Program-made: the position numbers and the translations under genes | The notes under the pieces: model-generated | What the model saw: only the letters and a program-made list of their open reading frames with translations | The model's database searches: none | Told to the model about the DNA's origin: nothing | Virus record (IMG/VR): IMGVR_UViG_3300020492_000001 | Coordinates: 1-64,000 of that record | Length of the DNA stretch: 64,000 nucleotides | Origin: a virus | Taxonomy: Duplodnaviria; Caudoviricetes | Strand: one strand, 5' to 3' | Shown: positions 1 to 64,000 of the stretch, piece after piece | Numbering within the stretch: position 1 is the stretch's first letter | Layout: each line of letters begins with the position of its first letter

Positions 1-1409
1 CTAATAGCTCCTTGGGTAAAACTATTAACATAACTACCAAATGATTTAGCATCAAAGGCATCTGTTCCAAATTGTCCTCTCTCATCAGGAGTTAATTTAT
101 CCCATAATTGTTCACCTGCTTTTTGAGCAAAATCAGTAGCAACTTCATTACTACCTTCTTCAAACATATCTTTTACTACTTGTCCACTTTTTAATCCAAC
201 CTTTGCTAAAGTAGAATACTCAGTACTAAAATCTTTCATCACTTGCTTAAATCCATTTTTAGTAAGTAAACCTGTTGTAGCATCAGTTTCAGCTTTTTTA
301 ATTATGTTTTTAAGAACCTCTCTCTCTCCTGATTTAAAAGCGTTAGACATAATCTTACCTTCTAAACCAAAAGCAGCGTCAATAGCAGATTTTACAGTAG
401 CAATTCCTAATGAAACAGCACCCTTATCTCTACCTTCTAACCCAGCCTCCTCAGCAGCATCTCTAGTTTCTCCGATATTAGTGAAGAAACTTCCTGTAAA
501 TATAGCTCCTAATTTCCCTGCTTTACCTAAATCTAAAGCCTTATCTATTCCTTTGTAACCATACTTTAAAGCCTTAGCTCCTTTTAACCATGTAGCTCCT
601 GTTAATGAACCTAATCCAAATTCTGTGAATGATTCGGCTGTTGAATTAAATGTACCCCATAAAGCTTGTGGACTAAAATCAAATCTATCTTTATCTAATA
701 AGTCAGCCCATTTAGTTATACCTTCCATGTTATAAACAGGTCTATCTAAATCAGCATCTTTTTCAAATTTTAATCCTTCTATTGCATTTTTTCCGCTTCT
801 TAAAGTTTCAGATTCATCTCCTGTTACTAACTCATATCCTGATTGAGCAACGTCAACAACTCCACCCATTAATCCAAATACTCCATTAGCTAAACTCTTT
901 CCTATATCTTGCCAAGCATTATCATCTTTAGCAGATTCTTTAGTTCCCCAAATACTAGCAGCGTGGTATCCAACAGGTATTTTCTCTCCTTGCTCTAAAG
1001 CAATAGGTTTATAATTACCACTATTTTCATCACGTTTCATGTAGTAATCAGGTGTTGTCCAACTATTATCTATTTGTTTTGCTTTTTTACCTTGTAGAGT
1101 CACTATAGCATCTGATAATTCCTCCTTAGAAGTCAAAGGATTTTTCATCATATTTTTCAATATATCCTTTTCATCATCACGCATAGTCCGAAGAGAATTT
1201 TCTTGGATAAAATTTAATGTACTATCTATCTCTAAATCTTGAGGAGTTGTATATTTAGGTAACTCTACATTACTATCCCTGTCAAAAGTTCTAGTATCTA
1301 CAACTTCCTTCTTTACAATATTATTAGGATTGTATTCAGGAATATCAGAATTAGAATTAACTTTTTCTTTACGAACTATGTTGTTTGGATTGTATATTGG
1401 ATCTGGCAT
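1..1409 (-). CDS. 5' part of a large virion (cargo/ejection-type) protein, truncated by the window edge
   Basis: Not in the ORF track. Read manually from ATG at 1409 (MPDPIYNPNNIVRKEK...DNAWQDIGKSLANGVFGLMGGVVDVAQSG...), open to position 1. Function inferred from position after the tail genes. Confidence 0.7.
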   Translation of the reverse strand, partial: MPDPIYNPNNIVRKEKVNSNSDIPEYNPNNIVKKEVVDTRTFDRDSNVELPKYTTPQDLEIDSTLNFIQENSLRTMRDDEKDILKNMMKNPLTSKEELSDAIVTLQGKKAKQIDNSWTTPDYYMKRDENSGNYKPIALEQGEKIPVGYHAASIWGTKESAKDDNAWQDIGKSLANGVFGLMGGVVDVAQSGYELVTGDESETLRSGKNAIEGLKFEKDADLDRPVYNMEGITKWADLLDKDRFDFSPQALWGTFNSTAESFTEFGLGSLTGATWLKGAKALKYGYKGIDKALDLGKAGKLGAIFTGSFFTNIGETRDAAEEAGLEGRDKGAVSLGIATVKSAIDAAFGLEGKIMSNAFKSGEREVLKNIIKKAETDATTGLLTKNGFKQVMKDFSTEYSTLAKVGLKSGQVVKDMFEEGSNEVATDFAQKAGEQLWDKLTPDERGQFGTDAFDAKSFGSYVNSFTQGAI

Positions 1410-1410
1410 A

Positions 1411-2847
1411 TTATCTTGATTTACCTAAATATTGTTTTGTTTGAGCGTCAAACATATTACCTTGATTATCGTACTCTATTTCTCTTGTTGGGATATTTTC
1501 AACATCACCCATCTCTCCTATTTGTTTAGAAGTTTCACCTACCGCATTATTTAATTTAAAAGCATAAGCTTGATTTTTCTCAGGGTCAAATACGTGTTGT
1601 GTTTTTAACTTATAAACAGGCTCTTTATCTTTACCGCTTTCATAAGAAACTTCAATATTCTTTTTCATAGAAGGCTCATCTAGCCATCCTAATTCATCCA
1701 TTTCTTTTTTAGAATAAACAGAGTAACCGTGTATAACTCCAATTCCTTTATTTGAACCTTTAGCATATTCACTAATTCTACCATCTTTTGTTTTATATGG
1801 CTTTACTCTAACTACACCATTAGCTCTTACATAACTTCCTATAGGAATAAACTCACGTCCACTCTCGTCTTTTATATAATTTCCATCAGCGTCATAAATT
1901 TTAACAGTAGGTTTAACTCCAATCATTTTAGTTAAATTTTCAGCTCCAGGATAAGAAGATCCTGAATCTCTAATCATTTTATTATATGTATCAATAGGTC
2001 TTCCTGAACCTCCTTTAGCATCTTCCATGTCCATTTTACGTTTCCATTGAGCAGCTATCAAAGCATGATTAGGTTCTCCAAATTTACGCTCTAGTTTAAT
2101 ACCTGCTCTTATCATCTCAGCAGCAGCTTGTATTCCTTCTTCGTCAGTCTTAACTCCATTTTGAACTTGGAATTGTCTCTTTCTTTGATTATATAAATTA
2201 ACTGCTAGTGGACGCAAAGTAGCATCATCCACTAATTGATGGTATCCACCATTTCCATCTTGTTGATATTTATCAGAACGATATTTATTACCTACTTCTA
2301 TTGCAGTAGTCGGTAAATCAATAAAATCTTCAGGTTTATCATAAACGAATGCTTGTGGACCAAAAGTAGCAGCAGCCTCTTGTCCGTCTTGATGTCCATA
2401 CTTTAGATAGTTTTGTTTCTTAGCTAATAACTCTTGGTAAGCTCCTGCATCGTATTGATTAGGATTCTTTGCTACTTTAGCTAAATCATCATTTAATCTT
2501 TTAAAAGACTCATCTGATGCCATTCCTCTAATAACGTTTTGATTAGATTTAAGGTATTTCTTCTTCTCATTAATTTGTCTTCTTACATTAGGATTATATC
2601 TAAAGTCAGGATTATCTCTAATAATAGTTCCTATCTCACGAATGGTTTTATCCGCCTCTCCTTTAATTAAATTATAGTCATAAGAGTTGGCAGCATTCAT
2701 GTAATCTAAGTCATCCTCAAATGCCTTTAACTCAGCCGTATTCTCGGCTTGAGCGCGTTTCATTTGTTGGTCTTGATACCTAGCATCAGCAATACGTTGG
2801 TCGTATCCTAAATCTACTGCGAGTCCTTTGGCTGTTCCCCATTCCAT
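1411..2847 (-). CDS. putative virion cargo/ejection protein (478 aa)
   Basis: Helical, charged protein between two large virion-type genes; function from synteny only. Confidence 0.45.
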   Translation of the reverse strand: MEWGTAKGLAVDLGYDQRIADARYQDQQMKRAQAENTAELKAFEDDLDYMNAANSYDYNLIKGEADKTIREIGTIIRDNPDFRYNPNVRRQINEKKKYLKSNQNVIRGMASDESFKRLNDDLAKVAKNPNQYDAGAYQELLAKKQNYLKYGHQDGQEAAATFGPQAFVYDKPEDFIDLPTTAIEVGNKYRSDKYQQDGNGGYHQLVDDATLRPLAVNLYNQRKRQFQVQNGVKTDEEGIQAAAEMIRAGIKLERKFGEPNHALIAAQWKRKMDMEDAKGGSGRPIDTYNKMIRDSGSSYPGAENLTKMIGVKPTVKIYDADGNYIKDESGREFIPIGSYVRANGVVRVKPYKTKDGRISEYAKGSNKGIGVIHGYSVYSKKEMDELGWLDEPSMKKNIEVSYESGKDKEPVYKLKTQHVFDPEKNQAYAFKLNNAVGETSKQIGEMGDVENIPTREIEYDNQGNMFDAQTKQYLGKSR

Positions 2848-2971
2848 GTGTAAAATATTTGTTGTTAAAGATATAAAATTTTATAACTCATTATAAACAA
2901 AAAATAGGAATATTTCTACTCCTACTTTTAATTCATTCGTTGATTATTTTAATCATCATTATTAATACTTG

Positions 2972-2999
2972 TTTAACGTAAGTTATTTTAAAAGGTTAC
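2972..2999 (-). promoter_or_regulatory. ECF-like promoter motif
   Basis: GTAACC-N15-CGTTAAA. Confidence 0.6.
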
Positions 3000-5900
3000 G
3001 TTGTAGGGGTATAATTATTTAAACTATATCCTCTAGCCTCGTCTGCTTTTAATCTAGCTTGTTGGTCTTGTCTAAATCTATATGCTCCAATAGTATTAGC
3101 TAATCCTGCGCCTATTAATTCACTTCCTGCTTGTTGTTTTTGCTGAAAGGTATTCATAGCATCGTTATAAGCTTGTCTTCTATTAGCTGCTAATATAGTT
3201 GCTCTATCAGCCGCCATTACATCAGCATATTTTTGCTTATTCATTCTCATCTCAGAGTCAGCTTGTTTTAAGCCTAATTTATTCTTCCAAGCATCGTTAA
3301 TAGCAGCTCTGTTACGATTAAATGAATCAGATGCGCTAGCATTTAACCCTGCAAATTTAGCATCGTTTAATCCGCCTTGTATATCTTGCTCTGCCATGAA
3401 TCTTTGCTCAGGAGTTAATCCGAATAAAGCATCTTGTTGAGCGCGGTTAACAGCAGCATTATAAGTTGGGTCTATTACAGCTTTATCAATAGGACGTTTC
3501 TCTTTGCCTAGCATATTTAATCCTAATGCAGATTGTCCTATTCCTACGAATGCAGTTGGGTCAATATTACTTAATTTATCCGCCCAAGCGTTTTTAGATT
3601 TAGGTTTTGACGCTAAATAATTTTCATTATTTACTACATTAGCATCGTTTATAACAGCTTGTCTTGTTGGTGCATTAGCAATAGAAGCCTCTTGCATAGC
3701 AGCTTGATTAGCAGTCTTTAATTCAGCATCTTGTTTTAATCCTTGTAAAGACAAATCCTTAGTAGGTAAATTATCTACTGTTACTTTAGAAGCCTTTACT
3801 TTAGGTGCTTTTAAAGATGGTTTAGCTGTAGGTATATTTTCAGTAACTACACTTGGCTTAGTTTCCGCTTTAGGAGCTACTTTATTTGTCGCAGCCTTAA
3901 CTTCTGCGACATCTTGTTTAACTTCAGTCGTAGGCGATTCCGTTGATTTACTATCTTCAACCGCTTTTGTTTTTTTGTTTTCATTAAGTAATTTATTAAC
4001 ATTAGCTATCTCTTTACCTATGTCAATAGTTTTTTTCTGAAGATTAATCTTAGCTATTATATTCCCAGAATCAGCGTCTTTTTTAATATCGGCATATTCT
4101 TTAAGAAGGTCTTTTTTTCTTTGAACAAGAGCTTTTTCTTCATTTTCAACTTGCTTAGTCGTTTTATTAACAACATTATCTTTGTAAGGCTTATTTTCTT
4201 TTGGATTAAAAACTTCTAACTTAGGTCTAGTCTTAGCACTTTCATAAAGCGATACTTTATCTTTTAAAACGCCTTTAGCCTTATTTAAGTATCCTAATTT
4301 ATCATTTTCTATTTTATCATTTAGCTTCTTAGTAGATTCATGATTGTCTGTAACCTTTCTGTCTTTTTTAAAATCATTTAGCTCTTTTTCTAATTTAGAC
4401 ACTTCTTTTTTAGCATCCATAACTTTTTTAGCGTTAGCCACAATCTCATCATTATTATCAACGTCTCCGCCTAAAGCATATCCTTTCATCTTAGGAGCCA
4501 TAATCTCACCTCCTTCTGCCCATGTTGTTCTTGCATAAGCTCTGAAATGAGGATTGTTATCTAAGTTCTCTTTATGTCTTGCGTAGAAAGCTTTTTTTCT
4601 TTCAATGTCTTTAGGATGTTGTCCTAAGTTAGGGTCTCCAAAGTATTTTACAGTTCCATCTGGTCCTGTTACTTTATGAGTTTTACCTTCTCTATCACCT
4701 GACCTTTGAACTACATATCCGCCCATTTTCATTTCTTCACTATTATTTTCTGAGTTAGGAGCTAAATCTTCTAATTCAATACCAATAGATTCTAAGTATT
4801 CATTCTCTTCAGGAGTAAACAAATGTTCTCCATTAGATAGTTTTACCGCTTCTCCTTCTTCTTGTTTAAGATTAGCTTTCTTATTAGGAGCTTTTAAATA
4901 TAGTTTACGAATACCTTTTGCTAGTTCTGCATTCTCGGCAGGCACTACAAATGAGCCTTCTTTTACTTCAGCCATTATACTGTCTGATTTAGCAGTTCCT
5001 TTACCTTTAATATCTCCGCCGTCAGCATACATATTTTTTATTTTACCAACTACACCACCTCTATTCATCATAGGACGATTCTTATCGAATTGTTGTCCAT
5101 CAGCCAATATCATGTTTTGATTCTCATCAAATGTAACTCCGCTTAAATTATAAGGATTAGTTATTGTAGGATTTTCTTCTTGGTTATTTCTAGCTAATAT
5201 TGCTTGTTGTTGTTTAGATGCAGTGTTAGCATCTTTTACTTCTTGAAGTTGTTTCTGAGCTTTATCTTCTAATGACTTAGTATATCCTTTTCCTGATACA
5301 TCAGTCCATCCTCCAGCATAAGAACTTCTTGTAGCTAAGGCTTTACTTGGACTTAAAAAACTTGCTCCGATAGCTGTTGTTCTAGCATCAGATTCGTTAT
5401 TAAGTTTTCCTTCTGCATTCATTGATTCTTTTCTAGCCTTAATAGGTTTTCCTATCTTATCTCCTATTGCAGCTATTCCACCAATCATTCCTCCTATTGG
5501 TCCCATTTGAGATGCGGCTGCTAATCCTGCGTTTCTTGCAGATTCTCCTTCATTTTGTGCAGGTTGTGAATTGTAATAAGCTGAGCCTATACCTCCCATT
5601 CCTTCTCCTATTCCATTGGCTACATTTCTAACTTTTTGTTGATTAGCTTTCTTTTTATTTTCATCTATAGCCTTTTTAGCTTGCATATTGTTTTGAGCAG
5701 TATATTGATCATTCATTCCAACTACGCCACTTCCAAATGTATCTATTGGTTTATAAGAACTGTTTGAATCCCCATAGGTTCCATCAATATTCATATTAGG
5801 ATTATAGACAGGACCTCCATCATAATATCCTTTAATCTTACTTACAATACCACCTTTAGCAAACTTACCTTTAATCTCAATAGGATTATCTATATTGTAC

Positions 5901-6763
5901 ATTCTACCTACTTCCATTTCTCCTTTTCTTAAAGGAGTTATATTCTTTGTATTCATTTGAACTCCTACATTTGGAGTAACAATAGGATTTCCTTGAGTAT
6001 CGTATTTTTGTTCAATATATCCAACAGGAGCAGTAGATAAAGCATTCGGAACATCTGCGATATTTCTTTGGTTAAATTCTCCACCGCCTCCGCCAGCTAT
6101 TCTTGTAGCTTTAGTTCCAGGCATCATTAAACTTCCTTTGTAATTAGGGTTAGCTTTATCTACTCCACTCATTGCAGGAGTTTCTATTTGTTGAGTAGTA
6201 TATTCTTTTCGTATATCATCAATAGTTCTTCCTGTATAAGTTGGTACAAATTTACCATCTTTAAAGTTTTTTAATGGATTAGCTTCATCGTAAGTAACTT
6301 CTCTACCTTCTTTGTCAATATTATATTTCCTTGATGTGTTGGTATATCTTCCTTCTGCATCAGGAGTTTCAACAGTTGTTATTCCATAATTAGCTCCCCA
6401 TTGTTTTGCTGGATCTATATTTTCGTAAGTACTAACACTTCCATACAAACCTGTTTGCTTAGGAGGTATTACTTCTGGAGGCGGTAATTTATATCGTTGT
6501 ACAGTTGACCCAAATGTAGAAGACTTTTCAGGGTCTTTTTTTCTTGGAGTACCTGTGCTTTTTTTTCCGCTATAAGGCGGATACATCTTTTTTTTAGTCT
6601 CTTCATGCTTAGTCTCAACTTCCCAATACTCTCCGCCGTCAGAATCAATTTTAAGTACAGCGTTTTTTGGTATTTCAGATTTGCTTTTAACTAATTGAGG
6701 AGCAAAATCATCATTAGATTTACTTTTAGGTGCTTTAACACTTTTTCCTTTATCTTCAGGCAT
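2996..6763 (-). CDS. putative virion cargo protein (1255 aa) with repeated [FYWM]xxGG motifs
   Basis: Low-complexity and coiled-coil segments; GGxIxGxGTxxSDSI...LSNGE motif seen in phage virion proteins; follows the tail stabilisation gene. Confidence 0.55.
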   Translation of the reverse strand: MPEDKGKSVKAPKSKSNDDFAPQLVKSKSEIPKNAVLKIDSDGGEYWEVETKHEETKKKMYPPYSGKKSTGTPRKKDPEKSSTFGSTVQRYKLPPPEVIPPKQTGLYGSVSTYENIDPAKQWGANYGITTVETPDAEGRYTNTSRKYNIDKEGREVTYDEANPLKNFKDGKFVPTYTGRTIDDIRKEYTTQQIETPAMSGVDKANPNYKGSLMMPGTKATRIAGGGGGEFNQRNIADVPNALSTAPVGYIEQKYDTQGNPIVTPNVGVQMNTKNITPLRKGEMEVGRMYNIDNPIEIKGKFAKGGIVSKIKGYYDGGPVYNPNMNIDGTYGDSNSSYKPIDTFGSGVVGMNDQYTAQNNMQAKKAIDENKKKANQQKVRNVANGIGEGMGGIGSAYYNSQPAQNEGESARNAGLAAASQMGPIGGMIGGIAAIGDKIGKPIKARKESMNAEGKLNNESDARTTAIGASFLSPSKALATRSSYAGGWTDVSGKGYTKSLEDKAQKQLQEVKDANTASKQQQAILARNNQEENPTITNPYNLSGVTFDENQNMILADGQQFDKNRPMMNRGGVVGKIKNMYADGGDIKGKGTAKSDSIMAEVKEGSFVVPAENAELAKGIRKLYLKAPNKKANLKQEEGEAVKLSNGEHLFTPEENEYLESIGIELEDLAPNSENNSEEMKMGGYVVQRSGDREGKTHKVTGPDGTVKYFGDPNLGQHPKDIERKKAFYARHKENLDNNPHFRAYARTTWAEGGEIMAPKMKGYALGGDVDNNDEIVANAKKVMDAKKEVSKLEKELNDFKKDRKVTDNHESTKKLNDKIENDKLGYLNKAKGVLKDKVSLYESAKTRPKLEVFNPKENKPYKDNVVNKTTKQVENEEKALVQRKKDLLKEYADIKKDADSGNIIAKINLQKKTIDIGKEIANVNKLLNENKKTKAVEDSKSTESPTTEVKQDVAEVKAATNKVAPKAETKPSVVTENIPTAKPSLKAPKVKASKVTVDNLPTKDLSLQGLKQDAELKTANQAAMQEASIANAPTRQAVINDANVVNNENYLASKPKSKNAWADKLSNIDPTAFVGIGQSALGLNMLGKEKRPIDKAVIDPTYNAAVNRAQQDALFGLTPEQRFMAEQDIQGGLNDAKFAGLNASASDSFNRNRAAINDAWKNKLGLKQADSEMRMNKQKYADVMAADRATILAANRRQAYNDAMNTFQQKQQAGSELIGAGLANTIGAYRFRQDQQARLKADEARGYSLNNYTPTT

Positions 6764-6810
6764 GGTATTTATGTTTTATACAAACAAAAATACATATTTT
6801 AATAATACTT

Positions 6811-7320
6811 CTAACGAGCTGCTCGACTTAAAAAAGCAAAGAAATATAAAGAATCTTCTATTTTATTAATCTTATCTCTGTAATTAAATTGAACTGAAAC
6901 AACTTTAAATCTAAATAATTTATTAAACACGTTTTGAGGAATAGCATATTCAACATAACTCAACTTATGATCTATTTCAAATGCAGCAATATAATCTTCA
7001 CTACCATCTTCAAATCCTATTTTTATAATAGAGTTGTTTAAATCTGTAGTCTTAGAGAAATAAGCATACAATCTAACTCCATAATGGCCAGCGCGGATAC
7101 TGTCAGAGAAAACAGAAAAATAAGTAGTATCTTTTCCGTCAACAAACTCTAAATTATAAGAAGGATATTTTGTAATGATACTTTTCTTGTAGTAAGAATT
7201 ATAACTAGAATATCTTTCTATCTCCATAGATTGCCCAAAAGCACAACTGCTTAATAATAAGAATCCAAATGATAATAATAAAACTAAAATGTTTGTTCTA
7301 CGAGATTTAATAGCTTCCAT
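6811..7320 (-). CDS. putative lipoprotein/membrane protein
   Basis: Basic N-terminus, hydrophobic stretch, lipobox-like LLSSC. Confidence 0.5.
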   Translation of the reverse strand: MEAIKSRRTNILVLLLSFGFLLLSSCAFGQSMEIERYSSYNSYYKKSIITKYPSYNLEFVDGKDTTYFSVFSDSIRAGHYGVRLYAYFSKTTDLNNSIIKIGFEDGSEDYIAAFEIDHKLSYVEYAIPQNVFNKLFRFKVVSVQFNYRDKINKIEDSLYFFAFLSRAAR

Positions 7321-7351
7321 AATTTCTAATATTAATTGGTTTATAAAGTAC

Positions 7352-7380
7352 TTGTACGGTAGTTATCCATAAAAGGTTAC
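7352..7380 (-). promoter_or_regulatory. ECF-like promoter motif
   Basis: GTAACC-N16-CGTACAA. Confidence 0.65.
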
Positions 7381-7384
7381 AAAA

Positions 7385-7402
7385 TAATTCAACTTTGAGT
7401 TA
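7385..7402. promoter_or_regulatory. 18-bp palindrome copy
   Basis: TAATTCAA-CT-TTGAGTTA. Confidence 0.7.
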
Positions 7403-10400
7403 TCTTTTACTTACAAACATTGTTTTTAACCATTGAGTTACCTTCTGTACATTTTTAGCAGTAGTAGGATTAGTAACATAGTTTTTATGTACAAATTTTA
7501 CCCTAACATAGTAGTCAGTTAATCTTCCTCTTAATCTATCTAATGCGACTGAAAAGAACCATGCGCCATCTATGAATCTATAATTTCTATTAGTAGAAGA
7601 TATATTTAAATCACTTGAAGCCTGATTTTCTGTATCAAAATAAACACTTGTAGAGTTCGGTCCAATAGTCTTTACCTGCATATTTTGTGGGGTTACCGCC
7701 ATGTCAGTCTTGAAATTAACAACAACCTCTTGCTCAAAATCCCATACCTTACCATAGAACTTACATAAGTCAGCTCCAAAGTTTTGTAAATAAATCTCAT
7801 TAGTTTTATTAATAGCTAACCAAAAATCATTTGCTCCGCCAGTTGAACCTAACGCTAAAGGACTAGTACCTCCATTTGTAGTTGTGCCTGGATATGAAGC
7901 TATAGTTACATCCTTAACACAAATATACTCTACATTTTTAACTAATACTGTATCTCCAATTACAAATGAAGTAGATGGCATATCTGCATTATAAGCTTTA
8001 GTATTCTTAGGATTATTTGCCGACACTACTAAATCATTATGATTATGCCATATTGCAGGACAATTATCAGTAAATGCTACAAAAGCATTTAAAACATGAT
8101 TGTATCCTAAAGTAAAATCTCTGTTTACAAATGTAATTTTTTTTACTGGTTCCGTATCTGTTTTAGTGTATTTAAAAGTTAAGTAAGTCATTTTAAATGT
8201 AGGGTCGTAAACTCCCACTATACCATATCCCATTAAAGGAATTTCAGGTATATCTAAATTATTTGTATTATAAATAGTAGATGTAACAGCAGGAAACAAT
8301 ACATTACCTTCATTAAATTCATTATTAAAGAATACTTGCAATCCTTTAACCATAGACATTTCTTCAGGCTTACTTCCAATACCCATTACCATAAATGCTC
8401 TTCTACGCATATCAAACCACGCAAAACCATATTCTGTTTCTGTTAGTCCGTGTTGGTGTTGATTTCCAAAGTTAGTATCTATATCATCATATCTATCAAT
8501 AACTCCTGTCACACCTAATGCAGTAGCATCTCCTAAAGCACTTCCTCCGACTAATTGACGTTCTAATATCGGCGTGTAACCTACTGAGTGGTCTTGCCAA
8601 TAGAATAGTTTAGAATCTCTTGCTTTAAGATTATTAATTTGTCCACGCTGTCCATCTAAATCTCTGTAATCAGGTATTCTAAATACACGGAATGAATCTA
8701 TTAATTCACCAGGCGTTTTGTATTTACTCCATCTAATTCTGTAATCAAATTCTCCTGTAAACTTATAATTAAGTGGTAGTGACGGATATTTAATAAAATT
8801 ACCATCGGTAGTATATGCTTTGTTATAATTATAAGATTCTAATTGTGTCGTAGGAGACAAAGATGAATCAAACCATCCTATGCCTGTAGCTCCCGAAGAA
8901 GGATACATATTCTTATTTGATACCTTTTGCCCTCTTCTTAAATTATAGTTTACATTACCCTCACATGGAAACCATAAAGCATAAGACATAGCATTGTCGC
9001 TAGTTTCAAATGCTTCATCCCATAATCCATATCCTAAATCAATAAGATTTGTAAAGCAATCTCCGCCGAACACCTCTATATCATTAAAAGTATATTTATT
9101 TTCTCCTGCGTAAATTCCTGAAGCAAACGTTCCGTTTAAAGTATCCGCTTTAACTTGTGTGTTAATAGGTTGAAAGTGACCACAAGACATATACAATGTA
9201 TTAGCTATAGCTGATTCGCTTGCTCCTCCGTATTGATTAGCTGGGTCTGTATCTGTTATAAAATTAGCTAACATCTTGTTATAGTTAGACGTATTAGCAG
9301 TAGCGTTATAATCCGTTAAAGCATCAAAGTGATTAAATTGAGATTTAATTATTTGCTTTTTACACCCAACAGATAAAATATCAAAGCCTGGGTCAAAAGG
9401 TGTTACGCCACAAATAGAATCATAATTAAGTGTTACTTGAAATTCATTTACGTTAGAATATCTATTTCTATAATCAACACTTGTTCCTAAAAAACCTCCA
9501 GCGCCAGTATTTTCATCAAAATTATAAACAGCATTTCCATTCATTGATTTAAGAGGTAAAGTTCTTGGAGAACTAGCATCTTTTCCTGTACCAAAGCTTC
9601 CAACAGGCATTTGAAATAATTTAGTAAACATTACTCTTTTTTGAGTATCTGTTTTTAATTGACTTCCATTTAACCAACAAGCTTCTTTTAAATTATCTCC
9701 AATTTTAACCGCAGAAGGAAAAGAATATCCAGTTTGTATATCAGGCGATAATACAGAGTAAATATAGTATCCATCTCCAACTTCATACATAGGTAAAATA
9801 CTATAATCTGTTCTGCATATACCTAATGGCATAACAGAATTAAAACCAAGCAAATTACTATATACACTTTGCATTAATAATCCTTGCGTAATTACAATCG
9901 GGTCGCGTTCTGCTCTTACTATACTAAACCCACTAACTTGATTCATTATTGATTCAGGTATATCTAATCCACTTACATTAATTCCAGATGTATTTAATGC
10001 GTAAGAGTATTGAGTAGGAGTTGTTCCAAATATGGCGCTTTTTGTCATTAATCCTCCTTTATCAGGAATAGTATCAAAAGTGTAGTCAAAAGTTGTTGGA
10101 TCTCCTTTTATATATTTTACATAGAATGGATTACCCTTTAAGTCAAAAAACAAAATTCCAAATCTATATTTTTCTCCACTCCAATATCCTTTATTATGAG
10201 ATGCTACAGCAGGGTCTTTGTAATCCCAAAATCCTGTTGTTAATTGTATAGCATCTTCTCTTCTTTTTCCTACATCAGAAGAAGATGGATTAGTAACTGT
10301 ATATTTATTTTTAGTTGTACATGGTCTTACTGATGCTGTTCCTGTAAATAACATTATAGCCCAAATAGAACCTCCAACAATAACCTCTCCAGTAACATAA

Positions 10401-11860
10401 TATACACCTTCATATATAACTGTATCTGTAGTTAAATTGCCAAACGTAACTAACCATCTTGAGTATGGCAACACTTGTCCAGCTAATGTAGGATTTCCTG
10501 TTAATGGAGGACTTACATCAGCAGGAACATTACAATTAGAACATAAATTCAAATCTCCATGAGATACTAATGGATATTGAAACTGATTAATAGTTACTCC
10601 ACTTAAATCTAATTCAAACTCTTCTCTTTCTGTTATGTTAGCGATGGTGCTGTAGTTCTTATTAGTGTTTATTGTTTTACACTTTAAGATACTTGCAGGA
10701 AACAAAGTCAAGTCACTAATGGTTACTGTTCCTAAATTAGAAGCTCCCGTGTCAGTAATAGACATAGTTGCTCCTGTTACCGCTTCTTTATTAGTTATAA
10801 TAATTCTATAAGGCACATCCGCCACTTGTGTAAACTCAGCACAAGCTACCTCAATCGTATCAAAATCAGTATCAATATCTGTTATATTTAACTTTACAGA
10901 CTTACCACTATTCTCAAGAGTTGTAGCGGTTCCATTACCTACAAAATCTCTATAAGCATTTCCTGTAATAAAGGTAGATGAATTATTCATTCCTACGTGA
11001 ATAGGATTGCTTGCATAGCTCCATGAAGTTACCACGCCGTCATAAGAACTCGATAATCTGTAAAAGTAAATATGGCTTCCACAATACTTATCTCCTGTAC
11101 CATATTCTTTAAACTCAATATTACCTAATAATCTACTTGGAGACCAATCTAATAAAGATAATGGATAGTATTCAATTACTAAAGGAGTACCGTCAGAAAC
11201 TCCATAAGTAGCTCCTCCTGCCGTTGTTGCAGTAAATATATTACTTAATATAGTTCCACTTTCGTCAGTTGGGCCATACTCATCAGAATCGTAAATAATA
11301 CAACCTTGTAATACCATGTATTGAGTACCTACTACTAAAGAACCACTAGCTATATAGTTTGTAAAAATAGGATTAGCAATATCAAATACTCTAGGCTCAT
11401 TAAAATTATCAGTCCAATATACTCTTTGATTATTTGTATTCTCTCTAAAAGAAAATCCTTCAATCTTATGTATTTTAGTAAAGTTTAAATTAATATGGTG
11501 GTAATACGGCACATAAGTACCTATAAAATCCATTCCACTTCTTACAAATGAAATAACTCCTATCTCGCCATATCCTGTTGTGGTTTCACTATTTGTTGAG
11601 AATACTACTAACTTATCAATAAAAGAAACAAAACCTATTGGCATAGGCTCTAAATCTAAATCAAGAACTGTATTTAAATATCTTGGAGTTAAAGTAAGTA
11701 ACACCTTATTTCCTTTAGTCATCTCTACAGTGTAGTGATTACCGTCATAAGAAATAAGCATACCGTTTTTCATGTTTCGATACGTGCCGTCAGGCTGTAA
11801 TATAAAAGAACTATCTTGATGAAGCCCTTTGTCAAATGTATTAATAACTGAACCTGCCAT
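7400..11860 (-). CDS. tail stabilisation/muzzle-type protein (crAss-like, 1486 aa)
   Basis: N-terminal FDKGLHQD...PDGTYRNMKN motif, beta-rich, size and position after ring-protein genes. Confidence 0.7.
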   Translation of the reverse strand: MAGSVINTFDKGLHQDSSFILQPDGTYRNMKNGMLISYDGNHYTVEMTKGNKVLLTLTPRYLNTVLDLDLEPMPIGFVSFIDKLVVFSTNSETTTGYGEIGVISFVRSGMDFIGTYVPYYHHINLNFTKIHKIEGFSFRENTNNQRVYWTDNFNEPRVFDIANPIFTNYIASGSLVVGTQYMVLQGCIIYDSDEYGPTDESGTILSNIFTATTAGGATYGVSDGTPLVIEYYPLSLLDWSPSRLLGNIEFKEYGTGDKYCGSHIYFYRLSSSYDGVVTSWSYASNPIHVGMNNSSTFITGNAYRDFVGNGTATTLENSGKSVKLNITDIDTDFDTIEVACAEFTQVADVPYRIIITNKEAVTGATMSITDTGASNLGTVTISDLTLFPASILKCKTINTNKNYSTIANITEREEFELDLSGVTINQFQYPLVSHGDLNLCSNCNVPADVSPPLTGNPTLAGQVLPYSRWLVTFGNLTTDTVIYEGVYYVTGEVIVGGSIWAIMLFTGTASVRPCTTKNKYTVTNPSSSDVGKRREDAIQLTTGFWDYKDPAVASHNKGYWSGEKYRFGILFFDLKGNPFYVKYIKGDPTTFDYTFDTIPDKGGLMTKSAIFGTTPTQYSYALNTSGINVSGLDIPESIMNQVSGFSIVRAERDPIVITQGLLMQSVYSNLLGFNSVMPLGICRTDYSILPMYEVGDGYYIYSVLSPDIQTGYSFPSAVKIGDNLKEACWLNGSQLKTDTQKRVMFTKLFQMPVGSFGTGKDASSPRTLPLKSMNGNAVYNFDENTGAGGFLGTSVDYRNRYSNVNEFQVTLNYDSICGVTPFDPGFDILSVGCKKQIIKSQFNHFDALTDYNATANTSNYNKMLANFITDTDPANQYGGASESAIANTLYMSCGHFQPINTQVKADTLNGTFASGIYAGENKYTFNDIEVFGGDCFTNLIDLGYGLWDEAFETSDNAMSYALWFPCEGNVNYNLRRGQKVSNKNMYPSSGATGIGWFDSSLSPTTQLESYNYNKAYTTDGNFIKYPSLPLNYKFTGEFDYRIRWSKYKTPGELIDSFRVFRIPDYRDLDGQRGQINNLKARDSKLFYWQDHSVGYTPILERQLVGGSALGDATALGVTGVIDRYDDIDTNFGNQHQHGLTETEYGFAWFDMRRRAFMVMGIGSKPEEMSMVKGLQVFFNNEFNEGNVLFPAVTSTIYNTNNLDIPEIPLMGYGIVGVYDPTFKMTYLTFKYTKTDTEPVKKITFVNRDFTLGYNHVLNAFVAFTDNCPAIWHNHNDLVVSANNPKNTKAYNADMPSTSFVIGDTVLVKNVEYICVKDVTIASYPGTTTNGGTSPLALGSTGGANDFWLAINKTNEIYLQNFGADLCKFYGKVWDFEQEVVVNFKTDMAVTPQNMQVKTIGPNSTSVYFDTENQASSDLNISSTNRNYRFIDGAWFFSVALDRLRGRLTDYYVRVKFVHKNYVTNPTTAKNVQKVTQWLKTMFVSKR

Positions 11861-12572
11861 AAGTATTGTTTATATTCATTCCTACCCATAATCCACGACC
11901 TGAATAAGGGTCATGGTATAATCTTGCAATCTCTTCTCTATCTGTTTCTGATAATTCTGCATCTAAAGCTCTTGAATGAGCGCATAGTCTATCCCATTGT
12001 GTATAGTGCCATTGCATCATTTTAGTATCTTTTCTTCTCATACACCAATTATACAATATGAATTGAGTAATAGCTTCTACGTGATTTTCTCCTATCTCCA
12101 TAAATCCATCACAATCTACCTTATATCCTATGTATTGAACAGTTACTTTATCATTATCCAATTCTACATCAAATATCATTTTATTATTCTGAAAATGATA
12201 TGGCACTATTCCGCATCCACTTGTAGTTTCAGATACTCCTGTATCAACTATTAAGAAAGTGTTATCCGCAGATAATGAAGCGTTAACTATTGGATTACTA
12301 AATGTTCTAGCAAATATACTTCCACAATTAACATCGTGACTTCCTAAGATAGCACCTTCTACCTTAATAGCATTATCAGGTAATTGTGCCGTGCATCCGC
12401 AAACATCAATAACTTTCCATTGTCTTTCGTATTGATAGTAACTTCCTATTTCCTTTTCCGCTTGGTAAGCCCAAGTCATAAATAACGGTCTGTGATTAGC
12501 GTGGTCAACCGCCGCCAAATCCATCGCATTAATTATAGGATTGTTTATTGATATTAGTTTGTTTATTGACAT
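11841..12572 (-). CDS. tail ring/tubular protein
   Basis: 243 aa, directly upstream of the stabilisation gene, as in crAss-like tail modules. Confidence 0.55.
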   Translation of the reverse strand: MSINKLISINNPIINAMDLAAVDHANHRPLFMTWAYQAEKEIGSYYQYERQWKVIDVCGCTAQLPDNAIKVEGAILGSHDVNCGSIFARTFSNPIVNASLSADNTFLIVDTGVSETTSGCGIVPYHFQNNKMIFDVELDNDKVTVQYIGYKVDCDGFMEIGENHVEAITQFILYNWCMRRKDTKMMQWHYTQWDRLCAHSRALDAELSETDREEIARLYHDPYSGRGLWVGMNINNTYGRFSY

Positions 12573-13024
12573 TTTAGCCTTGTTATTAATGTTCCTTTTT
12601 TAATTCCTTCTGTAACAGCATCTCTTAAATCTTGATGTGGTTTAAAAAATATCTGTTTGTTCTTTTTGTATCTCTTAGTTTCTAATACTATTTTGTAAAT
12701 ATACTTAGAACTACTTAAATTCAACTTCGCTTTTGTTACTCGCCCTCCAACATACGTTAATCCTTTTTCTAGTAACGACATCATTCTTTTACTATCCGTT
12801 GTCTTTGTTGCTTTAACCCAAATTTTAGTTTGACTATCTAAATTTATAATCGCTCCTAGTTTTAAGTTATTCAATATCTCTTCTTCTATGTAACTACTCC
12901 AAATATCGTTAATATCCTTTGTAGTTATCTTTTGTTTAAATCTTCTTTTAAAGTCCCTTTTAATCAATCCATGTACTCTTGGAGTTGACCACTCTCCTAA
13001 CTTCTTATCTACTAATTTCTTCAT
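12563..13024 (-). CDS. HU/IHF-like basic DNA-binding protein
   Basis: Very basic; C-terminal FFKPHQDLRDAV resembles the HU/IHF FKPxxxLKxAV motif; IHF-like genes occur in crAss-like tail modules. Confidence 0.55.
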   Translation of the reverse strand: MKKLVDKKLGEWSTPRVHGLIKRDFKRRFKQKITTKDINDIWSSYIEEEILNNLKLGAIINLDSQTKIWVKATKTTDSKRMMSLLEKGLTYVGGRVTKAKLNLSSSKYIYKIVLETKRYKKNKQIFFKPHQDLRDAVTEGIKKGTLITRLKCQ

Positions 13025-13866
13025 TTAGTTACTACATCATCCGCCGAATCATTTAAAACATCCACCACTTGCTGTTTCTCTATTTGAAACTCAGTTGTTA
13101 AGATAGATATTACAATTTGTCTAGCTAAGTGTGACGATACAGGATATGGGTCATTCTCAGTCATCTCTACTTCATAGTTAGTATAGAATACTTGTGAGTT
13201 TCCGCTAGCTGTAAAAGTAGCTGTAGCCGTTCCTGTGAACGTATCATTAGGTAAATAATTAACTCCATTGTAAATTACTAATCCTGTTGTTCCTTTTACC
13301 GTATATGAGTAACCTGATTTAATTCCACCACTAATAACAGGTAATGTTTTCTTAATCATTAATCCTTCTGTGGTAGTAGGTATTCCAAAAAATCTTAGGT
13401 TTTGTACAATTTTATTAATATAAATAGTAGTACCAAATCTTTGATAGTAATGAAACATACTTCTAACGTGTTCTTTAGGTATCATTCTCCACGTTTCAAT
13501 AGGATAGAAAGTGTAAGTAGTCTTTCCGCAAGCAGATATAACCCTTAACCCTAAATCTAAGTTTCCGTCTCCTAAGTAAGTTAAATTGATTACTTCGGGT
13601 ATTTCAGCCTTCATAATATCACAAGCGCAAAAGTCTACGTTTGGATCATCAGAGAAATTTACCTTAGTTAACGAGTGAATACCAAAGTCCACTAACCAAT
13701 TTTGGTCAATAACCTTAGTAATGTTGTATTCTTTAAGAATTTCAGAAACTCTTGCTTGCTCTACTTTATATCCAACCCAATCTTCATCAATCCTAGATTC
13801 ATCAGTGCGAGAAAATCTTTCAGCTAAAATTAAAATATCGTCTATGATTTGTTTTTTAGTTGGCAT
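13021..13866 (-). CDS. tail ring/adaptor-type structural protein
   Basis: 281 aa; C-terminal PYPVSSHLARQIV resembles the MPEKCQDELAKLA end of 22170..22979. Confidence 0.5.
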   Translation of the reverse strand: MPTKKQIIDDILILAERFSRTDESRIDEDWVGYKVEQARVSEILKEYNITKVIDQNWLVDFGIHSLTKVNFSDDPNVDFCACDIMKAEIPEVINLTYLGDGNLDLGLRVISACGKTTYTFYPIETWRMIPKEHVRSMFHYYQRFGTTIYINKIVQNLRFFGIPTTTEGLMIKKTLPVISGGIKSGYSYTVKGTTGLVIYNGVNYLPNDTFTGTATATFTASGNSQVFYTNYEVEMTENDPYPVSSHLARQIVISILTTEFQIEKQQVVDVLNDSADDVVTK

Positions 13867-13914
13867 ATTCTACTTATTTATACCTCAAATGTAACGAAAA
13901 TAATTAATTGTTTT

Positions 13915-13932
13915 TAACTCAAAGTTGAATTA
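13915..13932. promoter_or_regulatory. 18-bp palindrome copy
   Basis: TAACTCAA-AG-TTGAATTA. Confidence 0.7.
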
Positions 13933-13958
13933 AAAAAGCCTCACATTTCTGTAAGGCT
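13933..13958 (-). terminator. rho-independent terminator
   Basis: Minus strand AGCCTTAC-AGAAAT-GTGAGGCT followed by T6, after the lysis genes. Confidence 0.6.
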
Positions 13959-13992
13959 AGTTGTAATTAAATTCAAGATTGCGACCCTAGAT

Positions 13993-14655
13993 TTATTTCA
14001 AAGCAAATATAGTTAAAACTTCTGTAATTGATGCAACTATAATAGCGCCTATTGTTTTAATCTTTTGTTTTCTTAAAGCTTTTTTAGACTCCTTTTCAAG
14101 AGTTTTATAGTCCTCTGCTTGATTTTTAATTATTGTTTGCGCCGTCACAACCATTCCTTTACTTATAACTAACTCTTCTTTTACTGTACTTAATTCTTCA
14201 TTAACACTTTTATTAGTAGAATCTTTCTGAGCAAGTAAATTGTTTTTTGATTTAATAGTACTATCGCAATCATTCATGGCAATCTTTATCAATATAGTAT
14301 CGCAAATACCTCTAGCAAGTAATTCTCTCACTCTTTTAGATGAACTTCTATATAACTTCTCATTCTTATCAGCAATTACCTTAATCGAGTCTTCTGAGCG
14401 TTTTGAAGCTATTGTATTTAAGCTGTCTTGATACCTCTCTTGCATTAAACTAACAATTATCATACTATCTGACTTCATTTTAGCAAAGTATTGACTATTA
14501 TCAGTTTTAGCTACTTCAATTTTATTCTCGCATCCGCCACAATATCTAAATACAAATAAACAAGCAAGTAATATTACTATGCCTCTGCCTATTACCCCTA
14601 ACCAATATTTAACTACCGAAACTTCCATTAGTTTTTTTCTTCTAAATATAAACAA
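13993..14655 (-). CDS. membrane-anchored coiled-coil protein, spanin-like
   Basis: N-terminal transmembrane segment, long coiled coil, hydrophobic C-terminus; next to the candidate endolysin. Confidence 0.45.
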   Translation of the reverse strand: MFIFRRKKLMEVSVVKYWLGVIGRGIVILLACLFVFRYCGGCENKIEVAKTDNSQYFAKMKSDSMIIVSLMQERYQDSLNTIASKRSEDSIKVIADKNEKLYRSSSKRVRELLARGICDTILIKIAMNDCDSTIKSKNNLLAQKDSTNKSVNEELSTVKEELVISKGMVVTAQTIIKNQAEDYKTLEKESKKALRKQKIKTIGAIIVASITEVLTIFALK

Positions 14656-14843
14656 GCTAATAACGTATCTAATATAACACCTCCTATACCTACATAAATA
14701 GCATAAGTAGCATTAGATTCATACCATGTCATTCCTGCAATGGCACTTACTATACCTTTTGCGTATTGCTGTAATTTTACAATCTCTGATTGGGTATTCC
14801 CGAATAAATTAAATACCGAGAAATATACTTTATACTTTTTCAT
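14628..14843 (-). CDS. small membrane protein (holin-like)
   Basis: 71 aa with two hydrophobic segments, in the lysis cluster. Confidence 0.4.
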   Translation of the reverse strand: MKKYKVYFSVFNLFGNTQSEIVKLQQYAKGIVSAIAGMTWYESNATYAIYVGIGGVILDTLLACLYLEEKN

Positions 14844-14854
14844 ATCTTAATTTT

Positions 14855-15469
14855 TTAAATTATATGTTTAGATTCGATGATTGTTCCAGTAACCTTATTC
14901 CCATAAATACCACACGATATTCTTGTAATAGGTAATATCTTTTCAAATTCAGGCTCTGGACTTCCCATACATCCCAAACTCCAATTATTAACTAATCCAC
15001 TTCCATAAGTATTATTTTGACTCATTCTGTGCCAATGTGTGCCAAATATCTTTGCTATTTGCCTTTGAACTTTATCAATAAAAGTGTCTTTATTTCCATC
15101 TCTCCAATAATTAACCTTACCAACTTGTCTGAAATAAGGATATGAACTAAATTCTTTTGTAGTATCCCTAAATTCCCATCCACCTAATACTTGCTGAGGA
15201 CTTTCTATAACCGCTGTTCCTTTAATGCCTTCAACCGTTGTAGGTTCTAATAACGAACCTTTTAATCCTGGTTTTGTTGTTGCTGGAATTGTTAATATCA
15301 CTTTATCTCCATGATTTCCTTGATAACAAATATGTAAATAATCAGTAAATTTATTTGTGGCTTCAAATGAAGTTCTTTCCCAAACATAATTTAAAGAATG
15401 TGGTGCTGTAAACCATTTATATCCAAGTGATCTAACAGCTTGTTCTATTTGATTATAAGTTCTATTCAT
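14855..15469 (-). CDS. candidate endolysin with L,D-transpeptidase (YkuD)-like catalytic motif
   Basis: GTHWHRM...NNWSLGCMG matches the HxxxxxxxxSxGC pattern; flanked by membrane-protein genes. Confidence 0.6.
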   Translation of the reverse strand: MNRTYNQIEQAVRSLGYKWFTAPHSLNYVWERTSFEATNKFTDYLHICYQGNHGDKVILTIPATTKPGLKGSLLEPTTVEGIKGTAVIESPQQVLGGWEFRDTTKEFSSYPYFRQVGKVNYWRDGNKDTFIDKVQRQIAKIFGTHWHRMSQNNTYGSGLVNNWSLGCMGSPEPEFEKILPITRISCGIYGNKVTGTIIESKHII

Positions 15470-15588
15470 GCTACTAATTTTTTAATATTAAACTTCTTTC
15501 TTTGACATTAATGTTTTACAAGCATCACCGCGTACTTGCGGATGCTTTTCTTTCTAATCCTTTCAGTTATTAGTTTTTGTATTCTGAA

Positions 15589-15987
15589 CTAGATATTTTT
15601 GGCTTTTAAATAACCTGTTAGTTCAGCTAAATTATTACTAATGTTTTGCTGCATCTTTTCTACAGTGTCTAACTTGTTCCATAACTTATTGTGAGCTACT
15701 TCTTGCTCACTTTTTATTTCAGTTATTTTACTGTAAATTAAATTCTCTTTTTTTTCTACTGTATCCATGATATATTCTACTGTTGCTTTTTTTGTATTTT
15801 TAGAATGTAAAAACTTCTCATTTACAACTTTTTTAAATTCATCTAATTCATCATTAACTTCAGATATTTTAATGTTAGCTTTTTCTGAACTTGATTTTAT
15901 AACATAAACAAAACTAACTATAGAGCCTAATCCTATGATAATTGCTACTACGTCTTTTATTCCAAATATTAATTCTGAGGCATTCAT
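15589..15987 (-). CDS. holin-like single-TM coiled-coil protein
   Basis: N-terminal TM (VVAIIIGLGSIVSFVYVI) followed by coiled coil. Confidence 0.45.
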   Translation of the reverse strand: MNASELIFGIKDVVAIIIGLGSIVSFVYVIKSSSEKANIKISEVNDELDEFKKVVNEKFLHSKNTKKATVEYIMDTVEKKENLIYSKITEIKSEQEVAHNKLWNKLDTVEKMQQNISNNLAELTGYLKAKNI

Positions 15988-16067
15988 AGTCTTTTAAGTT
16001 CTTTTATTTTAAAGCAATTATTAATTCGTATATTGTTTTATGGTTATATTCTGAAATTTTAATATCA

Positions 16068-16286
16068 TTAGTTAATAATATAATTAATTAATTCACTATC
16101 TGTAACTAAAATAATATCATCTTTTTTTAAATCTAATTCTAATACCCTTGTATTGTTTTCTGATTTGGCTAAAATAACATCATCAAAAATATTATCATTA
16201 ATTTTCACAATACTATTAACATCTAAATTATTTGAAATAGTTAATACTATTTTACAGTCTTTTAATGCTTTATAAATTTCTTTCAT
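16068..16286 (-). CDS. hypothetical protein
   Basis: ORF co-oriented and abutting the fibre gene. Confidence 0.45.
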   Translation of the reverse strand: MKEIYKALKDCKIVLTISNNLDVNSIVKINDNIFDDVILAKSENNTRVLELDLKKDDIILVTDSELINYIIN

Positions 16287-16288
16287 AA

Positions 16289-17752
16289 TTATTTTTCTAT
16301 TATTACTGTAAAATAAACAGCCTTTGTTCCTAGACTTGCAAACACAGCACCAGCAGCAGTTGCTCTAAAATCAACGATATTGCTACCTTCCCAAACAAAA
16401 CACCTAGCAAAAATATTTGTACCGTTATTTATTGCAAACCTACAATCATCTAATTGCACTCCATTATTTGTAAAAGGAAGTACAACTTGCGTATTTGAAC
16501 TATTAGATATTCCTGTTACTTGTCCGTTTACAATATAATATGAACCCATATCTACAGATTTTATTTTATTAATTGAATAAGAAAGCCAACCAATTATTGT
16601 ACAACTTGCCGTTATATCTACCCAGCTATTACTTTGCTTGTTTTTCCACAAACTTGTAGCACTATCGTATGTTAATACATCGTTGTTTGCTACTCCATTT
16701 ATTAAAACATTATGAAGTTCATTTAATTCATAACCATTGTCAACTTTAACAAATATAGTTCCTTGAGTTATATGAGCATGTACTACATAACCAATAATAA
16801 CTATATGATTTGGTGCAATAGGTTTTATATTTGTAATATTACCAGCAGTTGTTGGACTTAAATATAAAATATCTCCATCCGCCCAAGTTTCGCTTTGTAA
16901 AGAACCAGTTGTATTAATACCTCTTACTAATCCGCTTGTAGTAATAAATCCTTCTTGATTATTCGCTATTGTTTCCGTTACTAAACCAATTGTTTCAGCA
17001 CTTAATAAATCACTTGTCGCTAAAGCTAAATCTACTTTTAATCTTTGACCTTGCGCCCCTGTAACTCGTACAGCTTGATAGTTAGATTCTAATAAAGTAA
17101 TGTTTGTTGCTGTTTTATTAACTACTCTTGATACTTGCTCTTGTCCGATTTGTAAAGTAACATTGCCACCTTTTAATTTTAAATCTAAAGTTCCATCTGT
17201 ATCATTCCAAACTACACTACCAGCAGTTGTTGGTATATTAGTTGGTGTATTATCAAACTCTAAATTACCTAATTGTATTCCAAACTCGCCTAAATTAACA
17301 TCACTTATTGCACCTACATAAGGTACATAACCATTAGCATCCATTTGCATGATGTTAGTCATGTTTAGATTAGGCAAATCAATAGCTTTAATTTTAAATA
17401 TGTAGACTAATGCTACAGGATAAGCGGAAGGAGTACCACTAAGGACATAATTCCCACTAGTATCAAAACTAGTAACCGATACCACTGTACCACCAATGGT
17501 AAGCGGAGATTGTCCAGTTGGTTGCCCATTACTAAGTGTTTCAACAAGAGCATCGCCACCACTATAAAATTGGTCCAAAAGTATTGTCGCACCTGTGGGT
17601 TTCGTGATTGTGCCTGTTGCTGAACTGATGGTCTGGAAGTAAAGGATTTTATATTCATTATTTTCTAAATTTGTTACACGATTATTTAATGCAGGGTCTG
17701 CCCCAGCTTGACTGAATATTTTTCTAGGATTCTTTACTGCTGACTGTCCCAT
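16289..17752 (-). CDS. tail fibre/spike-like protein
   Basis: Thr/Gly-rich beta sequence; WADGDILYLSPTTAG and NGVANNDVLTYDSATSLWKN segments typical of phage fibres. Confidence 0.6.
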   Translation of the reverse strand: MGQSAVKNPRKIFSQAGADPALNNRVTNLENNEYKILYFQTISSATGTITKPTGATILLDQFYSGGDALVETLSNGQPTGQSPLTIGGTVVSVTSFDTSGNYVLSGTPSAYPVALVYIFKIKAIDLPNLNMTNIMQMDANGYVPYVGAISDVNLGEFGIQLGNLEFDNTPTNIPTTAGSVVWNDTDGTLDLKLKGGNVTLQIGQEQVSRVVNKTATNITLLESNYQAVRVTGAQGQRLKVDLALATSDLLSAETIGLVTETIANNQEGFITTSGLVRGINTTGSLQSETWADGDILYLSPTTAGNITNIKPIAPNHIVIIGYVVHAHITQGTIFVKVDNGYELNELHNVLINGVANNDVLTYDSATSLWKNKQSNSWVDITASCTIIGWLSYSINKIKSVDMGSYYIVNGQVTGISNSSNTQVVLPFTNNGVQLDDCRFAINNGTNIFARCFVWEGSNIVDFRATAAGAVFASLGTKAVYFTVIIEK

Positions 17753-17757
17753 ATTTA

Positions 17758-18018
17758 CTAATTTTCACTAATTGGTGGAAAAGGATTTTCTTTAGGTACA
17801 TATAGTATTAAAGGTAAATCTTTAACCCACATATAATTTGGATTTATGTTATTAGCCATCTCCTCAACACTAATAACCCAATTATCTGCATTATCCATTA
17901 TAGGATTAAAAAAACAGTCTGGAGCATACATCTGCCCTACTAATTCATCTTTTTGTTCTACTGTTAGAAGTCCTACATAAGTAGTGTATTCTGCTCTTGT
18001 TATATCTGTTAGTTTCAT
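17758..18018 (-). CDS. small fibre-associated protein
   Basis: 86 aa between two fibre-like genes. Confidence 0.4.
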   Translation of the reverse strand: MKLTDITRAEYTTYVGLLTVEQKDELVGQMYAPDCFFNPIMDNADNWVISVEEMANNINPNYMWVKDLPLILYVPKENPFPPISEN

Positions 18019-18041
18019 AGTTTATATTGTTGTTTAAGTTT

Positions 18042-19652
18042 TTAAACTTGGCGATTTAAAGTTGTGTTAAAAGTTTGAACTGCATTGTAAAAAGCTAAGG
18101 CTTCAGCATCGGTTAATCCATCACCTATTGATGCAAAGGCACATTGTCTATTTGAAAAACTTACCGCAATTCCTTGACTATTTGAAGCACCTAAAAAAAG
18201 ATTTAAATTTTGCAAAGAACCGCTTGCACCTGTATTAGTAGCACCTATTTGAGCAGAATTTTTAAATAATTTATGAATAGCACTTGTTGTTCTTGATGTA
18301 ATATAAAAACCTTGTGAGTTTGCGTTAGCAATTATAATTCTTCCAGTTGTTGAATTATATTGGTCACTAATACAACCTACCGCTGTGTATCTAAGTGCTA
18401 ATAATAATTGACCTCCAGAACCATTTGAATTACTTAAGTCAATTCCAAGATTTTCATTATTTGTTCTTGAATAATAAGAGGCGTGAGTATTGTTTAAAGT
18501 GCTTTGAGTTGATGTATTAAAAAAAGTATCTGCAAAAGCATTGGTTCCATTAGGTAAGTAGCCATTTGCACTAAACGTACCTCCACCACTAAACACTAAT
18601 CTATAAGCAGCATTAGTATCTTGTGCATTAACTAAGTTAAACTTACAAGTAGTAGCTGTTCCACCAACCATAGGGTAGATAGCTTTCATTTTAGTAAAGA
18701 TATTAGCAGTCTTTAAATCACTAACTAAAGTGTTTGTAGCAGTTTGAATAGTGTTATCTGTTATTTGTGTACTAAATAAGAAAGCATTAGTTTCATTGTT
18801 GTATGCAGGATTGTAGTAGAATGATTGAGTAGCATTTATATTTCTACCTAAAGCTACTTGATACTTTTCAGTTATTTGATAGAATAGTTGAGATTCTAAA
18901 TCAGTAAGCCCATCTCCTATTGTTGAAAAAGCACATTCTCTTGGACTAAAATATGCTGAACCTACAGGTGGACCAGAATTATTCCATGCACTTATAAATA
19001 TACTACGATTACTTAACCCTTGTGAATTAACAGAAAAACTACTAATTGTTGTATTTTTTACAAGTTTTTGAACAGTAGCTGATGTTCTTGAAAGCAAATA
19101 TAAACCTGTTGTATTAGTATTAGAAACTAAAGATTGAACATTTGAATTTACAACACCATAATATGAATTACTGAAAAAAGGACAAATATAAATTGAATTT
19201 GTTACTAATGATGAGTTTACATTAGTTCCCATGTCAAAATAAGTACCAGAAATATCATTAGTTCTTGAATAAAAACTAACATGAGTATTATTTAATGATA
19301 AAGTAGTACTTGGCAATAAAAAAGTATCTGCATAAGAATTGATACCATTAGGCTTATAGCCATTAGAACTATGAGTTCCGCCACCTATAAAACTTAGTCT
19401 AAAGGCTGCATTAGTATCTAAAGGATTTTTAAGGTTAAATTTATGAGAAGTTGCAGTACCACCTACCATTGGATAAACTGCTTTAAACTTAGTCCATATA
19501 CCTACTGCTTTGCTATCTACTACCCATTGATTAACTGCATCTTTTTCAGTAGTAGTAAGAGTTACTCCTGCTGCTGTTTGAGCATTAAAAAATAGTTGAG
19601 CATCTGGGTCATAGGTAGATGCAACTCCATATATGTACGGATTTATTATCAT
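18042..19652 (-). CDS. virion fibre/decoration protein with tandemly duplicated ~250 aa domain
   Basis: Two copies of K(F/M)KAxYPMVGGTAT..KFNL.N..DTNAA(F/Y)RL.F.GGGT.S.NGY.PNG.N..ADTF. Confidence 0.65.
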   Translation of the reverse strand: MIINPYIYGVASTYDPDAQLFFNAQTAAGVTLTTTEKDAVNQWVVDSKAVGIWTKFKAVYPMVGGTATSHKFNLKNPLDTNAAFRLSFIGGGTHSSNGYKPNGINSYADTFLLPSTTLSLNNTHVSFYSRTNDISGTYFDMGTNVNSSLVTNSIYICPFFSNSYYGVVNSNVQSLVSNTNTTGLYLLSRTSATVQKLVKNTTISSFSVNSQGLSNRSIFISAWNNSGPPVGSAYFSPRECAFSTIGDGLTDLESQLFYQITEKYQVALGRNINATQSFYYNPAYNNETNAFLFSTQITDNTIQTATNTLVSDLKTANIFTKMKAIYPMVGGTATTCKFNLVNAQDTNAAYRLVFSGGGTFSANGYLPNGTNAFADTFFNTSTQSTLNNTHASYYSRTNNENLGIDLSNSNGSGGQLLLALRYTAVGCISDQYNSTTGRIIIANANSQGFYITSRTTSAIHKLFKNSAQIGATNTGASGSLQNLNLFLGASNSQGIAVSFSNRQCAFASIGDGLTDAEALAFYNAVQTFNTTLNRQV

Positions 19653-20089
19653 GCCCTAGTTCCTTTTAATAATATCTTTAAACCTTTAGCAGTACCATCT
19701 CCTATTTGGTCAATATCAATAGTTATTAAAGCATCATCTGCCAAAGCACTATCTGATATTACAGGAGGTGTTGCAGCAGTTACACTAGTTAATTCAGTAT
19801 TATCTATTGTTAATAAAGTTGATAAAACACTAACTCCTGCTTCATTAATATCTACTGTAAATATAGTTCCACTTGCTTGAGCAGTAACTAAAGAAGCTCT
19901 AACTTCTGTTAAGGTCATAGCGTAAGGCATTCTAAAGCTAACCTTAGATGTACCTGTTGTTAAAGCAGTAGATTCATCACTTGCAGCTAATTGGATTTCA
20001 CATGGAGAACCTACTAAGTTAACAGCAGCTCCACCACTTCCTCCATTTTGAGAAAATACTCTTTTTATATTTTTAATAGCTGAAATCAT
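19649..20089 (-). CDS. small structural (decoration-type) protein
   Basis: Beta-rich, 146 aa, in the structural cluster. Confidence 0.45.
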   Translation of the reverse strand: MISAIKNIKRVFSQNGGSGGAAVNLVGSPCEIQLAASDESTALTTGTSKVSFRMPYAMTLTEVRASLVTAQASGTIFTVDINEAGVSVLSTLLTIDNTELTSVTAATPPVISDSALADDALITIDIDQIGDGTAKGLKILLKGTRA

Positions 20090-20095
20090 GTTTTA

Positions 20096-20434
20096 TTATT
20101 TATAGTATTGTATATGTAATGTGTGGGAGCCGCTAACTGCAATAACTCTAAAGTTTCTCACATTATCTCCATTTGTAATATCAAAGAAATCTAAATAAGA
20201 TAATGCCATACCATCTGTAGTTGTCGGAGGAGTTGTAGCTCCTAGCATTAAATATCTCATAATTACACCACTAGTAGTAGCTGATTCAACTCTAACCTCT
20301 GCATAAACAGCAGATGTTGGAACGGTTAAAGATTGAGCAGCTCCACCTGTTACAGTTAACTTCTCGTAACCTACAGCTATTAACTCTTTTTTCTGTTTAA
20401 TTGCCCTTACTATAGCGCCTGAGTTTTCATTCAT
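20096..20434 (-). CDS. small structural protein
   Basis: Beta-rich, 112 aa, in the structural cluster. Confidence 0.4.
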   Translation of the reverse strand: MNENSGAIVRAIKQKKELIAVGYEKLTVTGGAAQSLTVPTSAVYAEVRVESATTSGVIMRYLMLGATTPPTTTDGMALSYLDFFDITNGDNVRNFRVIAVSGSHTLHIQYYK

Positions 20435-20465
20435 TTTATTAAATTTTTATGTATCAAAAATAAAT

Positions 20466-20500
20466 AAAAAAAGGCTTAGTTTTTTACACCAAGCCTTTTT
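20466..20500. terminator. bidirectional rho-independent terminator
   Basis: A-run + AGGCTTAG ... CCAAGCCT + T-run. Confidence 0.6.
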
Positions 20501-20519
20501 AATTGTAATTAATTTATTA

Positions 20520-22106
20520 TTATGCTTTCCAAGTTGAAGTAGGAAGAGCAGCAAACTCATTTAACACTAAATCAGGGTCTCCACCAGAGATGTTTACAGA
20601 CCTTACATAAGGTATCATAATAGTTCCAGCAGCAAAAACTAATGGAGTTGTACCTACTGAGTAAACAGGATAAGTTACATCATTTACTTTACAGGTTACA
20701 GCACCAGCCTTGTTAACTAATACTTCTACAGTTAAGTAAGCAGCATCCACAGGAGCAATAGCATTTGTAGATACAAGTGTTGCAGAAGCTAAAATTCCAT
20801 TAGTAACAATTTGATCGCCAGCTCCAGCTAATGTACCAACAGATGCTAAATTTGAGTAAGCAAAAGTTGAACTATGCGCAGCTTTAGTGTGAAATCCTAT
20901 TTGCCAAGCAGCATCAGTCCAATCAGCAGCTACTAAACGAGCAAATACAGAGAAATCAGTTTTACCAACAACAAACTCTTCTGGAGCTAATGTTAATAAA
21001 CTTGGAGTAAATTCTGCTCCAATAGCATTAGTAAGAGTCATGTCTAAAACAAGTCCCGTATTACCTGGAGTTGGAACTGGAGTTGCGTTTGTACCAATTT
21101 GGTTATAAACCCACTTAGCGTCAGATACCATTTTATTTTCACCTGTAGTTGTTGGAACAGCTCCAGCAGCACCTTGGAATAAAATAACGTTATCTAAGAA
21201 GTCAATTTGAGAAGATGGGTCAGCAGCGTACTGTCCTAACAATCCTCTGTGAGCAGCTCTTTCAAAAGCAATATATCCAGCTAAGTTAGCAGTAGAAGCA
21301 CCAGCTCCATTATCTACATAAGCAGTTTGGTTTTTAACTAAATACACTCTTGATGTTCCGTTAAATGCAGTTGGCAAAGCAACTAAATCTAAGTAAGAAA
21401 TGTTGAACATATTGTATTTTTGACCACTTACAGCACTTAATCCAGCAGCAGTTAATGGAGTTTCAATTTCACCTGAAATTAAGTTTCCTGTCATAAAGTC
21501 GTAAACAGGAGCATTGTTTAACAAGTTTAATCCTGTACCGAACTCATAAACAGCCGCAGTTGTTAATACGAAGTTAGAAGCAGCAAATCCTGTTCCGTCT
21601 GTATTAGTTGTTGGACGAACTACAGAAGCACCTTGACGACCATTATTGCCTTGACGGTTATAAGGGAAGTATCCTGCTTTGTCTGTTACTGTAAATCCGT
21701 TACCTAATGTTAAGGTAGCAGCAGTTACGAATGGAGAACCTGCGTTAATATCAGCTACTAATTTTAATGTAATAGCCTCACGCTGTAAAGCAGCAGAAGC
21801 TCCTAATGTAGTAATATCATCTGGAGTAGTATAAGTAAACTTCTTTAAAGAAGAAGTGTACCCATGGTCTCTTACGTTTACATCTCCAATTTCAACCGAA
21901 TAAGCTGTTGAAGCTGTAGGAGTGTAAGCTGTTGCTCCGATTGTGATTACTTGTGCTACTTCAGCACGATAATTGATTTGAGAGAAATTAATCACTCTTG
22001 ATAATTTGACAGCGTCTAATCCAGCAATTAGGATTTCACCGCCACTGTATTGTACATCGCTTCCTGCTGATGTATTAAACAATACTGATTTGTTTTTCTG
22101 TGACAT
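20520..22106 (-). CDS. auxiliary capsid/structural protein (528 aa)
   Basis: Ala/Thr/Gly-rich, codon usage like the highly expressed capsid gene, three genes downstream of it. Confidence 0.5.
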   Translation of the reverse strand: MSQKNKSVLFNTSAGSDVQYSGGEILIAGLDAVKLSRVINFSQINYRAEVAQVITIGATAYTPTASTAYSVEIGDVNVRDHGYTSSLKKFTYTTPDDITTLGASAALQREAITLKLVADINAGSPFVTAATLTLGNGFTVTDKAGYFPYNRQGNNGRQGASVVRPTTNTDGTGFAASNFVLTTAAVYEFGTGLNLLNNAPVYDFMTGNLISGEIETPLTAAGLSAVSGQKYNMFNISYLDLVALPTAFNGTSRVYLVKNQTAYVDNGAGASTANLAGYIAFERAAHRGLLGQYAADPSSQIDFLDNVILFQGAAGAVPTTTGENKMVSDAKWVYNQIGTNATPVPTPGNTGLVLDMTLTNAIGAEFTPSLLTLAPEEFVVGKTDFSVFARLVAADWTDAAWQIGFHTKAAHSSTFAYSNLASVGTLAGAGDQIVTNGILASATLVSTNAIAPVDAAYLTVEVLVNKAGAVTCKVNDVTYPVYSVGTTPLVFAAGTIMIPYVRSVNISGGDPDLVLNEFAALPTSTWKA

Positions 22107-22169
22107 GGTTTTTTTTGGTTTTTTATTGGTTTATAATGATGTAAATGTAAATATTATTTTAATATGATT

Positions 22170-22979
22170 TTACTTAGTTTCTTTTTCTGCAAAAGCCGAA
22201 TTTTCAAAAGCACTTGTTACTCCTAATAAGATACTTGCTGCCAACTTAGCTAATTCATCTTGACACTTCTCAGGCATATCAGTAGTAGTTGTATTAGATG
22301 CTAATATTACTTGTCCGCTTGCTAGTGTTGTTGTAACCGCCGCCGTAAACTGAGTTCCTATTTGATAAGTAACACCGTTTTGAACACTTAACTCTGTAGC
22401 TATGTAAGAAGCACCAATAGTCACTACACCTACTCCTGCATTAATATATTGACTCTCATCTCCCATATTAAATACTGCTGGCTGCTTAATATAGTCTAGT
22501 TTACACGATGTGATAGCACTAGAATCTCCTTTATAAATAAGTAATCCTGTTGAATCTTCTAAGAAGTAAGGTTTTTTATTTGTAGGTTTTCTGAAAGAAC
22601 ATTCTAGTAATGGCCCACGCTTGTTATAAGTAGTTTCTCTTCCATAAGTAGTATTTCCACCTACGGTTAATGTTAAAGCGGCAAATGTTTGGTAATCTAT
22701 TGGATAGTCTACATGGTTAATGTAAACATCTGTATTATAAGTACCTATGTTTGTCGGCGCAGTTGAGCTTGTTTTAAGTAAGGTATATAACTCATCTCTA
22801 TACTTTTGGATTCTATCTATGCCTGTTAATTGATTAGAATTGATTGTATCTGTTATACTATCTATCTTTTTCATAATAGCATCATTCATAGCTTTATTCT
22901 TTTCTATGTTGTAAAATCTTGATGCGTGGGTAAGATTTGTATAAAAGTCTATTGCGTAACCTATTTGTATAGCATTCAT
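22170..22979 (-). CDS. head-tail adaptor/ring protein
   Basis: 269 aa two genes after the major capsid gene; DYIKQPA...DMPEKCQDELAKLAA pattern of ring proteins. Confidence 0.55.
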   Translation of the reverse strand: MNAIQIGYAIDFYTNLTHASRFYNIEKNKAMNDAIMKKIDSITDTINSNQLTGIDRIQKYRDELYTLLKTSSTAPTNIGTYNTDVYINHVDYPIDYQTFAALTLTVGGNTTYGRETTYNKRGPLLECSFRKPTNKKPYFLEDSTGLLIYKGDSSAITSCKLDYIKQPAVFNMGDESQYINAGVGVVTIGASYIATELSVQNGVTYQIGTQFTAAVTTTLASGQVILASNTTTTDMPEKCQDELAKLAASILLGVTSAFENSAFAEKETK

Positions 22980-23006
22980 TATGTTAAATTTTTAATAAAA
23001 GTAAAT

Positions 23007-23040
23007 AAAAAAAGGGCAAGTTTTATCTCGCCCTCTTTCG
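23007..23040 (-). terminator. rho-independent terminator
   Basis: Minus strand AGGGCGAG...CTTGCCCT followed by a T-run. Confidence 0.5.
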
Positions 23041-23058
23041 TTTTGTGTTTAGTTATAG

Positions 23059-24195
23059 TTATGCTAGTTTACTTTCTGCTTCTTCTATGGCAGCTACTAA
23101 TTTAGCTTCTGTCATGTGAGGTAGTCCGAATCCTTTAATACCTAATTCTTTAGCTCTTGCTTTTAAATCAGCCATTACTTCAGCGCTATCTTTTTTAGTC
23201 TCTTCCGAAACCACCGATTCCATACTTGCAAATGGTGACTTAAACTCTTCTGTTGGTTTATTCTTAGCTAATTCAGCTTCTAATTCCATAATCTTTTTCT
23301 GCATTTCTGCTTCTTTAGATTGTGATTGAACTGTATCTTGCTGAACTTCCATAGATTTTCTTGACTCAGCATCTTGCATATCGCATTTAGCATTTAAAGT
23401 AGTAGCCATTCCTGTATTATCTACTAAGAACTTAATAGCCATTTCTTTATTATGTCCTAATGGAATATTACCATAGATATAATTACCTGTAACCACATCG
23501 TTTATAATAAATCCTTTAGCAACAGCCTTATTAAATACTGAAATATATTCTCTCTCAGGATTGTTATGTAATTCTATAAACTTCTTAGGATCTAACTCCA
23601 TTACTCGGTAAATCTCATTAGTCATCATAAATACACTTCTGTTAGCATCTACATTAACACCTAAATTAATTGCAGCTTCTTCTAAAGCACCTCCACTTAA
23701 TGACTCGATAATAGCCTCCGCTTGTCTTCTTAAAGTACGTTTATTAATCTCTTTATGAGCTAACACTTCTTTGTCAATTACTTTCCATAAGCTTCTACCT
23801 TGTTGGTTAGGGCTTCCTTCTATGTATTGACTGTTTAAAATGATAGCGCAAGCCATCGCTTGATCAGGAATTGACAAATCGAATAACATCTTATTGTCTA
23901 TCCAAATTGCTTTAAACTGTAACTCTTTAGTTTCTGTGTTAATTCCTGTTGGAATACCATAGAATAAGTTAGTTTTCTTGTCCCGAATTTTTCTAATCAT
24001 TTTAACATTTTCATGTTTATTAGATTTTCTCATAGCTTCAATTTCAATAAATCCCTTGCGAGGACAATATTTCTCATTAGCTAAATTGACGATTTTTGTT
24101 TCTGCACCATTGCCGTCTTTTACAATGATGTAATCTACGCCCTCTTTAAGCATCTCGCTTACGTTGTTGTTGGCTGTTAAATTAAATACATTCAT
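23059..24195 (-). CDS. capsid-adjacent conserved protein with C-terminal HeH/Rho-N-like helix pair
   Basis: Start taken at MNVFNLT (24195) because a TATATTTG promoter box lies inside the longer 24240 extension; C-terminus LKARAKELGI...EAKLVAAIEE. Confidence 0.5.
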   Translation of the reverse strand: MNVFNLTANNNVSEMLKEGVDYIIVKDGNGAETKIVNLANEKYCPRKGFIEIEAMRKSNKHENVKMIRKIRDKKTNLFYGIPTGINTETKELQFKAIWIDNKMLFDLSIPDQAMACAIILNSQYIEGSPNQQGRSLWKVIDKEVLAHKEINKRTLRRQAEAIIESLSGGALEEAAINLGVNVDANRSVFMMTNEIYRVMELDPKKFIELHNNPEREYISVFNKAVAKGFIINDVVTGNYIYGNIPLGHNKEMAIKFLVDNTGMATTLNAKCDMQDAESRKSMEVQQDTVQSQSKEAEMQKKIMELEAELAKNKPTEEFKSPFASMESVVSEETKKDSAEVMADLKARAKELGIKGFGLPHMTEAKLVAAIEEAESKLA

Positions 24196-24232
24196 TTTTA
24201 TTTGGTTTAAATTTAAGACAAATATATAAAAA

Positions 24233-24250
24233 TAACTCAAAGTTGCGTTA
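24233..24250. promoter_or_regulatory. 18-bp palindrome copy
   Basis: TAACTCAA-AG-TTGCGTTA. Confidence 0.65.
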
Positions 24251-24257
24251 AAAAACT

Positions 24258-24292
24258 AAAAAACCCCTAACAAATTAATGCTAAGGGTTTTT
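24258..24292. terminator. terminator after the major capsid gene
   Basis: AAAAACCCCTAA ... CTAAGGGTTTTT inverted repeat. Confidence 0.55.
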
Positions 24293-24308
24293 ATTATTAT
24301 AAATCTAA

Positions 24309-25784
24309 TTAAGCTGATTTACGGATGATACACCATCTTTTAGTGTTGTAGATAACAAGTAAATCTTGTTTCAACATTGCCATTTTCCAAGCGTCCTCTT
24401 CTGAAATAGCATCTCCAGGTAAACCTGTCATACCATTAATAGTAGTTTTAACGTCAGAACGATTAACACCGTAAGCGCCTTTAGGTATAATTTCGATATT
24501 AGAATCCATAAACGAACCTAAATCTCCACCAATATAAGTACTTGACATGATTAATTGACCGTCATTACCTCTCTCTGGGAAACGTAACTCATCATCAAAT
24601 AAAGGATGTTGTACAAAACATACTGAACTTCCTGCGAAATTCATACGTGTGATATGGTATCCTACTTCGATTTCAGCACCACCTTGTACTTGTTGCATTA
24701 ATTGAGCGTTTTGCGCTAATACGAAACGAGCCATTTTACGTTGTGCATTGTAATATCCATCAATACCTGTCATAAACACGATATTAACAGAAGACGTAGA
24801 TGAATCAGATTGCTTAGTTAATAATTTCATTGCATCAATAAAATCATCTTCTGTAGCTTCTCCGTTTACACCTGAACCATATAATTCGTTACCGCCAGAG
24901 ATTTGCTCTTCGATACCGTCACCCATGATAATACCATTACCTGTTTCGTTATCAACTAAGTTAGCTACAGCAGCACGAGAGCCATCTGTGTTTTTCATAG
25001 TAGAGATACCGAAGATTTTAGCATATTCATTCTCCATAGCCCATTGAGCTTCTGCTTGACGAACTTTCTCGAATTTCCATCCTTTAACTGGACCGTTAGA
25101 AGACATATACTCATACCATAATACATCTGTTGCAGCATCTCCAGAGATAGCAACTGTTTTACGTTGAGTAGTCATATCTACGATAAAAGTATCAGGGAAT
25201 TGGTCACGACCATATCCTTTTAAAGATTTCTCACCATAACCTGTTGTAGATGGGAAGAAAGTATAAGTACCTGTACCTTGAGCTGCAACGTGTGTAGCAA
25301 AAGAGAATACTTCTTTTTGTGGATGTTGGAAGCTATATAACCAACCTGCTGCTACCTTAGTAGGCTCAGCCATAACCATTGCAGAATAACGATTTCCGTA
25401 GAAAACACACATTTGTCCTTTGTACGCGTAGTTATCTTTAGCGATTAATTGGAAAGTACCATCTGAACCTGAACTACCTACTTGAGAGATAATTGTTGCA
25501 GCTTTTTGAATACGACCCATAACGTTGAAACGGTAAGAGTTATCTCCAATAGCTTGGCTTTCTTTTACTTTACCAAATTTAGTTGGCTTACTTAAATTAA
25601 TACCATAAGGGCCTACTGCTCCAGATGTTAATAAAGTAGTTAATTGTCTTTGATCCACACGTTCTAACATTTGACGGATAGCAGGGAATTTTTGCTGATT
25701 TCTAATTAAATCAGACTCTAAAGTACAGTCTGCTGAGAATGTACCTCTTACTAGGTTTGTTTGACCTGGGTTTACTGTTGGCAT
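24309..25784 (-). CDS. major capsid protein (crAss-like)
   Basis: 491 aa after portal and scaffold genes; VFMTGIDG...FVQHPLFDD...RFP motifs; strongly biased codon usage. Confidence 0.8.
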   Translation of the reverse strand: MPTVNPGQTNLVRGTFSADCTLESDLIRNQQKFPAIRQMLERVDQRQLTTLLTSGAVGPYGINLSKPTKFGKVKESQAIGDNSYRFNVMGRIQKAATIISQVGSSGSDGTFQLIAKDNYAYKGQMCVFYGNRYSAMVMAEPTKVAAGWLYSFQHPQKEVFSFATHVAAQGTGTYTFFPSTTGYGEKSLKGYGRDQFPDTFIVDMTTQRKTVAISGDAATDVLWYEYMSSNGPVKGWKFEKVRQAEAQWAMENEYAKIFGISTMKNTDGSRAAVANLVDNETGNGIIMGDGIEEQISGGNELYGSGVNGEATEDDFIDAMKLLTKQSDSSTSSVNIVFMTGIDGYYNAQRKMARFVLAQNAQLMQQVQGGAEIEVGYHITRMNFAGSSVCFVQHPLFDDELRFPERGNDGQLIMSSTYIGGDLGSFMDSNIEIIPKGAYGVNRSDVKTTINGMTGLPGDAISEEDAWKMAMLKQDLLVIYNTKRWCIIRKSA

Positions 25785-25824
25785 AATTGTTTTTTTATTT
25801 TAAGGTTAGTTGTTTTTTAATTTG

Positions 25825-26976
25825 TTAACCATTCAAATGTGGGTCGTTTTCTAATAACTCAAAATTTCCTGTTTTTTGTAATGTCATACTTTTTGATGCT
25901 CCTCCTTTTTCCAAAGGCGGTGTGTTGTGCATCTTGTTTGCGTATTCAAGTTTGCCTTTAGTGTAGCTCTTAGCTTCAATATTTTTTACGGCTTTCTCTC
26001 CTAACTCTACAAATGCTATAAACTTACTTACCATACTTGGGTCTTTCATTAGTTGGTCGTACTTACCACTATTATACCTTTCTGTTAAGCCTTTCTTTAC
26101 TTCTGGTGCAAGTGGCTGATTCATAAAGACTGACAATTCATTCAGTGCTTTTGTTACTGATTCAGATTCCGCTTTGCGCGCTTGTAGTAAACTATTTTCT
26201 CTATTCGCTTTGTATTTTTCAATTATCTCTGAGCGTTGTGAAACAATTTGTTTCTCCGCAGCATCTAATTCTAATCTAATTCTAGTAGCCTCATGTTCTA
26301 CCTCTCCACTTTCAACTTTTCTTTCAATCTCTTGGTCAATCCAAGCTACGTCTGTATCTGTTAGTGGTCTTATTTGTTCAATCTTAATAGTTAAATCTTC
26401 TCTATATAAAGCTACAGAATCCATTGATTTGTACTTGTCTATATTTTTAAGAGGGTTAACTATCTCATCGTGTGAGTATCCTGCATCCGCCAACTCCATA
26501 TACATTCTTTGTTCTGGAGCTAGTTCTGAGAATAAAGATTCTTTAGTTAATGACTTAGCCCTTTCAATCTCTTCTATTAAAGGAGCTGTTTTAGCTTCTA
26601 TATAAGCCTCTACAGAATTTTCTGCAATTTCTAAACCTTCTGATTTAGCATATACAATCCAATCTCCTTCTTCTTCTTGAGTAGAATCATCATCTAATGT
26701 TAGTGGTGCGTTCTCATCAATTACCTCTTCTTTTACCTCTTCTGTTAATTCCTCTTTAACTTCTTCAGATGCTTTTTCTTCATCTAATTTTATTTCAGAT
26801 TCAATAACTTCTTCTGGCTTTTCAGATTTAACTTCTTCTTTTACCTCTTCTTTTGCTGCTACTGGAACTTCACCGTTAATAAATGAGTCAGTTGACAACA
26901 AATCGAAATTAGGCTTTACGGCAGTCTCAACATCTCGTTGAGTATTTTCTGCTACTATTTCAGCTTGGTTTTCCAT
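25825..26976 (-). CDS. capsid scaffolding protein
   Basis: Highly acidic, helical, between portal and major capsid genes. Confidence 0.65.
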   Translation of the reverse strand: MENQAEIVAENTQRDVETAVKPNFDLLSTDSFINGEVPVAAKEEVKEEVKSEKPEEVIESEIKLDEEKASEEVKEELTEEVKEEVIDENAPLTLDDDSTQEEEGDWIVYAKSEGLEIAENSVEAYIEAKTAPLIEEIERAKSLTKESLFSELAPEQRMYMELADAGYSHDEIVNPLKNIDKYKSMDSVALYREDLTIKIEQIRPLTDTDVAWIDQEIERKVESGEVEHEATRIRLELDAAEKQIVSQRSEIIEKYKANRENSLLQARKAESESVTKALNELSVFMNQPLAPEVKKGLTERYNSGKYDQLMKDPSMVSKFIAFVELGEKAVKNIEAKSYTKGKLEYANKMHNTPPLEKGGASKSMTLQKTGNFELLENDPHLNG

Positions 26977-27001
26977 TTTGTTGTATTTTTAGTCAAATAT
27001 A

Positions 27002-29221
27002 TTAAATATTTGTATTGTTTATATTTTCGTTATCGAATTTATTTTGATTTAAAATTAATTGGTCAGACATCTTATTTTGGGAAACACGTATATCAGTGTC
27101 ACCTTGCAAAATAATATTATCTTTTTCATTTAACTGTCTGTCCTCGCGGTCCTCTCTAGCTAACTGTAATTGTTGTTCAAGTTGAGCCGCTTGCATTTGT
27201 TGTTGATTTTGCATTTGAGCTTGTTGACTTTGTCCTTCAAGTTCTTTAATCTTAGCCCACCCTTCTTTTAATATAGCTTTCTGCTCTGATGCAATATCTG
27301 ACCATACAAAAGCTAAAGCATCTTCAGGACGTATCTCTTTAGCATTTAAAGAAGCGTTTAATTGGTCTCTCATAAATTGTTTAACCTCTGCGTATTTACC
27401 CGAGTCTTCTAAATGAACACCGTAATCCTTGTATCCTATCTCTTGAGATACTTTTAAGAACTTAAATTTACTTACTCCTAATATCTGCTCACCCTTTTCT
27501 AATTTATAGAATGCCCAAGTAATCTTAGTACTTTCTACAATTTTAGTTAAAGTCTTATTAATATACATATAAACACCATAAAAGAATGGCTCTGTCATTG
27601 TCCTAGAAGCTTGAATAGCTGAATTAGTATTAGTTGCAGTTGCACTAGCCGATATTTGACCTTCTCTATCATTGTTAATACCTGTCATTCTGTCCATCAT
27701 AACTAGAATGTCGTTTTTAAATTGAACTAATGCTCCGAATGATTGACTTAATCCTAAATCATGTGTTTGTAATATGTTATTTAAACTTACATCTCTACCG
27801 TGAAAGTTACCGCTTGCTGAAGTATCATAAGTTACAAATCCATCGTTTACTATATCGTAATTTATTTTCTTTACTGTATTTTTTGCTCCTAGCGCCGCCG
27901 TATTGAATCCTAAAATTGTTCCTTTGTGCTTGTTAATATCTTTCAATATCTGATACATTACAATATCAAATATGTTGGACCAATTCTCCATTTCATTCAT
28001 TAAAGAGATACGCTTACCGTCAACTGTGCCACACAAGAATCCTGTATAAGATGAACTTAATACTTTTCCTGGCTCGTCAACACTTCTCATAATAAAATAA
28101 GAACGTCTCATATTAATATCTAATTTCTCTAATCCTCCGATACGAGTTGCTTCCCATAAATCTTCTGCATATCTTACTTCTATCTCATATTTACCTTTCT
28201 GAACTTGTGAATCGTGCCACTCTTTATTATCCTCGTAGTTTTTAGCGTCAATTTCTGTGTAAATGAATTTCTCTGATGGGTCGAATATTAATTGAGTTAC
28301 AGTTTTAGGCATTTTCTTAAAATAAGAAGCTGTTACTGATTTCCACTCTATATGAATAACCTCTACTACTAATCCGCCATTAGGGCTATATCTAATTCTG
28401 TTATTAGAAGCGTTAGCGTAACTTTGTGGATTGTTAGATATATCTTTTAACATATCTAATTGCTTAGTGTCAAAGTTATATCTACGCATTACATCGTGAA
28501 TAGACATCCATTGTCTACATCCCATGATAGGACTTTTCTCTAAGAAAGTATCTCCATCAATTTCTTCGTAAATAGCATCGCGTGGGTCAATACTAATATA
28601 TCTTGTTTCACCCTCTTCATCTCTCTCTACCTTTCCGTAAATCATAGATGCTATTGAGCAATTTAATAAGTCATTTGAAAATTTTTGTTTTAAATCTAAA
28701 GAAGGTATTTGCTCATTTAAGATAATCTGCATAATACTCTCTTCTTTGTCTTTAGGAGACATCTTTTGAAATATCGGGTCTTCTTCTCCATCAGGTATCG
28801 GCGCACCTTCCATTATATCTACACCAACCTTGTTTTTTAAATCAAGTATTTCTTGTTTAGCTTCCATAGCACCATACATAAAATCAAGTTGATCCATCTT
28901 TGCAGATTTAGCATCTCTATTTATAGTTGTTACGGTTGCATTTAATGGCCTTGTAAGAAACTCTCCAACCATTAATTTAATCTTAGTTGAATGTGCGCGG
29001 TAAGGTATAAACTTTGCTCTATTCTGTATTCCGTAAGTTTTTGTAAGATACAATATACTCTCAGGAGTCTTTATTCCATTATATGATTTAAAAGATTCAT
29101 CCATAAGCGACCTATTATAGTCGCTACTTCTTAATAAATCTTGAGAATAATCTAGGAATAGCTTACACCACTCAGGTGTTTTTTCTTTCTCTAAAACATT
29201 TGTTTGTGGATATGAACGCAT
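27002..29221 (-). CDS. portal protein
   Basis: 739 aa after terminase; Q-rich C-terminal coiled coil (QQAQMQNQQQMQ). Confidence 0.8.
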   Translation of the reverse strand: MRSYPQTNVLEKEKTPEWCKLFLDYSQDLLRSSDYNRSLMDESFKSYNGIKTPESILYLTKTYGIQNRAKFIPYRAHSTKIKLMVGEFLTRPLNATVTTINRDAKSAKMDQLDFMYGAMEAKQEILDLKNKVGVDIMEGAPIPDGEEDPIFQKMSPKDKEESIMQIILNEQIPSLDLKQKFSNDLLNCSIASMIYGKVERDEEGETRYISIDPRDAIYEEIDGDTFLEKSPIMGCRQWMSIHDVMRRYNFDTKQLDMLKDISNNPQSYANASNNRIRYSPNGGLVVEVIHIEWKSVTASYFKKMPKTVTQLIFDPSEKFIYTEIDAKNYEDNKEWHDSQVQKGKYEIEVRYAEDLWEATRIGGLEKLDINMRRSYFIMRSVDEPGKVLSSSYTGFLCGTVDGKRISLMNEMENWSNIFDIVMYQILKDINKHKGTILGFNTAALGAKNTVKKINYDIVNDGFVTYDTSASGNFHGRDVSLNNILQTHDLGLSQSFGALVQFKNDILVMMDRMTGINNDREGQISASATATNTNSAIQASRTMTEPFFYGVYMYINKTLTKIVESTKITWAFYKLEKGEQILGVSKFKFLKVSQEIGYKDYGVHLEDSGKYAEVKQFMRDQLNASLNAKEIRPEDALAFVWSDIASEQKAILKEGWAKIKELEGQSQQAQMQNQQQMQAAQLEQQLQLAREDREDRQLNEKDNIILQGDTDIRVSQNKMSDQLILNQNKFDNENINNTNI

Positions 29222-29260
29222 TGAATGTATTTTTACTCAAAAATAGTAAAAATTAAGTAA

Positions 29261-31276
29261 CTAACTACCAAAATATTCATGGTCCTCTTCAGGATTAGTT
29301 GGACGCTTAAAATCTCCAGCAGGAATTACGTTACCATTTTTATCAGTTATCCAATTTCCTAAACTAAAAGGGTCTTCTGATTCTTTAGTATTATCATCTC
29401 TTGGAGCCGCCACTACACTGATAGATTGCATTAAAGCAATACCATAAGCATCCGCCAAGTCATTATCACTTCCTATCTCCACTTCATCAAAGTTACCTAA
29501 TTGATTAATTAATTCAGGAAACCATATATTTTGACAGTAATCATGTATAGATGTTTGCATAGCTCCAACCATTAATGGACGGCTATAAGTATTTAATGAA
29601 ACCCAAAATTCATGTGACTGCTCACTATTCATACTCTCAAATTTCTTAGGTCTCGGCGCTAAGTATCTCATACAATTATGGTTTTCATACCATTTTATAA
29701 TACCTGAACTACCAGCCTTATCTCCTAATGTATTACCAACTAAATCATAATAAACAGATAGTTTTAAACACATATCAAAGAATATCTCTTTTCTTTTAGG
29801 ACGAGTACATATAACCGCCACTGGCATATTAAATGGAATACCAAAAGTATTAGGACGAGACATTACACACATAGCTCCTAGAGATTTAGACACACCTTTA
29901 TCTTGATCGTAAGGGTCAATTCCTCCAACATAAAGATTCTTATACTTTTTATCAGGATGGTATTCATCAAGTATTAATATACAATCTCCTTCGTCATCAG
30001 TATCTTTTGCAGGAATAGCTTTTATTCTTAATGGATTTACTCTTTCTAATGTTCCTTCTTTAGTTACCCATTCTAATTTCCACTTTGAATACTTATTCTT
30101 ATTTACTGTTATCTCGTCTTGTTGGGAATTTATCTTCTGTATATCGAAGTTATTACTAAACATCTTTCTAAATATCTCCGCCTCGTTTATTGGATTATTC
30201 TGTAAATGCTCCATGTATTTCTTTAAATCCCCTTTCTTTAACCTCTCTCTCTCTTCCATAATATTCTCCATGGCAGCTTCAGTGTCTTCCATTCCTATTA
30301 TTTGGTATGGTTTATACTTCTTTAAAAGATTAGGTGTTACCGATACGTCTTTACCAAAACGAGTAGCGCCACCATAAAATGGTTTCTTAAATCTATCTCC
30401 TGTAATAAGATATTTAACAGCATTGTAATCATTAGGATTCTCCCATACTTTCTTAAAATCTTTAGAGCCTTTGTTAATATTACCTCCTGTTCCATAAATC
30501 ATAAACATTCCAACTTGTGTATCTCCATCTATTAAACAATCATTAGTAGCACTAATAAACTCACAAAGATTCTCAAATTCTCCTGATTCTTCCGCCACAA
30601 CATCATTTAAGAATAAACCCTTAAACATATTTGGGTTGTTGTGCATGGTTCTTACAAATATCTTACAAGCGTTATTTTTTAGAGTTGTCTTACCGCCGTC
30701 CATTAACTCGTATCCCGAAACTACTTCATCAGGGTTGTTTAATAGAGAGTTTACTCTAAATTCACTCTGTAACAAAGCTTCAGAATCCTCCCACTTTGTC
30801 ATAAAATCCTCTGCATACTTCTTTTGTCCTGCCGCTATACCAGCTTGGTAAGACTCACTAAATCTATATCCGTGGTCAATAACAGCCTTTTGAGTAAACT
30901 CAGATATACCTGCCCTTCGTTTCTTTCCTATTATTAAATTCTTTCCATTTGCTTTACACCACTCTATTATGTAACATAATTCTAAGTGCATATCGCAAAA
31001 GTCAGGAGTAATAATACCGTGAACCGTATTCATATTATTAAAATTCATGTAGTAGTAGAATCTTCCTGGTATAAATATTCCTCCTGTTTGGTATCCGTTT
31101 ATACATCTGTAAAGTTGTTCCGCCCAAAATGTTTCGTATTCAGTAGTCCCTATCACTTTAGTATTCTTTGCTCCATCAGCATAATCAGGAATGCCGTTAA
31201 CAACTAAAGGATTGGGCAAAAAATTTTTCCCCTTAACATAAGGCGCGAGTAATATAGGTAGTTCTTTATAGTCCAT
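29261..31276 (-). CDS. terL: terminase large subunit
   Basis: GKKRRAGISE Walker A-like, VVAEESGEF Walker B, YGTGG coupling motif, GGIDPYD and DNDLADAY nuclease motifs. Confidence 0.9.
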   Translation of the reverse strand: MDYKELPILLAPYVKGKNFLPNPLVVNGIPDYADGAKNTKVIGTTEYETFWAEQLYRCINGYQTGGIFIPGRFYYYMNFNNMNTVHGIITPDFCDMHLELCYIIEWCKANGKNLIIGKKRRAGISEFTQKAVIDHGYRFSESYQAGIAAGQKKYAEDFMTKWEDSEALLQSEFRVNSLLNNPDEVVSGYELMDGGKTTLKNNACKIFVRTMHNNPNMFKGLFLNDVVAEESGEFENLCEFISATNDCLIDGDTQVGMFMIYGTGGNINKGSKDFKKVWENPNDYNAVKYLITGDRFKKPFYGGATRFGKDVSVTPNLLKKYKPYQIIGMEDTEAAMENIMEERERLKKGDLKKYMEHLQNNPINEAEIFRKMFSNNFDIQKINSQQDEITVNKNKYSKWKLEWVTKEGTLERVNPLRIKAIPAKDTDDEGDCILILDEYHPDKKYKNLYVGGIDPYDQDKGVSKSLGAMCVMSRPNTFGIPFNMPVAVICTRPKRKEIFFDMCLKLSVYYDLVGNTLGDKAGSSGIIKWYENHNCMRYLAPRPKKFESMNSEQSHEFWVSLNTYSRPLMVGAMQTSIHDYCQNIWFPELINQLGNFDEVEIGSDNDLADAYGIALMQSISVVAAPRDDNTKESEDPFSLGNWITDKNGNVIPAGDFKRPTNPEEDHEYFGS

Positions 31277-31277
31277 C

Positions 31278-31823
31278 TTATCCTCGTTTAGCGGTTACTG
31301 ATTTAAACATCTTTTGATTAGACTTCATCTTCTCAAGGAAACTAAGTTCTGTTTTACCTTTAAGCTCTCCATCAAGCAACTTTTCTTCCACCACTTCTCT
31401 CTCTATTGCTTGGATTGCTTTTCTGAACTTATCTATTGAGTCCATAGCATTCTTAATACCTGTTGTAGAATTATCGTGGTCTAATATATTAAGAAGTTCG
31501 TCTATTTTCTTATTATACATTTCTACTAATTCAATATTTCTATTGTATTGCAAAGACTTGTATGCTTCAATAGCCGCCGATATGCGTTTTGGACGCTTAT
31601 CTTCGTTTAGTAATTCAGGTTTATTGTCCTGCCAAACGTGAAATATAGCCTTAGATACTCTTTGTCTTTCGGGAAACTGTCTGTAAATTGAATTGTAGTC
31701 GTAAGCCAAAATTATGAATAGAACTTCCTTATCTGTTAATAAGGCTAGTTGTGGCTCCAATTTTACTACATCGGGATGAAGAACTTTATTGTTCTTTTGG
31801 TCAATAAAAAATAAATAACTCAT
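31278..31823 (-). CDS. candidate terminase small subunit
   Basis: 181 aa helical protein ending 1 nt before terL; synteny only. Confidence 0.4.
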   Translation of the reverse strand: MSYLFFIDQKNNKVLHPDVVKLEPQLALLTDKEVLFIILAYDYNSIYRQFPERQRVSKAIFHVWQDNKPELLNEDKRPKRISAAIEAYKSLQYNRNIELVEMYNKKIDELLNILDHDNSTTGIKNAMDSIDKFRKAIQAIEREVVEEKLLDGELKGKTELSFLEKMKSNQKMFKSVTAKRG

Positions 31824-31893
31824 AATAAATTGTTTTTCGCAAAAAAGCGATAGGTAACATCTCGTTCCTATCGCCTAAATTAATAAATTTTCT

Positions 31894-32079
31894 TTAATGT
31901 TTGTGATTGTTCTTATAAACTACACTTGTACTTATGTATCTCTTGTAATATAAAGGAGTGTCTTGGAACTGTTTATTGTAGTCTTTTATAAGAGTCTTTT
32001 TATCTTTATTAGCTACAACTACTACTATTATACATCCTCCGATACTGAAAAACAAAACTAAGGTTGCTAGAAATTTCAT
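31894..32079 (-). CDS. small membrane/secreted protein
   Basis: Hydrophobic N-terminus. Confidence 0.4.
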   Translation of the reverse strand: MKFLATLVLFFSIGGCIIVVVVANKDKKTLIKDYNKQFQDTPLYYKRYISTSVVYKNNHKH

Positions 32080-32081
32080 AC

Positions 32082-32300
32082 TTAATCGGTCGTAAAAACA
32101 TCAACTATTTCACAGTTTTTAAAGTGAATATTCTTATCTCCACCTAAATTTACAACTTGAGGTTTACACCCTCCTTTTGAACTATCCCATTCGATTATAC
32201 CTTTTTCTAAGGCGTCTTTAGATATTTCTTTCATTGTTTTTGAACCTGGTAACGACTTTACGTCATAACCTAAAATCCATCCTTTTTCTTTATTTTCCAT
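32082..32300 (-). CDS. hypothetical protein
   Basis: Co-oriented ORF in tight operon. Confidence 0.45.
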   Translation of the reverse strand: MENKEKGWILGYDVKSLPGSKTMKEISKDALEKGIIEWDSSKGGCKPQVVNLGGDKNIHFKNCEIVDVFTTD

Positions 32301-32315
32301 TTTTTTACGTTTTTT

Positions 32316-32774
32316 TTATTTAAATATACCAATCATTTCTAATACAGACGCTAATTCAGATTTATTTTTAATGTCACCATTAAATAAATACGCTGGACGC
32401 TCGTTAATTCCCATAGTTTCTTTATTATAAATTGATATAATGACCTTGTTAATATCTTTAGTTATTCCTTGTAGATTCTCTATAAAATAAATTAAATGTT
32501 TTTTCTCTAATTGATAAACTTTATGTTGTCCATTAAACATCATTCTCTCATCGTAAAAATGTATTGTCTCATTTATTTTAAATCCAAAACTTTTTATATC
32601 ATCTTCATTTAAACACTTAACTCTAATCAACCCTTTAAATAATTTGTCTTCTAAGATTTCAAAAGTATCATAAAATTCAAACATGCCGTTAAGCCATTCG
32701 ACACAAAACTCTTCGTATTCAAATCCAATATAAAACTCTGTTGCTACAGGCGTGTAATATTTTTCTTTTTCCAT
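32316..32774 (-). CDS. hypothetical protein
   Basis: Co-oriented ORF; palindrome upstream. Confidence 0.55.
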   Translation of the reverse strand: MEKEKYYTPVATEFYIGFEYEEFCVEWLNGMFEFYDTFEILEDKLFKGLIRVKCLNEDDIKSFGFKINETIHFYDERMMFNGQHKVYQLEKKHLIYFIENLQGITKDINKVIISIYNKETMGINERPAYLFNGDIKNKSELASVLEMIGIFK

Positions 32775-32795
32775 TTTTTTATTTTTTACGTTTTT

Positions 32796-32813
32796 TAATT
32801 CAATTTTGAGTTA
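32796..32813. promoter_or_regulatory. 18-bp palindrome copy
   Basis: TAATTCAA-TT-TTGAGTTA. Confidence 0.65.
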
Positions 32814-32817
32814 TTTT

Positions 32818-33630
32818 TTAAAATATTTCTTCATCATCCGCCGATACATCCACAAAATCTGCTTTTACAGTATTATCTAACATATCCTTTATTTCGTCTT
32901 GGAAAGTTTCTAATAGTATCTTAATATCATTCTTTAAATACATTGTCGGTACAACTTCGTTCTTATAGCTTATTAATTTATTATTAGAATCAAATACAGG
33001 AGTGATTAAATCTATAAATACTTTCTCGCACTTTCTCCCAGTCAATTCCTCGAATAAATGGCTATAATAAGATAATTGTAGGCTGATTTTAGTAAACTTT
33101 GTATTAGACAAGTGTTCAAATGGAGCGTTTAAGAAAGGTTGGCCACTAACAGTAAATAGAGAATCGTATCCTTTAACAAAGCATTTAAAGTCAGATAACA
33201 CAAACTTACTATCTTTACGATTAGAAGTTAAACTTAATTTATCCCAACTCCCCGCTACTCTGTATTTCTTAGAGTAGGGGATTCCTTGCTCAAATGTTTT
33301 CGAGTAGTTTCTGTACTTATACAATACATCTACAACGCAAGTTCTTAAATCTTCATCACTTTCATCTAAAGTAGCCGTTTGAGCATATCTTTCTAAAGCA
33401 GCATCTACTCTTGATCCGTTTACAGCAGTTTGTTCCCATCCTTGTCTTATCTCGCTTGCAGACTTGTCTCCGTGTTTACTTACTAGCTTACTGATACCTA
33501 CTGCGTCAAACTTCTTTACAAGTTTACCATATAGTGCCGAAAATGAGATGTATTGATTACCTTCTGAATCAAAATACTTGTGTTCGTTAGGTTCTAAATA
33601 CACCTCATTTGGAAATAGATTATGAATCAT
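32818..33630 (-). CDS. PD-(D/E)XK (Cas4-like/exonuclease) nuclease
   Basis: FEQG...VAGSWDKL...LSDFKC...LQLSYY motif order. Confidence 0.7.
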   Translation of the reverse strand: MIHNLFPNEVYLEPNEHKYFDSEGNQYISFSALYGKLVKKFDAVGISKLVSKHGDKSASEIRQGWEQTAVNGSRVDAALERYAQTATLDESDEDLRTCVVDVLYKYRNYSKTFEQGIPYSKKYRVAGSWDKLSLTSNRKDSKFVLSDFKCFVKGYDSLFTVSGQPFLNAPFEHLSNTKFTKISLQLSYYSHLFEELTGRKCEKVFIDLITPVFDSNNKLISYKNEVVPTMYLKNDIKILLETFQDEIKDMLDNTVKADFVDVSADDEEIF

Positions 33631-33632
33631 AT

Positions 33633-34421
33633 TTATTTTTTAAGTTTAATTGGTTCTGCTATTTTTAATTCTAAAGGCTCAATTTCATCTTCTTGTGGCA
33701 TAGTAGCTTCCCATACTTCTTGAGATTCATCACTCATTGGGTCCATATCTAACATCAATGGTTCTATATTAGTTTCTAAAGATACTTCTTCCACTTCTCC
33801 TTCTTCATATACTTCATCAGGACGAATAACTAAACATCCTAGTTTCTCAAGGATAGATTGACAGTAATCCGCTTTCTCTTCCGCCGACATCTCATTTAAC
33901 TTATCTAAATCCATACTCTTATCCTTACCATGACGGATATAGCTTATCATTAAGTCTTCATCACTAATCTGCTTTAACCCCTTCTCATACTGCTCAACTT
34001 CTTCTAATAATGACTCTACTACATTCATAACTGTATCAAAATACTCATAATCATCGCTAGAATCTGTCTTTGGAGTACTTAATGTAATAGTCTTAGTATC
34101 AAATACTCGGCTTGCTACCTTAATCTTAAAGTAACCAGTAACACCCTTCTCAAACTCAATAGATAATACATCGCATCCGTCAAGCAACATTAGTTTTTCA
34201 TTCTTAGTTGTACTATCTGTTATTAAACCACAAATATTTAAAGCAAAAAAACGAAACTCTTTAAGTTTGTCTTCTAAGTCTCTTGAAATAGGATGCTTTT
34301 TAGTTAACTTGAAGCCGTCTTCAGTAATCTTGTTGTTCTTAGCCACATCTTCGCGACCCTCTAGGATTAATCCCTTTAAACCTCCTGAATTAACAGTGAT
34401 TTTACTAATTGTTCTTTTCAT
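33633..34421 (-). CDS. hypothetical protein with acidic C-terminus
   Basis: 262 aa co-oriented ORF. Confidence 0.6.
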   Translation of the reverse strand: MKRTISKITVNSGGLKGLILEGREDVAKNNKITEDGFKLTKKHPISRDLEDKLKEFRFFALNICGLITDSTTKNEKLMLLDGCDVLSIEFEKGVTGYFKIKVASRVFDTKTITLSTPKTDSSDDYEYFDTVMNVVESLLEEVEQYEKGLKQISDEDLMISYIRHGKDKSMDLDKLNEMSAEEKADYCQSILEKLGCLVIRPDEVYEEGEVEEVSLETNIEPLMLDMDPMSDESQEVWEATMPQEDEIEPLELKIAEPIKLKK

Positions 34422-34543
34422 ATATTTATTTGGTTTTTAATTAAATCTGTAATAAATTAATAAATCTCCTTCTTCATTTATAAATAAGCTTCCTGTACTA
34501 TTCATAAAGTAATTTCTATGAGTACTATAACTATATGTTTGAT

Positions 34544-34885
34544 TTATAAATCTATCCATGTTCTTTCTCCGTTTTCATACCATAAGTAATCATCAATGTT
34601 ATTAAATACAATAATAGTAACCGTAACTCTCTGACTACATCTCACAACCCTCTTATCCATATCCTCAAGTAAGTGTTTACTTCTATCTAAGTACTGAGCG
34701 TTTAATCCTACTTGTATGCTAAAAGGAAGTTTATTACCACTCGGATCAAAAGCTAAATTATCGTCAGCATAAACAGAAGCATCAACCACAGGATCTCTTT
34801 CACTACCACTATACAGTTCCATATACTGTAAATCATATACACTATCGTATATCGCGTAAGGCTTTATCTTATTAATTGACACCAT
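34544..34885 (-). CDS. hypothetical protein
   Basis: Co-oriented ORF; palindrome upstream. Confidence 0.5.
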   Translation of the reverse strand: MVSINKIKPYAIYDSVYDLQYMELYSGSERDPVVDASVYADDNLAFDPSGNKLPFSIQVGLNAQYLDRSKHLLEDMDKRVVRCSQRVTVTIIVFNNIDDYLWYENGERTWIDL

Positions 34886-34921
34886 GCTAAATTAATTACT
34901 TTTTTATTAATTACCTATTTT

Positions 34922-35158
34922 TTAACTCAAAGTTGAGTTACTTTTTAAATACCATTCATAAATATCATCATTTATTCTCTCTATCGGGCCATAAGGAAAT
35001 GGACTCTTATTCCATAATATAAAGTCTATATCTTCTTCATCCGCCTTAGGGAAGTAATACAACACTAATTCATGTGGCATCATATCTTCTATTAATGTTA
35101 ACTTCTGCATATCTGTCTTTCTATCCACCATTTCGGCGGAACTCTTATCTTCTCCCAT
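34922..35158 (-). CDS. hypothetical protein
   Basis: Directly downstream of the promoter motif at 35165-35193. Confidence 0.5.
   Translation of the reverse strand: MGEDKSSAEMVDRKTDMQKLTLIEDMMPHELVLYYFPKADEEDIDFILWNKSPFPYGPIERINDDIYEWYLKSNSTLS
34923..34940. promoter_or_regulatory. 18-bp palindrome copy (perfect arms)
   Basis: TAACTCAA-AG-TTGAGTTA. Confidence 0.75.
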
Positions 35159-35164
35159 ATACCC

Positions 35165-35193
35165 TTATACTTAATTATCTTTTAAAAGGTTAC
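35165..35193 (-). promoter_or_regulatory. ECF-like promoter motif
   Basis: GTAACC-N16-AGTATAA. Confidence 0.65.
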
Positions 35194-35366
35194 AACTAAA
35201 TTAAACTATTTACTAAAATCTTTAATCACTACCGTCCACTTACTAAACCTCTTAACCTTATCCAAATCCCCTACAATCCACCTCTCATCCACCCAATCCC
35301 ACATCAACACCTTTCCTGCCCTCGCCTTCTTTACTTGTCTCAGAAACCCCTTACTTGCCGTTATTC

Positions 35367-35573
35367 TCATCTCCAACTTATTTTACATATAATATACAAA
35401 TCAAACACCTCTTCATCAGATAACTTATCCAAACTCCCCCAACTAGTCCTCCCATATTGGTCACTATAACTATGCCCAGCTTTCTTAACTAATCCATTAC
35501 TAAACTCAGAGTAATTAACCCCAATACCCATAACCAAGGCTTCCAAATCTTTTCTATCTAATTCTACTTGCAT
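35367..35573 (-). CDS. hypothetical protein
   Basis: Directly downstream of the promoter motif at 35590-35618. Confidence 0.55.
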   Translation of the reverse strand: MQVELDRKDLEALVMGIGVNYSEFSNGLVKKAGHSYSDQYGRTSWGSLDKLSDEEVFDLYIICKISWR

Positions 35574-35589
35574 ATCTCTTTTTTACTGC

Positions 35590-35618
35590 TTATACGCAAG
35601 TACTTTCCTAAAGGTTAC
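35590..35618 (-). promoter_or_regulatory. ECF-like promoter motif
   Basis: GTAACC-N16-CGTATAA. Confidence 0.7.
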
Positions 35619-35968
35619 GTTATACCTCAAATATTTTATTGATTATTTAAACAACGAATTTTTTTTATTTTTAAAATTATTTTTATGGTACTATATAGGT
35701 TGAATTTCCGAATAGAAAGTAAAGTCGGGGGTACGGGGGATAAGAGAAAGCCATAAGGATAAACAGATAATTGAAATTAGGATTTTTACAGGTTAGTAAA
35801 TTAGGATTTATATATAGTAAATTGGTTTATACTATGCTAGTAGTAAATGATATAAATTAGTAATGTGATATATATAAAATTATTATTTTAATATAGCCGC
35901 CGCCTTGCATAATCATTTTACACAGCCACCAACATACAACACACTAACCAAGGAACAACACACGTTTA

Positions 35969-35986
35969 TAACTCAAACTTGAGTCA
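35969..35986. promoter_or_regulatory. 18-bp palindrome copy
   Basis: TAACTCAA-AC-TTGAGTCA. Confidence 0.7.
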
Positions 35987-35993
35987 GAATAAC

Positions 35994-36440
35994 CGACAAC
36001 AAACGGATAATAAACGACAACAAACGGATAAATAGCCCTTACCGTTCATCAAGCTATACAACCGTTCATGTAATAGATCCTTTTTTAACATATTTATAGT
36101 AAGTTTGGCACACGATTAAACGACAACAAACGGCTATTTAAGCAATTACCGTTAATCCTGGATTATTACCACTTATGTAATAAATTAAATTTATGTGATT
36201 TTGGCACGATATTATTTAAAACTATCATTTTTGGGCTGAGTATAAAGGTTAAGTAAATAGGGTAAATTAAAACTAAATTTTAACACACTATTTTTACATA
36301 CTGTTTACCGCTCATCAAATAGGTAGTTCATATTGATAGTTTGGCACACTTTTAGATTTTTGTAAAGCCCCTATTTATAGGCTTTTTGAGGCATTCCATT
36401 TGTTGTCGATTAAGTTTAGTTATTTACTTACCGTTCATGT
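35994..36440 (+). repeat. cluster of short direct repeats in the long intergenic region
   Basis: CGACAACAAACGG at 35994, 36015, 36121; ACCGTTCAT at 36041, 36061, 36430; TTTGGCAC at about 36104, 36200, 36340. Confidence 0.75.
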
Positions 36441-36522
36441 AGTATTCACATAGTGAGTTTAAAGTATTTGTACATTTGAATAAGGAAACAAACTAATATA
36501 AACCCTTTAATAAATAGAAATT

Positions 36523-36942
36523 ATGAAAAACCCAACTAAAAAAGAACTAATGTATAATAACATTAAAAGACACGGCGAAAACCTAAATACTATTTTTAAC
36601 ACTGGTATTGAACCAATAGAACTATGTAAAAAACTGTTTAGAGTAGAAAGAAAAGCCCACCACGCAACAACATGTTTATTAAATACTAATACTTTACATT
36701 TATTAGAACTAAACAAATTAACAGGATACGACGTAAAACAAACAACCGAAGAAGAACAAGAGAAGTTTTTTAACGGTATTGAAAAGCAAATTGTTAAGAT
36801 ATTAGGCGACAAAGCGAAAGATTTAGTATATATCAATTTTGACGCTAGAGGATACGCTTTAAAGATTAAAAGCGAAAAAGCAATAGATTTAAACATTTAT
36901 AAAGATTTTGGCGGATACGGTATAATTGCACCCGAATTTTAA
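36523..36942 (+). CDS. early-region hypothetical protein
   Basis: First plus-strand ORF, preceded by TACATTTG at 36471. Confidence 0.65.
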   Translation: MKNPTKKELMYNNIKRHGENLNTIFNTGIEPIELCKKLFRVERKAHHATTCLLNTNTLHLLELNKLTGYDVKQTTEEEQEKFFNGIEKQIVKILGDKAKDLVYINFDARGYALKIKSEKAIDLNIYKDFGGYGIIAPEF

Positions 36943-37025
36943 ACACAAAATGCGTTTTGTCCACCGAGTGAATACCAATGTTTACAGGCTTTTAACATTT
37001 TTAACCCCCTTAAAAAACTAATCCC

Positions 37026-37274
37026 ATGAAAAACCCACAAATAACCTTAAAACTTCGCGACCTAATGAATAGAGAAAGACAAGCGAAAAACGACCTAATT
37101 GGTTGTATATTAGACAATTACAGAGAAACAGCGCCACATTTAGTTAATGGTGACACATTTAACCAGTTGTATGATATGGAAATGTACCAACTAAATGACA
37201 TTTTAAGCGACTTAATTAGTGAATTATACGCAAATATTGAACAACAACTAGAGAGATTTAAACAACGTAACTAA
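37026..37274 (+). CDS. early-region hypothetical protein
   Basis: Co-oriented ORF. Confidence 0.55.
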   Translation: MKNPQITLKLRDLMNRERQAKNDLIGCILDNYRETAPHLVNGDTFNQLYDMEMYQLNDILSDLISELYANIEQQLERFKQRN

Positions 37275-37412
37275 TTGATTTTTAAGTTGTTGGAAGTATA
37301 AGAATTATATAATACACATTACAATATGCTTATATACTATCCGACAACAAACGACTACCAACGTATTAAGGTTAAGTATTAAAGGTAAATTAACAATTTA
37401 AAATATAAAGAC

Positions 37413-37712
37413 ATGAAAAACGAAGTTAAGACAATAGATATTCAAGCTAAAGAGTGGTTTGATAAGTTAAACGGCAATAGTTACTTTTCGGGCTTAGTAA
37501 CGGTTAACTATGGAATGGCAGATGCTAAAGAATTTATAATGCCGTTTCAATATGGTTACGGTAGTAGTTACGAGAGTACAGGATTAAGTATAATAAGAAA
37601 GGCTTATAAATTAGATAGTGTGTATACTAGTGATTTAAGAGATAATGGTATTATAGTACGTTCTAATATAGAAAGAAAGTGTAAACAAAGAGAGTTAAAA
37701 GAGTATAAATAG
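37413..37712 (+). CDS. early-region hypothetical protein
   Basis: Co-oriented ORF. Confidence 0.6.
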   Translation: MKNEVKTIDIQAKEWFDKLNGNSYFSGLVTVNYGMADAKEFIMPFQYGYGSSYESTGLSIIRKAYKLDSVYTSDLRDNGIIVRSNIERKCKQRELKEYK

Positions 37713-37768
37713 ATACAGCCGCCGAAGTGTAAAAACGATTTTTAAATCCTAATTAATAAACGGAATTA

Positions 37769-37786
37769 TAACGCAAACTTGAGTTA
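37769..37786. promoter_or_regulatory. 18-bp palindrome copy
   Basis: TAACGCAA-AC-TTGAGTTA. Confidence 0.65.
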
Positions 37787-37809
37787 AAAACAATCTAAAA
37801 TTTAAGAAA

Positions 37810-38013
37810 ATGATAAGCTATTTAAACCATACAGAAACAGAAAGTACAAAAGCCCATACAGATATAATGTTAAATGGTGAATATATAGGATACTATATTA
37901 AAGATAATGAAGTTTTAACCGCATTCATTGAGATAGATAGAGAAATGTACGCAGGCGACTTCAAAAACACTAAACAATTAGAAATAACAATCAAAAACAT
38001 AATAAACCCCTAA
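37810..38013 (+). CDS. early-region hypothetical protein
   Basis: Co-oriented ORF. Confidence 0.5.
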   Translation: MISYLNHTETESTKAHTDIMLNGEYIGYYIKDNEVLTAFIEIDREMYAGDFKNTKQLEITIKNIINP

Positions 38014-38026
38014 AAACCCAAAAACC

Positions 38027-38236
38027 ATGAAAACAGTAATTTTAACACTAGCAAGCACAATTTTATTAAATAGCTGCACACTACACAAATTTAACGTTGA
38101 CGCCTGCCCGAAATGGACAAACAACATTAAAAACCCTGACAATTTAGAATTTATCGAAGAAGTAGCCTTTAATCTTAATAAAGCACCTCAACAAGTAACA
38201 CAGACAGAATTTAACGCTAGATATGCAAACAACTAA
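38027..38236 (+). CDS. small putative lipoprotein
   Basis: MKTVILTLASTILLNSC, signal peptide with lipobox-like LNSC. Confidence 0.5.
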   Translation: MKTVILTLASTILLNSCTLHKFNVDACPKWTNNIKNPDNLEFIEEVAFNLNKAPQQVTQTEFNARYANN

Positions 38237-38281
38237 TAAAAACCCCTAAACAATAAATAAACCCCTTAATAATTAGAAACC

Positions 38282-38527
38282 ATGGTAAGTAAAGCAACAA
38301 TAAAAGGATTAGATTTTAATACTATTGAAGAATATTTTGAATATATTTTAGATAGTAGGACCAACGGCCAACGCAAGCAAGCCCAGGAATTATATAAAAA
38401 ACTAAGTACAAGACAGAAAAACGATTTCGAAAATTGGTTTGACGTTTATACATACTATGATAGAGCAGATGAGGACCAAACAACAAGCGAAAGTATAAAT
38501 GATATGCTTGCATATTTAAAAGATTAA
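38282..38527 (+). CDS. early-region hypothetical protein
   Basis: Co-oriented ORF. Confidence 0.55.
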   Translation: MVSKATIKGLDFNTIEEYFEYILDSRTNGQRKQAQELYKKLSTRQKNDFENWFDVYTYYDRADEDQTTSESINDMLAYLKD

Positions 38528-38565
38528 AGGAACTATAATTTAAAACCCCTAAAAACATAAAAGCC

Positions 38566-38763
38566 ATGAAAACATTAAATAATAATACTATCCAAGAAAA
38601 TAAAAGAGCTTTTTTAGCAACTTGTAACGGCGCCACAGTGAAAGAAACAGACAAAACACTATATAAATTTTGTTATATGTTTGGCCCAAAGACATTAATT
38701 TTTTGGAAAGATACAGGCAGGATAAGTGTAAGAATTCGATTTAATGATAAAGGACTCAATTAA
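38566..38763 (+). CDS. early-region hypothetical protein
   Basis: Co-oriented ORF after a GGAACTATAAT motif. Confidence 0.5.
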   Translation: MKTLNNNTIQENKRAFLATCNGATVKETDKTLYKFCYMFGPKTLIFWKDTGRISVRIRFNDKGLN

Positions 38764-38779
38764 TTAAGGGAACTATAAT

Positions 38780-38808
38780 GTAACCTTTGTATAAATAAAT
38801 TAGTATAA
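38780..38808 (+). promoter_or_regulatory. ECF-like promoter motif
   Basis: GTAACC-N16-AGTATAA. Confidence 0.65.
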
Positions 38809-39170
38809 ATATTCTAAAACCTTAAAATTATGTTATTCGATACGCCAATAAGTAAAACAAAAGTAAGAAACGGGATTTTTGCATACAAATATGCAAACGG
38901 CTGCATTAATATTAATGGAGAAAAGTTTTTTGACTACTCAGTTAAAGACGCTATTAAAATTTGGAGAAGTAAACATTAAAACCTTAAAGCCATGAAATAC
39001 GAAATAAAACTATTGACACCGCGCGGACCAATAACAGAAATTTACACAGATACGCAAGACTTAACAGAGTTTAATAAGCAAATGATAGACAAACACGGAC
39101 AGTTTATAATGCTATCATCTAACCCAATTTAATAAAGGAACTATAATATAAACCATTAATACTAAAAACC

Positions 39171-39398
39171 ATGGCAAATTTAACCAAAGCAGAAAGACAT
39201 AACAGAATGTTAAATAATACATTCGATACATACCGCAAGCAACAAGCAGAGAAAAGAGATTTTTTACCAACCGTTAACGAGTATTCACACTTCCTGGATG
39301 AAGCAGTTAAGCGACTTAAAATAACAAGAGATGAAGCGAGGAACCAATACGGCAAGTTTACACACGGCCAATGGAAAGAACTGTTACAACTATTTTAA
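39171..39398 (+). CDS. early-region hypothetical protein
   Basis: Co-oriented ORF after a GGAACTATAAT motif. Confidence 0.55.
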   Translation: MANLTKAERHNRMLNNTFDTYRKQQAEKRDFLPTVNEYSHFLDEAVKRLKITRDEARNQYGKFTHGQWKELLQLF

Positions 39399-39439
39399 AA
39401 AGGAATTATAATCAATTTTAACCCTTAATACATACAACT

Positions 39440-39730
39440 ATGAAAAACTTAACTAAATCCGACCTGGTAAACATTGAAGCATTAAAAGCAGTATTAATAA
39501 TGCTGAGTAATGATATTAAAGACGTAAAGGCAAAAGTAGATATACCCTCAAACAAGGCTGAAAAGATATTCAGTTTATACAGACATAAAGCCCAATTAAT
39601 TAACAGCGCCGCCGACAAGTACCCTCATATTAATTGGCTAAATGTAGCATTAGGAGAGGAAACAAACTCAGAAAGAAGTTTAAAAGATACAGTAAGGATC
39701 AAAATAGAGACACGTTTAAACCTTAATTAA
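39440..39730 (+). CDS. early-region hypothetical protein
   Basis: Co-oriented ORF after a GGAATTATAAT motif. Confidence 0.5.
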   Translation: MKNLTKSDLVNIEALKAVLIMLSNDIKDVKAKVDIPSNKAEKIFSLYRHKAQLINSAADKYPHINWLNVALGEETNSERSLKDTVRIKIETRLNLN

Positions 39731-39770
39731 TAAACGGAAGTATAATATTAATCACTTAAAATTAGAAATT

Positions 39771-39995
39771 ATGGATATGTTCGCTCAATCAAAATTAAAT
39801 AAATGGTACAGAAAAGCCATTAAAGAGTTAAAAAGTGATATAAAACACTACTTAAACCTAAAAAATACGGATAACTTAAACAGAACTGTTTTGGCTGATG
39901 TTTTAAGACGTAAAAGAACTGAACTACTTAATGTGATGACAGACGCTCAAAACGACTTTAATACAGTTAATTGGATTGAATTATATAACAAGTAA
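39771..39995 (+). CDS. early-region hypothetical protein
   Basis: Co-oriented ORF after a GGAAGTATAAT motif. Confidence 0.5.
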   Translation: MDMFAQSKLNKWYRKAIKELKSDIKHYLNLKNTDNLNRTVLADVLRRKRTELLNVMTDAQNDFNTVNWIELYNK

Positions 39996-39998
39996 GCT

Positions 39999-40232
39999 AT
40001 GATACACACGATATTACCACAGAACGGAGTTATAATTTACATGAAGTACAGTAATGAAGTGATAACAATAGGCTTTAAAAAGGCTAAAGGAGTAATACAG
40101 GAGCGTAGTTATTTTTGTGACAAAGAAACCGCATACAGATTTTTTTACAGCAAAACCGCCGAACAGACTTTATCATTTTTTAGTAATAATATTAAAGGAA
40201 AATTGAAACTAATTGACGTAAATTTGCGTTAA
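39999..40232 (+). CDS. early-region hypothetical protein
   Basis: Co-oriented ORF. Confidence 0.45.
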   Translation: MIHTILPQNGVIIYMKYSNEVITIGFKKAKGVIQERSYFCDKETAYRFFYSKTAEQTLSFFSNNIKGKLKLIDVNLR

Positions 40233-40258
40233 ACAGTTAAATTAAAAAAGGAATTATA

Positions 40259-40837
40259 ATGGAAAATGAAGTTTGGATTGATATAAAAGGATATGAAGGG
40301 CAGTATCAAATATCTAATTTAGGTAGAGTTAAAAGCCTTGAAAGAGAAGTATTAAGGCCTTTAAATTCCTATACTATACCTACCAAGATATTAAAACATG
40401 GTAAAAACAAAAAAGGGTATGAATATGTTAATTTGTGTAAATACTCAAAAGTAAAACTAAACGTAATTCACAGATTAGTGGCAATACATTTTATTCCTAA
40501 TACAGAAAATAAAGCAACTGTTAATCACAAAAACGGCATAAAAATAGATAATAGAGTTGAAAATTTAGAGTGGAATACTGTATCTGAAAACACAAAACAC
40601 GCTCATAAAAATGGGCTATCCAATATAAGTGAACTAAATAGACAAATGTCAAGAGATAGACTTTATAAAAAAGTAATACATACCGAAACAAATAAAATAT
40701 TTAATTCAGTACAATCCGCCGCCGAGTTTTTTAAAATAAACAAACAGAATCTATCATCTAAATTAAACGGAAAAAAGAAAAACAATACTGGATTAATATT
40801 TTATGAAGAAAATAACTCAAACTTGAATTATAAATGA
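40259..40837 (+). CDS. NUMOD4-HNH homing endonuclease
   Basis: WIDIKGYEGQYQISNLGRVKS (NUMOD4), HRLVAIHF...VNHKNGIKIDNRVENLEW (HNH), C-terminal NUMOD1-like SVQSAAEF. Confidence 0.9.
   Translation: MENEVWIDIKGYEGQYQISNLGRVKSLEREVLRPLNSYTIPTKILKHGKNKKGYEYVNLCKYSKVKLNVIHRLVAIHFIPNTENKATVNHKNGIKIDNRVENLEWNTVSENTKHAHKNGLSNISELNRQMSRDRLYKKVIHTETNKIFNSVQSAAEFFKINKQNLSSKLNGKKKNNTGLIFYEENNSNLNYK
40813..40830. promoter_or_regulatory. 18-bp palindrome copy
   Basis: TAACTCAA-AC-TTGAATTA, at the 3' end of the HNH gene. Confidence 0.65.
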
Positions 40838-41027
40838 TAATTTATAAGTGGAAGTATAATGCAAACTAATAAGTTGATATTAAAATCAAATTCTACTTAT
40901 CAAATTTCAATCCTGCTGATACTTTATAACAAATCTAATACAATATACCATAAATACATTTAACCTCATTAAAATCAAATTAAATCAATATTAAGCCGCC
41001 GAGTGATATTTTACCATTAAGGGGTTA

Positions 41028-41339
41028 ATGGTTCATGGGTTCATTAAAATACATAAGGCGGCTTTACTTAACTTTACTACTATGATAAAAGAACTTGACA
41101 TAACAATAGACAGCGCCGAGCTTAATTGCTCAGTAAACTTTGAATATTTTAAAGACTCAGATGAAGTAGATATTAGAATCTATGATATTAAAAATGGATC
41201 AATAGAAATATCGGAACTACTCAGCGCCGAGCAAATAGAAGATATTAAATGGAAGTGCCAGGTGCATTATGAAAATACTGCATTTGAATATTGGGAGCAA
41301 CGATACGAGGAACGTAACTCAGGGCTTGCTAGAGATTAA
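41028..41339 (+). CDS. hypothetical protein (probable start 41082)
   Basis: Last ORF of the plus-strand early block. Confidence 0.45.
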   Translation: MVHGFIKIHKAALLNFTTMIKELDITIDSAELNCSVNFEYFKDSDEVDIRIYDIKNGSIEISELLSAEQIEDIKWKCQVHYENTAFEYWEQRYEERNSGLARD

Positions 41340-41352
41340 TTTATAAAGGGAA

Positions 41353-41691
41353 CTATAATGGTTTTTTGAATACTATTGAATCTATATTTTCGAGTCCCCT
41401 AAAAGCTACATTAACATATACATTCTTTCCATTCCTTGCTATTATACCTGACTTTATTAGTCGGGTTATAGCTGTTCCTAATGTTGTGTAAGGTACATTC
41501 ATCTCTTTCTGTATCCTCCTTCTGATATGCTTATCGAGATTAAACGGATTAAAGAGGTCGAATTTAATAAGGACTTTGATTAAGTTTATTTCCATATCCG
41601 CCGTGGTCCCGAATTGAGATGCTAAGAGTCTTATGAAAGCATCCTCTCCTTTTAATCTTATTACTTTGGACTTACGCTTACCAGTTTCCAT
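41353..41691 (-). CDS. winged-helix DNA-binding protein
   Basis: IQKEMNVPYTTLGTAITRLIKSGIIARNGKNVYVN, HTH plus wing. Confidence 0.6.
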   Translation of the reverse strand: METGKRKSKVIRLKGEDAFIRLLASQFGTTADMEINLIKVLIKFDLFNPFNLDKHIRRRIQKEMNVPYTTLGTAITRLIKSGIIARNGKNVYVNVAFRGLENIDSIVFKKPL

Positions 41692-42223
41692 ATTTCTTTG
41701 TATATTCTTTAAATACTTTCTCTATATCATTACAATATTCTGTTAATTCTCCTGCTAGTTTATCCGCCGAACTGTATTCTATAATATCTAAATACTCCTT
41801 ATGTCTGGATGCTCTTGCAAACTTTCTAGGATTACTTGAATATACCATATAAGGATTGATCATAAATCTATTCTTACCTTTTATTCTTATTAATAGTCCT
41901 TTCTCTACTAAAGATATAAATGTCATCCGCGCATTGTCCCTCGAAGTTTTATACTTTACTTTATCTACTCCGTATATCTCCATAGCTCTATCAGAAGCTT
42001 TGTCAAACTGTTGTAATAGAGTAGTAGAGTAAGTTAATACGTTTACTTGGTCGCTATATCCTACAAGCCATGTGAATAAGGCACACTCTGTTGGGTCTAA
42101 ATATAGGAATATGTTACACCAATGACGAGTGAAGGCTTTATTACAAGATTGGTCCGCTAACTCCTGTTTAGGTAGAAGTTCTTTTAAGGTTATAGACTCT
42201 ATTAGTTTAGTGTTGCCTGCCAT
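41678..42223 (-). CDS. winged-helix protein, RepL-like C-terminal motif
   Basis: RMTFISLVEKGLLIRIKGKNRFMINPYMVY. Confidence 0.5.
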   Translation of the reverse strand: MAGNTKLIESITLKELLPKQELADQSCNKAFTRHWCNIFLYLDPTECALFTWLVGYSDQVNVLTYSTTLLQQFDKASDRAMEIYGVDKVKYKTSRDNARMTFISLVEKGLLIRIKGKNRFMINPYMVYSSNPRKFARASRHKEYLDIIEYSSADKLAGELTEYCNDIEKVFKEYTKKYGNW

Positions 42224-42337
42224 TTATAATTCAAATTTGCATTATTTTATTCATATAATTACTATAAACTTATATATTTTGTTTTATGGGTGGTTTTTAC
42301 CTATTATTCTTTATTATGCTCAGTGGTGTTTTAGAGT

Positions 42338-42967
42338 TTAGATTATAACTAGCTTAGTATGGTTTTGATTGACTCCTTTTATCCAAACACAGTGCATATA
42401 TTCTATGCTATCTGTTGCTCCTTTTAAGAAACTTATACGCTTTCTATGAACAAAGGTTACTGATGGCATATTATCTTTCCAAAATTCAGCGCGTTCTTTT
42501 GAACCAAAGAAGTTTAATCTAAGTAACATAATTACATAGCCTCCATCTTTTACTTCTAACTGAGCTTTTTTGATAATAGGCACGGCTACATTAAATGGAG
42601 GATTAGTAATAATTATATCTGCGCGGTTCAAAATAGGTTCACTAGCTATATAGTCTGATTTAACCTTAGCTAAACTATCTTCTCTAATATCAATAGATTG
42701 AATATTGTTATCATCCACTCCGTGCTTATTTAAGCAATAAGGATAGCTTGGTGGATTATATCCTTTATCATTACTTGATGGATTTCCTCCCGCACAAGGA
42801 TCTAAAAACTTTAAATCGTCTCTAAATGTTCCGTCTTGTAAAAACAAGTGTGTTAATTCGTTTGAATTATACATTTCTTTAAATAAATCAAAAATTGCCG
42901 CTGGTGGTGTTACATAATAATCACTTACATGGTTATCTCTCGCGTTACTTCTGTTTGTACTACTCAT
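42338..42967 (-). CDS. amino (N6-adenine/N4-cytosine) DNA methyltransferase
   Basis: YYVTP, LDPCAGG SAM-binding motif, IITNPPF catalytic motif. Confidence 0.85.
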   Translation of the reverse strand: MSSTNRSNARDNHVSDYYVTPPAAIFDLFKEMYNSNELTHLFLQDGTFRDDLKFLDPCAGGNPSSNDKGYNPPSYPYCLNKHGVDDNNIQSIDIREDSLAKVKSDYIASEPILNRADIIITNPPFNVAVPIIKKAQLEVKDGGYVIMLLRLNFFGSKERAEFWKDNMPSVTFVHRKRISFLKGATDSIEYMHCVWIKGVNQNHTKLVII

Positions 42968-43316
42968 CTATCTTAGTTAAGGTTATTTCAAATTTATCTA
43001 TGAACTTACTACTGTCCTTCTTGTATTCTTTTATTAGTTGTCCGATTACTATTAAATCATCCGCCGATACCGAAGTAAGATTTTCTACTAAATCCTTATA
43101 CTCTCTCATTAGATTAACAGTGAACATCTCATCTACTTGGAATATCTTAGGAAGTTCTGTTTTAAGCATCTTTTCTAACTCAGTGGATAGATTACCTGAC
43201 AAATGCTTTATCTGCTGTCTATACACAGGAGTTTCCTTTAATTCCTCAAGATAGTTAGATAGTAACTCGGCACATATTACAGTATTAGTGTAAGTGAATA
43301 GTTGTTTCTCAGTCAT
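42960..43316 (-). CDS. hypothetical protein
   Basis: Overlaps the methyltransferase start, co-oriented. Confidence 0.55.
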   Translation of the reverse strand: MTEKQLFTYTNTVICAELLSNYLEELKETPVYRQQIKHLSGNLSTELEKMLKTELPKIFQVDEMFTVNLMREYKDLVENLTSVSADDLIVIGQLIKEYKKDSSKFIDKFEITLTKIDE

Positions 43317-43318
43317 AA

Positions 43319-43513
43319 TTAAATATTAGATTCATCATTAACATCCTCACTGCTATAATGGTCATCAATAGATTCATATTCACTCTCTTCATTAAACCAT
43401 ATCCAAAATAAAGGAATAGATATAAATCCCATTATTAAAGCTATTGGCCATATCTGACACAACACCTCCCATATATAAATTAGCGTTTCCATCTTATTAA
43501 TTATTAAGTGCAA
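43319..43513 (-). CDS. small membrane protein
   Basis: Hydrophobic segment IWPIALIMGFISIPLFWIW. Confidence 0.45.
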   Translation of the reverse strand: MHLIINKMETLIYIWEVLCQIWPIALIMGFISIPLFWIWFNEESEYESIDDHYSSEDVNDESNI

Positions 43514-43601
43514 TACATATCAATACTAATATTCCTAATCCTATTACTATATTGGACTCTCTACCAGATATAATCTCTATAAACTTATCTCTAATCATTT
43601 A

Positions 43602-43619
43602 TAATTCAAGTTTGAGTTA
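43602..43619. promoter_or_regulatory. 18-bp palindrome copy
   Basis: TAATTCAA-GT-TTGAGTTA. Confidence 0.7.
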
Positions 43620-43802
43620 AATTGTAGGTTCTTTTGAAGTTGGAATTAAGTCTAAAATAATATAAGTGTGACAGATATTACGAAGATAATTAGACACATC
43701 AGATAATTGATGTGTTGCAGGAAATATCAACTCATGTGTTTGGTCGTATGCCTTGAATATTACTTTTATTGATTTATTTACTCCCATATTATTTTGTTCC
43801 AT
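43617..43802 (-). CDS. hypothetical protein
   Basis: Co-oriented ORF. Confidence 0.45.
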   Translation of the reverse strand: MEQNNMGVNKSIKVIFKAYDQTHELIFPATHQLSDVSNYLRNICHTYIILDLIPTSKEPTI

Positions 43803-43898
43803 AAGTTAATGCTATTTTCTTTTGTAAGTAGCTAATATACAAGTTAAGATTGAAATTATCCCAATACGCTGATTTAATTAATGTTTCTTCCATAGTTT

Positions 43899-43927
43899 TT
43901 ATACGTTCTATTTATTTAAAAGGTTAC
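43899..43927 (-). promoter_or_regulatory. ECF-like promoter motif
   Basis: GTAACC-N16-CGTATAA. Confidence 0.7.
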
Positions 43928-44288
43928 GTTCTGCTAATAATAATCCAAAATAACTTTTATCAAAAGCTTCTTTATTTTTCTTTTGCACATCGCGCGGATG
44001 TAATTTAGGAAATCTCTTTTTCCTATCTCTCACTTCACTCTTAGAATATTTAATTGATAATTCTTTCATAATTCGAGAATGTTTTAAATTGTTTTAAAAT
44101 TAATTACTCTTTTTATTTTATTTGCATTATCAACAGTTGTTTGTAACATACTTCCCGAATAAGAACCAAACTTTATTTCTTTCCATAAAGATGAATATAA
44201 GTCAATCCATTGTACTTTTGTCATTGCTGGCATTCCGTCTAATATTTTTACTTTATTTTCCATGATTGTTATTGTTTGATTTATACAC

Positions 44289-44317
44289 TTATACTATTAA
44301 TCTATTAATAAGGTTAC
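44289..44317 (-). promoter_or_regulatory. ECF-like promoter motif
   Basis: GTAACC-N16-AGTATAA. Confidence 0.65.
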
Positions 44318-44660
44318 AATTAATTATTTAATTATTTACTTGTTAGTTAAGTTTGTTTGTTGAGCCTTTACTGCTAGCGTAAGATTCGAGCTTGTGAGCT
44401 AGGTAAAGGTAGGTGTTTGACGACCTACTTTTACTCATCTGCTGTGGTTGAGTTCTCGCCCATCGCTTTTGGCTGACTAGCGGAAAGTGTTTTACATCCA
44501 CTCTAATCATTTAAAAAGTTTTATTATTTATACTCGGGGCAACCTACTATTAGCCACCTACCTTTCGACATAAACTAATCGCACCCCGATTGTATCTCTA
44601 TTTCACTATACGAAGCTATATTAAGGTTTAATAGCACACAACCACTTATGTAGTTGCCGT

Positions 44661-44975
44661 TTAGCCATCCGTTCTATTTAAGTGTTCTTTAATAATATTT
44701 ACCATTATAGGAATAAACTCGATAGGATATGAATTAACAGAACATCCATTAGGAGTTGATGCAAACATTCCTGCTTGTCTAACTTTTTTCGGTTTTGATC
44801 CTCCGAGTTGATAATAAAAAGTAGAAATTTTATTACATAGTAAAATCCATTTATTATAATCGTCTTCAAGTTCTAATGAGACTGAACGGTAAACCCTTAA
44901 TACAGTTGGATTGTATTCTAAACTTTCTCTAAGTGGCTTTAATTGAATCATAATAAAATAAAAAAAATCTACCAA
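44661..44975 (-). CDS. hypothetical protein, possibly DNA-binding
   Basis: First gene of the inverted block; no firm motif. Confidence 0.45.
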   Translation of the reverse strand: MVDFFYFIMIQLKPLRESLEYNPTVLRVYRSVSLELEDDYNKWILLCNKISTFYYQLGGSKPKKVRQAGMFASTPNGCSVNSYPIEFIPIMVNIIKEHLNRTDG

Positions 44976-45116
44976 TTTACGCCCTGCAAGCTATTGATAG
45001 ATTTTCTTTTTAACGAGGAGGTTTTATATTCCTCAAGATTTTATATTGCTTTGCAGGGCAAATATCGTGTTCAAATTTACAAATAATTTCTTTACTACCA
45101 AATAATTATTAAAAAA

Positions 45117-45134
45117 TAATTCAACTTTGAGTTA
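45117..45134. promoter_or_regulatory. 18-bp palindrome copy
   Basis: TAATTCAA-CT-TTGAGTTA, in a divergent intergenic region. Confidence 0.7.
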
Positions 45135-45209
45135 AAAATATTAAATTTACACTAGCTTTCAAATAGTTTGTGTTGCTTTTTGACTGATTATTTCTTGTTT
45201 TTGTCCAGC

Positions 45210-45244
45210 AGAACTCTCGATAATTCGGGAGTTTTGTTTTTTTT
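45210..45244 (+). terminator. rho-independent terminator
   Basis: AACTCTCGA-TAAT-TCGGGAGTT followed by a T-run. Confidence 0.55.
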
Positions 45245-45272
45245 GTAACCTTTTTATTTTATTTACGTTAAA
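45245..45272 (+). promoter_or_regulatory. ECF-like promoter motif
   Basis: GTAACC-N15-CGTTAAA. Confidence 0.65.
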
Positions 45273-45548
45273 GTGTATAAATTAAACAATATGAAAACTA
45301 AAGAAGAAATAGAACAGTTATTTAAAAAATGGTGTAATAATGTATCATCATCTGAAAGACTTGCGTATATAGATGGCTACACTCAATGCCAAGAAGATAT
45401 GGCTGATATTTCAAAAGTAACAAGGGTTGAAGTTATTGATGAATATGGTAGAAGATATACAAAACATAATTGTAAAGTAGAACTATCTTACCAAGATGAT
45501 GGCAGAACTTTAAAAGTATTTATCAACTCACTAAACAAACAAGACTAA
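45273..45548 (+). CDS. small hypothetical protein (YIDGYTQCQED family)
   Basis: Shares a 29-bp identical segment with 47425..47655. Confidence 0.55.
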   Translation: MYKLNNMKTKEEIEQLFKKWCNNVSSSERLAYIDGYTQCQEDMADISKVTRVEVIDEYGRRYTKHNCKVELSYQDDGRTLKVFINSLNKQD

Positions 45549-45755
45549 TATGGACATACTAATATGCATACTAATACAACTTTTGACTTTTATACCTTTT
45601 TATTTAATTTGGAGAAAAGATTGCAAGGAAATAGGAAAAGATAATTTAGCCGTAAGTTTATCAGAAAGATTTTTTTATTGGTTAATTCTTTGTCCTATTT
45701 GGATATTAGGTTTTATAAAATAATAACAACTAAAAACAACTAAAAACAAATAAAA

Positions 45756-45998
45756 ATGACACCAAAAGAAAAAGCAATGGAATTAGTGGATAAATTTTAT
45801 CAATCAACTCCTAATGAAAGTTGGATTAATCAACCAATAGGATTAAAAAAAGAATATAAAGCATGGGAACAAGCCAAACAATGCGGTTTAATAGCAGTTG
45901 ATGAGATAATAAAACAAGAATCAACTTATGATCCATCAATAAGCGACATCTTATTTTGGAAATTAGTTAAAGAAGAAATAAATCAAATTAATAATTAA
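45756..45998 (+). CDS. small hypothetical protein (MTPKEKA family)
   Basis: Paralogue of 46923..47189 and of the cassette ORF 53080..53418. Confidence 0.6.
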   Translation: MTPKEKAMELVDKFYQSTPNESWINQPIGLKKEYKAWEQAKQCGLIAVDEIIKQESTYDPSISDILFWKLVKEEINQINN

Positions 45999-46186
45999 AA
46001 ACAAATAAAAAAATGGAAACACCAGAAATTAAACAGTTAAAAAAACAAATAGAGTATTTAGAAAATGACTTAGAATTAGCAGATAAAAAAGTAATAACAT
46101 CATCTTATTGGTATTTTGCAAAAGGCTTATTACTTGGTGCTATTATTATGTACTTATTAATTAATTAACCAATAAAAATAAATAAA

Positions 46187-46447
46187 ATGACAAAAAGAAC
46201 AATTAAAATTAAAGAACTAATAAGTGGACAAGTTGATATGGGAACATTTGGACTTGTAGAACTTGAGTTACTTGCTATTGAAAAAGAAATTGAAGAATTA
46301 AAAACCAATAATTCAAAAATCATTTGGGAAAATGCTTGTAAAGCACAAATGGAATTAGTTTATGAACATTGTACACATTCACCACAAGGAACTAATGGAC
46401 ATGCTATTAAACATTGGGTAAAAAAAGCAGAATTTAAACAAGACTAA
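46187..46447 (+). CDS. small hypothetical protein
   Basis: Co-oriented ORF in the small-gene array. Confidence 0.5.
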   Translation: MTKRTIKIKELISGQVDMGTFGLVELELLAIEKEIEELKTNNSKIIWENACKAQMELVYEHCTHSPQGTNGHAIKHWVKKAEFKQD

Positions 46448-46922
46448 TATTAACAACTAAAAACAAATAAAATGGAAACAAACAATTTAACACCAGTACA
46501 ATGGTTTGCGTCAAAATCGGAGGATTTAAGAGGTAAACTTACATTAGGGGCTATTTCTCCTATTGAATATTATGAAGAATTAAATAATGTTCTTAAAGTA
46601 GCATTGGAAATGGAACAACAAAACATTAACAACTAAAAACTATGAAAACTATAATATCTTATATAATTTATTTTTTTGTGTGCAGAAAAAATGGACATAC
46701 AATACGAAAAATACATCCTAAATACCCATCAAGATTTTGTTCTAAATGTCTTCAAGAAATTAACAAATAAAAACATGAAAATTAACAAAAAGATTAAAAT
46801 CAAAGGCTGTGCTTGTTATGGTGTTAATTCTATACACCCTTGCTTTTGCAGTTTTTATGTGAATAAAACAATTGAAAAAAAAAATAAACTTAAAGAAAAA
46901 CTAACAACTAAAAACAAATAAA

Positions 46923-47189
46923 ATGACACCAAAAGAAAAAGCAATAGAATTAGCAGATAAATATTTTCCTGTAGTAGGCGATATTGATAGAATGAAATGT
47001 AACTCTCCAAGAATATATATGGGTTTTGTTGTACAATGTGCTTTAATAGCAGTTGATGAAATATATAATGGTGGCTTGAATTTACGTTATGGAGCTTATT
47101 TAGATGAATTTGAAGATAAACAAAACTATTATTCTTATTGGGAAGATGTTAAAAAAGAAATAAATCAATTAATAACTAAAAACAAATAA
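46923..47189 (+). CDS. small hypothetical protein (MTPKEKA family)
   Basis: First 23 nt identical to 45756..45998. Confidence 0.6.
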   Translation: MTPKEKAIELADKYFPVVGDIDRMKCNSPRIYMGFVVQCALIAVDEIYNGGLNLRYGAYLDEFEDKQNYYSYWEDVKKEINQLITKNK

Positions 47190-47192
47190 AAA

Positions 47193-47417
47193 ATGGAAAC
47201 AAATGCAAAAATTAAAGCAGAACAAATTTTAAAAGATTTGTGTAAAATAATAACTGCTCCAAGTGGTCAAGATGCAAGGGTGTCAAATATTGATAAACTT
47301 GTTGCTAAAAATTGTGCAATTTATATGATTGATAAATTGTGTGAAGAGTTAGATTTTACTGATGGCAGAAATGAATTAATGGCAAATATTGCCTATGAGA
47401 TTAATAATAACAACTAA
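47193..47417 (+). CDS. small hypothetical protein
   Basis: AKIKAEQI...AKNCAIYMIDKL, distantly similar to the MTPKEKA family. Confidence 0.5.
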   Translation: METNAKIKAEQILKDLCKIITAPSGQDARVSNIDKLVAKNCAIYMIDKLCEELDFTDGRNELMANIAYEINNNN

Positions 47418-47424
47418 CAATTAA

Positions 47425-47655
47425 ATGAAAACAAGGGAAGAGATAGAAAATATAATACCGAATACTGGGTATGGGTTATCATATAATTATGATGATGGTT
47501 TTATTGATGGCTACACTCAATGCCAAGAAGATATAAAGGGATATATTTTTGAAGTAGCATTTCAATTTCATAGATTAGGCAAATATAGTGGCAATACAAG
47601 CGATACTCATTTTACTGATATTTATGAAGAAACAATTAACTCACTAAACAAATAA
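47425..47655 (+). CDS. small hypothetical protein (FIDGYTQCQED family)
   Basis: Paralogue of 45273..45548. Confidence 0.55.
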   Translation: MKTREEIENIIPNTGYGLSYNYDDGFIDGYTQCQEDIKGYIFEVAFQFHRLGKYSGNTSDTHFTDIYEETINSLNK

Positions 47656-47657
47656 AA

Positions 47658-47864
47658 ATGGAAAAGAAACAAACAGCAGTAGAATGGTTTTATCAAAGAA
47701 TATTAGCAAAAGATATTGAATCAGTATTTGAACAAGCCAAAGAAATGGAAAAGCAACAGATAATAGATGCTAATATGGCAGGACAAAAGTTTATAGGAGC
47801 AGTCCCAGGTCATTATAAAAATGATGCAGAACAATACTACAATGAAACATTTAAAAAAGACTGA
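47658..47864 (+). CDS. small hypothetical protein
   Basis: MEKKQTAVEWF...QAKEMEKQQIIDA. Confidence 0.55.
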   Translation: MEKKQTAVEWFYQRILAKDIESVFEQAKEMEKQQIIDANMAGQKFIGAVPGHYKNDAEQYYNETFKKD

Positions 47865-48007
47865 CATGAAAAGATTTTGGAATATAATACATAATTGTAT
47901 AGCACATCCATTACTTATTACAAACAAAAAATGGGCTGATAGATTTCATGATTGGACAGCTGAAAAAATGTAAATAAATAAAAACTAATAACTTAAAATC
48001 AATTAAT

Positions 48008-48397
48008 ATGAGTGAAATAGATTTAAAAATAATAAATGAAATACAGGTCATCCTTGAAAAACTTAATGCTAATACTGAATTATTAAGCATCATTAATAGC
48101 TGGAAAGATACTTTAAATGATGAACAGATTTTGAATGAATTAGTAAGAATAAATAATTCAATAGAAGTCAAAATAACTGAACATGAAGATTTATTTAAAT
48201 CAATTATGATTCTTTATAATGATTGTGTAAGAATAAGAGGAAATGCAATTACACAAAAAGAAGCAAATATTATAATTGAAAATAAATATGACGCTGGTTT
48301 TTTTGCTGGAGTAGAAAAAACATATCAAAATACTGAAAGATTATTGTATGATATTATAAATGATTATAATTTTAGATTATTTATAAAAAGAATATGA
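48008..48397 (+). CDS. hypothetical protein
   Basis: Co-oriented ORF. Confidence 0.5.
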   Translation: MSEIDLKIINEIQVILEKLNANTELLSIINSWKDTLNDEQILNELVRINNSIEVKITEHEDLFKSIMILYNDCVRIRGNAITQKEANIIIENKYDAGFFAGVEKTYQNTERLLYDIINDYNFRLFIKRI

Positions 48398-48526
48398 AAA
48401 AAACAAAATGGAATCCTTATAATGTTGATATAACAGTAAGTGATATGCACCAAATAGCTAAATTCTTTAAAATAGTTAAGAATTACATTAAAATAAAAAC
48501 ATTAACAACTAAAAACAAATAAAAAA

Positions 48527-48751
48527 ATGGAAAAAGTAAATTTAAATGATGCAATCAATAGAGTTTGTGTAGAAATTATAAACGACAAAAGTTACAGAAT
48601 TGGTTGGGAAGCTAATATTGCAATGGCTTTTAAAGATGCATTTTATTTTTCAGGACATAAGCATAACAATGAAATTGTGCATGAAGTTGCTAATAAAGCT
48701 GCTGCTAATTTTCTTGACCAATTAATTAGCAAAGATGTGGAAAAAGACTAA
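48527..48751 (+). CDS. small hypothetical protein
   Basis: Preceded by the conserved linker repeat. Confidence 0.55.
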   Translation: MEKVNLNDAINRVCVEIINDKSYRIGWEANIAMAFKDAFYFSGHKHNNEIVHEVANKAAANFLDQLISKDVEKD

Positions 48752-48772
48752 TAACTAAAAACAAACAAGACA

Positions 48773-48985
48773 ATGAAAACTAAACTAGACGTAATAAGCA
48801 CTCAAATAAAGTCATTAGAGTACGATACAGAAACTAATATTCTTATAGTAACCTTTATGCAAGATAAAAAGTATGAATACTCTGATGTGTCCGCAGAAGA
48901 GTTTAGAAAGTTGATTGAGGCTGAGAGTATTGGACGACACTTCAATTTATATTTTAAAGGAGTATATCCTTACAAACAGATATAA
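48773..48985 (+). CDS. KTSC-domain protein
   Basis: STQIKSLEYDTETNILIVTF...YEYSDV...AESIGRHFN. Confidence 0.85.
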   Translation: MKTKLDVISTQIKSLEYDTETNILIVTFMQDKKYEYSDVSAEEFRKLIEAESIGRHFNLYFKGVYPYKQI

Positions 48986-49110
48986 TTTATTACTTTTACA
49001 ATCAGGGAAACCTATCGTTCTTTATATTGTTTGTTTAACAACTATCAGCAGACCTCGTAAAACTACTTAACGGTGGATTTATTAAAACAACGAGTAATCT
49101 GCTGATAACC

Positions 49111-49184
49111 GTGGAAGTAAGTCTCAGTGGCTAGAGCTTGGGGAAAAACCCGCCAGTGCATAGGTTCGAATCCTATCTTCTACA
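49111..49184 (+). tRNA. degenerate tRNA-like element (anticodon not assignable)
   Basis: 7-bp acceptor stem GTGGAAG/CTTCTAC and T-arm ATAGG-TTCGAAT-CCTAT intact; D and anticodon arms irregular. Confidence 0.45.
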
Positions 49185-49189
49185 CAAAT

Positions 49190-49262
49190 TGTCTGATGGT
49201 GTAACTGGCAACACGACTGATTTTGGTTCAGTAGAGTCTAAGTTCGAGCCTTAGTCAGACAA
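49190..49262 (+). tRNA. tRNA-Gln(UUG)
   Basis: Acceptor TGTCTGA/TCAGACA, anticodon arm ACTGA-TTTTGGT-TCAGT, T-arm CTAAG-TTCGAGC-CTTAG; no encoded CCA. Confidence 0.85.
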
Positions 49263-49532
49263 CGAGCTAGTTCGAGTCTAGTCGCTAACCGAGCGTCATA
49301 ATGACGGCAGGGACATAAAAAATCCTACAAGGCAGGTTTGACTGATGGAAAGACATCAAATATTAAAGCCCGTTTGACGACTCGGCGGATGAAGAAGAAA
49401 GACTGCAATACCTAGGTAAGTTGTAGTAATAGAGTCGTAGTATTAAAACCATGGCGGTGGTAAAAATAATAGGTGCCAAGACACTCAGTTTAAACATTGG
49501 TAAATGAAGGACGTTCAGCCTATTGTTTTTTT

Positions 49533-49550
49533 TAACTCAACTTTGAATTA
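49533..49550. promoter_or_regulatory. 18-bp palindrome copy
   Basis: TAACTCAA-CT-TTGAATTA. Confidence 0.7.
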
Positions 49551-49565
49551 TTTTCTATAATAATT

Positions 49566-49594
49566 GTAACCTTTCTTATTCTATTATCGTATAA
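49566..49594 (+). promoter_or_regulatory. ECF-like promoter motif
   Basis: GTAACC-N16-CGTATAA. Confidence 0.7.
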
Positions 49595-49612
49595 CCTTTT
49601 AAATTAATAATC

Positions 49613-50113
49613 ATGGAAAAGTATAAACACAAGAAAACAGGAATCATTGTAGAAATTGGAGTAAGTAACAAGAACTATTACTATGCTTATAAAGAATGTG
49701 AAGCTATTGCTAAATGGGTAGTAGAAGATTCTTTAGATTGGGAAGAAGTAAAAGAAGAATCTAATCCATGGCATATAGAAAAGAAACCTAAAATATACAC
49801 TACTACTGACGGTGTGGATATATTTGAAAAGAATTTTACTGTATTATATTTACTAAGTAAAGAATTAACTATTCCATCACAAAATATTGTTGTTGTTCAC
49901 AGTTTCTCTAAACAAGATAAGGAAGTGGCGGATAGATACTTAACGTTCACTTCAGAAGAAAACAGAGCTAAATATGTAGACGAAAACAATCCTAAATATA
50001 GTTTGGCGGACATTGAAAACTGCTACCCTCATGCTAATGTTACAGGAAACAGAATTAAAGATATTCCTGTAGTAGCAGCCTTATTCAGTAATCTTAAAAA
50101 ATTAGGTAAGTAG
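49613..50113 (+). CDS. hypothetical protein
   Basis: Downstream of the promoter motif at 49566. Confidence 0.6.
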   Translation: MEKYKHKKTGIIVEIGVSNKNYYYAYKECEAIAKWVVEDSLDWEEVKEESNPWHIEKKPKIYTTTDGVDIFEKNFTVLYLLSKELTIPSQNIVVVHSFSKQDKEVADRYLTFTSEENRAKYVDENNPKYSLADIENCYPHANVTGNRIKDIPVVAALFSNLKKLGK

Positions 50114-50116
50114 TAT

Positions 50117-51682
50117 ATGATAAAGAACTTGCGTGGATACCAACAAGAAGTAATATGTAAAGTAGAAGATGCTTTAAAATCAGGAGTTAGCCGCCAGCTT
50201 GTTTGTATGGCAACTGGTTTAGGTAAAACTTTTACGGCAGTCAAGATAGTTGAGAAGCTACAATTCAAGCGTATTTTATGGATTACACATAACGAGGAGT
50301 TAATCCAACAATCTGGACTTGCATTCCTTAAAGATAAGTTTGACGATACATTTGCTAAACACGTTCAAGATATAGGCTTCTTAGATTGGGTTGATAAACA
50401 TAACTGTAATTTCGGAAACCATACAGGAACGTTTAAAATGGGTGCAATTAAAGCCTCTGTATTTAAGATTAATGCAGAAGTTACTATGGCATCAGCACAA
50501 ACTCTCTACAGAAGACTAGATAAGATTCCATTTGATTATTTCGATTGCATCGTAGTTGATGAATGTCACCTCTTCATGGCCAAGACGTTCCTACAGCCAT
50601 TAGAATACTTTAAGCCTAAATTACTACTTGGACTTACCGCCACGCCGCATCGTATGGACGGCTTATCTCTAGGCAACATATTTGAGCAAATAACCTATGA
50701 GTATAATATAGGACAAGGTATTAAAGATGGTTACTTATGTGAGTTAGACGGAATAAGAGTACAAACTAATGTGTCATTAGATAACGTAAGAACAACCGCA
50801 GGAGAACTTAATCAGAAGGATTTAGCAGATGAAGTAAATATTCCTAGACGTAACCAATTAATTATAGATAAATACAAGGAATACGCTGATGGAAGACAAG
50901 GAATATTCTTTTGTGTAGACATTCAACACGCTTGCGATTTAGCGGATATGTTTATTGAAAATGGTATTAGCTGTAAACCTATTGTTGGAGATGAAGAATT
51001 TACTCCTGATAGAGTTGGTACTATACAAGATTTTAAAGATAGAAAGATACAAGTCCTTACTAATTGCCAGATACTTACTACTGGTTTTGATGAGCCAAAC
51101 GTAGGGGTAATCGGTAATGCTTCTCCAACAAAGTCTTTAACTAAGTATATGCAGTCTGTTGGGCGCGGATCAAGATTAAAAGATAAAGAGTTCGTAGATA
51201 GATTTGGACAAAACTGTGTAATCCTAGACTTTGTAGATTCAAGTTCAAGACATAAGTTAATCAATACATGGACACTAGATCAAGGAAAGAACTTAGAGGA
51301 TAGAGTATTCTTAACTCAGGATAAGAGAGACTATATATTAGAAGAAAGAGCTAGAAAGTCTGCTAAAGTTGAAAATTTAACTGATAAGGATGAGAGAATA
51401 AAGCTAATTGAATTACCTCCTGCTAAACAATTTGGATGGAAGAAAATGCAAGAAGCGGCAACATCCGCACAATTAAAATACATATCTGATTTAGGACACG
51501 ATATTCAAAACAATACTTACACTAAACAGCAATGCGCGGATATTATATCTTTAGAGCCTTGTAATAAAAAAGAGATAGAATATTTGAAATCTAAAGGATA
51601 TGACACTACATTTGCCACAAAGGGCCAATACGGCACAATTTACTACGAATTAGAAATGAAAAACAAATGGAAAAAGAAGTAG
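50117..51682 (+). CDS. superfamily 2 (DExH, ResIII-like) helicase
   Basis: LRGYQ Q-motif, MATGLGKT, VVDECH, GLTATP, LTTGFDEP, QSVGRGSR. Confidence 0.92.
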   Translation: MIKNLRGYQQEVICKVEDALKSGVSRQLVCMATGLGKTFTAVKIVEKLQFKRILWITHNEELIQQSGLAFLKDKFDDTFAKHVQDIGFLDWVDKHNCNFGNHTGTFKMGAIKASVFKINAEVTMASAQTLYRRLDKIPFDYFDCIVVDECHLFMAKTFLQPLEYFKPKLLLGLTATPHRMDGLSLGNIFEQITYEYNIGQGIKDGYLCELDGIRVQTNVSLDNVRTTAGELNQKDLADEVNIPRRNQLIIDKYKEYADGRQGIFFCVDIQHACDLADMFIENGISCKPIVGDEEFTPDRVGTIQDFKDRKIQVLTNCQILTTGFDEPNVGVIGNASPTKSLTKYMQSVGRGSRLKDKEFVDRFGQNCVILDFVDSSSRHKLINTWTLDQGKNLEDRVFLTQDKRDYILEERARKSAKVENLTDKDERIKLIELPPAKQFGWKKMQEAATSAQLKYISDLGHDIQNNTYTKQQCADIISLEPCNKKEIEYLKSKGYDTTFATKGQYGTIYYELEMKNKWKKK

Positions 51683-51821
51683 ATAAAACAAAAGTATGTT
51701 ATATCTGTAAGAAACCTACAGAGTATAGCCTACACCCAGTATTTACTTCTGACATGGTAATTATCAAAGGAATAAAACAATGCTTTAAATGCCTATCAAA
51801 TAACTATAAAAACAAATAAAT

Positions 51822-52178
51822 ATGAAAAACAATCCAACAACAGGAAAACGCAAAGAGGCGGATGCTCCAACAAACTTAGTAATAGAAGGTTCTATTGACT
51901 ATAAACTAACTATATCTAAAAAAGGATATGAATTAGAAACTAAGAATAGTATTGATAATGATTTAGCTGCCATGTTACACGCAAGAGGAATAATAGAAAT
52001 GTATAAAAAAGACTCTGAGATGACTAAAGCTCATCCTATTTATAAAATGATGAAGCCTGACAAAAGAAAAGAATTTAATAGTAAGTACGATAAACTAATT
52101 CACGCATCTTATATTATAGAGAAATTATCTGGAAAATTATTAGAAAATGCTATGATAGCTATTAACAAAAAAGATTAA
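51822..52178 (+). CDS. hypothetical protein
   Basis: Co-oriented ORF. Confidence 0.55.
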   Translation: MKNNPTTGKRKEADAPTNLVIEGSIDYKLTISKKGYELETKNSIDNDLAAMLHARGIIEMYKKDSEMTKAHPIYKMMKPDKRKEFNSKYDKLIHASYIIEKLSGKLLENAMIAINKKD

Positions 52179-52182
52179 TGCC

Positions 52183-52428
52183 ATGAAACATAAACGCGAA
52201 CTTAAAATTTATAACGGAAGAGTAAAAGTATATGTAGATGGATACGTGATGTTTTCTTTTAATCAAATTGACTTCTTAGGTTATTATGCTTATAAGGACG
52301 ATACTTCACTCTACGGATTAGATATTTATTTATTAAGAGAAAAAGCGGGTGCGTCCACGATGGAAATTTACTTTAAAACTAAAGAGAATTGGCTCGAAAT
52401 GCTTAAATTACTTGATACTCATTTGTAA
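52183..52428 (+). CDS. hypothetical protein
   Basis: Co-oriented ORF. Confidence 0.55.
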   Translation: MKHKRELKIYNGRVKVYVDGYVMFSFNQIDFLGYYAYKDDTSLYGLDIYLLREKAGASTMEIYFKTKENWLEMLKLLDTHL

Positions 52429-52450
52429 TTTAATTATTTTGAAAATAAAC

Positions 52451-52478
52451 GTAACCTTTTAAATTTATATACGTTTAA
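52451..52478 (+). promoter_or_regulatory. ECF-like promoter motif at the head of the cassette array
   Basis: GTAACC-N15-CGTTTAA, 6 bp before hairpin 1. Confidence 0.7.
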
Positions 52479-52484
52479 ATAGAT

Positions 52485-52614
52485 AGATAACGTTGAGTAT
52501 ATATGTTCGGTTGCGATTAATAGCACGAACTTATCAATTTAAACAAAACTTAATAGAATGAACAAAATTTCAAATAAACACGAAACCGCAACTGACATAT
52601 ATACTGTGTTATGT
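52485..52614. repeat. attC-like hairpin 1
   Basis: AGATAAC-GTTG-AGTATATATGTTCGGTTGCG ... CGCAACTGACATATATACT-GT-GTTATGT. Confidence 0.85.
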
Positions 52615-53010
52615 GCTGCCTTTTGTGGTGCTGGTAAAACATTTATTTGTGATAAAACAGATATAAAGGCAGTTGAAGTTGAATATTGGAAGTATAAAGA
52701 AAAAGGACTGTTCAAAGAATATATTGAAGATGTTAAGAAGTATATCGGTAAGGTAGATTACATCTTTATTGCAACAGAGCCAGAAGGAATGAAATTGCTA
52801 CATGATGAAGGATTTGAAATAACTCTTGTTTACCCAAAAAATGAACTCCGAAACGAATATTTGGATAGATACATTGAGCGTGATAGTCCTTATGATTTTA
52901 TTGGAACATTTATGAAGCATTGGCATATATGGATTGATGAACTTAAAGAGCAAAAATATTGTAAGCATATTATTTTGGATTCAGGACAATACTTGCAGAA
53001 TGTTCTTTAA
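52558..53010 (+). CDS. cassette 1 ORF: P-loop kinase-like protein
   Basis: VLCAAFCGAGKT Walker A; starts inside hairpin 1. Confidence 0.65.
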   Translation: MNKISNKHETATDIYTVLCAAFCGAGKTFICDKTDIKAVEVEYWKYKEKGLFKEYIEDVKKYIGKVDYIFIATEPEGMKLLHDEGFEITLVYPKNELRNEYLDRYIERDSPYDFIGTFMKHWHIWIDELKEQKYCKHIILDSGQYLQNVL

Positions 53011-53016
53011 GGTTGC

Positions 53017-53109
53017 ACATAACGTTTTGCGGCTTGGCGAAGGCTGCCTAACGGATGCTCAATTTTCGCACAAATTTCAATGGCAGCTTTTGCCAAACCG
53101 CTGTTACCT
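53017..53109. repeat. attC-like hairpin 2
   Basis: ACATAAC-GTTTT-GCGGCTTGGCGAAGGCTGCC ... GGCAGCTTTTGCCAAACCGC-T-GTTACCT. Confidence 0.85.
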
Positions 53110-53418
53110 GCTGGGCGGTTTATCAGTAGGAACTTAAAAATAATATTCAAAATGTTGCCAAAAGAAAAAGCACAGGAACTTGTAAGCAAGTTTAAAGATT
53201 ACGTTCACGGATATGTTGGTAGCTCAATGCTTACCAACCATGAATACCCTGAACAAATTTTATCACAAGCAAAGAAAGTAGCAATTATTGTTGCAGATGA
53301 AATGCTCCATCAATACACTACTTTAAATGCTGATTTAATAAACGCATTGTATCGAACAGAAAAGGTTGTCTTTTGGCAACAGGTCAAAATAGAAATTGAT
53401 TATGTGTCGGAATTGTAG
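53080..53418 (+). CDS. cassette 2 ORF: MTPKEKA-family protein (alternative start at MLPKEKA)
   Basis: MLPKEKAQELVSKF...AIIVADEM...FWQQVKIEI. Confidence 0.6.
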   Translation: MAAFAKPLLPAGRFISRNLKIIFKMLPKEKAQELVSKFKDYVHGYVGSSMLTNHEYPEQILSQAKKVAIIVADEMLHQYTTLNADLINALYRTEKVVFWQQVKIEIDYVSEL

Positions 53419-53424
53419 CCTTGC

Positions 53425-53557
53425 AGGTAACGTTTCGCAGCTATATTTAGTTGCGATTTTGAAAAACAAAAGTTTAATTAATAAATAAAAGTAAATATGA
53501 AAAACAAAGTTGAAAATAAGAGCAATAATAAGCAATTGAATATACTAGCTGTTAGGC
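53425..53557. repeat. attC-like hairpin 3
   Basis: AGGTAAC-GTTTC-GCAGCTATATTTAGTTGC ... GCAATTGAATATACTAGC-T-GTTAGGC. Confidence 0.8.
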
Positions 53558-53940
53558 GTAGTTTTTTTAACTTCAAGTATAAATGGCCATTAAGAAAATA
53601 CTGGCTTAATTGGTTTAAAAGAGATGTTAAGAGATGGTATTATTCTAAAATACACGGTTTTAAAATGGGTGTATTTGATGGAACTATGATTCCAACTACT
53701 GGTAAAGGTAAATATGTATCTGTTTATTCTAAAGGTGAAATAATCCAAATTAAACATGAAAGCGGTTATGAACATTTAGAGTATGATGAAATTAGAATAA
53801 TACCATGTCAAGAAAATCACGGTGTAATGGTTGAAAGATTTAAAACAGGAAAAATGTGCGATAGAAACCACATGGATTTAAAGCAATTTAATAAAGGTAT
53901 AATTTTCGCTTCCAATGTTGAACAGTTGGCTGGTCGTTAA
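53497..53940 (+). CDS. cassette 3 ORF, hypothetical
   Basis: Starts inside hairpin 3, stops 6 nt before hairpin 4. Confidence 0.6.
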   Translation: MKNKVENKSNNKQLNILAVRRSFFNFKYKWPLRKYWLNWFKRDVKRWYYSKIHGFKMGVFDGTMIPTTGKGKYVSVYSKGEIIQIKHESGYEHLEYDEIRIIPCQENHGVMVERFKTGKMCDRNHMDLKQFNKGIIFASNVEQLAGR

Positions 53941-53946
53941 AATTAC

Positions 53947-54082
53947 GCCTAACGTTTTGCAACTTGCATTAGTGCCTTGCAAAAATACGAGTAGCTTCGG
54001 ATTAAAAAAGAACACAACAAATAAAAAACAAACATTAAATTAACAACCAAGCCAAAGGCATTGATGCAAATTGCTGTTATGC
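53947..54082. repeat. attC-like hairpin 4
   Basis: GCCTAAC-GTTTT-GCAACTTGCATTAGTGCCTT ... AAGGCATTGATGCAAATTGC-T-GTTATGC. Confidence 0.85.
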
Positions 54083-54107
54083 GCTGGCAAAAAAAAAATT
54101 AAAAATT

Positions 54108-54422
54108 ATGAGTACAATTATCGAAGACATTCAGTTTATGAAATCAATTTTGCCTGAACACTATGAGGTAAAAGAAAGTAAAAAATCAGGTTCAATTCAT
54201 TGTAAATCAAGTATTGGATTAAGAAAAACGCCATACAATAGTTTTGATAGTTTTAAACGACCAATTATTGTTGATGATGCGGAAGATGAAGAACAATGGT
54301 TTTATATCGTTGAAGCTATTAAAGCAAAGTTTGGCGAAAGGTTACAGGAAATTGACCATAACACTTGTTTTTGCCACGTCGATTTCACGATTTATCTGCG
54401 GTTTTCCGTTGCTTGCGCATAA
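54108..54422 (+). CDS. cassette 4 ORF, hypothetical
   Basis: Stop codon is the TAA of the next site's GCATAAC. Confidence 0.6.
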   Translation: MSTIIEDIQFMKSILPEHYEVKESKKSGSIHCKSSIGLRKTPYNSFDSFKRPIIVDDAEDEEQWFYIVEAIKAKFGERLQEIDHNTCFCHVDFTIYLRFSVACA

Positions 54423-54548
54423 CGGTTTGCAGCTAAACGAGGTGGCTGATTAATACCTCGAAACTTAATTAAAAGAACAAAATTATGAACACAGACAAAA
54501 GTTTATTAGAAGAACAAAGCAAGCCATCTTTTTTAGGTGCTGTTATGT
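54417..54548. repeat. attC-like hairpin 5
   Basis: GCATAAC-GGTTT-GCAGCTAAACGAGGTGGCT ... AGCCATCTTTTTTAGGTGC-T-GTTATGT. Confidence 0.85.
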
Positions 54549-54691
54549 GCCGTTTTTTATTCCAATACAGAAGTATGGATAAAGATTTAATGGTACATAT
54601 TGAAGCAAGTAGTTTAAATTATGCAATGGTGAAATTTGCAACTCACTACCATTTAATTGATGAAGTGTATGAGATTGCAAGGGTGTCCTAA
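54485..54691 (+). CDS. cassette 5 ORF, hypothetical
   Basis: Starts inside hairpin 5 (…SFLGAVMCRF is encoded by the right arm). Confidence 0.6.
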   Translation: MNTDKSLLEEQSKPSFLGAVMCRFLFQYRSMDKDLMVHIEASSLNYAMVKFATHYHLIDEVYEIARVS

Positions 54692-54697
54692 AATGGC

Positions 54698-54847
54698 ACA
54701 TAACGGAAAATAATAAACGTATGTGTTGGTGTGTGGTTAAAGTGTTCCTCTGGCTAATGGACAAGTACCATAACCGTAAGTGCCTAAAACTTACCATACC
54801 ACGCTACGGGCGGAACACGCCAACATTACGTTTATTTATTGTTAGCA
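54698..54847. repeat. attC-like hairpin 6
   Basis: ACATAAC-GGAA-AATAATAAACGTATGTGTTGG ... CCAACATTACGTTTATTTATT-GTTAGCA. Confidence 0.75.
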
Positions 54848-54862
54848 AATCGTTTTAATGTT

Positions 54863-54941
54863 TGCTAACGGCATCAAGCTAAAAGCTGACCGCCTAATAA
54901 GCGGTTAGTATATGGCGGTTTGATTTTAGGTTGTGTTATGT
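54863..54941. repeat. attC-like hairpin 7
   Basis: TGCTAAC-GGCAT-CAAGCTAAAAGCTGACCGCC ... GGCGGTTTGATTTTAGGTTG-T-GTTATGT. Confidence 0.8.
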
Positions 54942-55003
54942 TGGTGCGATGGCAAGTGTGTGAGGCAGTTTTATTTTATTAATTTTTAAAAAAGCGGAGG
55001 AAA

Positions 55004-55216
55004 ATGGAAAACTTATACTTTAGAAAAAAACTTATATGGGCTGAAATTGAGCGATTAAAACACGAACTTGAAAAGAATCAAGAGTTTATTAACTTATTTC
55101 AAAAACAAAACAATGATTTGCTAAAACAGATTGAAAAGCAATTTAAAGAAATAGAAATTGTTGGAGAGCAATTACTAAAAATAGAAACAGAACAATTAAT
55201 AAAACATGATTTATGA
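55004..55216 (+). CDS. cassette 7 ORF a, coiled-coil hypothetical
   Basis: Heptad pattern. Confidence 0.55.
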   Translation: MENLYFRKKLIWAEIERLKHELEKNQEFINLFQKQNNDLLKQIEKQFKEIEIVGEQLLKIETEQLIKHDL

Positions 55217-55482
55217 CAACAGAAAAACCACTTAGAAAAACAGGCAGTTATATAGTAATTGCCAAACGTTGGAGCAGCGAACAATCACATAATTACATTG
55301 TAGATTTATGCTCAGGAATTGATTCAGCTAAAGAAATTGCAGAAAATGAAATGCGAGAGCGTGGCGGTAAATATGGGATACAGATAATTGCTTTTAGAGA
55401 AGATAACAACGAGCAAGAAATTGTTTTTGAAATTGAAAGCCCATATAAGAATAAGGTAAATATACCTACTGATAACGCTTAG
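55213..55482 (+). CDS. cassette 7 ORF b, hypothetical
   Basis: ATGA overlap with ORF a. Confidence 0.55.
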   Translation: MTTEKPLRKTGSYIVIAKRWSSEQSHNYIVDLCSGIDSAKEIAENEMRERGGKYGIQIIAFREDNNEQEIVFEIESPYKNKVNIPTDNA

Positions 55483-55519
55483 GTGCGTAGGCTTTTAAAA
55501 ATTAATAAAATAAAATTGA

Positions 55520-55606
55520 ACATAACGGTTTGCAGCTAATAGAAGGCTGTAATTACACAAAAATATATGAGCTGTTAACTCAGCTTTTTATTAGGTGCTG
55601 TTAGTA
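55520..55606. repeat. attC-like hairpin 8
   Basis: ACATAAC-GGTTT-GCAGCTAATAGAAGGCTG ... CAGCTTTTTATTAGGTGC-T-GTTAGTA. Confidence 0.85.
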
Positions 55607-55655
55607 CCAGTAGCCAAATTAAAATTTAAAAACAATAACAATTAAAAACTAAAAT

Positions 55656-55934
55656 ATGAAAAACAACAAAGAACAATCGTACCAATACGCTGCAATTATA
55701 CAAGGCGCAATAGCAGAAATGTTAAATGAAGATAGTGATAGCGATTATAGAATATCGTTAAGCGATTTTGATGATGAGGATAAAGCAACTGCATTTTTGC
55801 ACGCATTAGCTAATATAGTGCCTTGTAATATCTATAAAAAATTAACTCAAGATGATACTGACATTTTAGGTTTTAATCATATCGCTAATAGATTAGTATA
55901 TCAATTTACAAAGCAGGACGAAGCCGAAGATTAA
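55656..55934 (+). CDS. cassette 8 ORF, hypothetical
   Basis: Fills the interval between hairpins 8 and 9. Confidence 0.6.
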   Translation: MKNNKEQSYQYAAIIQGAIAEMLNEDSDSDYRISLSDFDDEDKATAFLHALANIVPCNIYKKLTQDDTDILGFNHIANRLVYQFTKQDEAED

Positions 55935-55951
55935 ACATCAAAGGCTATTAG

Positions 55952-56082
55952 TACTAACGGTTGGTGCTTTATTTAGTGCCGACTTAACAGATAAAATTTA
56001 ATTGAAACACAAATGAAAAATAAAAAGACAAAAGTAAAATCGAAGCCGAAAACTAAGGCATTGAATAAAGCACTTGTTAGCA
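55952..56082. repeat. attC-like hairpin 9
   Basis: TACTAAC-GGTTG-GTGCTTTATTTAGTGCC ... GGCATTGAATAAAGCAC-TT-GTTAGCA. Confidence 0.85.
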
Positions 56083-56270
56083 GTAGTGCCTATGTGCGTT
56101 ACCGCTACTCAGGTAAATCTTCTTCAATATTTTGGGATATAGTAAATTCATTACCAAAAGATGCAGACAGACAAGAGATGTATGCTTTAGGATGCGTTTT
56201 GCAAAATGTTGAAGAAGATGTGTTGAGAACACTAAGGAATATTAACAGCAAGTATGTGCGTGGCAAATAG
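56013..56270 (+). CDS. cassette 9 ORF, hypothetical
   Basis: Starts inside hairpin 9. Confidence 0.6.
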   Translation: MKNKKTKVKSKPKTKALNKALVSSSAYVRYRYSGKSSSIFWDIVNSLPKDADRQEMYALGCVLQNVEEDVLRTLRNINSKYVRGK

Positions 56271-56277
56271 GCATTAC

Positions 56278-56411
56278 TGCTAACGTTCTGGCGGTTGGCG
56301 TTCGTTGCCGACTTTGGAACACTAAACTTTCACTTTTAAAATAAATTTGATATGGAACACAAAACTTCAATAAACCACGAAAACGGCAATGACGCCAACC
56401 GCTTGTTACCA
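56278..56411. repeat. attC-like hairpin 10
   Basis: TGCTAAC-GTTCTG-GCGGTTGGCGTTCGTTGCCG ... CGGCAATGACGCCAACCGC-TT-GTTACCA. Confidence 0.85.
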
Positions 56412-56579
56412 GCAGTTAGTTGGTATAAATCATTATCGCTCAACCAAAAGATGGCGCTCAAAGAAGTATCAGCATTAATTTGTGGAATGAAATGGGAAGA
56501 TTTCAATATTCTATTCAGTCCACGAGAAAGACTTGAGATATTGCACAACAAATTAATATTGGAAGGTTTCCTTGTCTAA
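56352..56579 (+). CDS. cassette 10 ORF, hypothetical
   Basis: Starts inside hairpin 10. Confidence 0.6.
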   Translation: MEHKTSINHENGNDANRLLPAVSWYKSLSLNQKMALKEVSALICGMKWEDFNILFSPRERLEILHNKLILEGFLV

Positions 56580-56583
56580 TTGC

Positions 56584-56681
56584 TGGTAACGTTTTGCAGC
56601 TAATAGAAGTGGCTGCTTGTAAGAACTTCTGAATTATAAACAAATGCTTGTAGCAGCCATTTTTGTTAGGTGCTGTTATAA
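56584..56681. repeat. attC-like hairpin 11
   Basis: TGGTAAC-GTTTT-GCAGCTAATAGAAGTGGCTGCT ... AGCAGCCATTTTTGTTAGGTGC-T-GTTATAA. Confidence 0.85.
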
Positions 56682-56700
56682 GCTGTAAAAATTACGACTT

Positions 56701-56907
56701 ATGAAAACGTATTTATCATTTTACGGAGATTGTTATTACCCAAGCGGTGGTATGGGTGATTTTATTGGAGATTACGACACCAAAGAAGAAGCGATACAAG
56801 CTATTGAAGAAGCTCACAAAAAGAACCGCCCTGATGATTTAGAATGGGAGTGGGCTTGGGCTAATGTTTGGAGTGCACATGACCGAATCGAAGTGTACAC
56901 TAAGTAA
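56701..56907 (+). CDS. cassette 11 ORF, hypothetical
   Basis: MKTYLSFYGDCYYPSGGMGDF; fills the interval. Confidence 0.6.
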   Translation: MKTYLSFYGDCYYPSGGMGDFIGDYDTKEEAIQAIEEAHKKNRPDDLEWEWAWANVWSAHDRIEVYTK

Positions 56908-56917
56908 TTTTTATTGC

Positions 56918-56981
56918 TTATAACGGATGAAGCCTTACCCAGCGAAGGTGTCGACCGAGTTGGGTAAGGGTTGGGTTATAA
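56918..56981. repeat. attC-like hairpin 12 (shortest, 64 bp)
   Basis: TTATAAC-GGATG-AAGCCTTACCCAGC ... GTTGGGTAAGGGTT-GG-GTTATAA. Confidence 0.85.
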
Positions 56982-57032
56982 GCTGACGGTTACTAATGTT
57001 ACTATGAAAAACAATTTAAAAAAAATAACGAT

Positions 57033-57218
57033 ATGATTGAAATAGAAGAATTATTTGGTGGAAATGATGCCGAAGAACACAATGTTTTATACACTATTAT
57101 TAAAAATAGAGGATATAAATATTTTGAAGAAACACCCAAAACAAGTATGACTTGCGGATTAATTAAAGATTTACACGAACTAAATTACGAGATTGTAAAA
57201 AAAAACGTTTCAAAGTAG
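57033..57218 (+). CDS. cassette 12 ORF, hypothetical
   Basis: Fills the interval between hairpins 12 and 13. Confidence 0.55.
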   Translation: MIEIEELFGGNDAEEHNVLYTIIKNRGYKYFEETPKTSMTCGLIKDLHELNYEIVKKNVSK

Positions 57219-57229
57219 CTACCGTTTGC

Positions 57230-57353
57230 TTATAACGGTTCGCAGATAAACGCAGTTTTATGAAACAGAAATTAGATATAGAAAAAATTAGAGAGTTGGA
57301 AACCATAGCTAAAGAATTAGATGCTGAAAAATTGCGTTTATCTGCTGTTAGCA
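57230..57353. repeat. attC-like hairpin 13
   Basis: TTATAAC-GGTTC-GCAGATAAACGCAGTTTT ... AAAATTGCGTTTATCTGC-T-GTTAGCA. Confidence 0.85.
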
Positions 57354-57457
57354 AATCGGTTTGCGACCACTCTTGGATGAACACAGGATTATCAGTACAA
57401 GGCAAAAGTTTGATGGTATGCACCAAATGTAGGGAAACCAAGCAAACTGTTTGCTAA
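57260..57457 (+). CDS. cassette 13 ORF: coiled coil plus CDH..C..C zinc-ribbon-like tail
   Basis: VCDHSW...MVCTKC; starts inside hairpin 13; stop is the TAA of the terminal TGCTAAC. Confidence 0.55.
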   Translation: MKQKLDIEKIRELETIAKELDAEKLRLSAVSKSVCDHSWMNTGLSVQGKSLMVCTKCRETKQTVC

Positions 57458-57480
57458 CTATTATATGTAAACTACCCTTT
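57452..57480. other. candidate attI-like primary recombination site
   Basis: Lone TGCTAAC box not followed by G or a hairpin arm; TGCTAAC-TATTATAT-GTAAACT; 67 bp upstream of the recombinase start. Confidence 0.55.
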
Positions 57481-57525
57481 AAACTAACAGCAAAATCAAT
57501 ACTCTTTAATTAAAAAATCGAAAAT

Positions 57526-58359
57526 ATGAATTTAGAAAAGTGGATAAATAGATATAAAACTGATTGTGCTTTAAAGTATAATAGTGATGCAACCAAAGAA
57601 AATTACACTTCTGGAGTTAAATCTTTTCTTATAAAATTCGATAAATATTCTGAGCCTAAAGAAATACCGACTCAGGAAATTAAAGAGTATTTATTGACTT
57701 TTAAAACGATAAATACACGAAAGCATAACCTTTGCTCTATTAAATCTTTCTATAAATTAACTGTAGGTATGCCAAGCAAGATTGATAAGATTCCTTATCC
57801 TAAGTCTGATAAGAAACTACCTATCGTTCTTTCTGTAAACGAAATTCAAAGAATGTTTAATGTCTGCCAAAATAAGAAGCATAAAGCAATTTTAGCTTTA
57901 CTGTACTCTTGTGGATTACGTGTATCGGAACTTATAAATTTGAAATGGAAAGATATTGATAGAAGTAGAATGGTAATTAATATAATCCAAGCTAAGGGAA
58001 ATAAGGATAGGCAAGTCCCATTATCTCAAGATTTGATTAATGTATTAGAAAGTTACTGGAATGAGTACAAGTCCGCCGAGTATGTTTTTAATGGACAAAA
58101 ATCACTGCAATACACAGATAGAAGTGTAGGAGAAGTAATTAAACAGTTGGCAGATAAAGCAGGAATATGTAATAAAAGGGTTTACACACACCTTATGCGT
58201 CATTGCAGCTTTACGCACATGGTTGAGAACGGAACTGATATTTCGCTTATCCAAAGACTCGCTGGACATTCTAGTGTAAAAACGACTAATATCTACCTCC
58301 ATATCAGCCATAATCACATAAGTAAAATCCAAAGTCCACTAAGTAATATTAAATTATAA
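57526..58359 (+). CDS. tyrosine recombinase, IntI-related/XerD-like (277 aa)
   Basis: LPIVLS..E, LYSCGLRVSE (R), AKGNKDR (K), HLMRH (HxxR), LAGH, TNIY (Y), C-terminal IQSPL. Confidence 0.92.
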   Translation: MNLEKWINRYKTDCALKYNSDATKENYTSGVKSFLIKFDKYSEPKEIPTQEIKEYLLTFKTINTRKHNLCSIKSFYKLTVGMPSKIDKIPYPKSDKKLPIVLSVNEIQRMFNVCQNKKHKAILALLYSCGLRVSELINLKWKDIDRSRMVINIIQAKGNKDRQVPLSQDLINVLESYWNEYKSAEYVFNGQKSLQYTDRSVGEVIKQLADKAGICNKRVYTHLMRHCSFTHMVENGTDISLIQRLAGHSSVKTTNIYLHISHNHISKIQSPLSNIKL

Positions 58360-58374
58360 CTCAAACTTGAATTA
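58357..58374. promoter_or_regulatory. 18-bp palindrome copy
   Basis: TAACTCAA-AC-TTGAATTA, overlapping the recombinase stop codon. Confidence 0.7.
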
Positions 58375-58379
58375 AAAAC

Positions 58380-58754
58380 ATGGTAAAACTAGAAGTAATA
58401 GAAGAAGGAGATTTATTCCTATATAATTTCACTTTGGCAGACGGATCAAAGAAGCAGCAGAAATACACTAAAGCTACACATGAAGCTATTAAAAGTTATT
58501 TTAGTAAGCCTAAGAAGGAGAAAAAGAAGCCTGCAACCGCGCCGACATTAGAAGAAGTAAAGGAGTATTTTAAGAAAGAAGGCTACCAAGAGGATGCTGC
58601 TATCAGATTCCATAAGTATTACGAGGCACTAGATTGGTATGATAATCAAGGTCGCCCTGTATTAAGATGGAAAGGAAAGGCTATCGCAACTTGGTTTAAG
58701 CCTGAAATGAAATTAAAAGTAGAAGTTAAAAATACATCATCATTTTTTCAATAA
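58380..58754 (+). CDS. replication initiator/helicase-loader-like protein
   Basis: PTLEEVKEYF...AIRFHKYYEALDW...W motif of phage replisome-organiser C-termini; directly upstream of dnaB. Confidence 0.55.
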   Translation: MVKLEVIEEGDLFLYNFTLADGSKKQQKYTKATHEAIKSYFSKPKKEKKKPATAPTLEEVKEYFKKEGYQEDAAIRFHKYYEALDWYDNQGRPVLRWKGKAIATWFKPEMKLKVEVKNTSSFFQ

Positions 58755-58757
58755 CAC

Positions 58758-60125
58758 ATGGACTTAAAACAAAAAGAAAGAGAAGTACTTAATCTATTTG
58801 CGGATAATGCTGATTTATTTGTTAATTGTGAACACTTGGTATTTGAAAACTTATGGTCCACAAACTTTAATAAGGTTAAATTCAAAATTATAACTTATAA
58901 TCATAGTAAAGGTAAGAAATCTGACATTTACCTGCTCTCTAATATGCTTATTAAGGCAGGTTGTAACAAAAAAGAAATCGGACTTGAAGTGTCTGAGCCT
59001 AATTATAAAATCGCTAAGAATGTAGATGAGTATGTTAAGGATATTTTTGATGAGTATTCTAAGCGACAATTAACTCCATTACTTCAAAGAGTTCACTCAG
59101 AGCTTAGTTCTGAATTAGGAGATGTAAATAGCTGTTTAGAAGATTTAAAGACGGCAGTGAACGATATAGAGAGTATTAAGAATAATCTTTCTGTAGATAA
59201 AAAAGCAACTGATATTTTTGATCAAGCATTTAACGAGTTAATGGAAGCTCAGAATAATATAAAAGAGATAGTTGGTTATTCTACAGGGCTTAAAGATTTA
59301 GATAAGATGTGTGGTGGACTAAAACAAGAGGTTATTGTTATTGGAGCGCCTCCTGGTTCTGGTAAAAGTTCATTAATGGTAAACATCGTTGATAATGTAG
59401 CTATCAAACAAGGTAAGCCTGTTGCTGTGTTTTCTTTAGAGATGCCTGCTACTCAATTAATGAAGAATATGTGGGCCAACAACCTTACAATTAATTCTTA
59501 TGCGATACGTGGCGGAGGATTGTTAGATGAAGATTTAGTAAAAGTAAAGAAGTACAAGCAAAGATTAAAAGATAATTTAGTCATAGATGACACCCCAGGA
59601 ATTACTTGGCAGTATATGGAGACTAGAATAAGAAAGATGCGTAAAACAGTTCCTATGAATGAATTGATAGTTGTTATGGTAGACTATATTCAAATTATGA
59701 GAAATACTATTGAGGAGACAAGAGGGATTAGTAGTGAAGAGCAATTAGGATTAAGAAGTAACGGCTTAATGGAACTTTCTAAGAAATATAATCTTTGCAT
59801 GATGGAATTATCTCAATTATCTAGGGAAGTTGGTAAGAGAGAGAATAAAAAGCCTGTAATGGGAGATTTAAAAGGCTCAGGAGCTATTGAAGCAAACGCT
59901 GTACAGATATGGTTACTCTATAGGCCAGACTACTTTGAAACCGATCCTATGGAGAATGGAATGTCTTTAAAAGGACTCTGCGAGATTAATATGGCTAAGA
60001 ATAGATATGGAGAGACAGGTAGAAGATATGTAAGATTTGAAGGTAAATACTCAGCATTTAAAGATTTTGATATTAATGAAGTTAATGGATTAGTAACAGG
60101 AAGTAGCAATGGAGATGAGTTCTAA
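58758..60125 (+). CDS. dnaB: replicative DNA helicase
   Basis: GAPPGSGKSS, FSLEM, VDYIQ, LSQLSR, DLKGSGAIE, AKNRYGETG. Confidence 0.92.
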   Translation: MDLKQKEREVLNLFADNADLFVNCEHLVFENLWSTNFNKVKFKIITYNHSKGKKSDIYLLSNMLIKAGCNKKEIGLEVSEPNYKIAKNVDEYVKDIFDEYSKRQLTPLLQRVHSELSSELGDVNSCLEDLKTAVNDIESIKNNLSVDKKATDIFDQAFNELMEAQNNIKEIVGYSTGLKDLDKMCGGLKQEVIVIGAPPGSGKSSLMVNIVDNVAIKQGKPVAVFSLEMPATQLMKNMWANNLTINSYAIRGGGLLDEDLVKVKKYKQRLKDNLVIDDTPGITWQYMETRIRKMRKTVPMNELIVVMVDYIQIMRNTIEETRGISSEEQLGLRSNGLMELSKKYNLCMMELSQLSREVGKRENKKPVMGDLKGSGAIEANAVQIWLLYRPDYFETDPMENGMSLKGLCEINMAKNRYGETGRRYVRFEGKYSAFKDFDINEVNGLVTGSSNGDEF

Positions 60126-60528
60126 AGTAGATTTTAAATCCCAAATAGGATTAGCTTTATCCGCTATATGCCTAAAAGAGTTCTATAACCTTTACGATAA
60201 TGAAGGTTGTGGGATAATAACAAATACACACTCAGGAGCCATGCTTTACGATTTACTTAAATGGGCAGGTAATGATATGTCTATTGATGAAAATATCAAG
60301 AAAGAAGTATTAGAGAATTGTAAAGCAGACTACTTAGTCATCCAAGATAGAAGTATTAAAGATAAAGATAAGCATAAGAAGATATACCAAGACTACTGTA
60401 AATGTAAGATGGCGGAGATATGGCTTAATATTAAAGCAGACTTAGATAAAAGAGTGTTCCCTGATGAGATACCTATTCCTAAATTAGATGCTCAATACCA
60501 TAAGTTTAGGCTTAATAGAGAAGAATAA
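60109..60528 (+). CDS. hypothetical protein
   Basis: Overlaps the dnaB end, co-oriented. Confidence 0.55.
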   Translation: MEMSSKVDFKSQIGLALSAICLKEFYNLYDNEGCGIITNTHSGAMLYDLLKWAGNDMSIDENIKKEVLENCKADYLVIQDRSIKDKDKHKKIYQDYCKCKMAEIWLNIKADLDKRVFPDEIPIPKLDAQYHKFRLNREE

Positions 60529-60558
60529 AAAATAATTTGAATAAATAATCAATTTTTT

Positions 60559-60586
60559 GTAACCTTATTTATTTTTATACGTTTAA
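60559..60586 (+). promoter_or_regulatory. ECF-like promoter motif
   Basis: GTAACC-N15-CGTTTAA. Confidence 0.65.
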
Positions 60587-60604
60587 CTATTAAAATTACA
60601 CATT

Positions 60605-60943
60605 ATGAATACATATTATAATCCTTGGTATTATTACAACGCTGGAGTTTTAGTTAAGAATAAGAAGCCTTGCATTCCAGGAAGTCAAGTTCACATATCT
60701 GATATGGAAGGTTGCTTTACTGTATTGGATGTAAAAATAGATCACTTTGTGGTTATGAAGAAGAAAAAAGAAGTTAAGATACCTTGGGACAGATTTATCT
60801 GTTTAAAAGGAGACGGAACTAGCCTTGAGGCTCAAACTAAAAGAGGATTAAAAAGTGCTTTATATCAAATAGAATCCGCGCAATATAATTCAGCTATGTT
60901 AGCTAAAGAATTAACTAATTTTCTAAAATCACTAAAAAAATAA
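60605..60943 (+). CDS. hypothetical protein
   Basis: Downstream of the promoter motif at 60559. Confidence 0.55.
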   Translation: MNTYYNPWYYYNAGVLVKNKKPCIPGSQVHISDMEGCFTVLDVKIDHFVVMKKKKEVKIPWDRFICLKGDGTSLEAQTKRGLKSALYQIESAQYNSAMLAKELTNFLKSLKK

Positions 60944-60946
60944 ACC

Positions 60947-61804
60947 ATGGCAAAGAAAGAAAAAGTAACACTACAAAAATTGATAGTACAAACTCCTGAG
61001 TTAAAGTCATCTCTTCTTAAATTCGAGAATGTAAAATTACAACTCGACAAAGCGGCTGAAACTTGTCTACAAATCAAAGTAACTGATGAGAACAGTCTAG
61101 CTGTTTGCGAGAATCAAATGGGTAAAGTGAACGAACTTATCAAAGCAGTAGAGTCTGTTAGAGTAGCTGAAAAGAAACCACACTTTGAGAGAGGTAAGGC
61201 TGTTGATGCGGCGGCGGCTTATGTATCAGAATCTTCAGAAGAAGCATTAAAGCATCTTAAAAATGAAAAGATAGCTTGGATTAGATTAGTTGAGACTGAG
61301 AATAAGCGTAAGCAAGATATTCAAGATAGTATTGAAAAAACTAAGCATTGGTGCCAATCAAGATTAGAAATGATTAAGGATTATGATAATTGTGATTATT
61401 GTATTGTAAAGCTTAATGAATTATTAGGTAAACCCGAATCTTACCAAGAGTTTTATACTCAATTAGAAGAGATTGCAAGTAGTTATATCAGATTATTTAA
61501 TCTAAAGAAACAAGAGTTTGCCGCTGAAAGCCCTGATGAATTAGAAGCTATTAAAGAAGTCCAAGCAGAAATAAAACAAAATATCGAATCAGCGGACGTT
61601 CCTAAAGTTGAAGTAGAAGTTATATCTAAAATTCGCAGACCATGGTGCTTTGAAATAGTAGATATTAACCTAGTTCCTAAAGAGTTCTTAATGGTAGACG
61701 AGAGTAAAGTAAAAGAGTATTTAAAAGCTAATTCTGAGTCATTAGAAGATGGTAAAATAGTAAATGGTATTAAGTATTACAAAGATTTAAAAGTAACCGT
61801 GTAA
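60947..61804 (+). CDS. coiled-coil recombination-module protein (Gam/Gp157-like C-terminus)
   Basis: RRPWCFEIVDINLVPKEFLMVDESKVKEYLK...VNGIKYY. Confidence 0.5.
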   Translation: MAKKEKVTLQKLIVQTPELKSSLLKFENVKLQLDKAAETCLQIKVTDENSLAVCENQMGKVNELIKAVESVRVAEKKPHFERGKAVDAAAAYVSESSEEALKHLKNEKIAWIRLVETENKRKQDIQDSIEKTKHWCQSRLEMIKDYDNCDYCIVKLNELLGKPESYQEFYTQLEEIASSYIRLFNLKKQEFAAESPDELEAIKEVQAEIKQNIESADVPKVEVEVISKIRRPWCFEIVDINLVPKEFLMVDESKVKEYLKANSESLEDGKIVNGIKYYKDLKVTV

Positions 61805-62070
61805 TGCTAAACGCTCAACTAATACATAAACTAAAAGATAAGCATCCTAAGTACACTGAGGAACAGATAAGACTTGTTATTATGCGACACGTTGGCGCTA
61901 TGAATATCATGTTTTCTAAATCTGAGACGTTCAAAATAACTATTAATAAATTAGGAACTATCCACACGCACGGTAATGCAGTAAGCAGAGCTAAAATAGT
62001 AGATAGAAAGTACCACAGGAAGAATATGAATAAGTTAAGTAATTTCACAGATAGAGCATTATTATTTTAA
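61804..62070 (+). CDS. small basic protein, possibly HU-like
   Basis: Helix-helix followed by KITINKLGTI, resembling HU V.L.GFG.F. Confidence 0.35.
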   Translation: MLNAQLIHKLKDKHPKYTEEQIRLVIMRHVGAMNIMFSKSETFKITINKLGTIHTHGNAVSRAKIVDRKYHRKNMNKLSNFTDRALLF

Positions 62071-62097
62071 ATTCCTTGCATATTTTAATCAAAGTGT

Positions 62098-62126
62098 GTA
62101 ACTTTACATCAAGAAATTAAGTATAA
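62098..62126 (+). promoter_or_regulatory. ECF-like promoter motif (variant)
   Basis: GTAACT-N16-AGTATAA. Confidence 0.55.
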
Positions 62127-62154
62127 ATAGTATAAACCATAAAAACAAAAACAA

Positions 62155-62913
62155 ATGTCAAGAAGTAATCCAACAAACAACGCCGTAAACCCATCTTCAA
62201 AATTTATCGAATGGAGTGGCTCGGAAGGAAAATTTAAGTACTACGATAAAGAAAAGAAGGAAAATGTATTCATTGAATTACCTTTCTACTTTCTGCCGTT
62301 AGATCAATTATCTACAACTAAAGGTTATGATGAGAAAGCAGGATTAGGATTCTATTCAAATGAAATTCGTAACACTAAAACTGATATGCTAACAGTTCGT
62401 ACAAAGAACGGAGTAGTTATGACAGGCTTATACGAAAACGTAAAAGAGAAGTTGTCATCTCGTGGACTTGACTACGTTCAATCTGTATATGTAGCTATTA
62501 AAGAAGGCAAGAATTATGTATTAGCTAACTTACAATTAAAAGGTTCTGCATTAGGACCATACATTGAGTTCTGCAAAGGTAAAAAGATGAGTGAGATTGG
62601 AGTATCTGTTAAAAAAGCTAATCCAATGAAGAAAGGAGCTACTAAGTATTTTGAGCCAGTGTATGAGATTTTAAAAGTATCTGAAGAAGCTAATGATGCG
62701 GCTGTAGAATTAGATAGAGAGCTACAAGAATACTTAACTCCTTATTTAGCTAAGAATGCTTCTACGGTAGCGGCAGGTGAAGTTGTGGATGCTAATCAAG
62801 ACAATGGATTAAACTCTAAATCTAAGTCTGCTCCTAAGTCAGAAGTTAAGATTGAAGCTGAAAAAGATATTGTTTTCAATCCAGCAGATGAAGACGATGA
62901 TGAAGCGTTCTAA
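62155..62913 (+). CDS. single-stranded DNA-binding/annealing protein
   Basis: Beta-rich core, flexible linker, acidic tail ending DEDDDEAF. Confidence 0.6.
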   Translation: MSRSNPTNNAVNPSSKFIEWSGSEGKFKYYDKEKKENVFIELPFYFLPLDQLSTTKGYDEKAGLGFYSNEIRNTKTDMLTVRTKNGVVMTGLYENVKEKLSSRGLDYVQSVYVAIKEGKNYVLANLQLKGSALGPYIEFCKGKKMSEIGVSVKKANPMKKGATKYFEPVYEILKVSEEANDAAVELDRELQEYLTPYLAKNASTVAAGEVVDANQDNGLNSKSKSAPKSEVKIEAEKDIVFNPADEDDDEAF

Positions 62914-63051
62914 TTTAATCTATCCGTTCTAAAGGCGGAAACACTTTGCGAGGGCTAACTCGTTTACTAGTGTAGATTTGATAGCAAGTAGCCCGAAACA
63001 TATTTTAACCGAAACGAGTTGGCTGCTTGTAAAAACCATAGATAAATTAGA

Positions 63052-63519
63052 ATGGCAAATATTACCATAAAACATTTCGGACGCGTCCTTCCAAACGGAA
63101 ACATTAGTTTTTACAATGTAGATTTATGGCAAGAGCAAAGAGAATCCTTAGCAGGAAAAGAGTTTGAGTTAACTATTAAAGAGCGCCATAAGCGTCCTAG
63201 TGTATCTCAATTCGGATATTATTGGGGAGCTATACTAAAGACTTGTTTACAGAATGAATCTTTTAGTCACTATACAACAGTTGAGGAACTACATAAAGAA
63301 GTAATGGCTCCAATGTTTTTGTGCTATCAAATAAGAGTAGTAGTAGGTAAAAAGAAATACGATAAGCACATGGTTAAGAGTTTAACAGAGTTGAATAAGA
63401 AAGAAACATCTGAATTTATCGACAATGTTCTCAACTTTGTGGCTCAAGAAGGAGTGATAGTATTATCTCCTGAGTCTTATACAGACCGCTATTACAGAGA
63501 AATTACAATAAAAGAATAG
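63052..63519 (+). CDS. NinB/Orf-like recombination protein
   Basis: RPSVSQFGYYWG...SLTELNKKETSEFIDNV...EGV pattern. Confidence 0.55.
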   Translation: MANITIKHFGRVLPNGNISFYNVDLWQEQRESLAGKEFELTIKERHKRPSVSQFGYYWGAILKTCLQNESFSHYTTVEELHKEVMAPMFLCYQIRVVVGKKKYDKHMVKSLTELNKKETSEFIDNVLNFVAQEGVIVLSPESYTDRYYREITIKE

Positions 63520-63521
63520 AT

Positions 63522-63704
63522 ATGAAAGAAACTTGCACAATAGAAAAAGTATTATGGGGCAACACTAATAATACATGGAAGCCAACATCTTATTACAGCT
63601 TTGATTCATTTGAAAAAGCAAAAGAGTTTTTAAATAATGATAAAGATTATTTATTTTCAAAACTACATACTTATAACGTATCAGTAAAAATAATTAACTA
63701 TTAA
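63522..63704 (+). CDS. hypothetical protein
   Basis: Co-oriented ORF. Confidence 0.45.
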   Translation: MKETCTIEKVLWGNTNNTWKPTSYYSFDSFEKAKEFLNNDKDYLFSKLHTYNVSVKIINY

Positions 63705-63716
63705 ACCAAAACATAT

Positions 63717-63980
63717 ATGAAACCAACAGCATCAATCGCTAAAGAAGCAAAAACAAAAGACGGAAGAAACATCATTGTTACTATTGATACTTTCAAAGAA
63801 CCAATAGGGAGAAACGCCGATGGAGAATTTTTTAACCTCCAAACATTTGTTGATCGTAAAACTAAATTAGAAATCGGAAGACTTACTTTTCCTAAAACTA
63901 CAAATGATTTACTAGAGAAACAATTAGATATAGCTATTAACAACATAGATGAATACTTAGATGTCATTAGTAAAGGATAG
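63717..63980 (+). CDS. hypothetical protein
   Basis: Co-oriented ORF. Confidence 0.5.
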   Translation: MKPTASIAKEAKTKDGRNIIVTIDTFKEPIGRNADGEFFNLQTFVDRKTKLEIGRLTFPKTTNDLLEKQLDIAINNIDEYLDVISKG

Positions 63981-64000
63981 TAAAGTCTTAAAGAAGCATA

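Follow-up and report, generated by a model that had tools for sequence, protein, structure and literature searches.

A probable integron-like platform for cassette capture and shuffling encoded by a freshwater phage

Introduction

Can a phage carry its own device for capturing and shuffling gene cassettes? The question is raised by a phage locus in which hairpin sites separate a row of small genes that ends beside a tyrosine recombinase gene. Integrons are defined by the integrase IntI and its special domain, and tyrosine recombinases located close to attC sites but lacking this domain have been set aside as 'not IntI' (Cury 2016, PMC4889954). According to surveys, Bacteroidetes have almost no integrons (Neron 2022, PMC9024848). 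In lytic phages, attC-type sites have been described between small genes, often those for DNA methyltransferases; the examples include a phage of Polaribacter (Flavobacteriia), and one site of that phage was recombined by IntI1 as the bottom strand (Qi 2023, PMC9892861). For those virulent phages, no phage-own recombinase, attI or cassette turnover was reported (PMC9892861), and the only phage case in the papers searched was of attC clusters that lack an integrase (Qi 2023). Here, a recombinase lacking the domain heads an array of 13 cassettes, and relatives show shuffling that is exact to the cassette.

Results and discussion

The locus and its carrier

The window, i.e. the whole 64-kb stretch of DNA analysed, belongs to a freshwater phage with a complete genome of 76,304 bp and terminal repeats, in which the array is embedded in a + strand block of helicase genes. 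A reading made from the sequence alone (the sequence-only reading) had called the phage crAss-like. As judged by its large terminase, which is ~24% identical to those of crAss-like phages, the kinship is only distant. The features of the locus are as follows, where a slash marks the crossover and cassettes are numbered by their position in the window.

52488-52491, + strand: distal end of the array, backbone ...AGATAAC/G; relatives are alike leftward and unlike rightward
52488-52611, + strand: site 1; cassette 1 is 52492-53023; ORF 52558-53010 begins in the loop (150 aa product, Walker-A-like, PHROG 4182, function unknown)
53020-53106, + strand: site 2, ~84-87% identical to a site in the 642-kb phage LR756502; cassette 2 is 53024-53431; ORF 53152-53418
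53428-53554, + strand: site 3; cassette 3 is 53432-53953; ORF 53497-53940 begins in the loop
53950-54079, + strand: site 4, ~89% identical to a site in Flavobacterium phage snusmum6-1; cassette 4 is 53954-54423; ORF 54108-54422
54420-54548, + strand: site 5; cassette 5 is 54424-54704, 100% identical in L004/L006 but at a different position there; ORF 54485-54691 begins in the loop
54701-54844, + strand: site 6; cassette 6 is 54705-54869, a long hairpin alone, without an ORF
54866-54941, + strand: site 7 (short class); cassette 7 is 54870-55526; ORFs 55004-55216 and 55213-55482
55523-55603, + strand: site 8; cassette 8 is 55527-55958; ORF 55656-55934
55955-56079, + strand: site 9; cassette 9 is 55959-56284 and adjoins the attI-like site in L004/L006/L007; ORF 56013-56270 begins in the loop
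56281-56408, + strand: site 10; cassette 10 is 56285-56590, common to L004/L006, where its order relative to cassette 11 is reversed; ORF 56352-56579 begins in the loop
56587-56678, + strand: site 11; cassette 11 is 56591-56924, with a depth of ~189 versus ~12 for the backbone (lake run X8); ORF 56701-56907
56921-56978, + strand: site 12 (58 nt); cassette 12 is 56925-57236; ORF 57033-57218
57233-57350, + strand: site 13; cassette 13 is 57237-57458; ORF 57260-57457 begins in the loop and ends in a TAA stop that is part of the final TAAC
57455-57525, + strand: attI-like region, its right side conserved up to the recombinase ATG
57526-58359, + strand: Xer-like tyrosine recombinase, 277 aa, the only PF00589 gene in the genome

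The segment 52488-58359 is, with high probability, a phage-encoded integron-like platform for cassette capture and shuffling. The phage's own platform had been proposed in the sequence-only reading, and exact junctions, re-ordering and conserved geometry support it.

The array of folded sites

The 13 hairpin sites share the architecture TAAC-stem-loop-stem-GTTA, span 52488-57350 and all lie on the + strand. An ungapped stem scan overlooked three of them, and a duplex-energy scan (TAAC...GTTA in which the inner arms pair with a DNA duplex energy of -13 kcal/mol or lower) was used instead. This found 12 sites in the window, every one within 52488-57350 and best on the + strand; the 13th, at 53428-53554, has an energy of -11.9 kcal/mol, weaker than the cut-off. 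Ten shuffled windows gave 0-2 hits each (mean 0.7). A covariance model prepared from 56 sites of the same TAAC...GTTA type matched 12 of the 13 (E-values from 1e-20 to 8e-3) and nothing further in the window or the complete phage genome. Scan and model thus bear out the claim of 13 sites of one architecture at ORF boundaries. Shared structure with little shared sequence had also been claimed: the first part stands, with compensatory changes at 14/14 predicted stem pairs among the 56 sites, but the second has to be softened, as the sites have a weak consensus (aTTgc..aTAACG.TT ... TGTTAt..G..G) with a few near-invariant stem positions.

Sites range from 48 to 220 nt, most often 120-129 nt, and carry a one-sided bulge with conserved G-T and C-A positions; the core-adjacent spacer is likewise one-sided, with 4-5 nt on the AAC side and ~1 nt on the GTT side. 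As in the attC arrays of the integron definition, they have a single orientation, an AAC...GTT core and a structure more conserved than the sequence. The + strand forms the more stable duplex in 100 of 110 unique sites (p = 4e-17), and the substrate would be folded single-stranded DNA, the + strand being the likely counterpart of the integron 'bottom' strand.

Every cassette ORF is encoded by this folding (+, bottom) strand and faces the attI-like site and the recombinase gene; by the integron definition, the genes would be on the top strand and point away from a promoter at the attI/intI end. Half of the cassette ORFs (six) begin inside the hairpin loop. No Pfam family was matched by any cassette protein, and PHROGs returned only families of unknown function. 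A separate promoter for each cassette was also considered, but this idea was dropped because the Bacteroidota -7 motif TAnnTTTG occurs just twice on the + strand of the array. A scan for sigma-70 promoters showed no excess, and a tRNA scan found none within the array.

Better folding of the + (sense) strand is also what RNA structure would predict, and folding could gate translation of the six ORFs that start in a loop. The hairpins might then be sense-strand RNA elements for processing, translation control or termination, with cassettes changing by homologous or illegitimate recombination at repeats, as in T4-type stem-loop cassettes. We consider this very improbable. A terminator scan found four versus 2.7 expected, which is no excess, and an Rfam search of 50-60 kb returned nothing relevant. 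Moreover, the sites are antisense to genes in Flavobacterium chromosomes, the partners at the junctions described below have just 5 nt in common, and complementary cassette ends make sense only for a circular DNA form.

Exchange of cassettes among related phages

The sequence-only reading of an integron-like array would have failed had relatives kept a fixed order and neither gained nor lost cassettes precisely at the AAC/GTT boundaries. The opposite was seen. Phages with 97-100% identical recombinases differ by whole cassettes or in the order of these, and every junction falls within TAAC/G, where the parental sequences have just 5 nt (TAACG) in common. With cassettes numbered across relatives, the order is 15-16-17-18-5-19-20-21-2-6-7-22-23 followed by attI in the window, 9-7-6-5-8-2 followed by attI in L004/L006, 3-4-1 in L003/L030-32, and 24-1 in L008. 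Shared cassettes are 97.7-100% identical in DNA sequence versus 81-99% for the backbone. In other lake runs, contigs break or join at these same cassette borders.

The two ends of a cassette are complementary. When the 7 nt that follow GTTA were compared with the reverse complement of the 7 nt preceding the terminal TAAC of the same cassette, agreement was 4.83 of 7 positions, versus 2.20 of 7 for the neighbouring cassette and 2.15 +/- 0.16 (maximum 2.74) for permuted pairings (n = 54). The ends thus pair with each other and not with the neighbour, which is the footprint of former circles. Gain, loss and re-ordering with a G/TT crossover and circularly permuted ends, as given in the integron definition, are therefore all seen here. 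It might be objected that right arms inside ORFs contradict a cassette model; however, the junctions place the crossover at the left TAAC only, with which such arms are compatible. A shufflon or invertase system, in which inverted sites flip segments, was rejected, as 13/13 sites are in direct orientation and relatives vary in order and content without inversion.

Metagenome assemblers can be misled by repeats, and unrelated phages have single sites that are 84-89% identical. Assembly artefacts could therefore be suspected, or miniature transposable elements mobilized by another enzyme, for instance a transposase of the IS200/IS605 type or a REP-associated one. This is the most improbable of the explanations weighed, since each arrangement was recovered from independent metagenomes (L004 = L006 = L007; L003 = L030 = L031 = L032) and four sequencing runs have the order of the window at a word share of at least 0.99, a comparison made on contigs with uncovered parts excluded as evidence. 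In addition, the sites are too dissimilar for assembly collapse, no such transposase was found among the genes scanned near the array, and all sites have one orientation, one array and one adjoining recombinase.

The attI-like site

A lone half site, TGCTAAC at 57452-57458, closes the array 67 nt upstream of the ATG of a complete tyrosine recombinase gene, as the sequence-only reading had stated. The crossover core TAAC/TATTATATGTA at 57455-57469 is followed by two TAAACTA repeats, and the sequence to the left of this TAAC changes with the last cassette. In more than 40 loci, both viral and MAG, the motif TAAC/TAYTATATGTA precedes the recombinase start codon by ~55-70 nt; the recombinases of these loci are 56-100% identical, and variable cassette ends abut the motif. 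The scan of genome contigs yielded only MAG contigs, many of them phage-sized. The integron layout described earlier for the minus strand, with the recombinase pointing outward, the attI-like site at its 5' end and then the cassettes, is conserved over these loci. Insertion of cassettes would occur at the attI-like site.

In the proposed mechanism, a cassette would run from the G after one TAAC through the next TAAC, comprising a folded attC-like site and then a small gene on the same strand. The Xer-like recombinase most likely cleaves at TAAC/G, so that cassettes may be excised as circles and reinserted at TAAC/TATTATATGTA, 67 nt upstream of the recombinase gene. Expression is probably by read-through of the + strand operon that includes the helicase genes.

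The recombinase

The catalytic residues are complete (R132, K157, H222, R225, H248 and Y257). The IntI profile TIGR02249 is matched at 164 bits versus a cut-off of 265, covering only model positions 6-180 and 243-314; for the intervening positions 181-242 the protein has just 20 residues, and the alignment to IntI4 (2a3v) ends at residue 172. The additional domain specific to IntI (about 35 aa near patch III) is thus absent. The best profile and structure matches are of the Xer type (XerA, XerD, PDB 4a8e and 5hxy), though no Xer cut-off is reached (XerA 198/220, XerD 175/330 and XerC 162/335 bits). The CALIN class takes in two or more attC sites that have no IntI within reach; with no IntI present, the locus would probably be labelled CALIN by IntegronFinder, provided that its attC model accepts the sites. 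A recombinase without the IntI-specific domain makes the system integron-like in its working and no member by the accepted definition.

The IntI insertion, in the region of helix I2, is reported to be necessary for folded attC (Cury 2016, PMC4889954). Its absence counts against the phage recombinase acting on folded sites.

Association points to the phage recombinase as the catalyst: in 20 loci, 49 sites lie in the 2 kb upstream of the gene versus one in the 2 kb downstream, and the module of recombinase and array is found in different phage backbones.

Occurrence in Flavobacterium and other phages

The same family of sites makes up large chromosomal arrays in Flavobacterium (88 of 101 species genomes), beside a gene for a 40% identical recombinase, and the system is therefore not peculiar to phages. 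Unrelated phages that have no tyrosine recombinase, snusmum6-1 and LR756502, carry arrays of these sites as well. Polaribacter phages Freya and Leef encode recombinases ~31% identical to that of the window; a scan for sites of this type gave none in Freya and one clear candidate in Leef.

Given the arrays in phages lacking a recombinase, and the related enzyme beside the host arrays, a host recombinase of the Flavobacterium type could act in trans. It might then serve the phage sites, leaving the phage enzyme another job, such as dimer resolution or integration, as a chance neighbour or hitch-hiker. We regard this as unlikely, if less so than the other two alternatives, because attI-like motif and array abut the 5' side of the recombinase gene in more than 40 loci, across 56-100% identity and varied backbones, and because the sites are concentrated upstream of the phage gene. 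Furthermore, sites in the Flavobacterium chromosomes are antisense to the cassette genes, a polarity opposite to that of phage cassettes, which argues for a separate phage pool.

On balance, we favour a broader reading of the phage-encoded platform, in which a large family of short Xer-like recombinases, lacking the insertion considered essential for integron chemistry, runs true integron-type capture of folded-hairpin cassettes across Bacteroidota, and phages keep platforms of their own with cassette genes in the polarity opposite to host arrays. If so, integron-type recombination would be independent of the IntI insertion, and phage and host would each have a separate, fast-shuffled stock of accessory genes that might serve counter-defence and defence. 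Should the phage recombinase be the catalyst, integron-type recombination would have a wider reach and a simpler mechanism than supposed, lytic phages would possess a dedicated means of exchanging small early genes, and a compact new recombinase-site pair would be available as a candidate tool. Turnover of accessory-gene regions in phages becomes a directly testable question.

Comparison with known systems

Sedentary chromosomal integrons consist of IntI, attI and arrays of attC cassettes, with repeats of ~125 nt in the Vibrio superintegron. The phage locus resembles them in a tyrosine recombinase that points outward from an adjoining attI-like site followed by a one-way cassette array; in imperfect-palindrome sites of 48-220 nt (mode ~125 nt) with an AAC/GTT core and structure kept more than sequence; in a G/TT crossover on the strand complementary to the folding strand; in complementary cassette ends and re-ordering among close relatives; and in cassettes some of which lack an ORF and some of which are of unknown function. 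It differs in a recombinase that lacks the IntI insertion and falls under every curated IntI and Xer threshold, in cassette genes on the folding (bottom) strand with the site 5' of the gene and half of the starts in the loop, in the one-sided core spacer (4-5 nt at AAC, ~1 nt at GTT), and in its carrier, a phage with terminal repeats that has the array among + strand helicase genes.

The recombinase is like XerA and XerC/D in its domains, length and missing insertion. It differs in being below all curated cut-offs, in being phage-encoded and in heading a cassette array; those enzymes act at a single dif-type site.

In T4-type phages, the movement of promoter stem-loop 'mobile regulatory cassettes' is attributed to homologous recombination between near-identical repeats. 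There, as here, small accessory genes flanked by stem-loops in a phage plasticity region are shuffled among relatives, but the partners in the present case have just 5 nt in common, and a recombinase and an attI-like site are present as well. As compared with the phage attC clusters of Qi 2023, the locus adds a cognate-looking recombinase, an attI-like site and shuffling of cassettes among relatives.

Location of the array in the phage genome

The window comprises the first 64 kb of a complete phage genome of 76,304 bp, which has direct terminal repeats and includes genes for the large terminase, portal and major head protein. Compared with the terminases of Bacteroides, Flavobacterium and Cellulophaga crAss-like phages, that of this phage shows only about 24% identity. 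Freshwater and lake metagenomes contain the window's DNA. The array lies among the following features:

50117-51682, + strand, SNF2/ResIII helicase gene, preceding a run of small ORFs
Between the SNF2/ResIII helicase gene and the recombinase gene, + strand, run of small ORFs
57526-58359, + strand, tyrosine recombinase gene (277 aa), following the small ORFs
58758-60125, + strand, DnaB helicase gene, following the recombinase gene

A tRNA-Gln gene (anticodon TTG; 49190-49263, + strand) precedes the SNF2 helicase gene by about 0.9 kb. The backbone is a mosaic when compared with related phage loci L003-L007, as DnaB is only 68% identical despite a 100% identical recombinase, and in relatives with the identical recombinase the SNF2 helicase is 57-96% identical and the neighbouring small genes are 97-100% identical.

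Hairpin sites

The sequence-only reading had claimed 13 sites of the same architecture at 52485-57353, and this was confirmed. A scan for TAAC...GTTA with pairing inner flanks, scored in kcal/mol with a cut-off of -13, identified 12 sites at or below the cut-off and a 13th at -11.9, all in 52488-57350 and all best on the + strand. Outside the array, no site at or below -13 kcal/mol was present anywhere in the 64 kb, and shuffled windows gave 0-2 matches each in the same scan. The covariance model, trained on 56 sites from the window and related loci, recovered 12 of the 13 array sites and had no match beyond the array in either the window or the whole 76,304-bp genome. For the same 56 sites, RNAalifold predicted 14 stem pairs, and compensatory double changes were found in all 14.

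In 100 of 110 unique sites, the duplex formed by the + strand was more stable than that of the other strand (p = 4e-17), and the mode of site length was 120-129 nt. TAAC and GTTA are invariant, and the G following TAAC stands opposite the T preceding GTTA. On the TAAC side only, the sites carry a conserved 4-nt bulge rich in T. One T-A pair is nearly invariant, as is a T that usually stands opposite G. A weak TAAC...GTTA hairpin outside the array at 47000-47151 (-12.6 kcal/mol, the same on both strands) was not matched by the covariance model and is probably a chance occurrence.

Cassette content and order among related loci

Relatives of the recombinase were found at 31 loci in IMG/VR. In those with a 97-100% identical recombinase, the flanking sequence is kept to the left of 52494-52497 and to the right of 57452-57455, and the interior differs. 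For comparison of their order, cassettes were numbered by sequence cluster.

Cassette order in the window and in related phage loci
Window: 15-16-17-18-5-19-20-21-2-6-7-22-23, then attI
L004 and L006: 9-7-6-5-8-2, then attI
L007: ...8-2
L003, L030, L031 and L032: 3-4-1
L008: 24-1

Each order was seen again in independent metagenomes, and common cassettes are 97.7-100% identical at the DNA level, compared with 81-99% for the backbone. At base level, novel joints have the form left-parent...TAAC|G...right-parent, where TAACG is all that the parents have in common. Next to the recombinase, the joint invariably reads xxTAAC|TATTATATGTAAAC, and the distal border of the array reads backbone-AGATAAC|G. 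In other lake runs, contigs are joined or end at these borders as well (52492-4, 53018-20, 54419-20, 54706, 56277-81, 56586-7, 56920-4 and 57452-5), and in one lake run the depth of the cassette at 56587-56921 was about 15x that of the backbone.

In the related phage locus L028, positions 476-559 and 1105-1151 match window positions 54920-55003 and 55480-55526, the two ends of the seventh cassette of the window array (cassette 7), at 97-98% identity, despite the L028 recombinase being only 63% identical to that of the window. Between the two L028 pieces, no DNA match to window cassette 7 was found. The pattern suggests that genes are replaced inside conserved cassette ends.

Cassette ends and unit boundaries

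The ends of 54 unique cassettes, each running from the G after one TAAC up to the next TAAC, were compared. The 7 nt after GTTA agreed with the reverse complement of the 7 nt before the same cassette's far TAAC at a mean of 4.83 of 7 positions (mostly 5-6), against 2.20 of 7 for the flank physically adjoining the site, a part of the neighbouring cassette, and 2.15 +/- 0.16 (maximum 2.74) for permuted pairings. As the two ends of a cassette are complementary, joining them completes an outer stem of roughly 9 bp; the cassettes bear the footprint of circles. From the complementarity within the cassette, the crossover is also placed at the left TAAC|G. This crossover puts both arms and the gene in one unit, so an ORF can start inside the hairpin loop and be coding through the right arm, as was observed in 6 of the 12 ORF-bearing cassettes. 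The sixth cassette of the window array (54701-54869) has no ORF and is nearly all 144-nt hairpin, with matching cassette ends. In classic integrons, the final bases of the attC stand at the start of the same cassette, and the complementarity of the phage cassette ends is the mirror image of this rule.

Recombinase and attI-like site

The recombinase, the only PF00589 gene product of the phage genome, consists of SAM-like and catalytic domains, and residues R132, K157, H222, R225, H248 and Y257 are invariant across its family. Profile scores were 198 (XerA), 175 (XerD), 164 (IntI) and 162 bits (XerC), all under the curated cut-offs. The IntI model aligns in two pieces, omitting model positions 181-242 that constitute the IntI-specific domain, and the alignment to IntI4 likewise stops short of the insertion. 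Among solved structures, those of XerA-type and XerC-like recombinases are the closest.

In viral and MAG contigs with a 56-100% identical recombinase, the motif TAAC|TAYTATATGTA, with variants, is found about 55-70 nt upstream of the recombinase ATG, and the sequence to its left is variable. In 20 loci with 2 kb available on each side, 49 sites were upstream of the recombinase and 1 downstream. Loci with a recombinase of no more than 82% identity have none of the window's backbone genes in common, and hence the module sits in different phages. The stretch that separates the attI-like core from the start of the recombinase gene contains two direct TAAACTA repeats (57470-57500), and in other lineages different pairs of short repeats occupy the equivalent position. 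By analogy with DR1/DR2 of attI1, the TAAACTA repeats may be accessory binding sites.

Related sites in Flavobacterium and other phages

Two window sites are 84-89% identical to sites of unrelated phages. The Flavobacterium siphophage snusmum6-1 (MN812234) has at least 8 such sites (141-3563) between small genes, its cassettes including two DNA methyltransferases, and the 642-kb phage LR756502 has several (2594-3462). No tyrosine recombinase is encoded by either phage. Of 101 Flavobacterium species genomes, 88 also had covariance-model matches at E <= 1e-5, often at least 31 per genome, and the matches are grouped on the chromosome in same-strand arrays at least 20 kb long. In the three genomes examined (G032, G074 and G025), one end of such an array is occupied by the phage recombinase's best relative, encoded on the strand opposite to the sites.

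Arrays in Flavobacterium genomes
L060: G032:C1:3734500-3746500
L061: G074:C1:229000-245000
G025: G025:C12:208-228 kb

The recombinase of the Flavobacterium arrays has roughly 345 aa. That of G032 is 40% identical to the phage recombinase, likewise without the insertion, and beside its gene is CATAAC|TATCTTATAC, resembling the attI-like core. At L060 and L061, cassette genes are on the strand opposite to the sites. Two sites of 137 nt and 126 nt, spaced by 527 nt, occur as a pair four times in L060.

Polaribacter phages Freya_1 to Freya_10 (MT732463-MT732472) have record lengths of 43,978-48,920 bp, with the start of the integrase gene ranging from position 71 to 4168. A variable small-gene block upstream of this gene would fit, though the position where each circular record was opened could equally account for it. 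The TAAC/GTTA scan found no sites in these phages, and any sites there would be of another type.

Comparison with integrons

Integrase-less attC clusters were reported in virulent phages by Qi et al. 2023 (PMC9892861), among them a Polaribacter phage, one of whose sites was recombined by IntI1. For the virulent phages, the paper describes neither a recombinase of their own nor an attI nor turnover. In IntegronFinder surveys, IntI is defined by the extra domain, other recombinases near attC are discarded, and integrons are almost absent from Bacteroidetes. No description of such a phage cassette system was found in the full-text literature searched.

The minus-strand integron layout proposed from sequence alone holds. 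As in a classical integron, the minus strand gives an outward recombinase, an attI-like core (G|TTAGCA), then cassettes each ending in a site cut at G|TTA, and the better-folding phage + strand is the counterpart of the recombinogenic integron bottom strand. However, every phage cassette gene is on the bottom (+) strand, co-directional with the recombinase gene and the flanking helicase genes; relative to integrons, gene polarity is canonical in L060 and L061 but reversed in phage arrays. Given that the IntI domain is missing and gene polarity differs, the phage system is not classed as a member of the integrons. Nevertheless, cassettes are very likely exchanged at TAAC|G by integron-type site-specific recombination, for which the adjacent Xer-like recombinase is the most probable catalyst.

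Follow-up and report, generated by a model that had tools for sequence, protein, structure and literature searches.

A probable phage-borne integron variant with inverted cassettes beside a compact tyrosine recombinase

The region 52476-58359 of the window (the whole 64,000-nucleotide stretch of viral DNA analysed here) is probably a phage-borne, integron-type gene-capture platform. The system to which it belongs is, with comparable confidence, an integron variant of phages in which the recombinase lacks the IntI-specific insertion and the cassettes are inverted. Two broader proposals are only somewhat favoured: that Flavobacteriia phages run their own integron, with a compact, Xer-like enzyme lacking the I2 helix to capture hairpin-headed cassettes and reshuffle them, and that these cassettes come from a pool shared by unrelated phages, with sites of the Bacteroidota chromosomal build.

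Organization of the cassette array

The array is carried by a 76-kb Flavobacterium-type phage and comprises 13 GTT...AAC units of small genes. The GTT starts (52608 to 57347) and AAC ends (53023 to 57458), 13 of each, all lie where the original prediction had placed them. Features are listed below in window coordinates.

52476..52491, + strand: E0 (...ATAGATAAC), the distal half-site that marks the array's fixed left edge
52492..53023, + strand: unit 1; hairpin 52492-52607, start arm from 52608, end arm to 53023
52558-53010, + strand: unit 1 gene, ORF of 150 aa, phrog_4182
53024..53431, + strand: unit 2; hairpin 53024-53102
53432..53953, + strand: unit 3; weak hairpin 53432-53550, ORF 53497-53940 beginning in the hairpin loop
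53954..54423, + strand: unit 4; hairpin 53954-54075, ORF 54108-54422
54424..54704, + strand: unit 5; hairpin, ORF 54485-54691
54705..54869, + strand: unit 6; hairpin and an empty 29-bp cassette (54841-54869)
54870..55526, + strand: unit 7; hairpin, two ORFs (55004-55216 and 55213-55482), weakest end pairing (8 bp)
55527..55958, + strand: unit 8; hairpin, ORF 55656-55934 (phrog_37916)
55959..56284, + strand: unit 9; hairpin, ORF 56013-56270
56285..56590, + strand: unit 10; hairpin, ORF 56352-56579
56591..56924, + strand: unit 11; hairpin, ORF 56701-56907 (phrog_1411)
56925..57236, + strand: unit 12; shortest hairpin (50 nt from AAC to GTT), ORF 57033-57218
57237..57458, + strand: unit 13, the recombinase-proximal cassette; hairpin, ORF 57260-57457
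57459..57525, + strand: attI-like region, TAAC/TATTATATGTAAAC..., 67 nt to the recombinase ATG
57526..58359, + strand: 277-aa tyrosine recombinase, Xer/IntI-like but lacking the IntI insertion

The ORF of unit 2 probably starts at ATG 53152, with phrog_21441 covering residues 25-107 of the 53080 frame. Across the family, hairpins measured 36-173 nt (median 110), with invariant TAAC and GTTA and a 4-5-nt bulge after AACG. Compared with the sites beside full-length Bacteroidota IntI, they have the build of attC sites, namely imperfect AAC...GTT hairpins with a bulge; attC sites are further marked by paired R boxes, unpaired central or extra bases and a variable loop, for a total of about 57-141 nt. 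A site detector found 355 sites, whereas shuffled DNA yielded 3. Its matches within this genome were confined to the array and to the + strand.

Complementarity of cassette ends

The central claim of the original prediction, that both ends of every unit are complementary, held in 13 of 13 units. Matches between each start and the reverse complement of its own end (positions 5-18) summed to 120, whereas shuffled pairings gave 56.1 ± 8.1 with a maximum of 100, and none of 100,000 reached 120. The starts also paired, as predicted, with the end of their own cassette and not with the AAC of their own hairpin (111 versus 48 matches for the same 12 starts). In-silico circularisation at AAC yielded, as proposed, a single long site with an unbroken stem; the junction folds averaged -24.1 kcal/mol versus -17.3 kcal/mol in the array context; with shuffled ends the folds reached -17.6 ± 0.7 kcal/mol (minimum -20.2, 300 shuffles).

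The end-pairing rule was also present in 239 cassettes from approximately 100 other viral contigs. Mismatch frequencies in these were 0.13-0.37 at positions 5-15, leaving aside positions 10 and 11, and rose to about 0.7 at position 16 and beyond. The typical pairing length is 15 bp, and the predicted 8-18 bp stands as the range inside this array. The pairing is longer than the canonical 7 bp, as had been proposed, when set against class 1 integrons, but chromosomal cassette ends in Bacteroidota are already complementary over 11 bp. Each of positions 6-9 and 12-15 showed all four Watson-Crick pair types, and position 5 showed three, which indicates covariation and not one conserved motif. In 237 of the 239 cassettes, position 11 was G in the start arm and T in the end arm, giving a T.G pair on the + strand. 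The phage-specific part of the pairing is this T.G pair plus four further pairs.

The recombinase and its attI-like junction

The protein encoded beside the array matched PF00589 (E = 1e-38), and the family alignment revealed invariant R, K, HxxR, H and Y residues. It has an SPL tail, like IntI, and is 25% identical to a Bacteroidota IntI. The integron integrase model TIGR02249 scored 164.5 bits (cut-off 265), with the match in two pieces. Between residues 172 and 202 the protein is about 43 residues shorter than VchIntIA (2a3v), with 30 query residues opposite 73, and the IntI insertion (the I2 helix region) was absent from every member of the family alignment; an IntI-clade integrase carrying the IntI-specific insertion, a mark of integrons, is therefore not what the phage encodes. 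Xer models also scored under their cut-offs (XerA 198/220, XerD 175/330, XerC 162/335 bits), which falls short of an equivalog-level match. The multiple arrayed hairpins also differ from the single duplex dif site of a Xer dimer-resolution system, which has two inverted arms around a 6-8 bp spacer. More than 120 clusters above 70% identity occur in metagenomes.

All recombinase-centred loci have their sites immediately upstream of the recombinase gene and on its strand, with the last AAC 52-71 nt before the ATG. At least 13 loci, with recombinases 57-100% identical, have the junction TAAC/TAYTATATGTA at a distance of 52-67 nt from the ATG; at a locus with a 35%-identical recombinase, the last AAC is 71 nt upstream and the sequence differs. 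In integrons the attI site beside the integrase gene is the favoured point of insertion, a role that this junction may have. The proximal cassette varies among phages with identical recombinases, and one locus (L019) has the half-site and junction with no hairpins, resembling In0. The cultured Polaribacter phage Leef_1 displays the same layout, with a recombinase of 32% identity.

Formally, the array is also a CALIN (two or more attC sites that have no IntI in their vicinity), the neighbouring recombinase not being IntI by the curated model, and that label says nothing on a dedicated recombinase. It could be that a host or co-infecting full-length IntI recombines the cassettes and that the 277-aa protein is a lysogeny or dimer-resolution enzyme whose attP/dif-like site merely gathers them; we consider this unlikely. 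Single-recombinase Xer systems such as XerS and XerH do sit beside their own site. Full-length IntI is common in Bacteroidota, being present in 37 of 121 genomes sampled, and could be the true catalyst. Eight Bacteroidota chromosomal loci encoding a full-length IntI that scores above the TIGR02249 cut-off were examined, and six of them had 2-18 sites of the same build (6-18 in five of the six), upstream of intI on its sense strand. Moreover, most arrays found by the hairpin motif had no such recombinase nearby. Five array records tested, among them one isolate complete genome and one estimated as 100% complete, contained no PF00589 protein, so that another enzyme must act there or the arrays are inert. 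Bacterial IntI1 can, in addition, recombine attC sites of phage CALINs (Qi et al. 2023, PMC9892861). Against this explanation, the array meets the recombinase gene at the conserved junction described above and in one orientation, while recombinase-free arrays finish in a different motif. The phage arms, with 15 bp and T.G at position 11, also depart from the 11-bp rule beside chromosomal IntI, which suggests adaptation to a protein other than chromosomal IntI.

Gene orientation and transcript folding

The longest ORF lies on the recombinase strand and points to the recombinase in 267 of 279 units (96%), whereas genes in the chromosomal arrays are opposite to the intI strand in 49 of 52 units (6% on the recombinase strand). 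With this orientation the hairpin precedes the gene, and expression of the cassettes cannot come from a Pc-type promoter located at attI. Integron cassettes are promoterless, point away from intI and depend on Pc for expression; this arrangement is not found here, as phage genes face the recombinase.

Alternatively, hairpins and complementarity could serve the mRNA (processing, stability or translational control), with a short TAACG core as the only recombination signal. In the same 267 units, the strand that folds is also the one that codes, and 95 units have a start codon inside the hairpin loop. Wobble pairs on the + strand are strongly biased (G.T 409 versus A.C 79), a bias absent from chromosomal sites, where genes lie on the other strand, and one that fits mRNA folding as well as DNA folding. 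Even so, chromosomal cassettes with opposite-strand genes keep their arm complementarity, making the pairing independent of mRNA sense; the invariant TAAC and GTTA arm boxes are typical of tyrosine-recombinase sites, and an Rfam search returned no family matches. As the explanation of the hairpins and their complementarity, an mRNA function is improbable, though such a role can coexist with the integron-type reading.

Units move as blocks

Phages with identical recombinases carried the same units at 99-100% identity in differing order, although backbone identity was 84-98.8%. The relatives compared are all metagenome assemblies. Between G000 and L007, whose recombinases are 100% identical, identity blocks start and stop in TAACG. 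G000 has the shared units in the order 6...1,5,4 and L007 in the order 4,5,6,7,1, and the new junctions have only 5-6 nt in common. An identical block spanning unit 5 (54420-54706) is present in L007 at another array position, and units 10 and 11 recur there as identical blocks in swapped order. Unit 9 is the recombinase-adjoining unit in L005, L007 and L008, and an empty cassette similar to unit 6 adjoins the attI-like site in L004 and L009. The unit 2 hairpin and both its arms were found again in L002, flanking a different ORF, and the unit 4 hairpin is 88.7% identical to one of Flavobacterium phage snusmum6-1. The variable region is limited exactly by the E0 AAC (52491) and the last AAC (57458), and backbone homology to L004 and L007 stops at 52494-52497, a few bases from the E0 AAC.

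Among cassette pairs with homologous interiors, only the upstream hairpin was conserved in 14 and only the downstream one in 1, a count that amounts to about 7-8 independent comparisons without overlapping contigs. The mobile unit, as delimited by these comparisons, is the hairpin, GTT arm, gene and AAC arm. Because the crossover lies in TAAC/G, 5' of the hairpin, each hairpin goes with the downstream cassette, unlike in the textbook top-strand integron drawing, where it goes with the upstream one. Discrete units with crossover at a conserved triplet are an integron trait, seen here as TAACG-bounded blocks in reshuffled order. The original prediction took the ends as the footprint of units that were once circular, and movement as blocks supports it; the circles themselves would follow from conservative recombination between directly repeated sites.

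Homologous recombination between stem-loops has been proposed for promoter-stem-loop cassettes of T4-type phages, and an origin of the shuffling in such exchange or in metagenome misassembly, for which one could cite that hairpins of one subfamily share at least 17 identical bases and that every genome compared is an assembly, is highly improbable: the new junctions share TAACG only, in unrelated hairpin contexts and too briefly for k-mer mis-joins or homologous exchange, and the same arrangements occur in contigs of different samples (L005, L007 and L008; L004 and L031-L033).

Proposed mechanism

In the integron-type reading, a unit on the + strand opens with G and an imperfect hairpin, followed by a start arm with GTTA, in most cases a single small gene, and an arm ending in TAAC. 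Once the unit is excised and closed, the end arm would join its own hairpin into one long folded site, with a 15-bp R-box-like outer stem, a central AAC/G with the 4-5-nt bulge, and an L-box-like inner stem. A tyrosine recombinase, most likely the adjacent 277-aa Xer/IntI-like protein, would exchange strands within TAAC/G. Excision would take place between two TAAC/G sites and insertion at the attI-like TAAC/TAYTATATGTA, just upstream of the recombinase gene. The layout is that of an integron read on the bottom strand (cassettes, attI, sense integrase) with the genes on that strand too, so that the hairpin precedes the gene and often holds its start codon. We infer circular intermediates, single-stranded DNA folding, the strand that is cut and catalysis by the adjacent recombinase. 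The I2 helix of IntI is credited with having made recombination of single-stranded sites possible (PMC7790495; PMC8138268). Given that role, a recombinase lacking the I2 insertion counts against this mechanism.

Significance

Integrons are regarded as devices of bacteria in which the integrase acquired the I2 helix to recombine folded single strands (PMC7790495). If the proposed reading is true, folded-site recombination needs no IntI insertion, and a widespread I2-less phage system with sites of the same build would either be a counter-example found in nature or represent an earlier step in evolution. Phages would own machinery dedicated to the swapping of early or accessory genes, explaining the exchange of small early genes between unrelated flavobacterial phages. 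The "integrase" of many marine flavophages would then be no evidence of lysogeny, calling for caution with temperate readings such as that made for Leef_1, whose integrase was taken as a marker of a temperate lifestyle (PMC8776804). Leef_1 and Polaribacter form a cultured phage-host pair that makes the idea testable. IntegronFinder surveys recovered almost only In0 in Bacteroidetes (PMC9024848), and the arrays beside IntI in six of eight chromosomal loci suggest that such surveys miss this attC type.

Comparison with known systems

We found no description of a phage integron variant as read here in the literature searched; several systems share parts of it. IMEX elements, CTX-phi among them, use Xer recombinases to integrate in the form of folded single-stranded DNA. 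Like our proposal, CTX-phi combines a Xer-class enzyme without the I2 helix, a one-strand hairpin and a single exchange resolved by replication, and it offers a precedent for the mechanism because such an enzyme acts there on a folded hairpin. It differs in involving a whole phage genome, host dif and host XerCD, with no cassette array or dedicated enzyme. The pdif modules of Acinetobacter plasmids are small gene modules between inverted recombinase arms, with 28-bp duplex sites and no hairpin, and the PeSL cassettes of T4-type phages have stem-loops in hyperplastic regions, with homologous, promoter-linked exchange. Both resemble the phage units as small gene modules bounded by recombinase arms (pdif) or stem-loops (PeSL), but neither is known to have unit-specific end complementarity or a TAAC/G crossover.

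Using IntegronFinder attC and IntI models, Qi et al. 2023 described cassettes with attC-type sites in phages both virulent and temperate, one of them a Polaribacter phage; their main text makes no mention of Flavobacterium phages (PMC9892861). Methyltransferase cassettes are common to those CALINs and to our set, where they occur in snusmum6-1, whereas no phage-specific compact recombinase, fixed array-recombinase junction or inverted layout was reported there (PMC9892861).

Integrons (in the IntegronFinder sense, IntI with attI and an attC array), above all the Bacteroidota chromosomal ones examined here, are among the closest known systems. They share with the phage system arrays of single-gene units separated by imperfect AAC/GTT hairpins, ends complementary per unit (R-box halves forming a site that is whole only in the circle), crossover at the AAC of the integrase-sense strand, a half-site and attI-like junction beside the integrase gene, and cassette order reshuffled between close relatives. 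Bacteroidota integron sites further share the succession of TAAC, G, a 4-5-nt bulge, inner stem and GTTA. The phage system is set apart by its 277-aa recombinase, from which about 43 residues of IntI insertion are missing, by a gene orientation that follows the recombinase strand in 96% of its units versus 6% in chromosomal arrays, by arms that pair over 15 bp, with T.G at position 11, instead of 11 bp, and by its carriage on phages.

Complementarity of the Cassette Ends

Every GTT and AAC named in the original prediction was found where it had been placed, and the two ends of the same cassette proved complementary, as had been claimed. Counted from GTT and AAC, the cassette starts and the reverse complements of the ends gave 120 matches over positions 5–18. 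Re-pairing the ends by shuffling gave 56 ± 8 matches, and none of 100,000 shufflings reached the 120 of the own pairs. The start was also said to match the end of its own cassette and not the AAC of its own hairpin; this was borne out by 111 versus 48 matches for the same 12 starts. Circularisation at AAC in silico yielded the expected continuous stem, with a mean energy of −24.1 kcal/mol compared to −17.3 kcal/mol in the array context, while junctions folded with shuffled ends gave −17.6 ± 0.7 kcal/mol. "Empty" cassettes of 29 bp, in which the hairpin is present and the gene absent, occur at 54841–54869 in the window and beside the attI-like site in the compared loci L004 and L009; they consist of two paired arms around TCGTTTTAA.

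For the survey of viruses we built an energy-based site detector (TAACG, a stable hairpin, and GTTA). An earlier detector that relied on ungapped pair counts was dropped, as it reported 797 sites versus 463 in shuffled DNA. The energy-based version reported 355 sites in 105 viral loci versus 3 in shuffled copies, and it recovered 12 of the 13 window sites with no others in 76 kb on both strands. Across the 239 cassettes lying between consecutive sites, the arms pair over positions 1 to 15 and no further, and at position 11 nearly every cassette has a G in its start arm and a T in its end arm. All four Watson–Crick pairs are present at nearly every variable arm position; therefore, it is the pairing that is conserved and not one sequence.

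The Mobile Unit

End complementarity alone leaves two possible positions for the crossover, one on either side of the hairpin; comparison between loci distinguishes them. Where two cassettes had homologous interiors, only the upstream hairpin was co-conserved in 14 pairs and only the downstream one in 1, which, given overlapping contigs among the pairs, corresponds to approximately 7–8 independent comparisons. The window genome and locus L007 encode recombinases that are 100% identical, and their blocks of exact identity start and stop in TAACG. The four shared units are ordered 6...1,5,4 in the window genome and 4,5,6,7,1 in L007. The new junctions have only 5–6 bases in common (TAACG), an overlap that speaks against both homologous exchange and chimeric assembly. 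Common units are 99–100% identical, compared to 84–98.8% for the flanking backbone, and this excess suggests that units have recently been exchanged horizontally. The variable region has exact limits: on the left, the half-site that ends at 52491, and on the right, the final AAC at 57458.

From the linkage test, the block boundaries, and the limits of the variable region, we infer that the unit is G, hairpin, GTTA arm, gene, and arm-TAAC, the hairpin going with the downstream gene. A textbook cassette, in which the gene precedes its own hairpin and the crossover falls at G|TT, disagrees with both the linkage results and the block boundaries and was rejected. The hairpin as an independent MITE-like insert was likewise ruled out, as a gene travels together with its two arms and the hairpin upstream of it.

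In locus L002 (LR756502, a 642-kb uncultured phage), at approximately 5930–6410, an unrelated ORF is framed by hairpin 1 and the two arms of window unit 2; the homology ends near the start codon and restarts at the stop codon. Its array also contains 70-nt pieces that open with the attI-like core TAAC|TACTTTGTATGTATGC, with two copies inside.

The Recombinase and Its Junction

The recombinase (57526–58359, plus strand) has the full set of tyrosine recombinase catalytic residues and, in common with IntI, a C-terminal SPL tail. It is approximately 43 residues shorter than VchIntIA at the site of the IntI insertion, and it fell below the cut-off in models for XerA, XerD, XerC, and the integron integrase. 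In every locus retrieved by its recombinase (57–100% identity), as well as in two loci found by the hairpin motif, the sites are without exception immediately upstream of the recombinase gene and on its strand. The last AAC is 52–71 nt before the recombinase start codon, and the junction reads TAAC|TAYTATATGTA in loci with recombinases 57–100% identical. The junction-proximal unit varies among phages with an identical recombinase. Locus L019 (approximately 9900–10000) combines a recombinase, an end-arm half-site, and the junction core CTGCTAAC|ATACAATATGTG, with no hairpin sites within 10 kb upstream of the recombinase; its sequence looks like an In0-like empty platform.

For the majority of arrays detected by their hairpin motif, no such recombinase lay within several kb. 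No PF00589 protein was present in five records tested, including the complete genome of an isolate and a record estimated to be 100% complete. A trans-acting enzyme, possibly the IntI of the host, would be required in these arrays. Approximately 25 recombinase-less arrays (e.g., L035, L040, L079, L095, and L098) frequently terminate in TAAC plus nnCnnGCTAA(A/C), a motif unlike the recombinase-adjacent one.

Genome Setting and Phage Relatives

The parent record is a complete 76.3-kb virus genome with direct terminal repeats, and the window covers its first 64 kb. Large, putatively structural ORFs occupy the minus strand to approximately 34 kb. The array region sits in a plus-strand block with an SNF2-type helicase, a DnaB-type helicase, and the tyrosine recombinase. 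The products of the cassette genes are small proteins; of nine that were scanned, five fell in PHROG families without known function, and none of ten scanned had a Pfam match above the curated cut-off. An Rfam scan of 52000–58000 returned no family at E ≤ 0.1.

DNA matches point to a phage of Flavobacterium type, and these matches comprised only single hairpins, in snusmum6-1 and in one 642-kb uncultured phage. Flavobacterium phage snusmum6-1, an isolate, has ten sites at 289–5297, two DNA methyltransferase genes within the array, and no tyrosine recombinase in its genome.

No close recombinase homologue was found among 50,697 phage records, the best being that of the cultured Polaribacter phage Leef_1 (MT732473; 32% identity), an integrase that Bartlau et al. 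interpreted as indicating a temperate lifestyle (PMC8776804). Leef_1 displays the same layout at 4700–7000, with CCAAC/GTTGG boxes and AAC|GCCCCTATATACG preceding the integrase; the arms of one cassette match at 14 of 16 positions, with mismatches likewise at positions 10–11. Freya_1 and Freya_10 represent a genus of Polaribacter phages whose isolates differ by up to 5 kb (43.9–48.9 kb); each has small same-strand ORFs before the integrase, a gene layout as in the window, and the detector gave no convincing hairpin sites in them.

Comparison with Chromosomal Integrons

The 17-mer TAACGKTTTGCRGCTAA occurred in only 2 of 401 Bacteroidota genomes, one of which has a 41%-identical recombinase and no array. 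On the bacterial side, the close recombinase family was limited to five MAG contigs, the majority of which are short. Full-length IntI, above the TIGR02249 cut-off, was found in 37 of 121 sampled Bacteroidota genomes, and six of eight chromosomal IntI loci examined had 2–18 detector-accepted sites upstream of intI on its sense strand (6–18 in five of them):

L120–L125, Bacteroidota chromosomes G042, G086, G114, G090, G034, and G062: near-uniform sites before a full-length IntI, with classically oriented cassettes

The site sequence in these arrays is TAAC GACCC GCGTTTAAGCGG...CCGCTTGAAACGC TT GTTA, built as TAAC, G, a 4-nt bulge, an inner stem, and GTTA, and the cassette ends are complementary over 11 bp. 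Since IntegronFinder surveys list almost exclusively In0 in Bacteroidetes (PMC9024848), arrays of this type may have been overlooked. A lone complete site lies in another bacterial chromosome (L113, G163:C1, approximately 576091); its own flanking arms pair together (GGCATAAC/GTTATGCC), as expected of an unsplit site.

In the phage arrays, the plus-strand fold was more stable than the minus-strand fold in 240 of 276 hairpins, and G.T outnumbered A.C 409 to 79 with a detector blind to wobble pairs. This Watson–Crick-only detector upheld the wobble bias in phage sites; it accepted just three chromosomal sites, so the comparison of strand bias with chromosomes is one of fold energies alone, by which chromosomal sites displayed no such bias. 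Both the stability and the wobble bias fit folding of plus-strand DNA. As the mRNA corresponds to the plus strand as well and the bias is absent from chromosomal sites, the hairpins may have a role at the RNA level.

CALINs and integron fragments have been described in phages, and IntI1 recombines phage attC sites (Qi et al. 2023, PMC9892861). Our literature search returned no account of a phage array with inverted cassettes that is linked to a recombinase lacking the insertion, although such absence is not proof of novelty. The classical layout, with the gene on the strand opposite intI, is found in 49 of 52 units of the chromosomal arrays, whereas in phage arrays the gene is on the recombinase strand in 267 of 279 units, with the first ATG inside the hairpin in 95 units. 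Compared to the integron, the phage system thus keeps the site build and the bottom-strand geometry, but its cargo is inverted, its arm longer, and its enzyme shorter.

Follow-up and report, generated by a model that had tools for sequence, protein, structure and literature searches.

Small early genes of T4-type phages can be flanked by stem-loops (PeSL), in hyperplastic regions whose gene order is shuffled among relatives. These PeSL elements are said to have been described by Arbiol et al. in 2010 as mobile regulatory cassettes, with shuffling reportedly attributed to homologous recombination between promoter and stem-loop sequences that are conserved. pdif modules and IMEX, which use Xer sites, are further elements comparable to the phage recombinase system described here. 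The closest prior work found reported attC clusters without an integrase (CALINs) in phages, in which small genes, DNA methyltransferase genes among them, are flanked by attC-like hairpins (Qi et al., 2023; PMC9892861). It covered the Bacteroidota phage Polaribacter P12002L, one site of which was recombined by IntI1, and treated divergent site directions as mosaicism. That paper does not connect the sites with an attI or with an Xer-type recombinase encoded by the phage, and it describes neither reversed cassette polarity nor gene starts within the sites.

The locus analyzed here belongs to a 76-kb tailed phage (complete genome 76,304 bp), the host of which is probably a member of the Bacteroidota; "the window" refers to the entire 64,000-nt stretch of this DNA that was analyzed. 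Beside a small Xer-type recombinase, the phage has 13 exchangeable gene cassettes in an integron-like row (Table 1). We consider it very probable that this row constitutes an integron-like cassette platform with reversed cargo, in which each unit comprises a hairpin and its downstream ORF and genes can start inside the hairpin. More than 40 uncultured relatives share this architecture, as do the Polaribacter phages Freya, Leef, and Danklef, which have been cultured.

The 13 covarying, imperfect hairpins (52488-57350) share a left TAAC, a 4-5 nt bulge, a stem of ~20 bp, a variable loop and a right GTTA, and constrained DNA folds confirmed that all 13 are real. When the complete 76,304-bp genome was scanned at a score of at least 13, 10 matches were obtained on the + strand, all within 52489-57349 and none outside that interval, while shuffled genomes gave 0-4 matches each with the same scanner and cut-off. 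Covariation was analyzed in 66 distinct hairpins from this phage and related phages. Arms of the same hairpin paired at 13.8 of 16 positions, as compared to 5.9 of 16 for arms swapped between hairpins, and all four Watson-Crick pair types were seen at every stem position. Site sizes ranged from 46 to 145 nt; the long hairpin type (about 122-128 nt) occurred in about 40% of cassettes, and the R stem in its array context comprised only ~4 bp.

Table 1. Features of the cassette array and the adjoining recombinase gene (window coordinates).
Feature	Coordinates	Strand	Remarks
Hairpin H1, array distal end	52488..52611	+	Loop with ATG 52558; right arm and GTT box correspond to residues ~8-21 of P-loop-like protein
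Cassette 1 ORF	52558..53010	+	150 aa, phrog_4182, Walker-A-like GAGKT; in-hairpin start supported
Hairpin H2, short type	53020..53106	+	87 nt
Cassette 2 ORF, probable true start (Met25 of ORF 53080)	53152..53418	+	Start 3' of GTT box; phrog_21441 position 1 at residue 25
Hairpin H3	53428..53554	+	ATG 53497 within loop
Cassette 3 ORF	53497..53940	+	147 aa; N-extension of 20-26 aa missing from short homologues
Hairpin H4, long type	53950..54079	+	Loop without ATG
Cassette 4 ORF, after H4	54108-54422	+	Stop is TAA of following TAAC box
Hairpin H5	54420..54545	+	Loop with ATG 54485; conserved Val20 codon is GTT
Cassette 5 ORF	54485..54691	+	68 aa
Hairpin H6	54701..54844	+	144 nt, structured loop; unit without ORF, ending at mini-palindrome 54841-54869
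Hairpin H7, short type	54866..54938	+	Two-ORF cassette: 55004-55216 and 55213-55482
Hairpin H8, short type	55523..55603	+	Followed by ORF 55656-55934
Hairpin H9	55955..56079	+	Loop with ATG 56013
Hairpin H10	56281..56408	+	Loop with ATG 56352
Hairpin H11, short type	56587..56678	+	Followed by ORF 56701-56907
Hairpin H12, short type	56921..56978	+	Followed by ORF 57033-57218
Hairpin H13, nearest attI	57233..57350	+	ORF 57260-57457 begins at left-arm end; stop is TAA of attI TAAC
attI-like site	57455..57469	+	Armless TAAC (57455-57458), then TATTATATGTA; backbone homology with all relatives restarts here
Tyrosine recombinase	57526..58359	+	277 aa, Xer/IntI clade; catalytic R, K, HxxR, H, Y kept

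The attI-like site consists of TAAC, 4-5 nt and ATATGTA, and the recombinase ATG lies 70 nt past its armless TAAC. In relatives whose recombinases share 56-100% protein identity, the distance from attI core to recombinase ATG was 52-70 nt, and in viral as well as MAG loci + strand arrays were located directly 5' of the recombinase gene. The cultured phages Leef_1 and Freya_10 showed the same architecture as the present phage: upstream of recombinases of 31-32% identity, an attI-like CTAAC followed by NCCCCTATA was present at ~45-55 nt, together with hairpin arrays. Neither a second tyrosine recombinase nor an HUH transposase was found in the genome. Catalytic residues of the recombinase were invariant. 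Its best model score was obtained with XerA, although scores with all Xer family models were under their curated cutoffs and the TIGR02249 match was also below its cutoff; the nearest solved structures were archaeal XerA (4a8e, 5hxy) and XerD. Judged from this gene arrangement, the recombinase would act on the array sites. The 277-aa protein lacks ~43 aa of the IntI insertion. Integron integrases need this insertion for reading folded attC sites, so that hairpin recognition by the phage enzyme would need another way of working.

The original prediction held that the mobile unit is a hairpin with its downstream ORF and that crossover occurs at the left AAC, the reverse of the classical order in which the ORF precedes attC. 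Phages with re-ordered units are near-identical, with 100% identical recombinases. Four cassettes are shared with phages L002, L004, and L005 at 97.7-100% identity but in differing order, each spanning from the left TAAC of its own hairpin to that of the next. The H5 and H11 units (54420-54706 and 56587-56925) were 100% identical in L002 and L004, where the H5 unit has different neighbors. The H9 unit (55954-56284) was 100% identical in all three phages and directly adjoins the attI-like site there, and the H10 unit, with 97.7% identity to L002 and L004, occupied another array position. Among cultured phages, Freya_10 and Danklef_1 share a 1169-nt unit (99.6% identity) delimited from AAC to AAC, and differences between Freya isolates upstream of the integrase fall at AAC boxes. 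In an unbiased survey of homology breakpoints, 27 ends were located at left AAC boxes, 26 at attI AACs and none at the right GTT. Since array-internal breakpoints occurred only at left AAC or attI-like AAC boxes, the unit is the hairpin plus the downstream ORF. The base preceding AAC paired with the GTT-flank of the upstream unit in all 71 cases, as compared to 7 non-pairing exceptions with the flank of the following hairpin. This base therefore goes with the upstream unit, which would place the crossover within AAC.

These results bear out the predicted unit and crossover position, and homologous ORFs indeed travel with the upstream rather than the downstream hairpin. The AAC-to-AAC units common to several phages thereby support a cargo polarity that, judged from the sequences, is opposite to that of classical integron cassettes. 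It is hardly credible that the ORF is instead paired with the downstream hairpin, with crossover between the G and TT of the right-hand box. Extra unpaired bases on the left arm would, by a loose analogy with the extrahelical bases of attC R''-L'', make + the top strand, and matching cassette ends by themselves fit both models. However, this classical polarity is contradicted by the junction data, as every common unit extends from one left AAC to the next and the right GTT lacked breakpoints. Moreover, the array terminates in an armless AAC on the recombinase side and in a full hairpin at its distal end, and a right-hand crossover would cut the ORFs that start inside the upstream hairpin.

For cassettes in the window, unit flanks paired with their own far end at 9.5 of 12 positions, as opposed to 4.5 of 12 with the array flank preceding the hairpin and 4.1 of 12 with non-self ends. 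In an array walk of 71 cassettes, which was selected on flank positions 1-6 and total match and is therefore biased for these values, the unselected position 8 was a G·T wobble in 59 cassettes and a Watson-Crick pair in only 2, and positions 9-12 were again Watson-Crick. Stem mismatches on the + strand were 83 G·T versus 24 A·C (p = 9e-9). This bias falls on the mRNA-sense strand and could stem from RNA folding rather than from folding of single-stranded DNA.

An alternative explanation is that the hairpins act mainly at the RNA level or in regulation, for example as mRNA stabilizers or by displaying a start codon in the loop, that mosaic order results from illegitimate or homology-driven recombination between intergenic repeats, as has been proposed for PeSL, and that the recombinase is a lysogeny integrase located nearby by chance. 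The sense-strand position of the G·T (G·U) bias and the translation leaders in loops are consistent with this explanation, as are arrays without an intact recombinase: phage P12002L has hairpins of the present type but no recombinase, and Danklef_1 combines a hairpin cluster with a truncated one. In addition, a homologous recombinase gene has been read as a marker of a temperate lifestyle (Bartlau et al.). We nevertheless consider it unlikely. Breakpoints fall only within a 3-4 nt AAC, which is too short for homologous recombination and is flanked by unrelated sequence on either side, and arm sequences differ between cassettes, contrary to repeat-driven shuffling. The attI-like half-site keeps its distance from the recombinase gene among relatives of 56-100% identity and recurs in Leef_1 and Freya_10, and the 12-bp end complementarity, with position 8 fixed as G·T, fits only joined or paired ends.

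All seven ORFs predicted to start within hairpins (52558, 53080, 53497, 54485, 56013, 56352, and 57260), and the peptides quoted for them, were present in the sequence. Five of these starts were supported. The phrog_4182 alignment of ORF 52558 begins at residue 16, its non-cassette homologues start 3-4 residues ahead of the GTT-box codons, and its AF2 model shows disorder at residues 1-13 and strand beta-1 at residues 17-21; in this model, GTT box and flank would encode the first beta-strand of the P-loop cassette. Short homologues of ORF 53497 begin at ~residue 26, with no other Met available. Homologues of ORF 54485 lack a Met at the GTT-ATG position and have a variable extension, after which Val is conserved at the GTT codon, while ORFs 56013 and 56352 lack a downstream Met usable as start. 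ORF 57260 might start in its hairpin: a phrog_27296 match (E 5e-4) covers the right arm, and the ATG is located at the left-arm end rather than in a long loop. ORF 53080 was probably mispredicted, as the first position of the phrog_21441 profile falls on Met25, corresponding to ATG 53152, 49 nt past GTT, which is the probable true start of cassette 2.

The original prediction also proposed A-rich leaders, which were found at four of the seven starts (A 0.56-0.60 at positions -25 to -1). Its proposal that the site is dual-coding was supported, but the arm-encoded peptide is part of a variable N-terminal extension of ~14-25 aa, derived from loop and right arm, that is missing from non-cassette homologues. 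Three protein families show such an extension, followed by a conserved core starting at the GTT box, and the leader "LQSCVS" is also fused to unrelated cargo. In cargo of relatives, Pfam methyltransferase domains start 3' of the box.

Loop ATGs might instead be incidental to real reversed-polarity cassettes, with all translation from or after the GTT box and no dual coding. About 57% of cassettes family-wide clearly begin 3' of the hairpin. Consistent with incidental ATGs, ORF 53080 is better explained by ATG 53152, some cassettes use an ATG in or beside GTTATG, and the N-extensions vary and have a predicted disorder. This explanation appears even less probable than RNA-level function, because ORFs 52558, 53497, 56013, and 56352 have no Met near the conserved core, the core of ORF 52558 (beta-1 and P-loop) overlaps the GTT box and flank, and the ORF 54485 family keeps the GTT-codon Val while many members lack the next Met. 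Furthermore, of 35 long hairpins, 26 had a cargo frame open from GTT, and 21 of these 26 contained a stop-free, in-frame ATG within a narrow distance of 42-66 nt ahead of GTT. Leaders of in-loop starts resembled those of real genes in composition: family-wide, they had A 0.51 and G 0.07, as compared to A 0.50 and G 0.09 in backbone genes. We infer that translation starts at loop ATGs.

In the proposed platform, a single Xer/IntI-clade tyrosine recombinase is encoded just 3' of the attI-like site, with the cassette array 5' of that site. On its coding strand, a cassette would consist of the C of AAC, the 4-5 nt bulge, left arm, loop, right arm, GTTA, flank, ORF, complementary flank and TAA. Crossover in the left AAC would then move a hairpin with its downstream ORF. 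Recombination probably acts on the coding (+) strand in folded form, especially in an excised circle, in which the two cassette ends would lengthen the stem by ~12 bp, position 8 being almost always a G·T wobble. All cargo faces attI and the recombinase, presumably within the rightward transcription unit of the phage. Loops of long hairpins carry an A-rich, G-poor leader and an ATG 42-66 nt ahead of GTT, and loop, right arm and GTT box would be translated as a variable extension of ~14-25 aa fused to the cargo protein. Viewed on the opposite strand, the order is that of a classical integron: integrase, attI and cassettes with distal hairpins.

As in integrons, the recombinase gene adjoins an attI-like half-site, beyond which small cassettes are arrayed; each site forms an imperfect hairpin of which structure rather than sequence is kept, with AAC...GTT core triplets; crossover lies in one conserved triplet; and cassettes have complementary ends and are reshuffled among close relatives. 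The recombinase also resembles IntI4 in its C-terminal SPLS-type tail. In contrast to integrons, the platform is carried by a phage that has direct terminal repeats, the recombinase lacks ~43 aa of the IntI-specific insertion and scores best with XerA, cargo lies on the strand opposite to attI and hairpin, and the site contains many of the start codons and N-termini. A 4-5 nt bulge beside the crossover box replaces the single extrahelical bases on the far arm of integron sites, and cassette-end complementarity extends over 12 bp, including a fixed G·T wobble, instead of 7 bp. The enzyme is, like those of Xer/dif systems, a simple two-domain tyrosine recombinase, but its sites are hairpins of 46-145 nt rather than a dif-like 28-bp site with a 6-8 bp spacer. 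With PeSL, the array shares small phage genes with stem-loops and a gene order reshuffled between relatives; unlike in PeSL, its arms are unconserved, its breakpoints fall in a 3-nt core, and both attI and a dedicated recombinase are linked to it.

The complete virus record comprised 76,304 bp with 99-bp direct terminal repeats, the window representing its first 64 kb, and encoded a portal protein, a major head protein, a DNA helicase and a DnaB-like helicase. In its rightward-transcribed replication/early-gene region, with the helicase module on one side and a tyrosine recombinase followed by DnaB on the other, 13 imperfect hairpins in one shared orientation spanned positions 52488-57350. These hairpins (H1-H13, numbered towards the attI-like site) consisted of a left TAAC, a bulge of 4-5 nt (often GKTTT), a stem of approximately 20 bp, a loop of 10-90 nt, a right arm and a GTTA (GTT box), usually with one unpaired T between right arm and GTTA, and fell into two length classes of approximately 122-128 and 46-94 nt. 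When the whole genome was searched with a purpose-written hairpin scanner (score threshold of at least 13), all 10 hits on the + strand were located inside the array; shuffled genomes yielded 0-4 hits. Among 66 distinct hairpins from the window phage and its relatives, a hairpin's own arms paired at 13.8 of 16 positions, versus 5.9 of 16 for arms of different hairpins, and all four Watson-Crick pair types were present at each stem position. These results indicated that hairpin structure, rather than sequence, was conserved.

Unconstrained folding with the TAAC/GTTA ends forced to pair recovered just 3 of the 13 window hairpins, missing the other 10 because the 4-bp R stem beside the bulge is weak; constrained folds were used instead. 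An Rfam search of positions 52000-58000 gave no family match, its sole hit being a chance mir-84 (E 0.42), and inspection of the hairpin loops by eye revealed no convincing Bacteroidota -33/-7 promoter motif. Two irregularities recurred among the 66 stems, a C·A mismatch in 14 hairpins (stem position 5) and a G·T wobble in 20-21 hairpins (positions 13-14); both may mark the structure much as extrahelical bases do in attC sites. Long hairpins without an ATG in the loop (for example, window 53950-54079; 943-1836 and 2762-2887 in the related loci L039 and L008, respectively) shared a conserved motif at the loop end before the right arm, approximately AAACAAAC(A/T)TTAAATTAA(T/C)AACC, possibly with a role as promoter or binding site.

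A search with the recombinase as query yielded 31 IMG/VR loci as well as 15 MAG contigs, and most of these contigs were binned with Bacteroidota; in the retrieved loci, + strand hairpin arrays were located directly upstream of the recombinase gene. The automated array walk was incomplete (H6 and H7 were skipped in the window, and in several loci it stopped early or found no attI); its counts are lower bounds. Arrays differed between phages whose recombinases were 100% identical, and reordering as well as gain and loss at the AAC core were seen between such phages. Backbone homology ended at the left box of H1 (approximately 52494-52497) and picked up at the armless TAAC of the attI-like site (57452-57455). 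Four units shared with three related loci each ran from one left TAAC to the next. In an unbiased survey, left AAC boxes accounted for 27 homology breakpoints, the AAC of attI-like sites for 26 and right GTT boxes for none; the remaining breakpoints reflected backbone mosaicism, lay 10-26 nt off a left box or fell at hairpins missed by the scanner. The base before AAC paired with the GTT flank of the upstream unit in 71 of 71 cassettes, whereas in 7 cases it did not pair with its own hairpin's flank. This base therefore belongs with the upstream unit, which places the exchange point inside AAC. The two array ends were also unlike, the distal end being a full hairpin and the recombinase-proximal end a half-site. 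Together, the AAC-to-AAC units, the breakpoints, the base pairing and the asymmetric ends support, at the level of sequence comparison, a mobile unit composed of a hairpin and the ORF downstream of it, as proposed in the original prediction; homologous ORFs went with their upstream rather than their downstream hairpin. Viewed from the opposite strand, the arrangement is classical integron geometry with every cargo inverted. The position of the bulge was discarded as a polarity cue: it is an analogy only and is at odds with the junction data.

Coordinates of cassette, stop codon and recombinase features in the window
Feature	Position (nt)	Remarks
Shared unit	54420-54706	One of four recurring at 97.7-100% identity in L002, L004 and L005, order changed
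Shared unit (H9)	55954-56284	One of four recurring at 97.7-100% identity in L002, L004 and L005, order changed; there directly against the attI-like site
Shared unit	56273-56618	One of four recurring at 97.7-100% identity in L002, L004 and L005, order changed
Shared unit	56587-56925	One of four recurring at 97.7-100% identity in L002, L004 and L005, order changed
TAA of TAAC crossover box as stop codon	54420-54422	ORF 54108-54422; also in several relatives
TAA of TAAC crossover box as stop codon	57455-57457	ORF 57260-57457; also in several relatives
Tyrosine recombinase	57526-58359	Gene followed by DnaB

ORF-less units were also present. In one of these (window 54701-54869), the loop of the 144-nt hairpin was itself structured and nothing but a mini-palindrome, GTTAGCAAA-TCGTTTTAATG-TTTGCTAAC, came after the hairpin; the centre of this palindrome (TCGTTTTAATG) was also found in the attI-proximal mini-unit of L001 (about 4518-4547), L006 and L028-L030. 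Such units may be empty cassettes or carry non-coding cargo. With locus L026, whose recombinase was 63% identical, the window had only the two ends of the H7 cassette in common (window 54920-55003 and 55480-55526; L026 476-559 and 1105-1151; approximately 97.6-97.9% identity), the intervening cargo and most of the hairpin being dissimilar. This pattern looks like a swap of cargo within a conserved cassette frame.

The two ends of each cassette were complementary over approximately 12 nt beyond GTT and AAC, both in the window (52608-57458) and in 71 cassettes in related loci. In the window, the 12 nt past a right GTT matched the reverse complement of the 12 nt that precede the following left AAC at 9.5 of the 12 positions; the flank ahead of that hairpin matched at 4.5 and non-self ends at 4.1. 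Among the 71 distinct cassettes, Watson-Crick pairing at flank positions 1-6, which are biased by the array-walk selection, was followed by a frequent T·T at position 7, by a wobble of G (GTT side) with T (AAC side) at position 8 in 59 cassettes (Watson-Crick in just 2), and by a return to Watson-Crick pairing at positions 9-12. The non-Watson-Crick mark at position 8 arises only where the ends of one cassette meet. As a test of polarity, flank complementarity was dropped: it is predicted by both polarity models and is therefore silent on which hairpin goes with which ORF. ORFs ended approximately 11 nt ahead of the next AAC or at a stop codon formed by the TAAC box itself. Stem mismatches on the + strand were biased to G·T (83, versus 24 A·C; p = 9e-9). 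Combined with the fixed wobble at flank position 8, this bias indicated that the + strand folds. The folded molecule may be RNA rather than DNA, since the mRNA is the + strand as well.

Putative gene starts inside the hairpin were found in 30 of 69 distinct cassettes (ORFs of at least 50 aa), nearly all of the long type, with the ATG 42-66 nt ahead of GTT in 25 of these 30. The cargo frame was open directly from the GTT box in 26 of 35 long hairpins; an in-frame ATG was present within 21 of these 26. Base composition of the 25 nt ahead of in-hairpin ATGs (A 0.51, G 0.07) resembled that ahead of backbone gene starts (A 0.50, G 0.09). Homologues of ORF 52558 (ORFs are named by start coordinate) outside cassettes, for example in the hairpin-free locus L033, began M-x-K-T-V-L-C-A-A-F, and the cassette versions had 13-15 extra variable residues. 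The phrog_4182 profile aligned to ORF 52558 from residue 16; in an AlphaFold model, residues 1-13 were disordered and beta-1, for which the GTT box plus flank codes, occupied residues 17-21, just ahead of the GAGKT loop. In the ORF 53497 family, short homologues began at about residue 26. Members of the ORF 54485 family showed a variable extension and then, at the GTT codon, a Val that was almost invariant; in many of them no Met followed. One arm-encoded leader, 'LQSCVS', was common to homologous hairpins of L010 and L017 and fused there to unrelated proteins. Many cassette genes thus probably start at hairpin-internal ATGs. The seven such starts originally predicted in the window held up with two exceptions: ORF 53080, where position 1 of the phrog_21441 profile aligned to Met25 and thereby pointed to ATG 53152, past the GTT box, and ORF 57260, for which the evidence was weak.

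The recombinase, the sole tyrosine recombinase of the genome, matched PF00589 and PF13495. Its best family model was XerA/'integron integrase' NF040815 (198 bits, cutoff 220); scores for XerD (175, cutoff 330), XerC (162, cutoff 335) and the integron-integrase model TIGR02249 (164 bits in two stretches, cutoff 265) were also below cutoff. In an alignment to IntI4 (2a3v), residues 17-172 corresponded to 16-175 and residues 202-274 to 248-319. The phage protein thus has 29 residues where IntI4 has 72, indicating that it is without the IntI insertion (I2 helix region). Within the integron-like subgroup, this insertion has been described as 'not fully conserved' (Smyshlyaev et al., PMC8138268). 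The catalytic residues R, K, HxxR, H and Y were invariant across 13 relatives, and the protein is predicted to be an active recombinase. An attI-like half-site, TAAC + N4-5 + ATATGTA, was located 52-70 nt ahead of the recombinase ATG in relatives with 56-100% protein identity, its armless TAAC forming the junction between cassettes and backbone.

Qi et al. (2023; PMC9892861) reported integrase-free clusters of attC sites in phages; one of the carriers, Polaribacter phage P12002L, had hairpins of the same type as those in the window. That study, the closest found in a literature search that retrieved no description of this system, gives no account of a linked recombinase, attI, reversed polarity or in-site starts. 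Polaribacter phages Leef_1 and Freya_10 showed the same architecture, with core boxes CAAC...GTTG, upstream of an annotated 'integrase' that was 31-32% identical to the window recombinase. Bartlau et al. (PMC8776804) took the integrase gene only as a marker of a temperate lifestyle. Freya isolates varied upstream of the integrase, with breakpoints at AAC boxes, and a 1169-nt unit delimited from AAC to AAC was common to Freya_10 and Danklef_1 (99.6% identity).

Genome lengths of Freya_1 to Freya_10 (MT732463-MT732472) ranged from 43,978 to 48,920 bp, the differing part lying upstream of the integrase, and several Freya record starts fell on AAC boxes (positions 903 and 4098 of Freya_10 as query). 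In Danklef_1 the annotated integrase (6849-6980) was a 43-aa remnant, and the phage still carried cassettes 97-99.6% identical to those of Freya_10. A 25.6-kb Logan contig (L034) contained a run of approximately 19 small co-oriented ORFs with at least eight hairpins of the window type, an array that may be much longer than that of the window; in one unit, whose arms differed but whose loop was homologous, the ORF was homologous to ORF 52558 (81% identity).

Window cassettes encoded small proteins without assigned function. Cargo in relatives included N6/N4 and C5 DNA methyltransferases, a TET-associated glycosyltransferase and a PAPS-reductase-like protein, which suggests roles in DNA modification and anti-restriction.

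We lean slightly towards reading these data, including the steps that follow, as an integron analogue owned by Bacteroidota phages, with an insert-less recombinase of the Xer/IntI clade. Recombination would act on the excised circle's sense strand in its folded form, marked by the 5-nt bulge and the fixed G·T wobble. The recombination site would double as a portable translation-initiation module, giving any cargo an unpaired A-rich leader, an ATG and a leader peptide, and genes without a Shine-Dalgarno sequence would be expressible wherever the cassette inserts. The methyltransferases and the TET-associated glycosyltransferase suggest that anti-restriction cargo may be exchanged among co-infecting phages. 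If this reading is correct, the integron principle (hairpin sites, attI, cassette arrays) reaches phages and extends to a recombinase that lacks the domain regarded as necessary for recognition of folded attC sites, which bears on the evolution of integron integrases from Xer-like enzymes. A recombination site that is both translation start and part of the protein would be a novel cassette design, and in-site starts fit hosts that initiate on unstructured A-rich leaders rather than Shine-Dalgarno sequences. The system would provide a concrete mechanism by which small early genes, among them DNA-modification genes, are rapidly reshuffled, and genes so far taken to mark a temperate lifestyle may call for a new interpretation. 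Cultured Polaribacter phages with the same architecture (Freya, Leef, Danklef) make experiments feasible.

Among known systems, IS200/IS605 and REP/RAYT elements differ in their HUH Y1 transposase (PF01797), which was absent from the complete phage genome. Xer systems (XerA/XerC/XerD) differ in that the phage recombinase scored below their family cutoffs and no dif-like site was evident by eye in the sequence read. With integrons, the phage system shares an attI-like site beside the recombinase gene, from which the array begins, and imperfect palindromes of the attC type with AAC/GTT core triplets, in which structure is conserved over sequence. In attC, extrahelical bases direct the choice of the bottom strand; the phage hairpins show asymmetries of another sort: the bulge on the crossover-side arm, the position-5 C·A, the + strand G·T bias and the fixed flank wobble. 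A classical cassette consists of an ORF and, behind it, attC; the ORF points away from attI and is driven by Pc. In the phage cassettes, by contrast, the hairpin precedes the ORF, which reads towards attI and the recombinase. The system is probably integron-like in its working, but fails two defining features of integrons, the IntI-specific insertion and cassette polarity.
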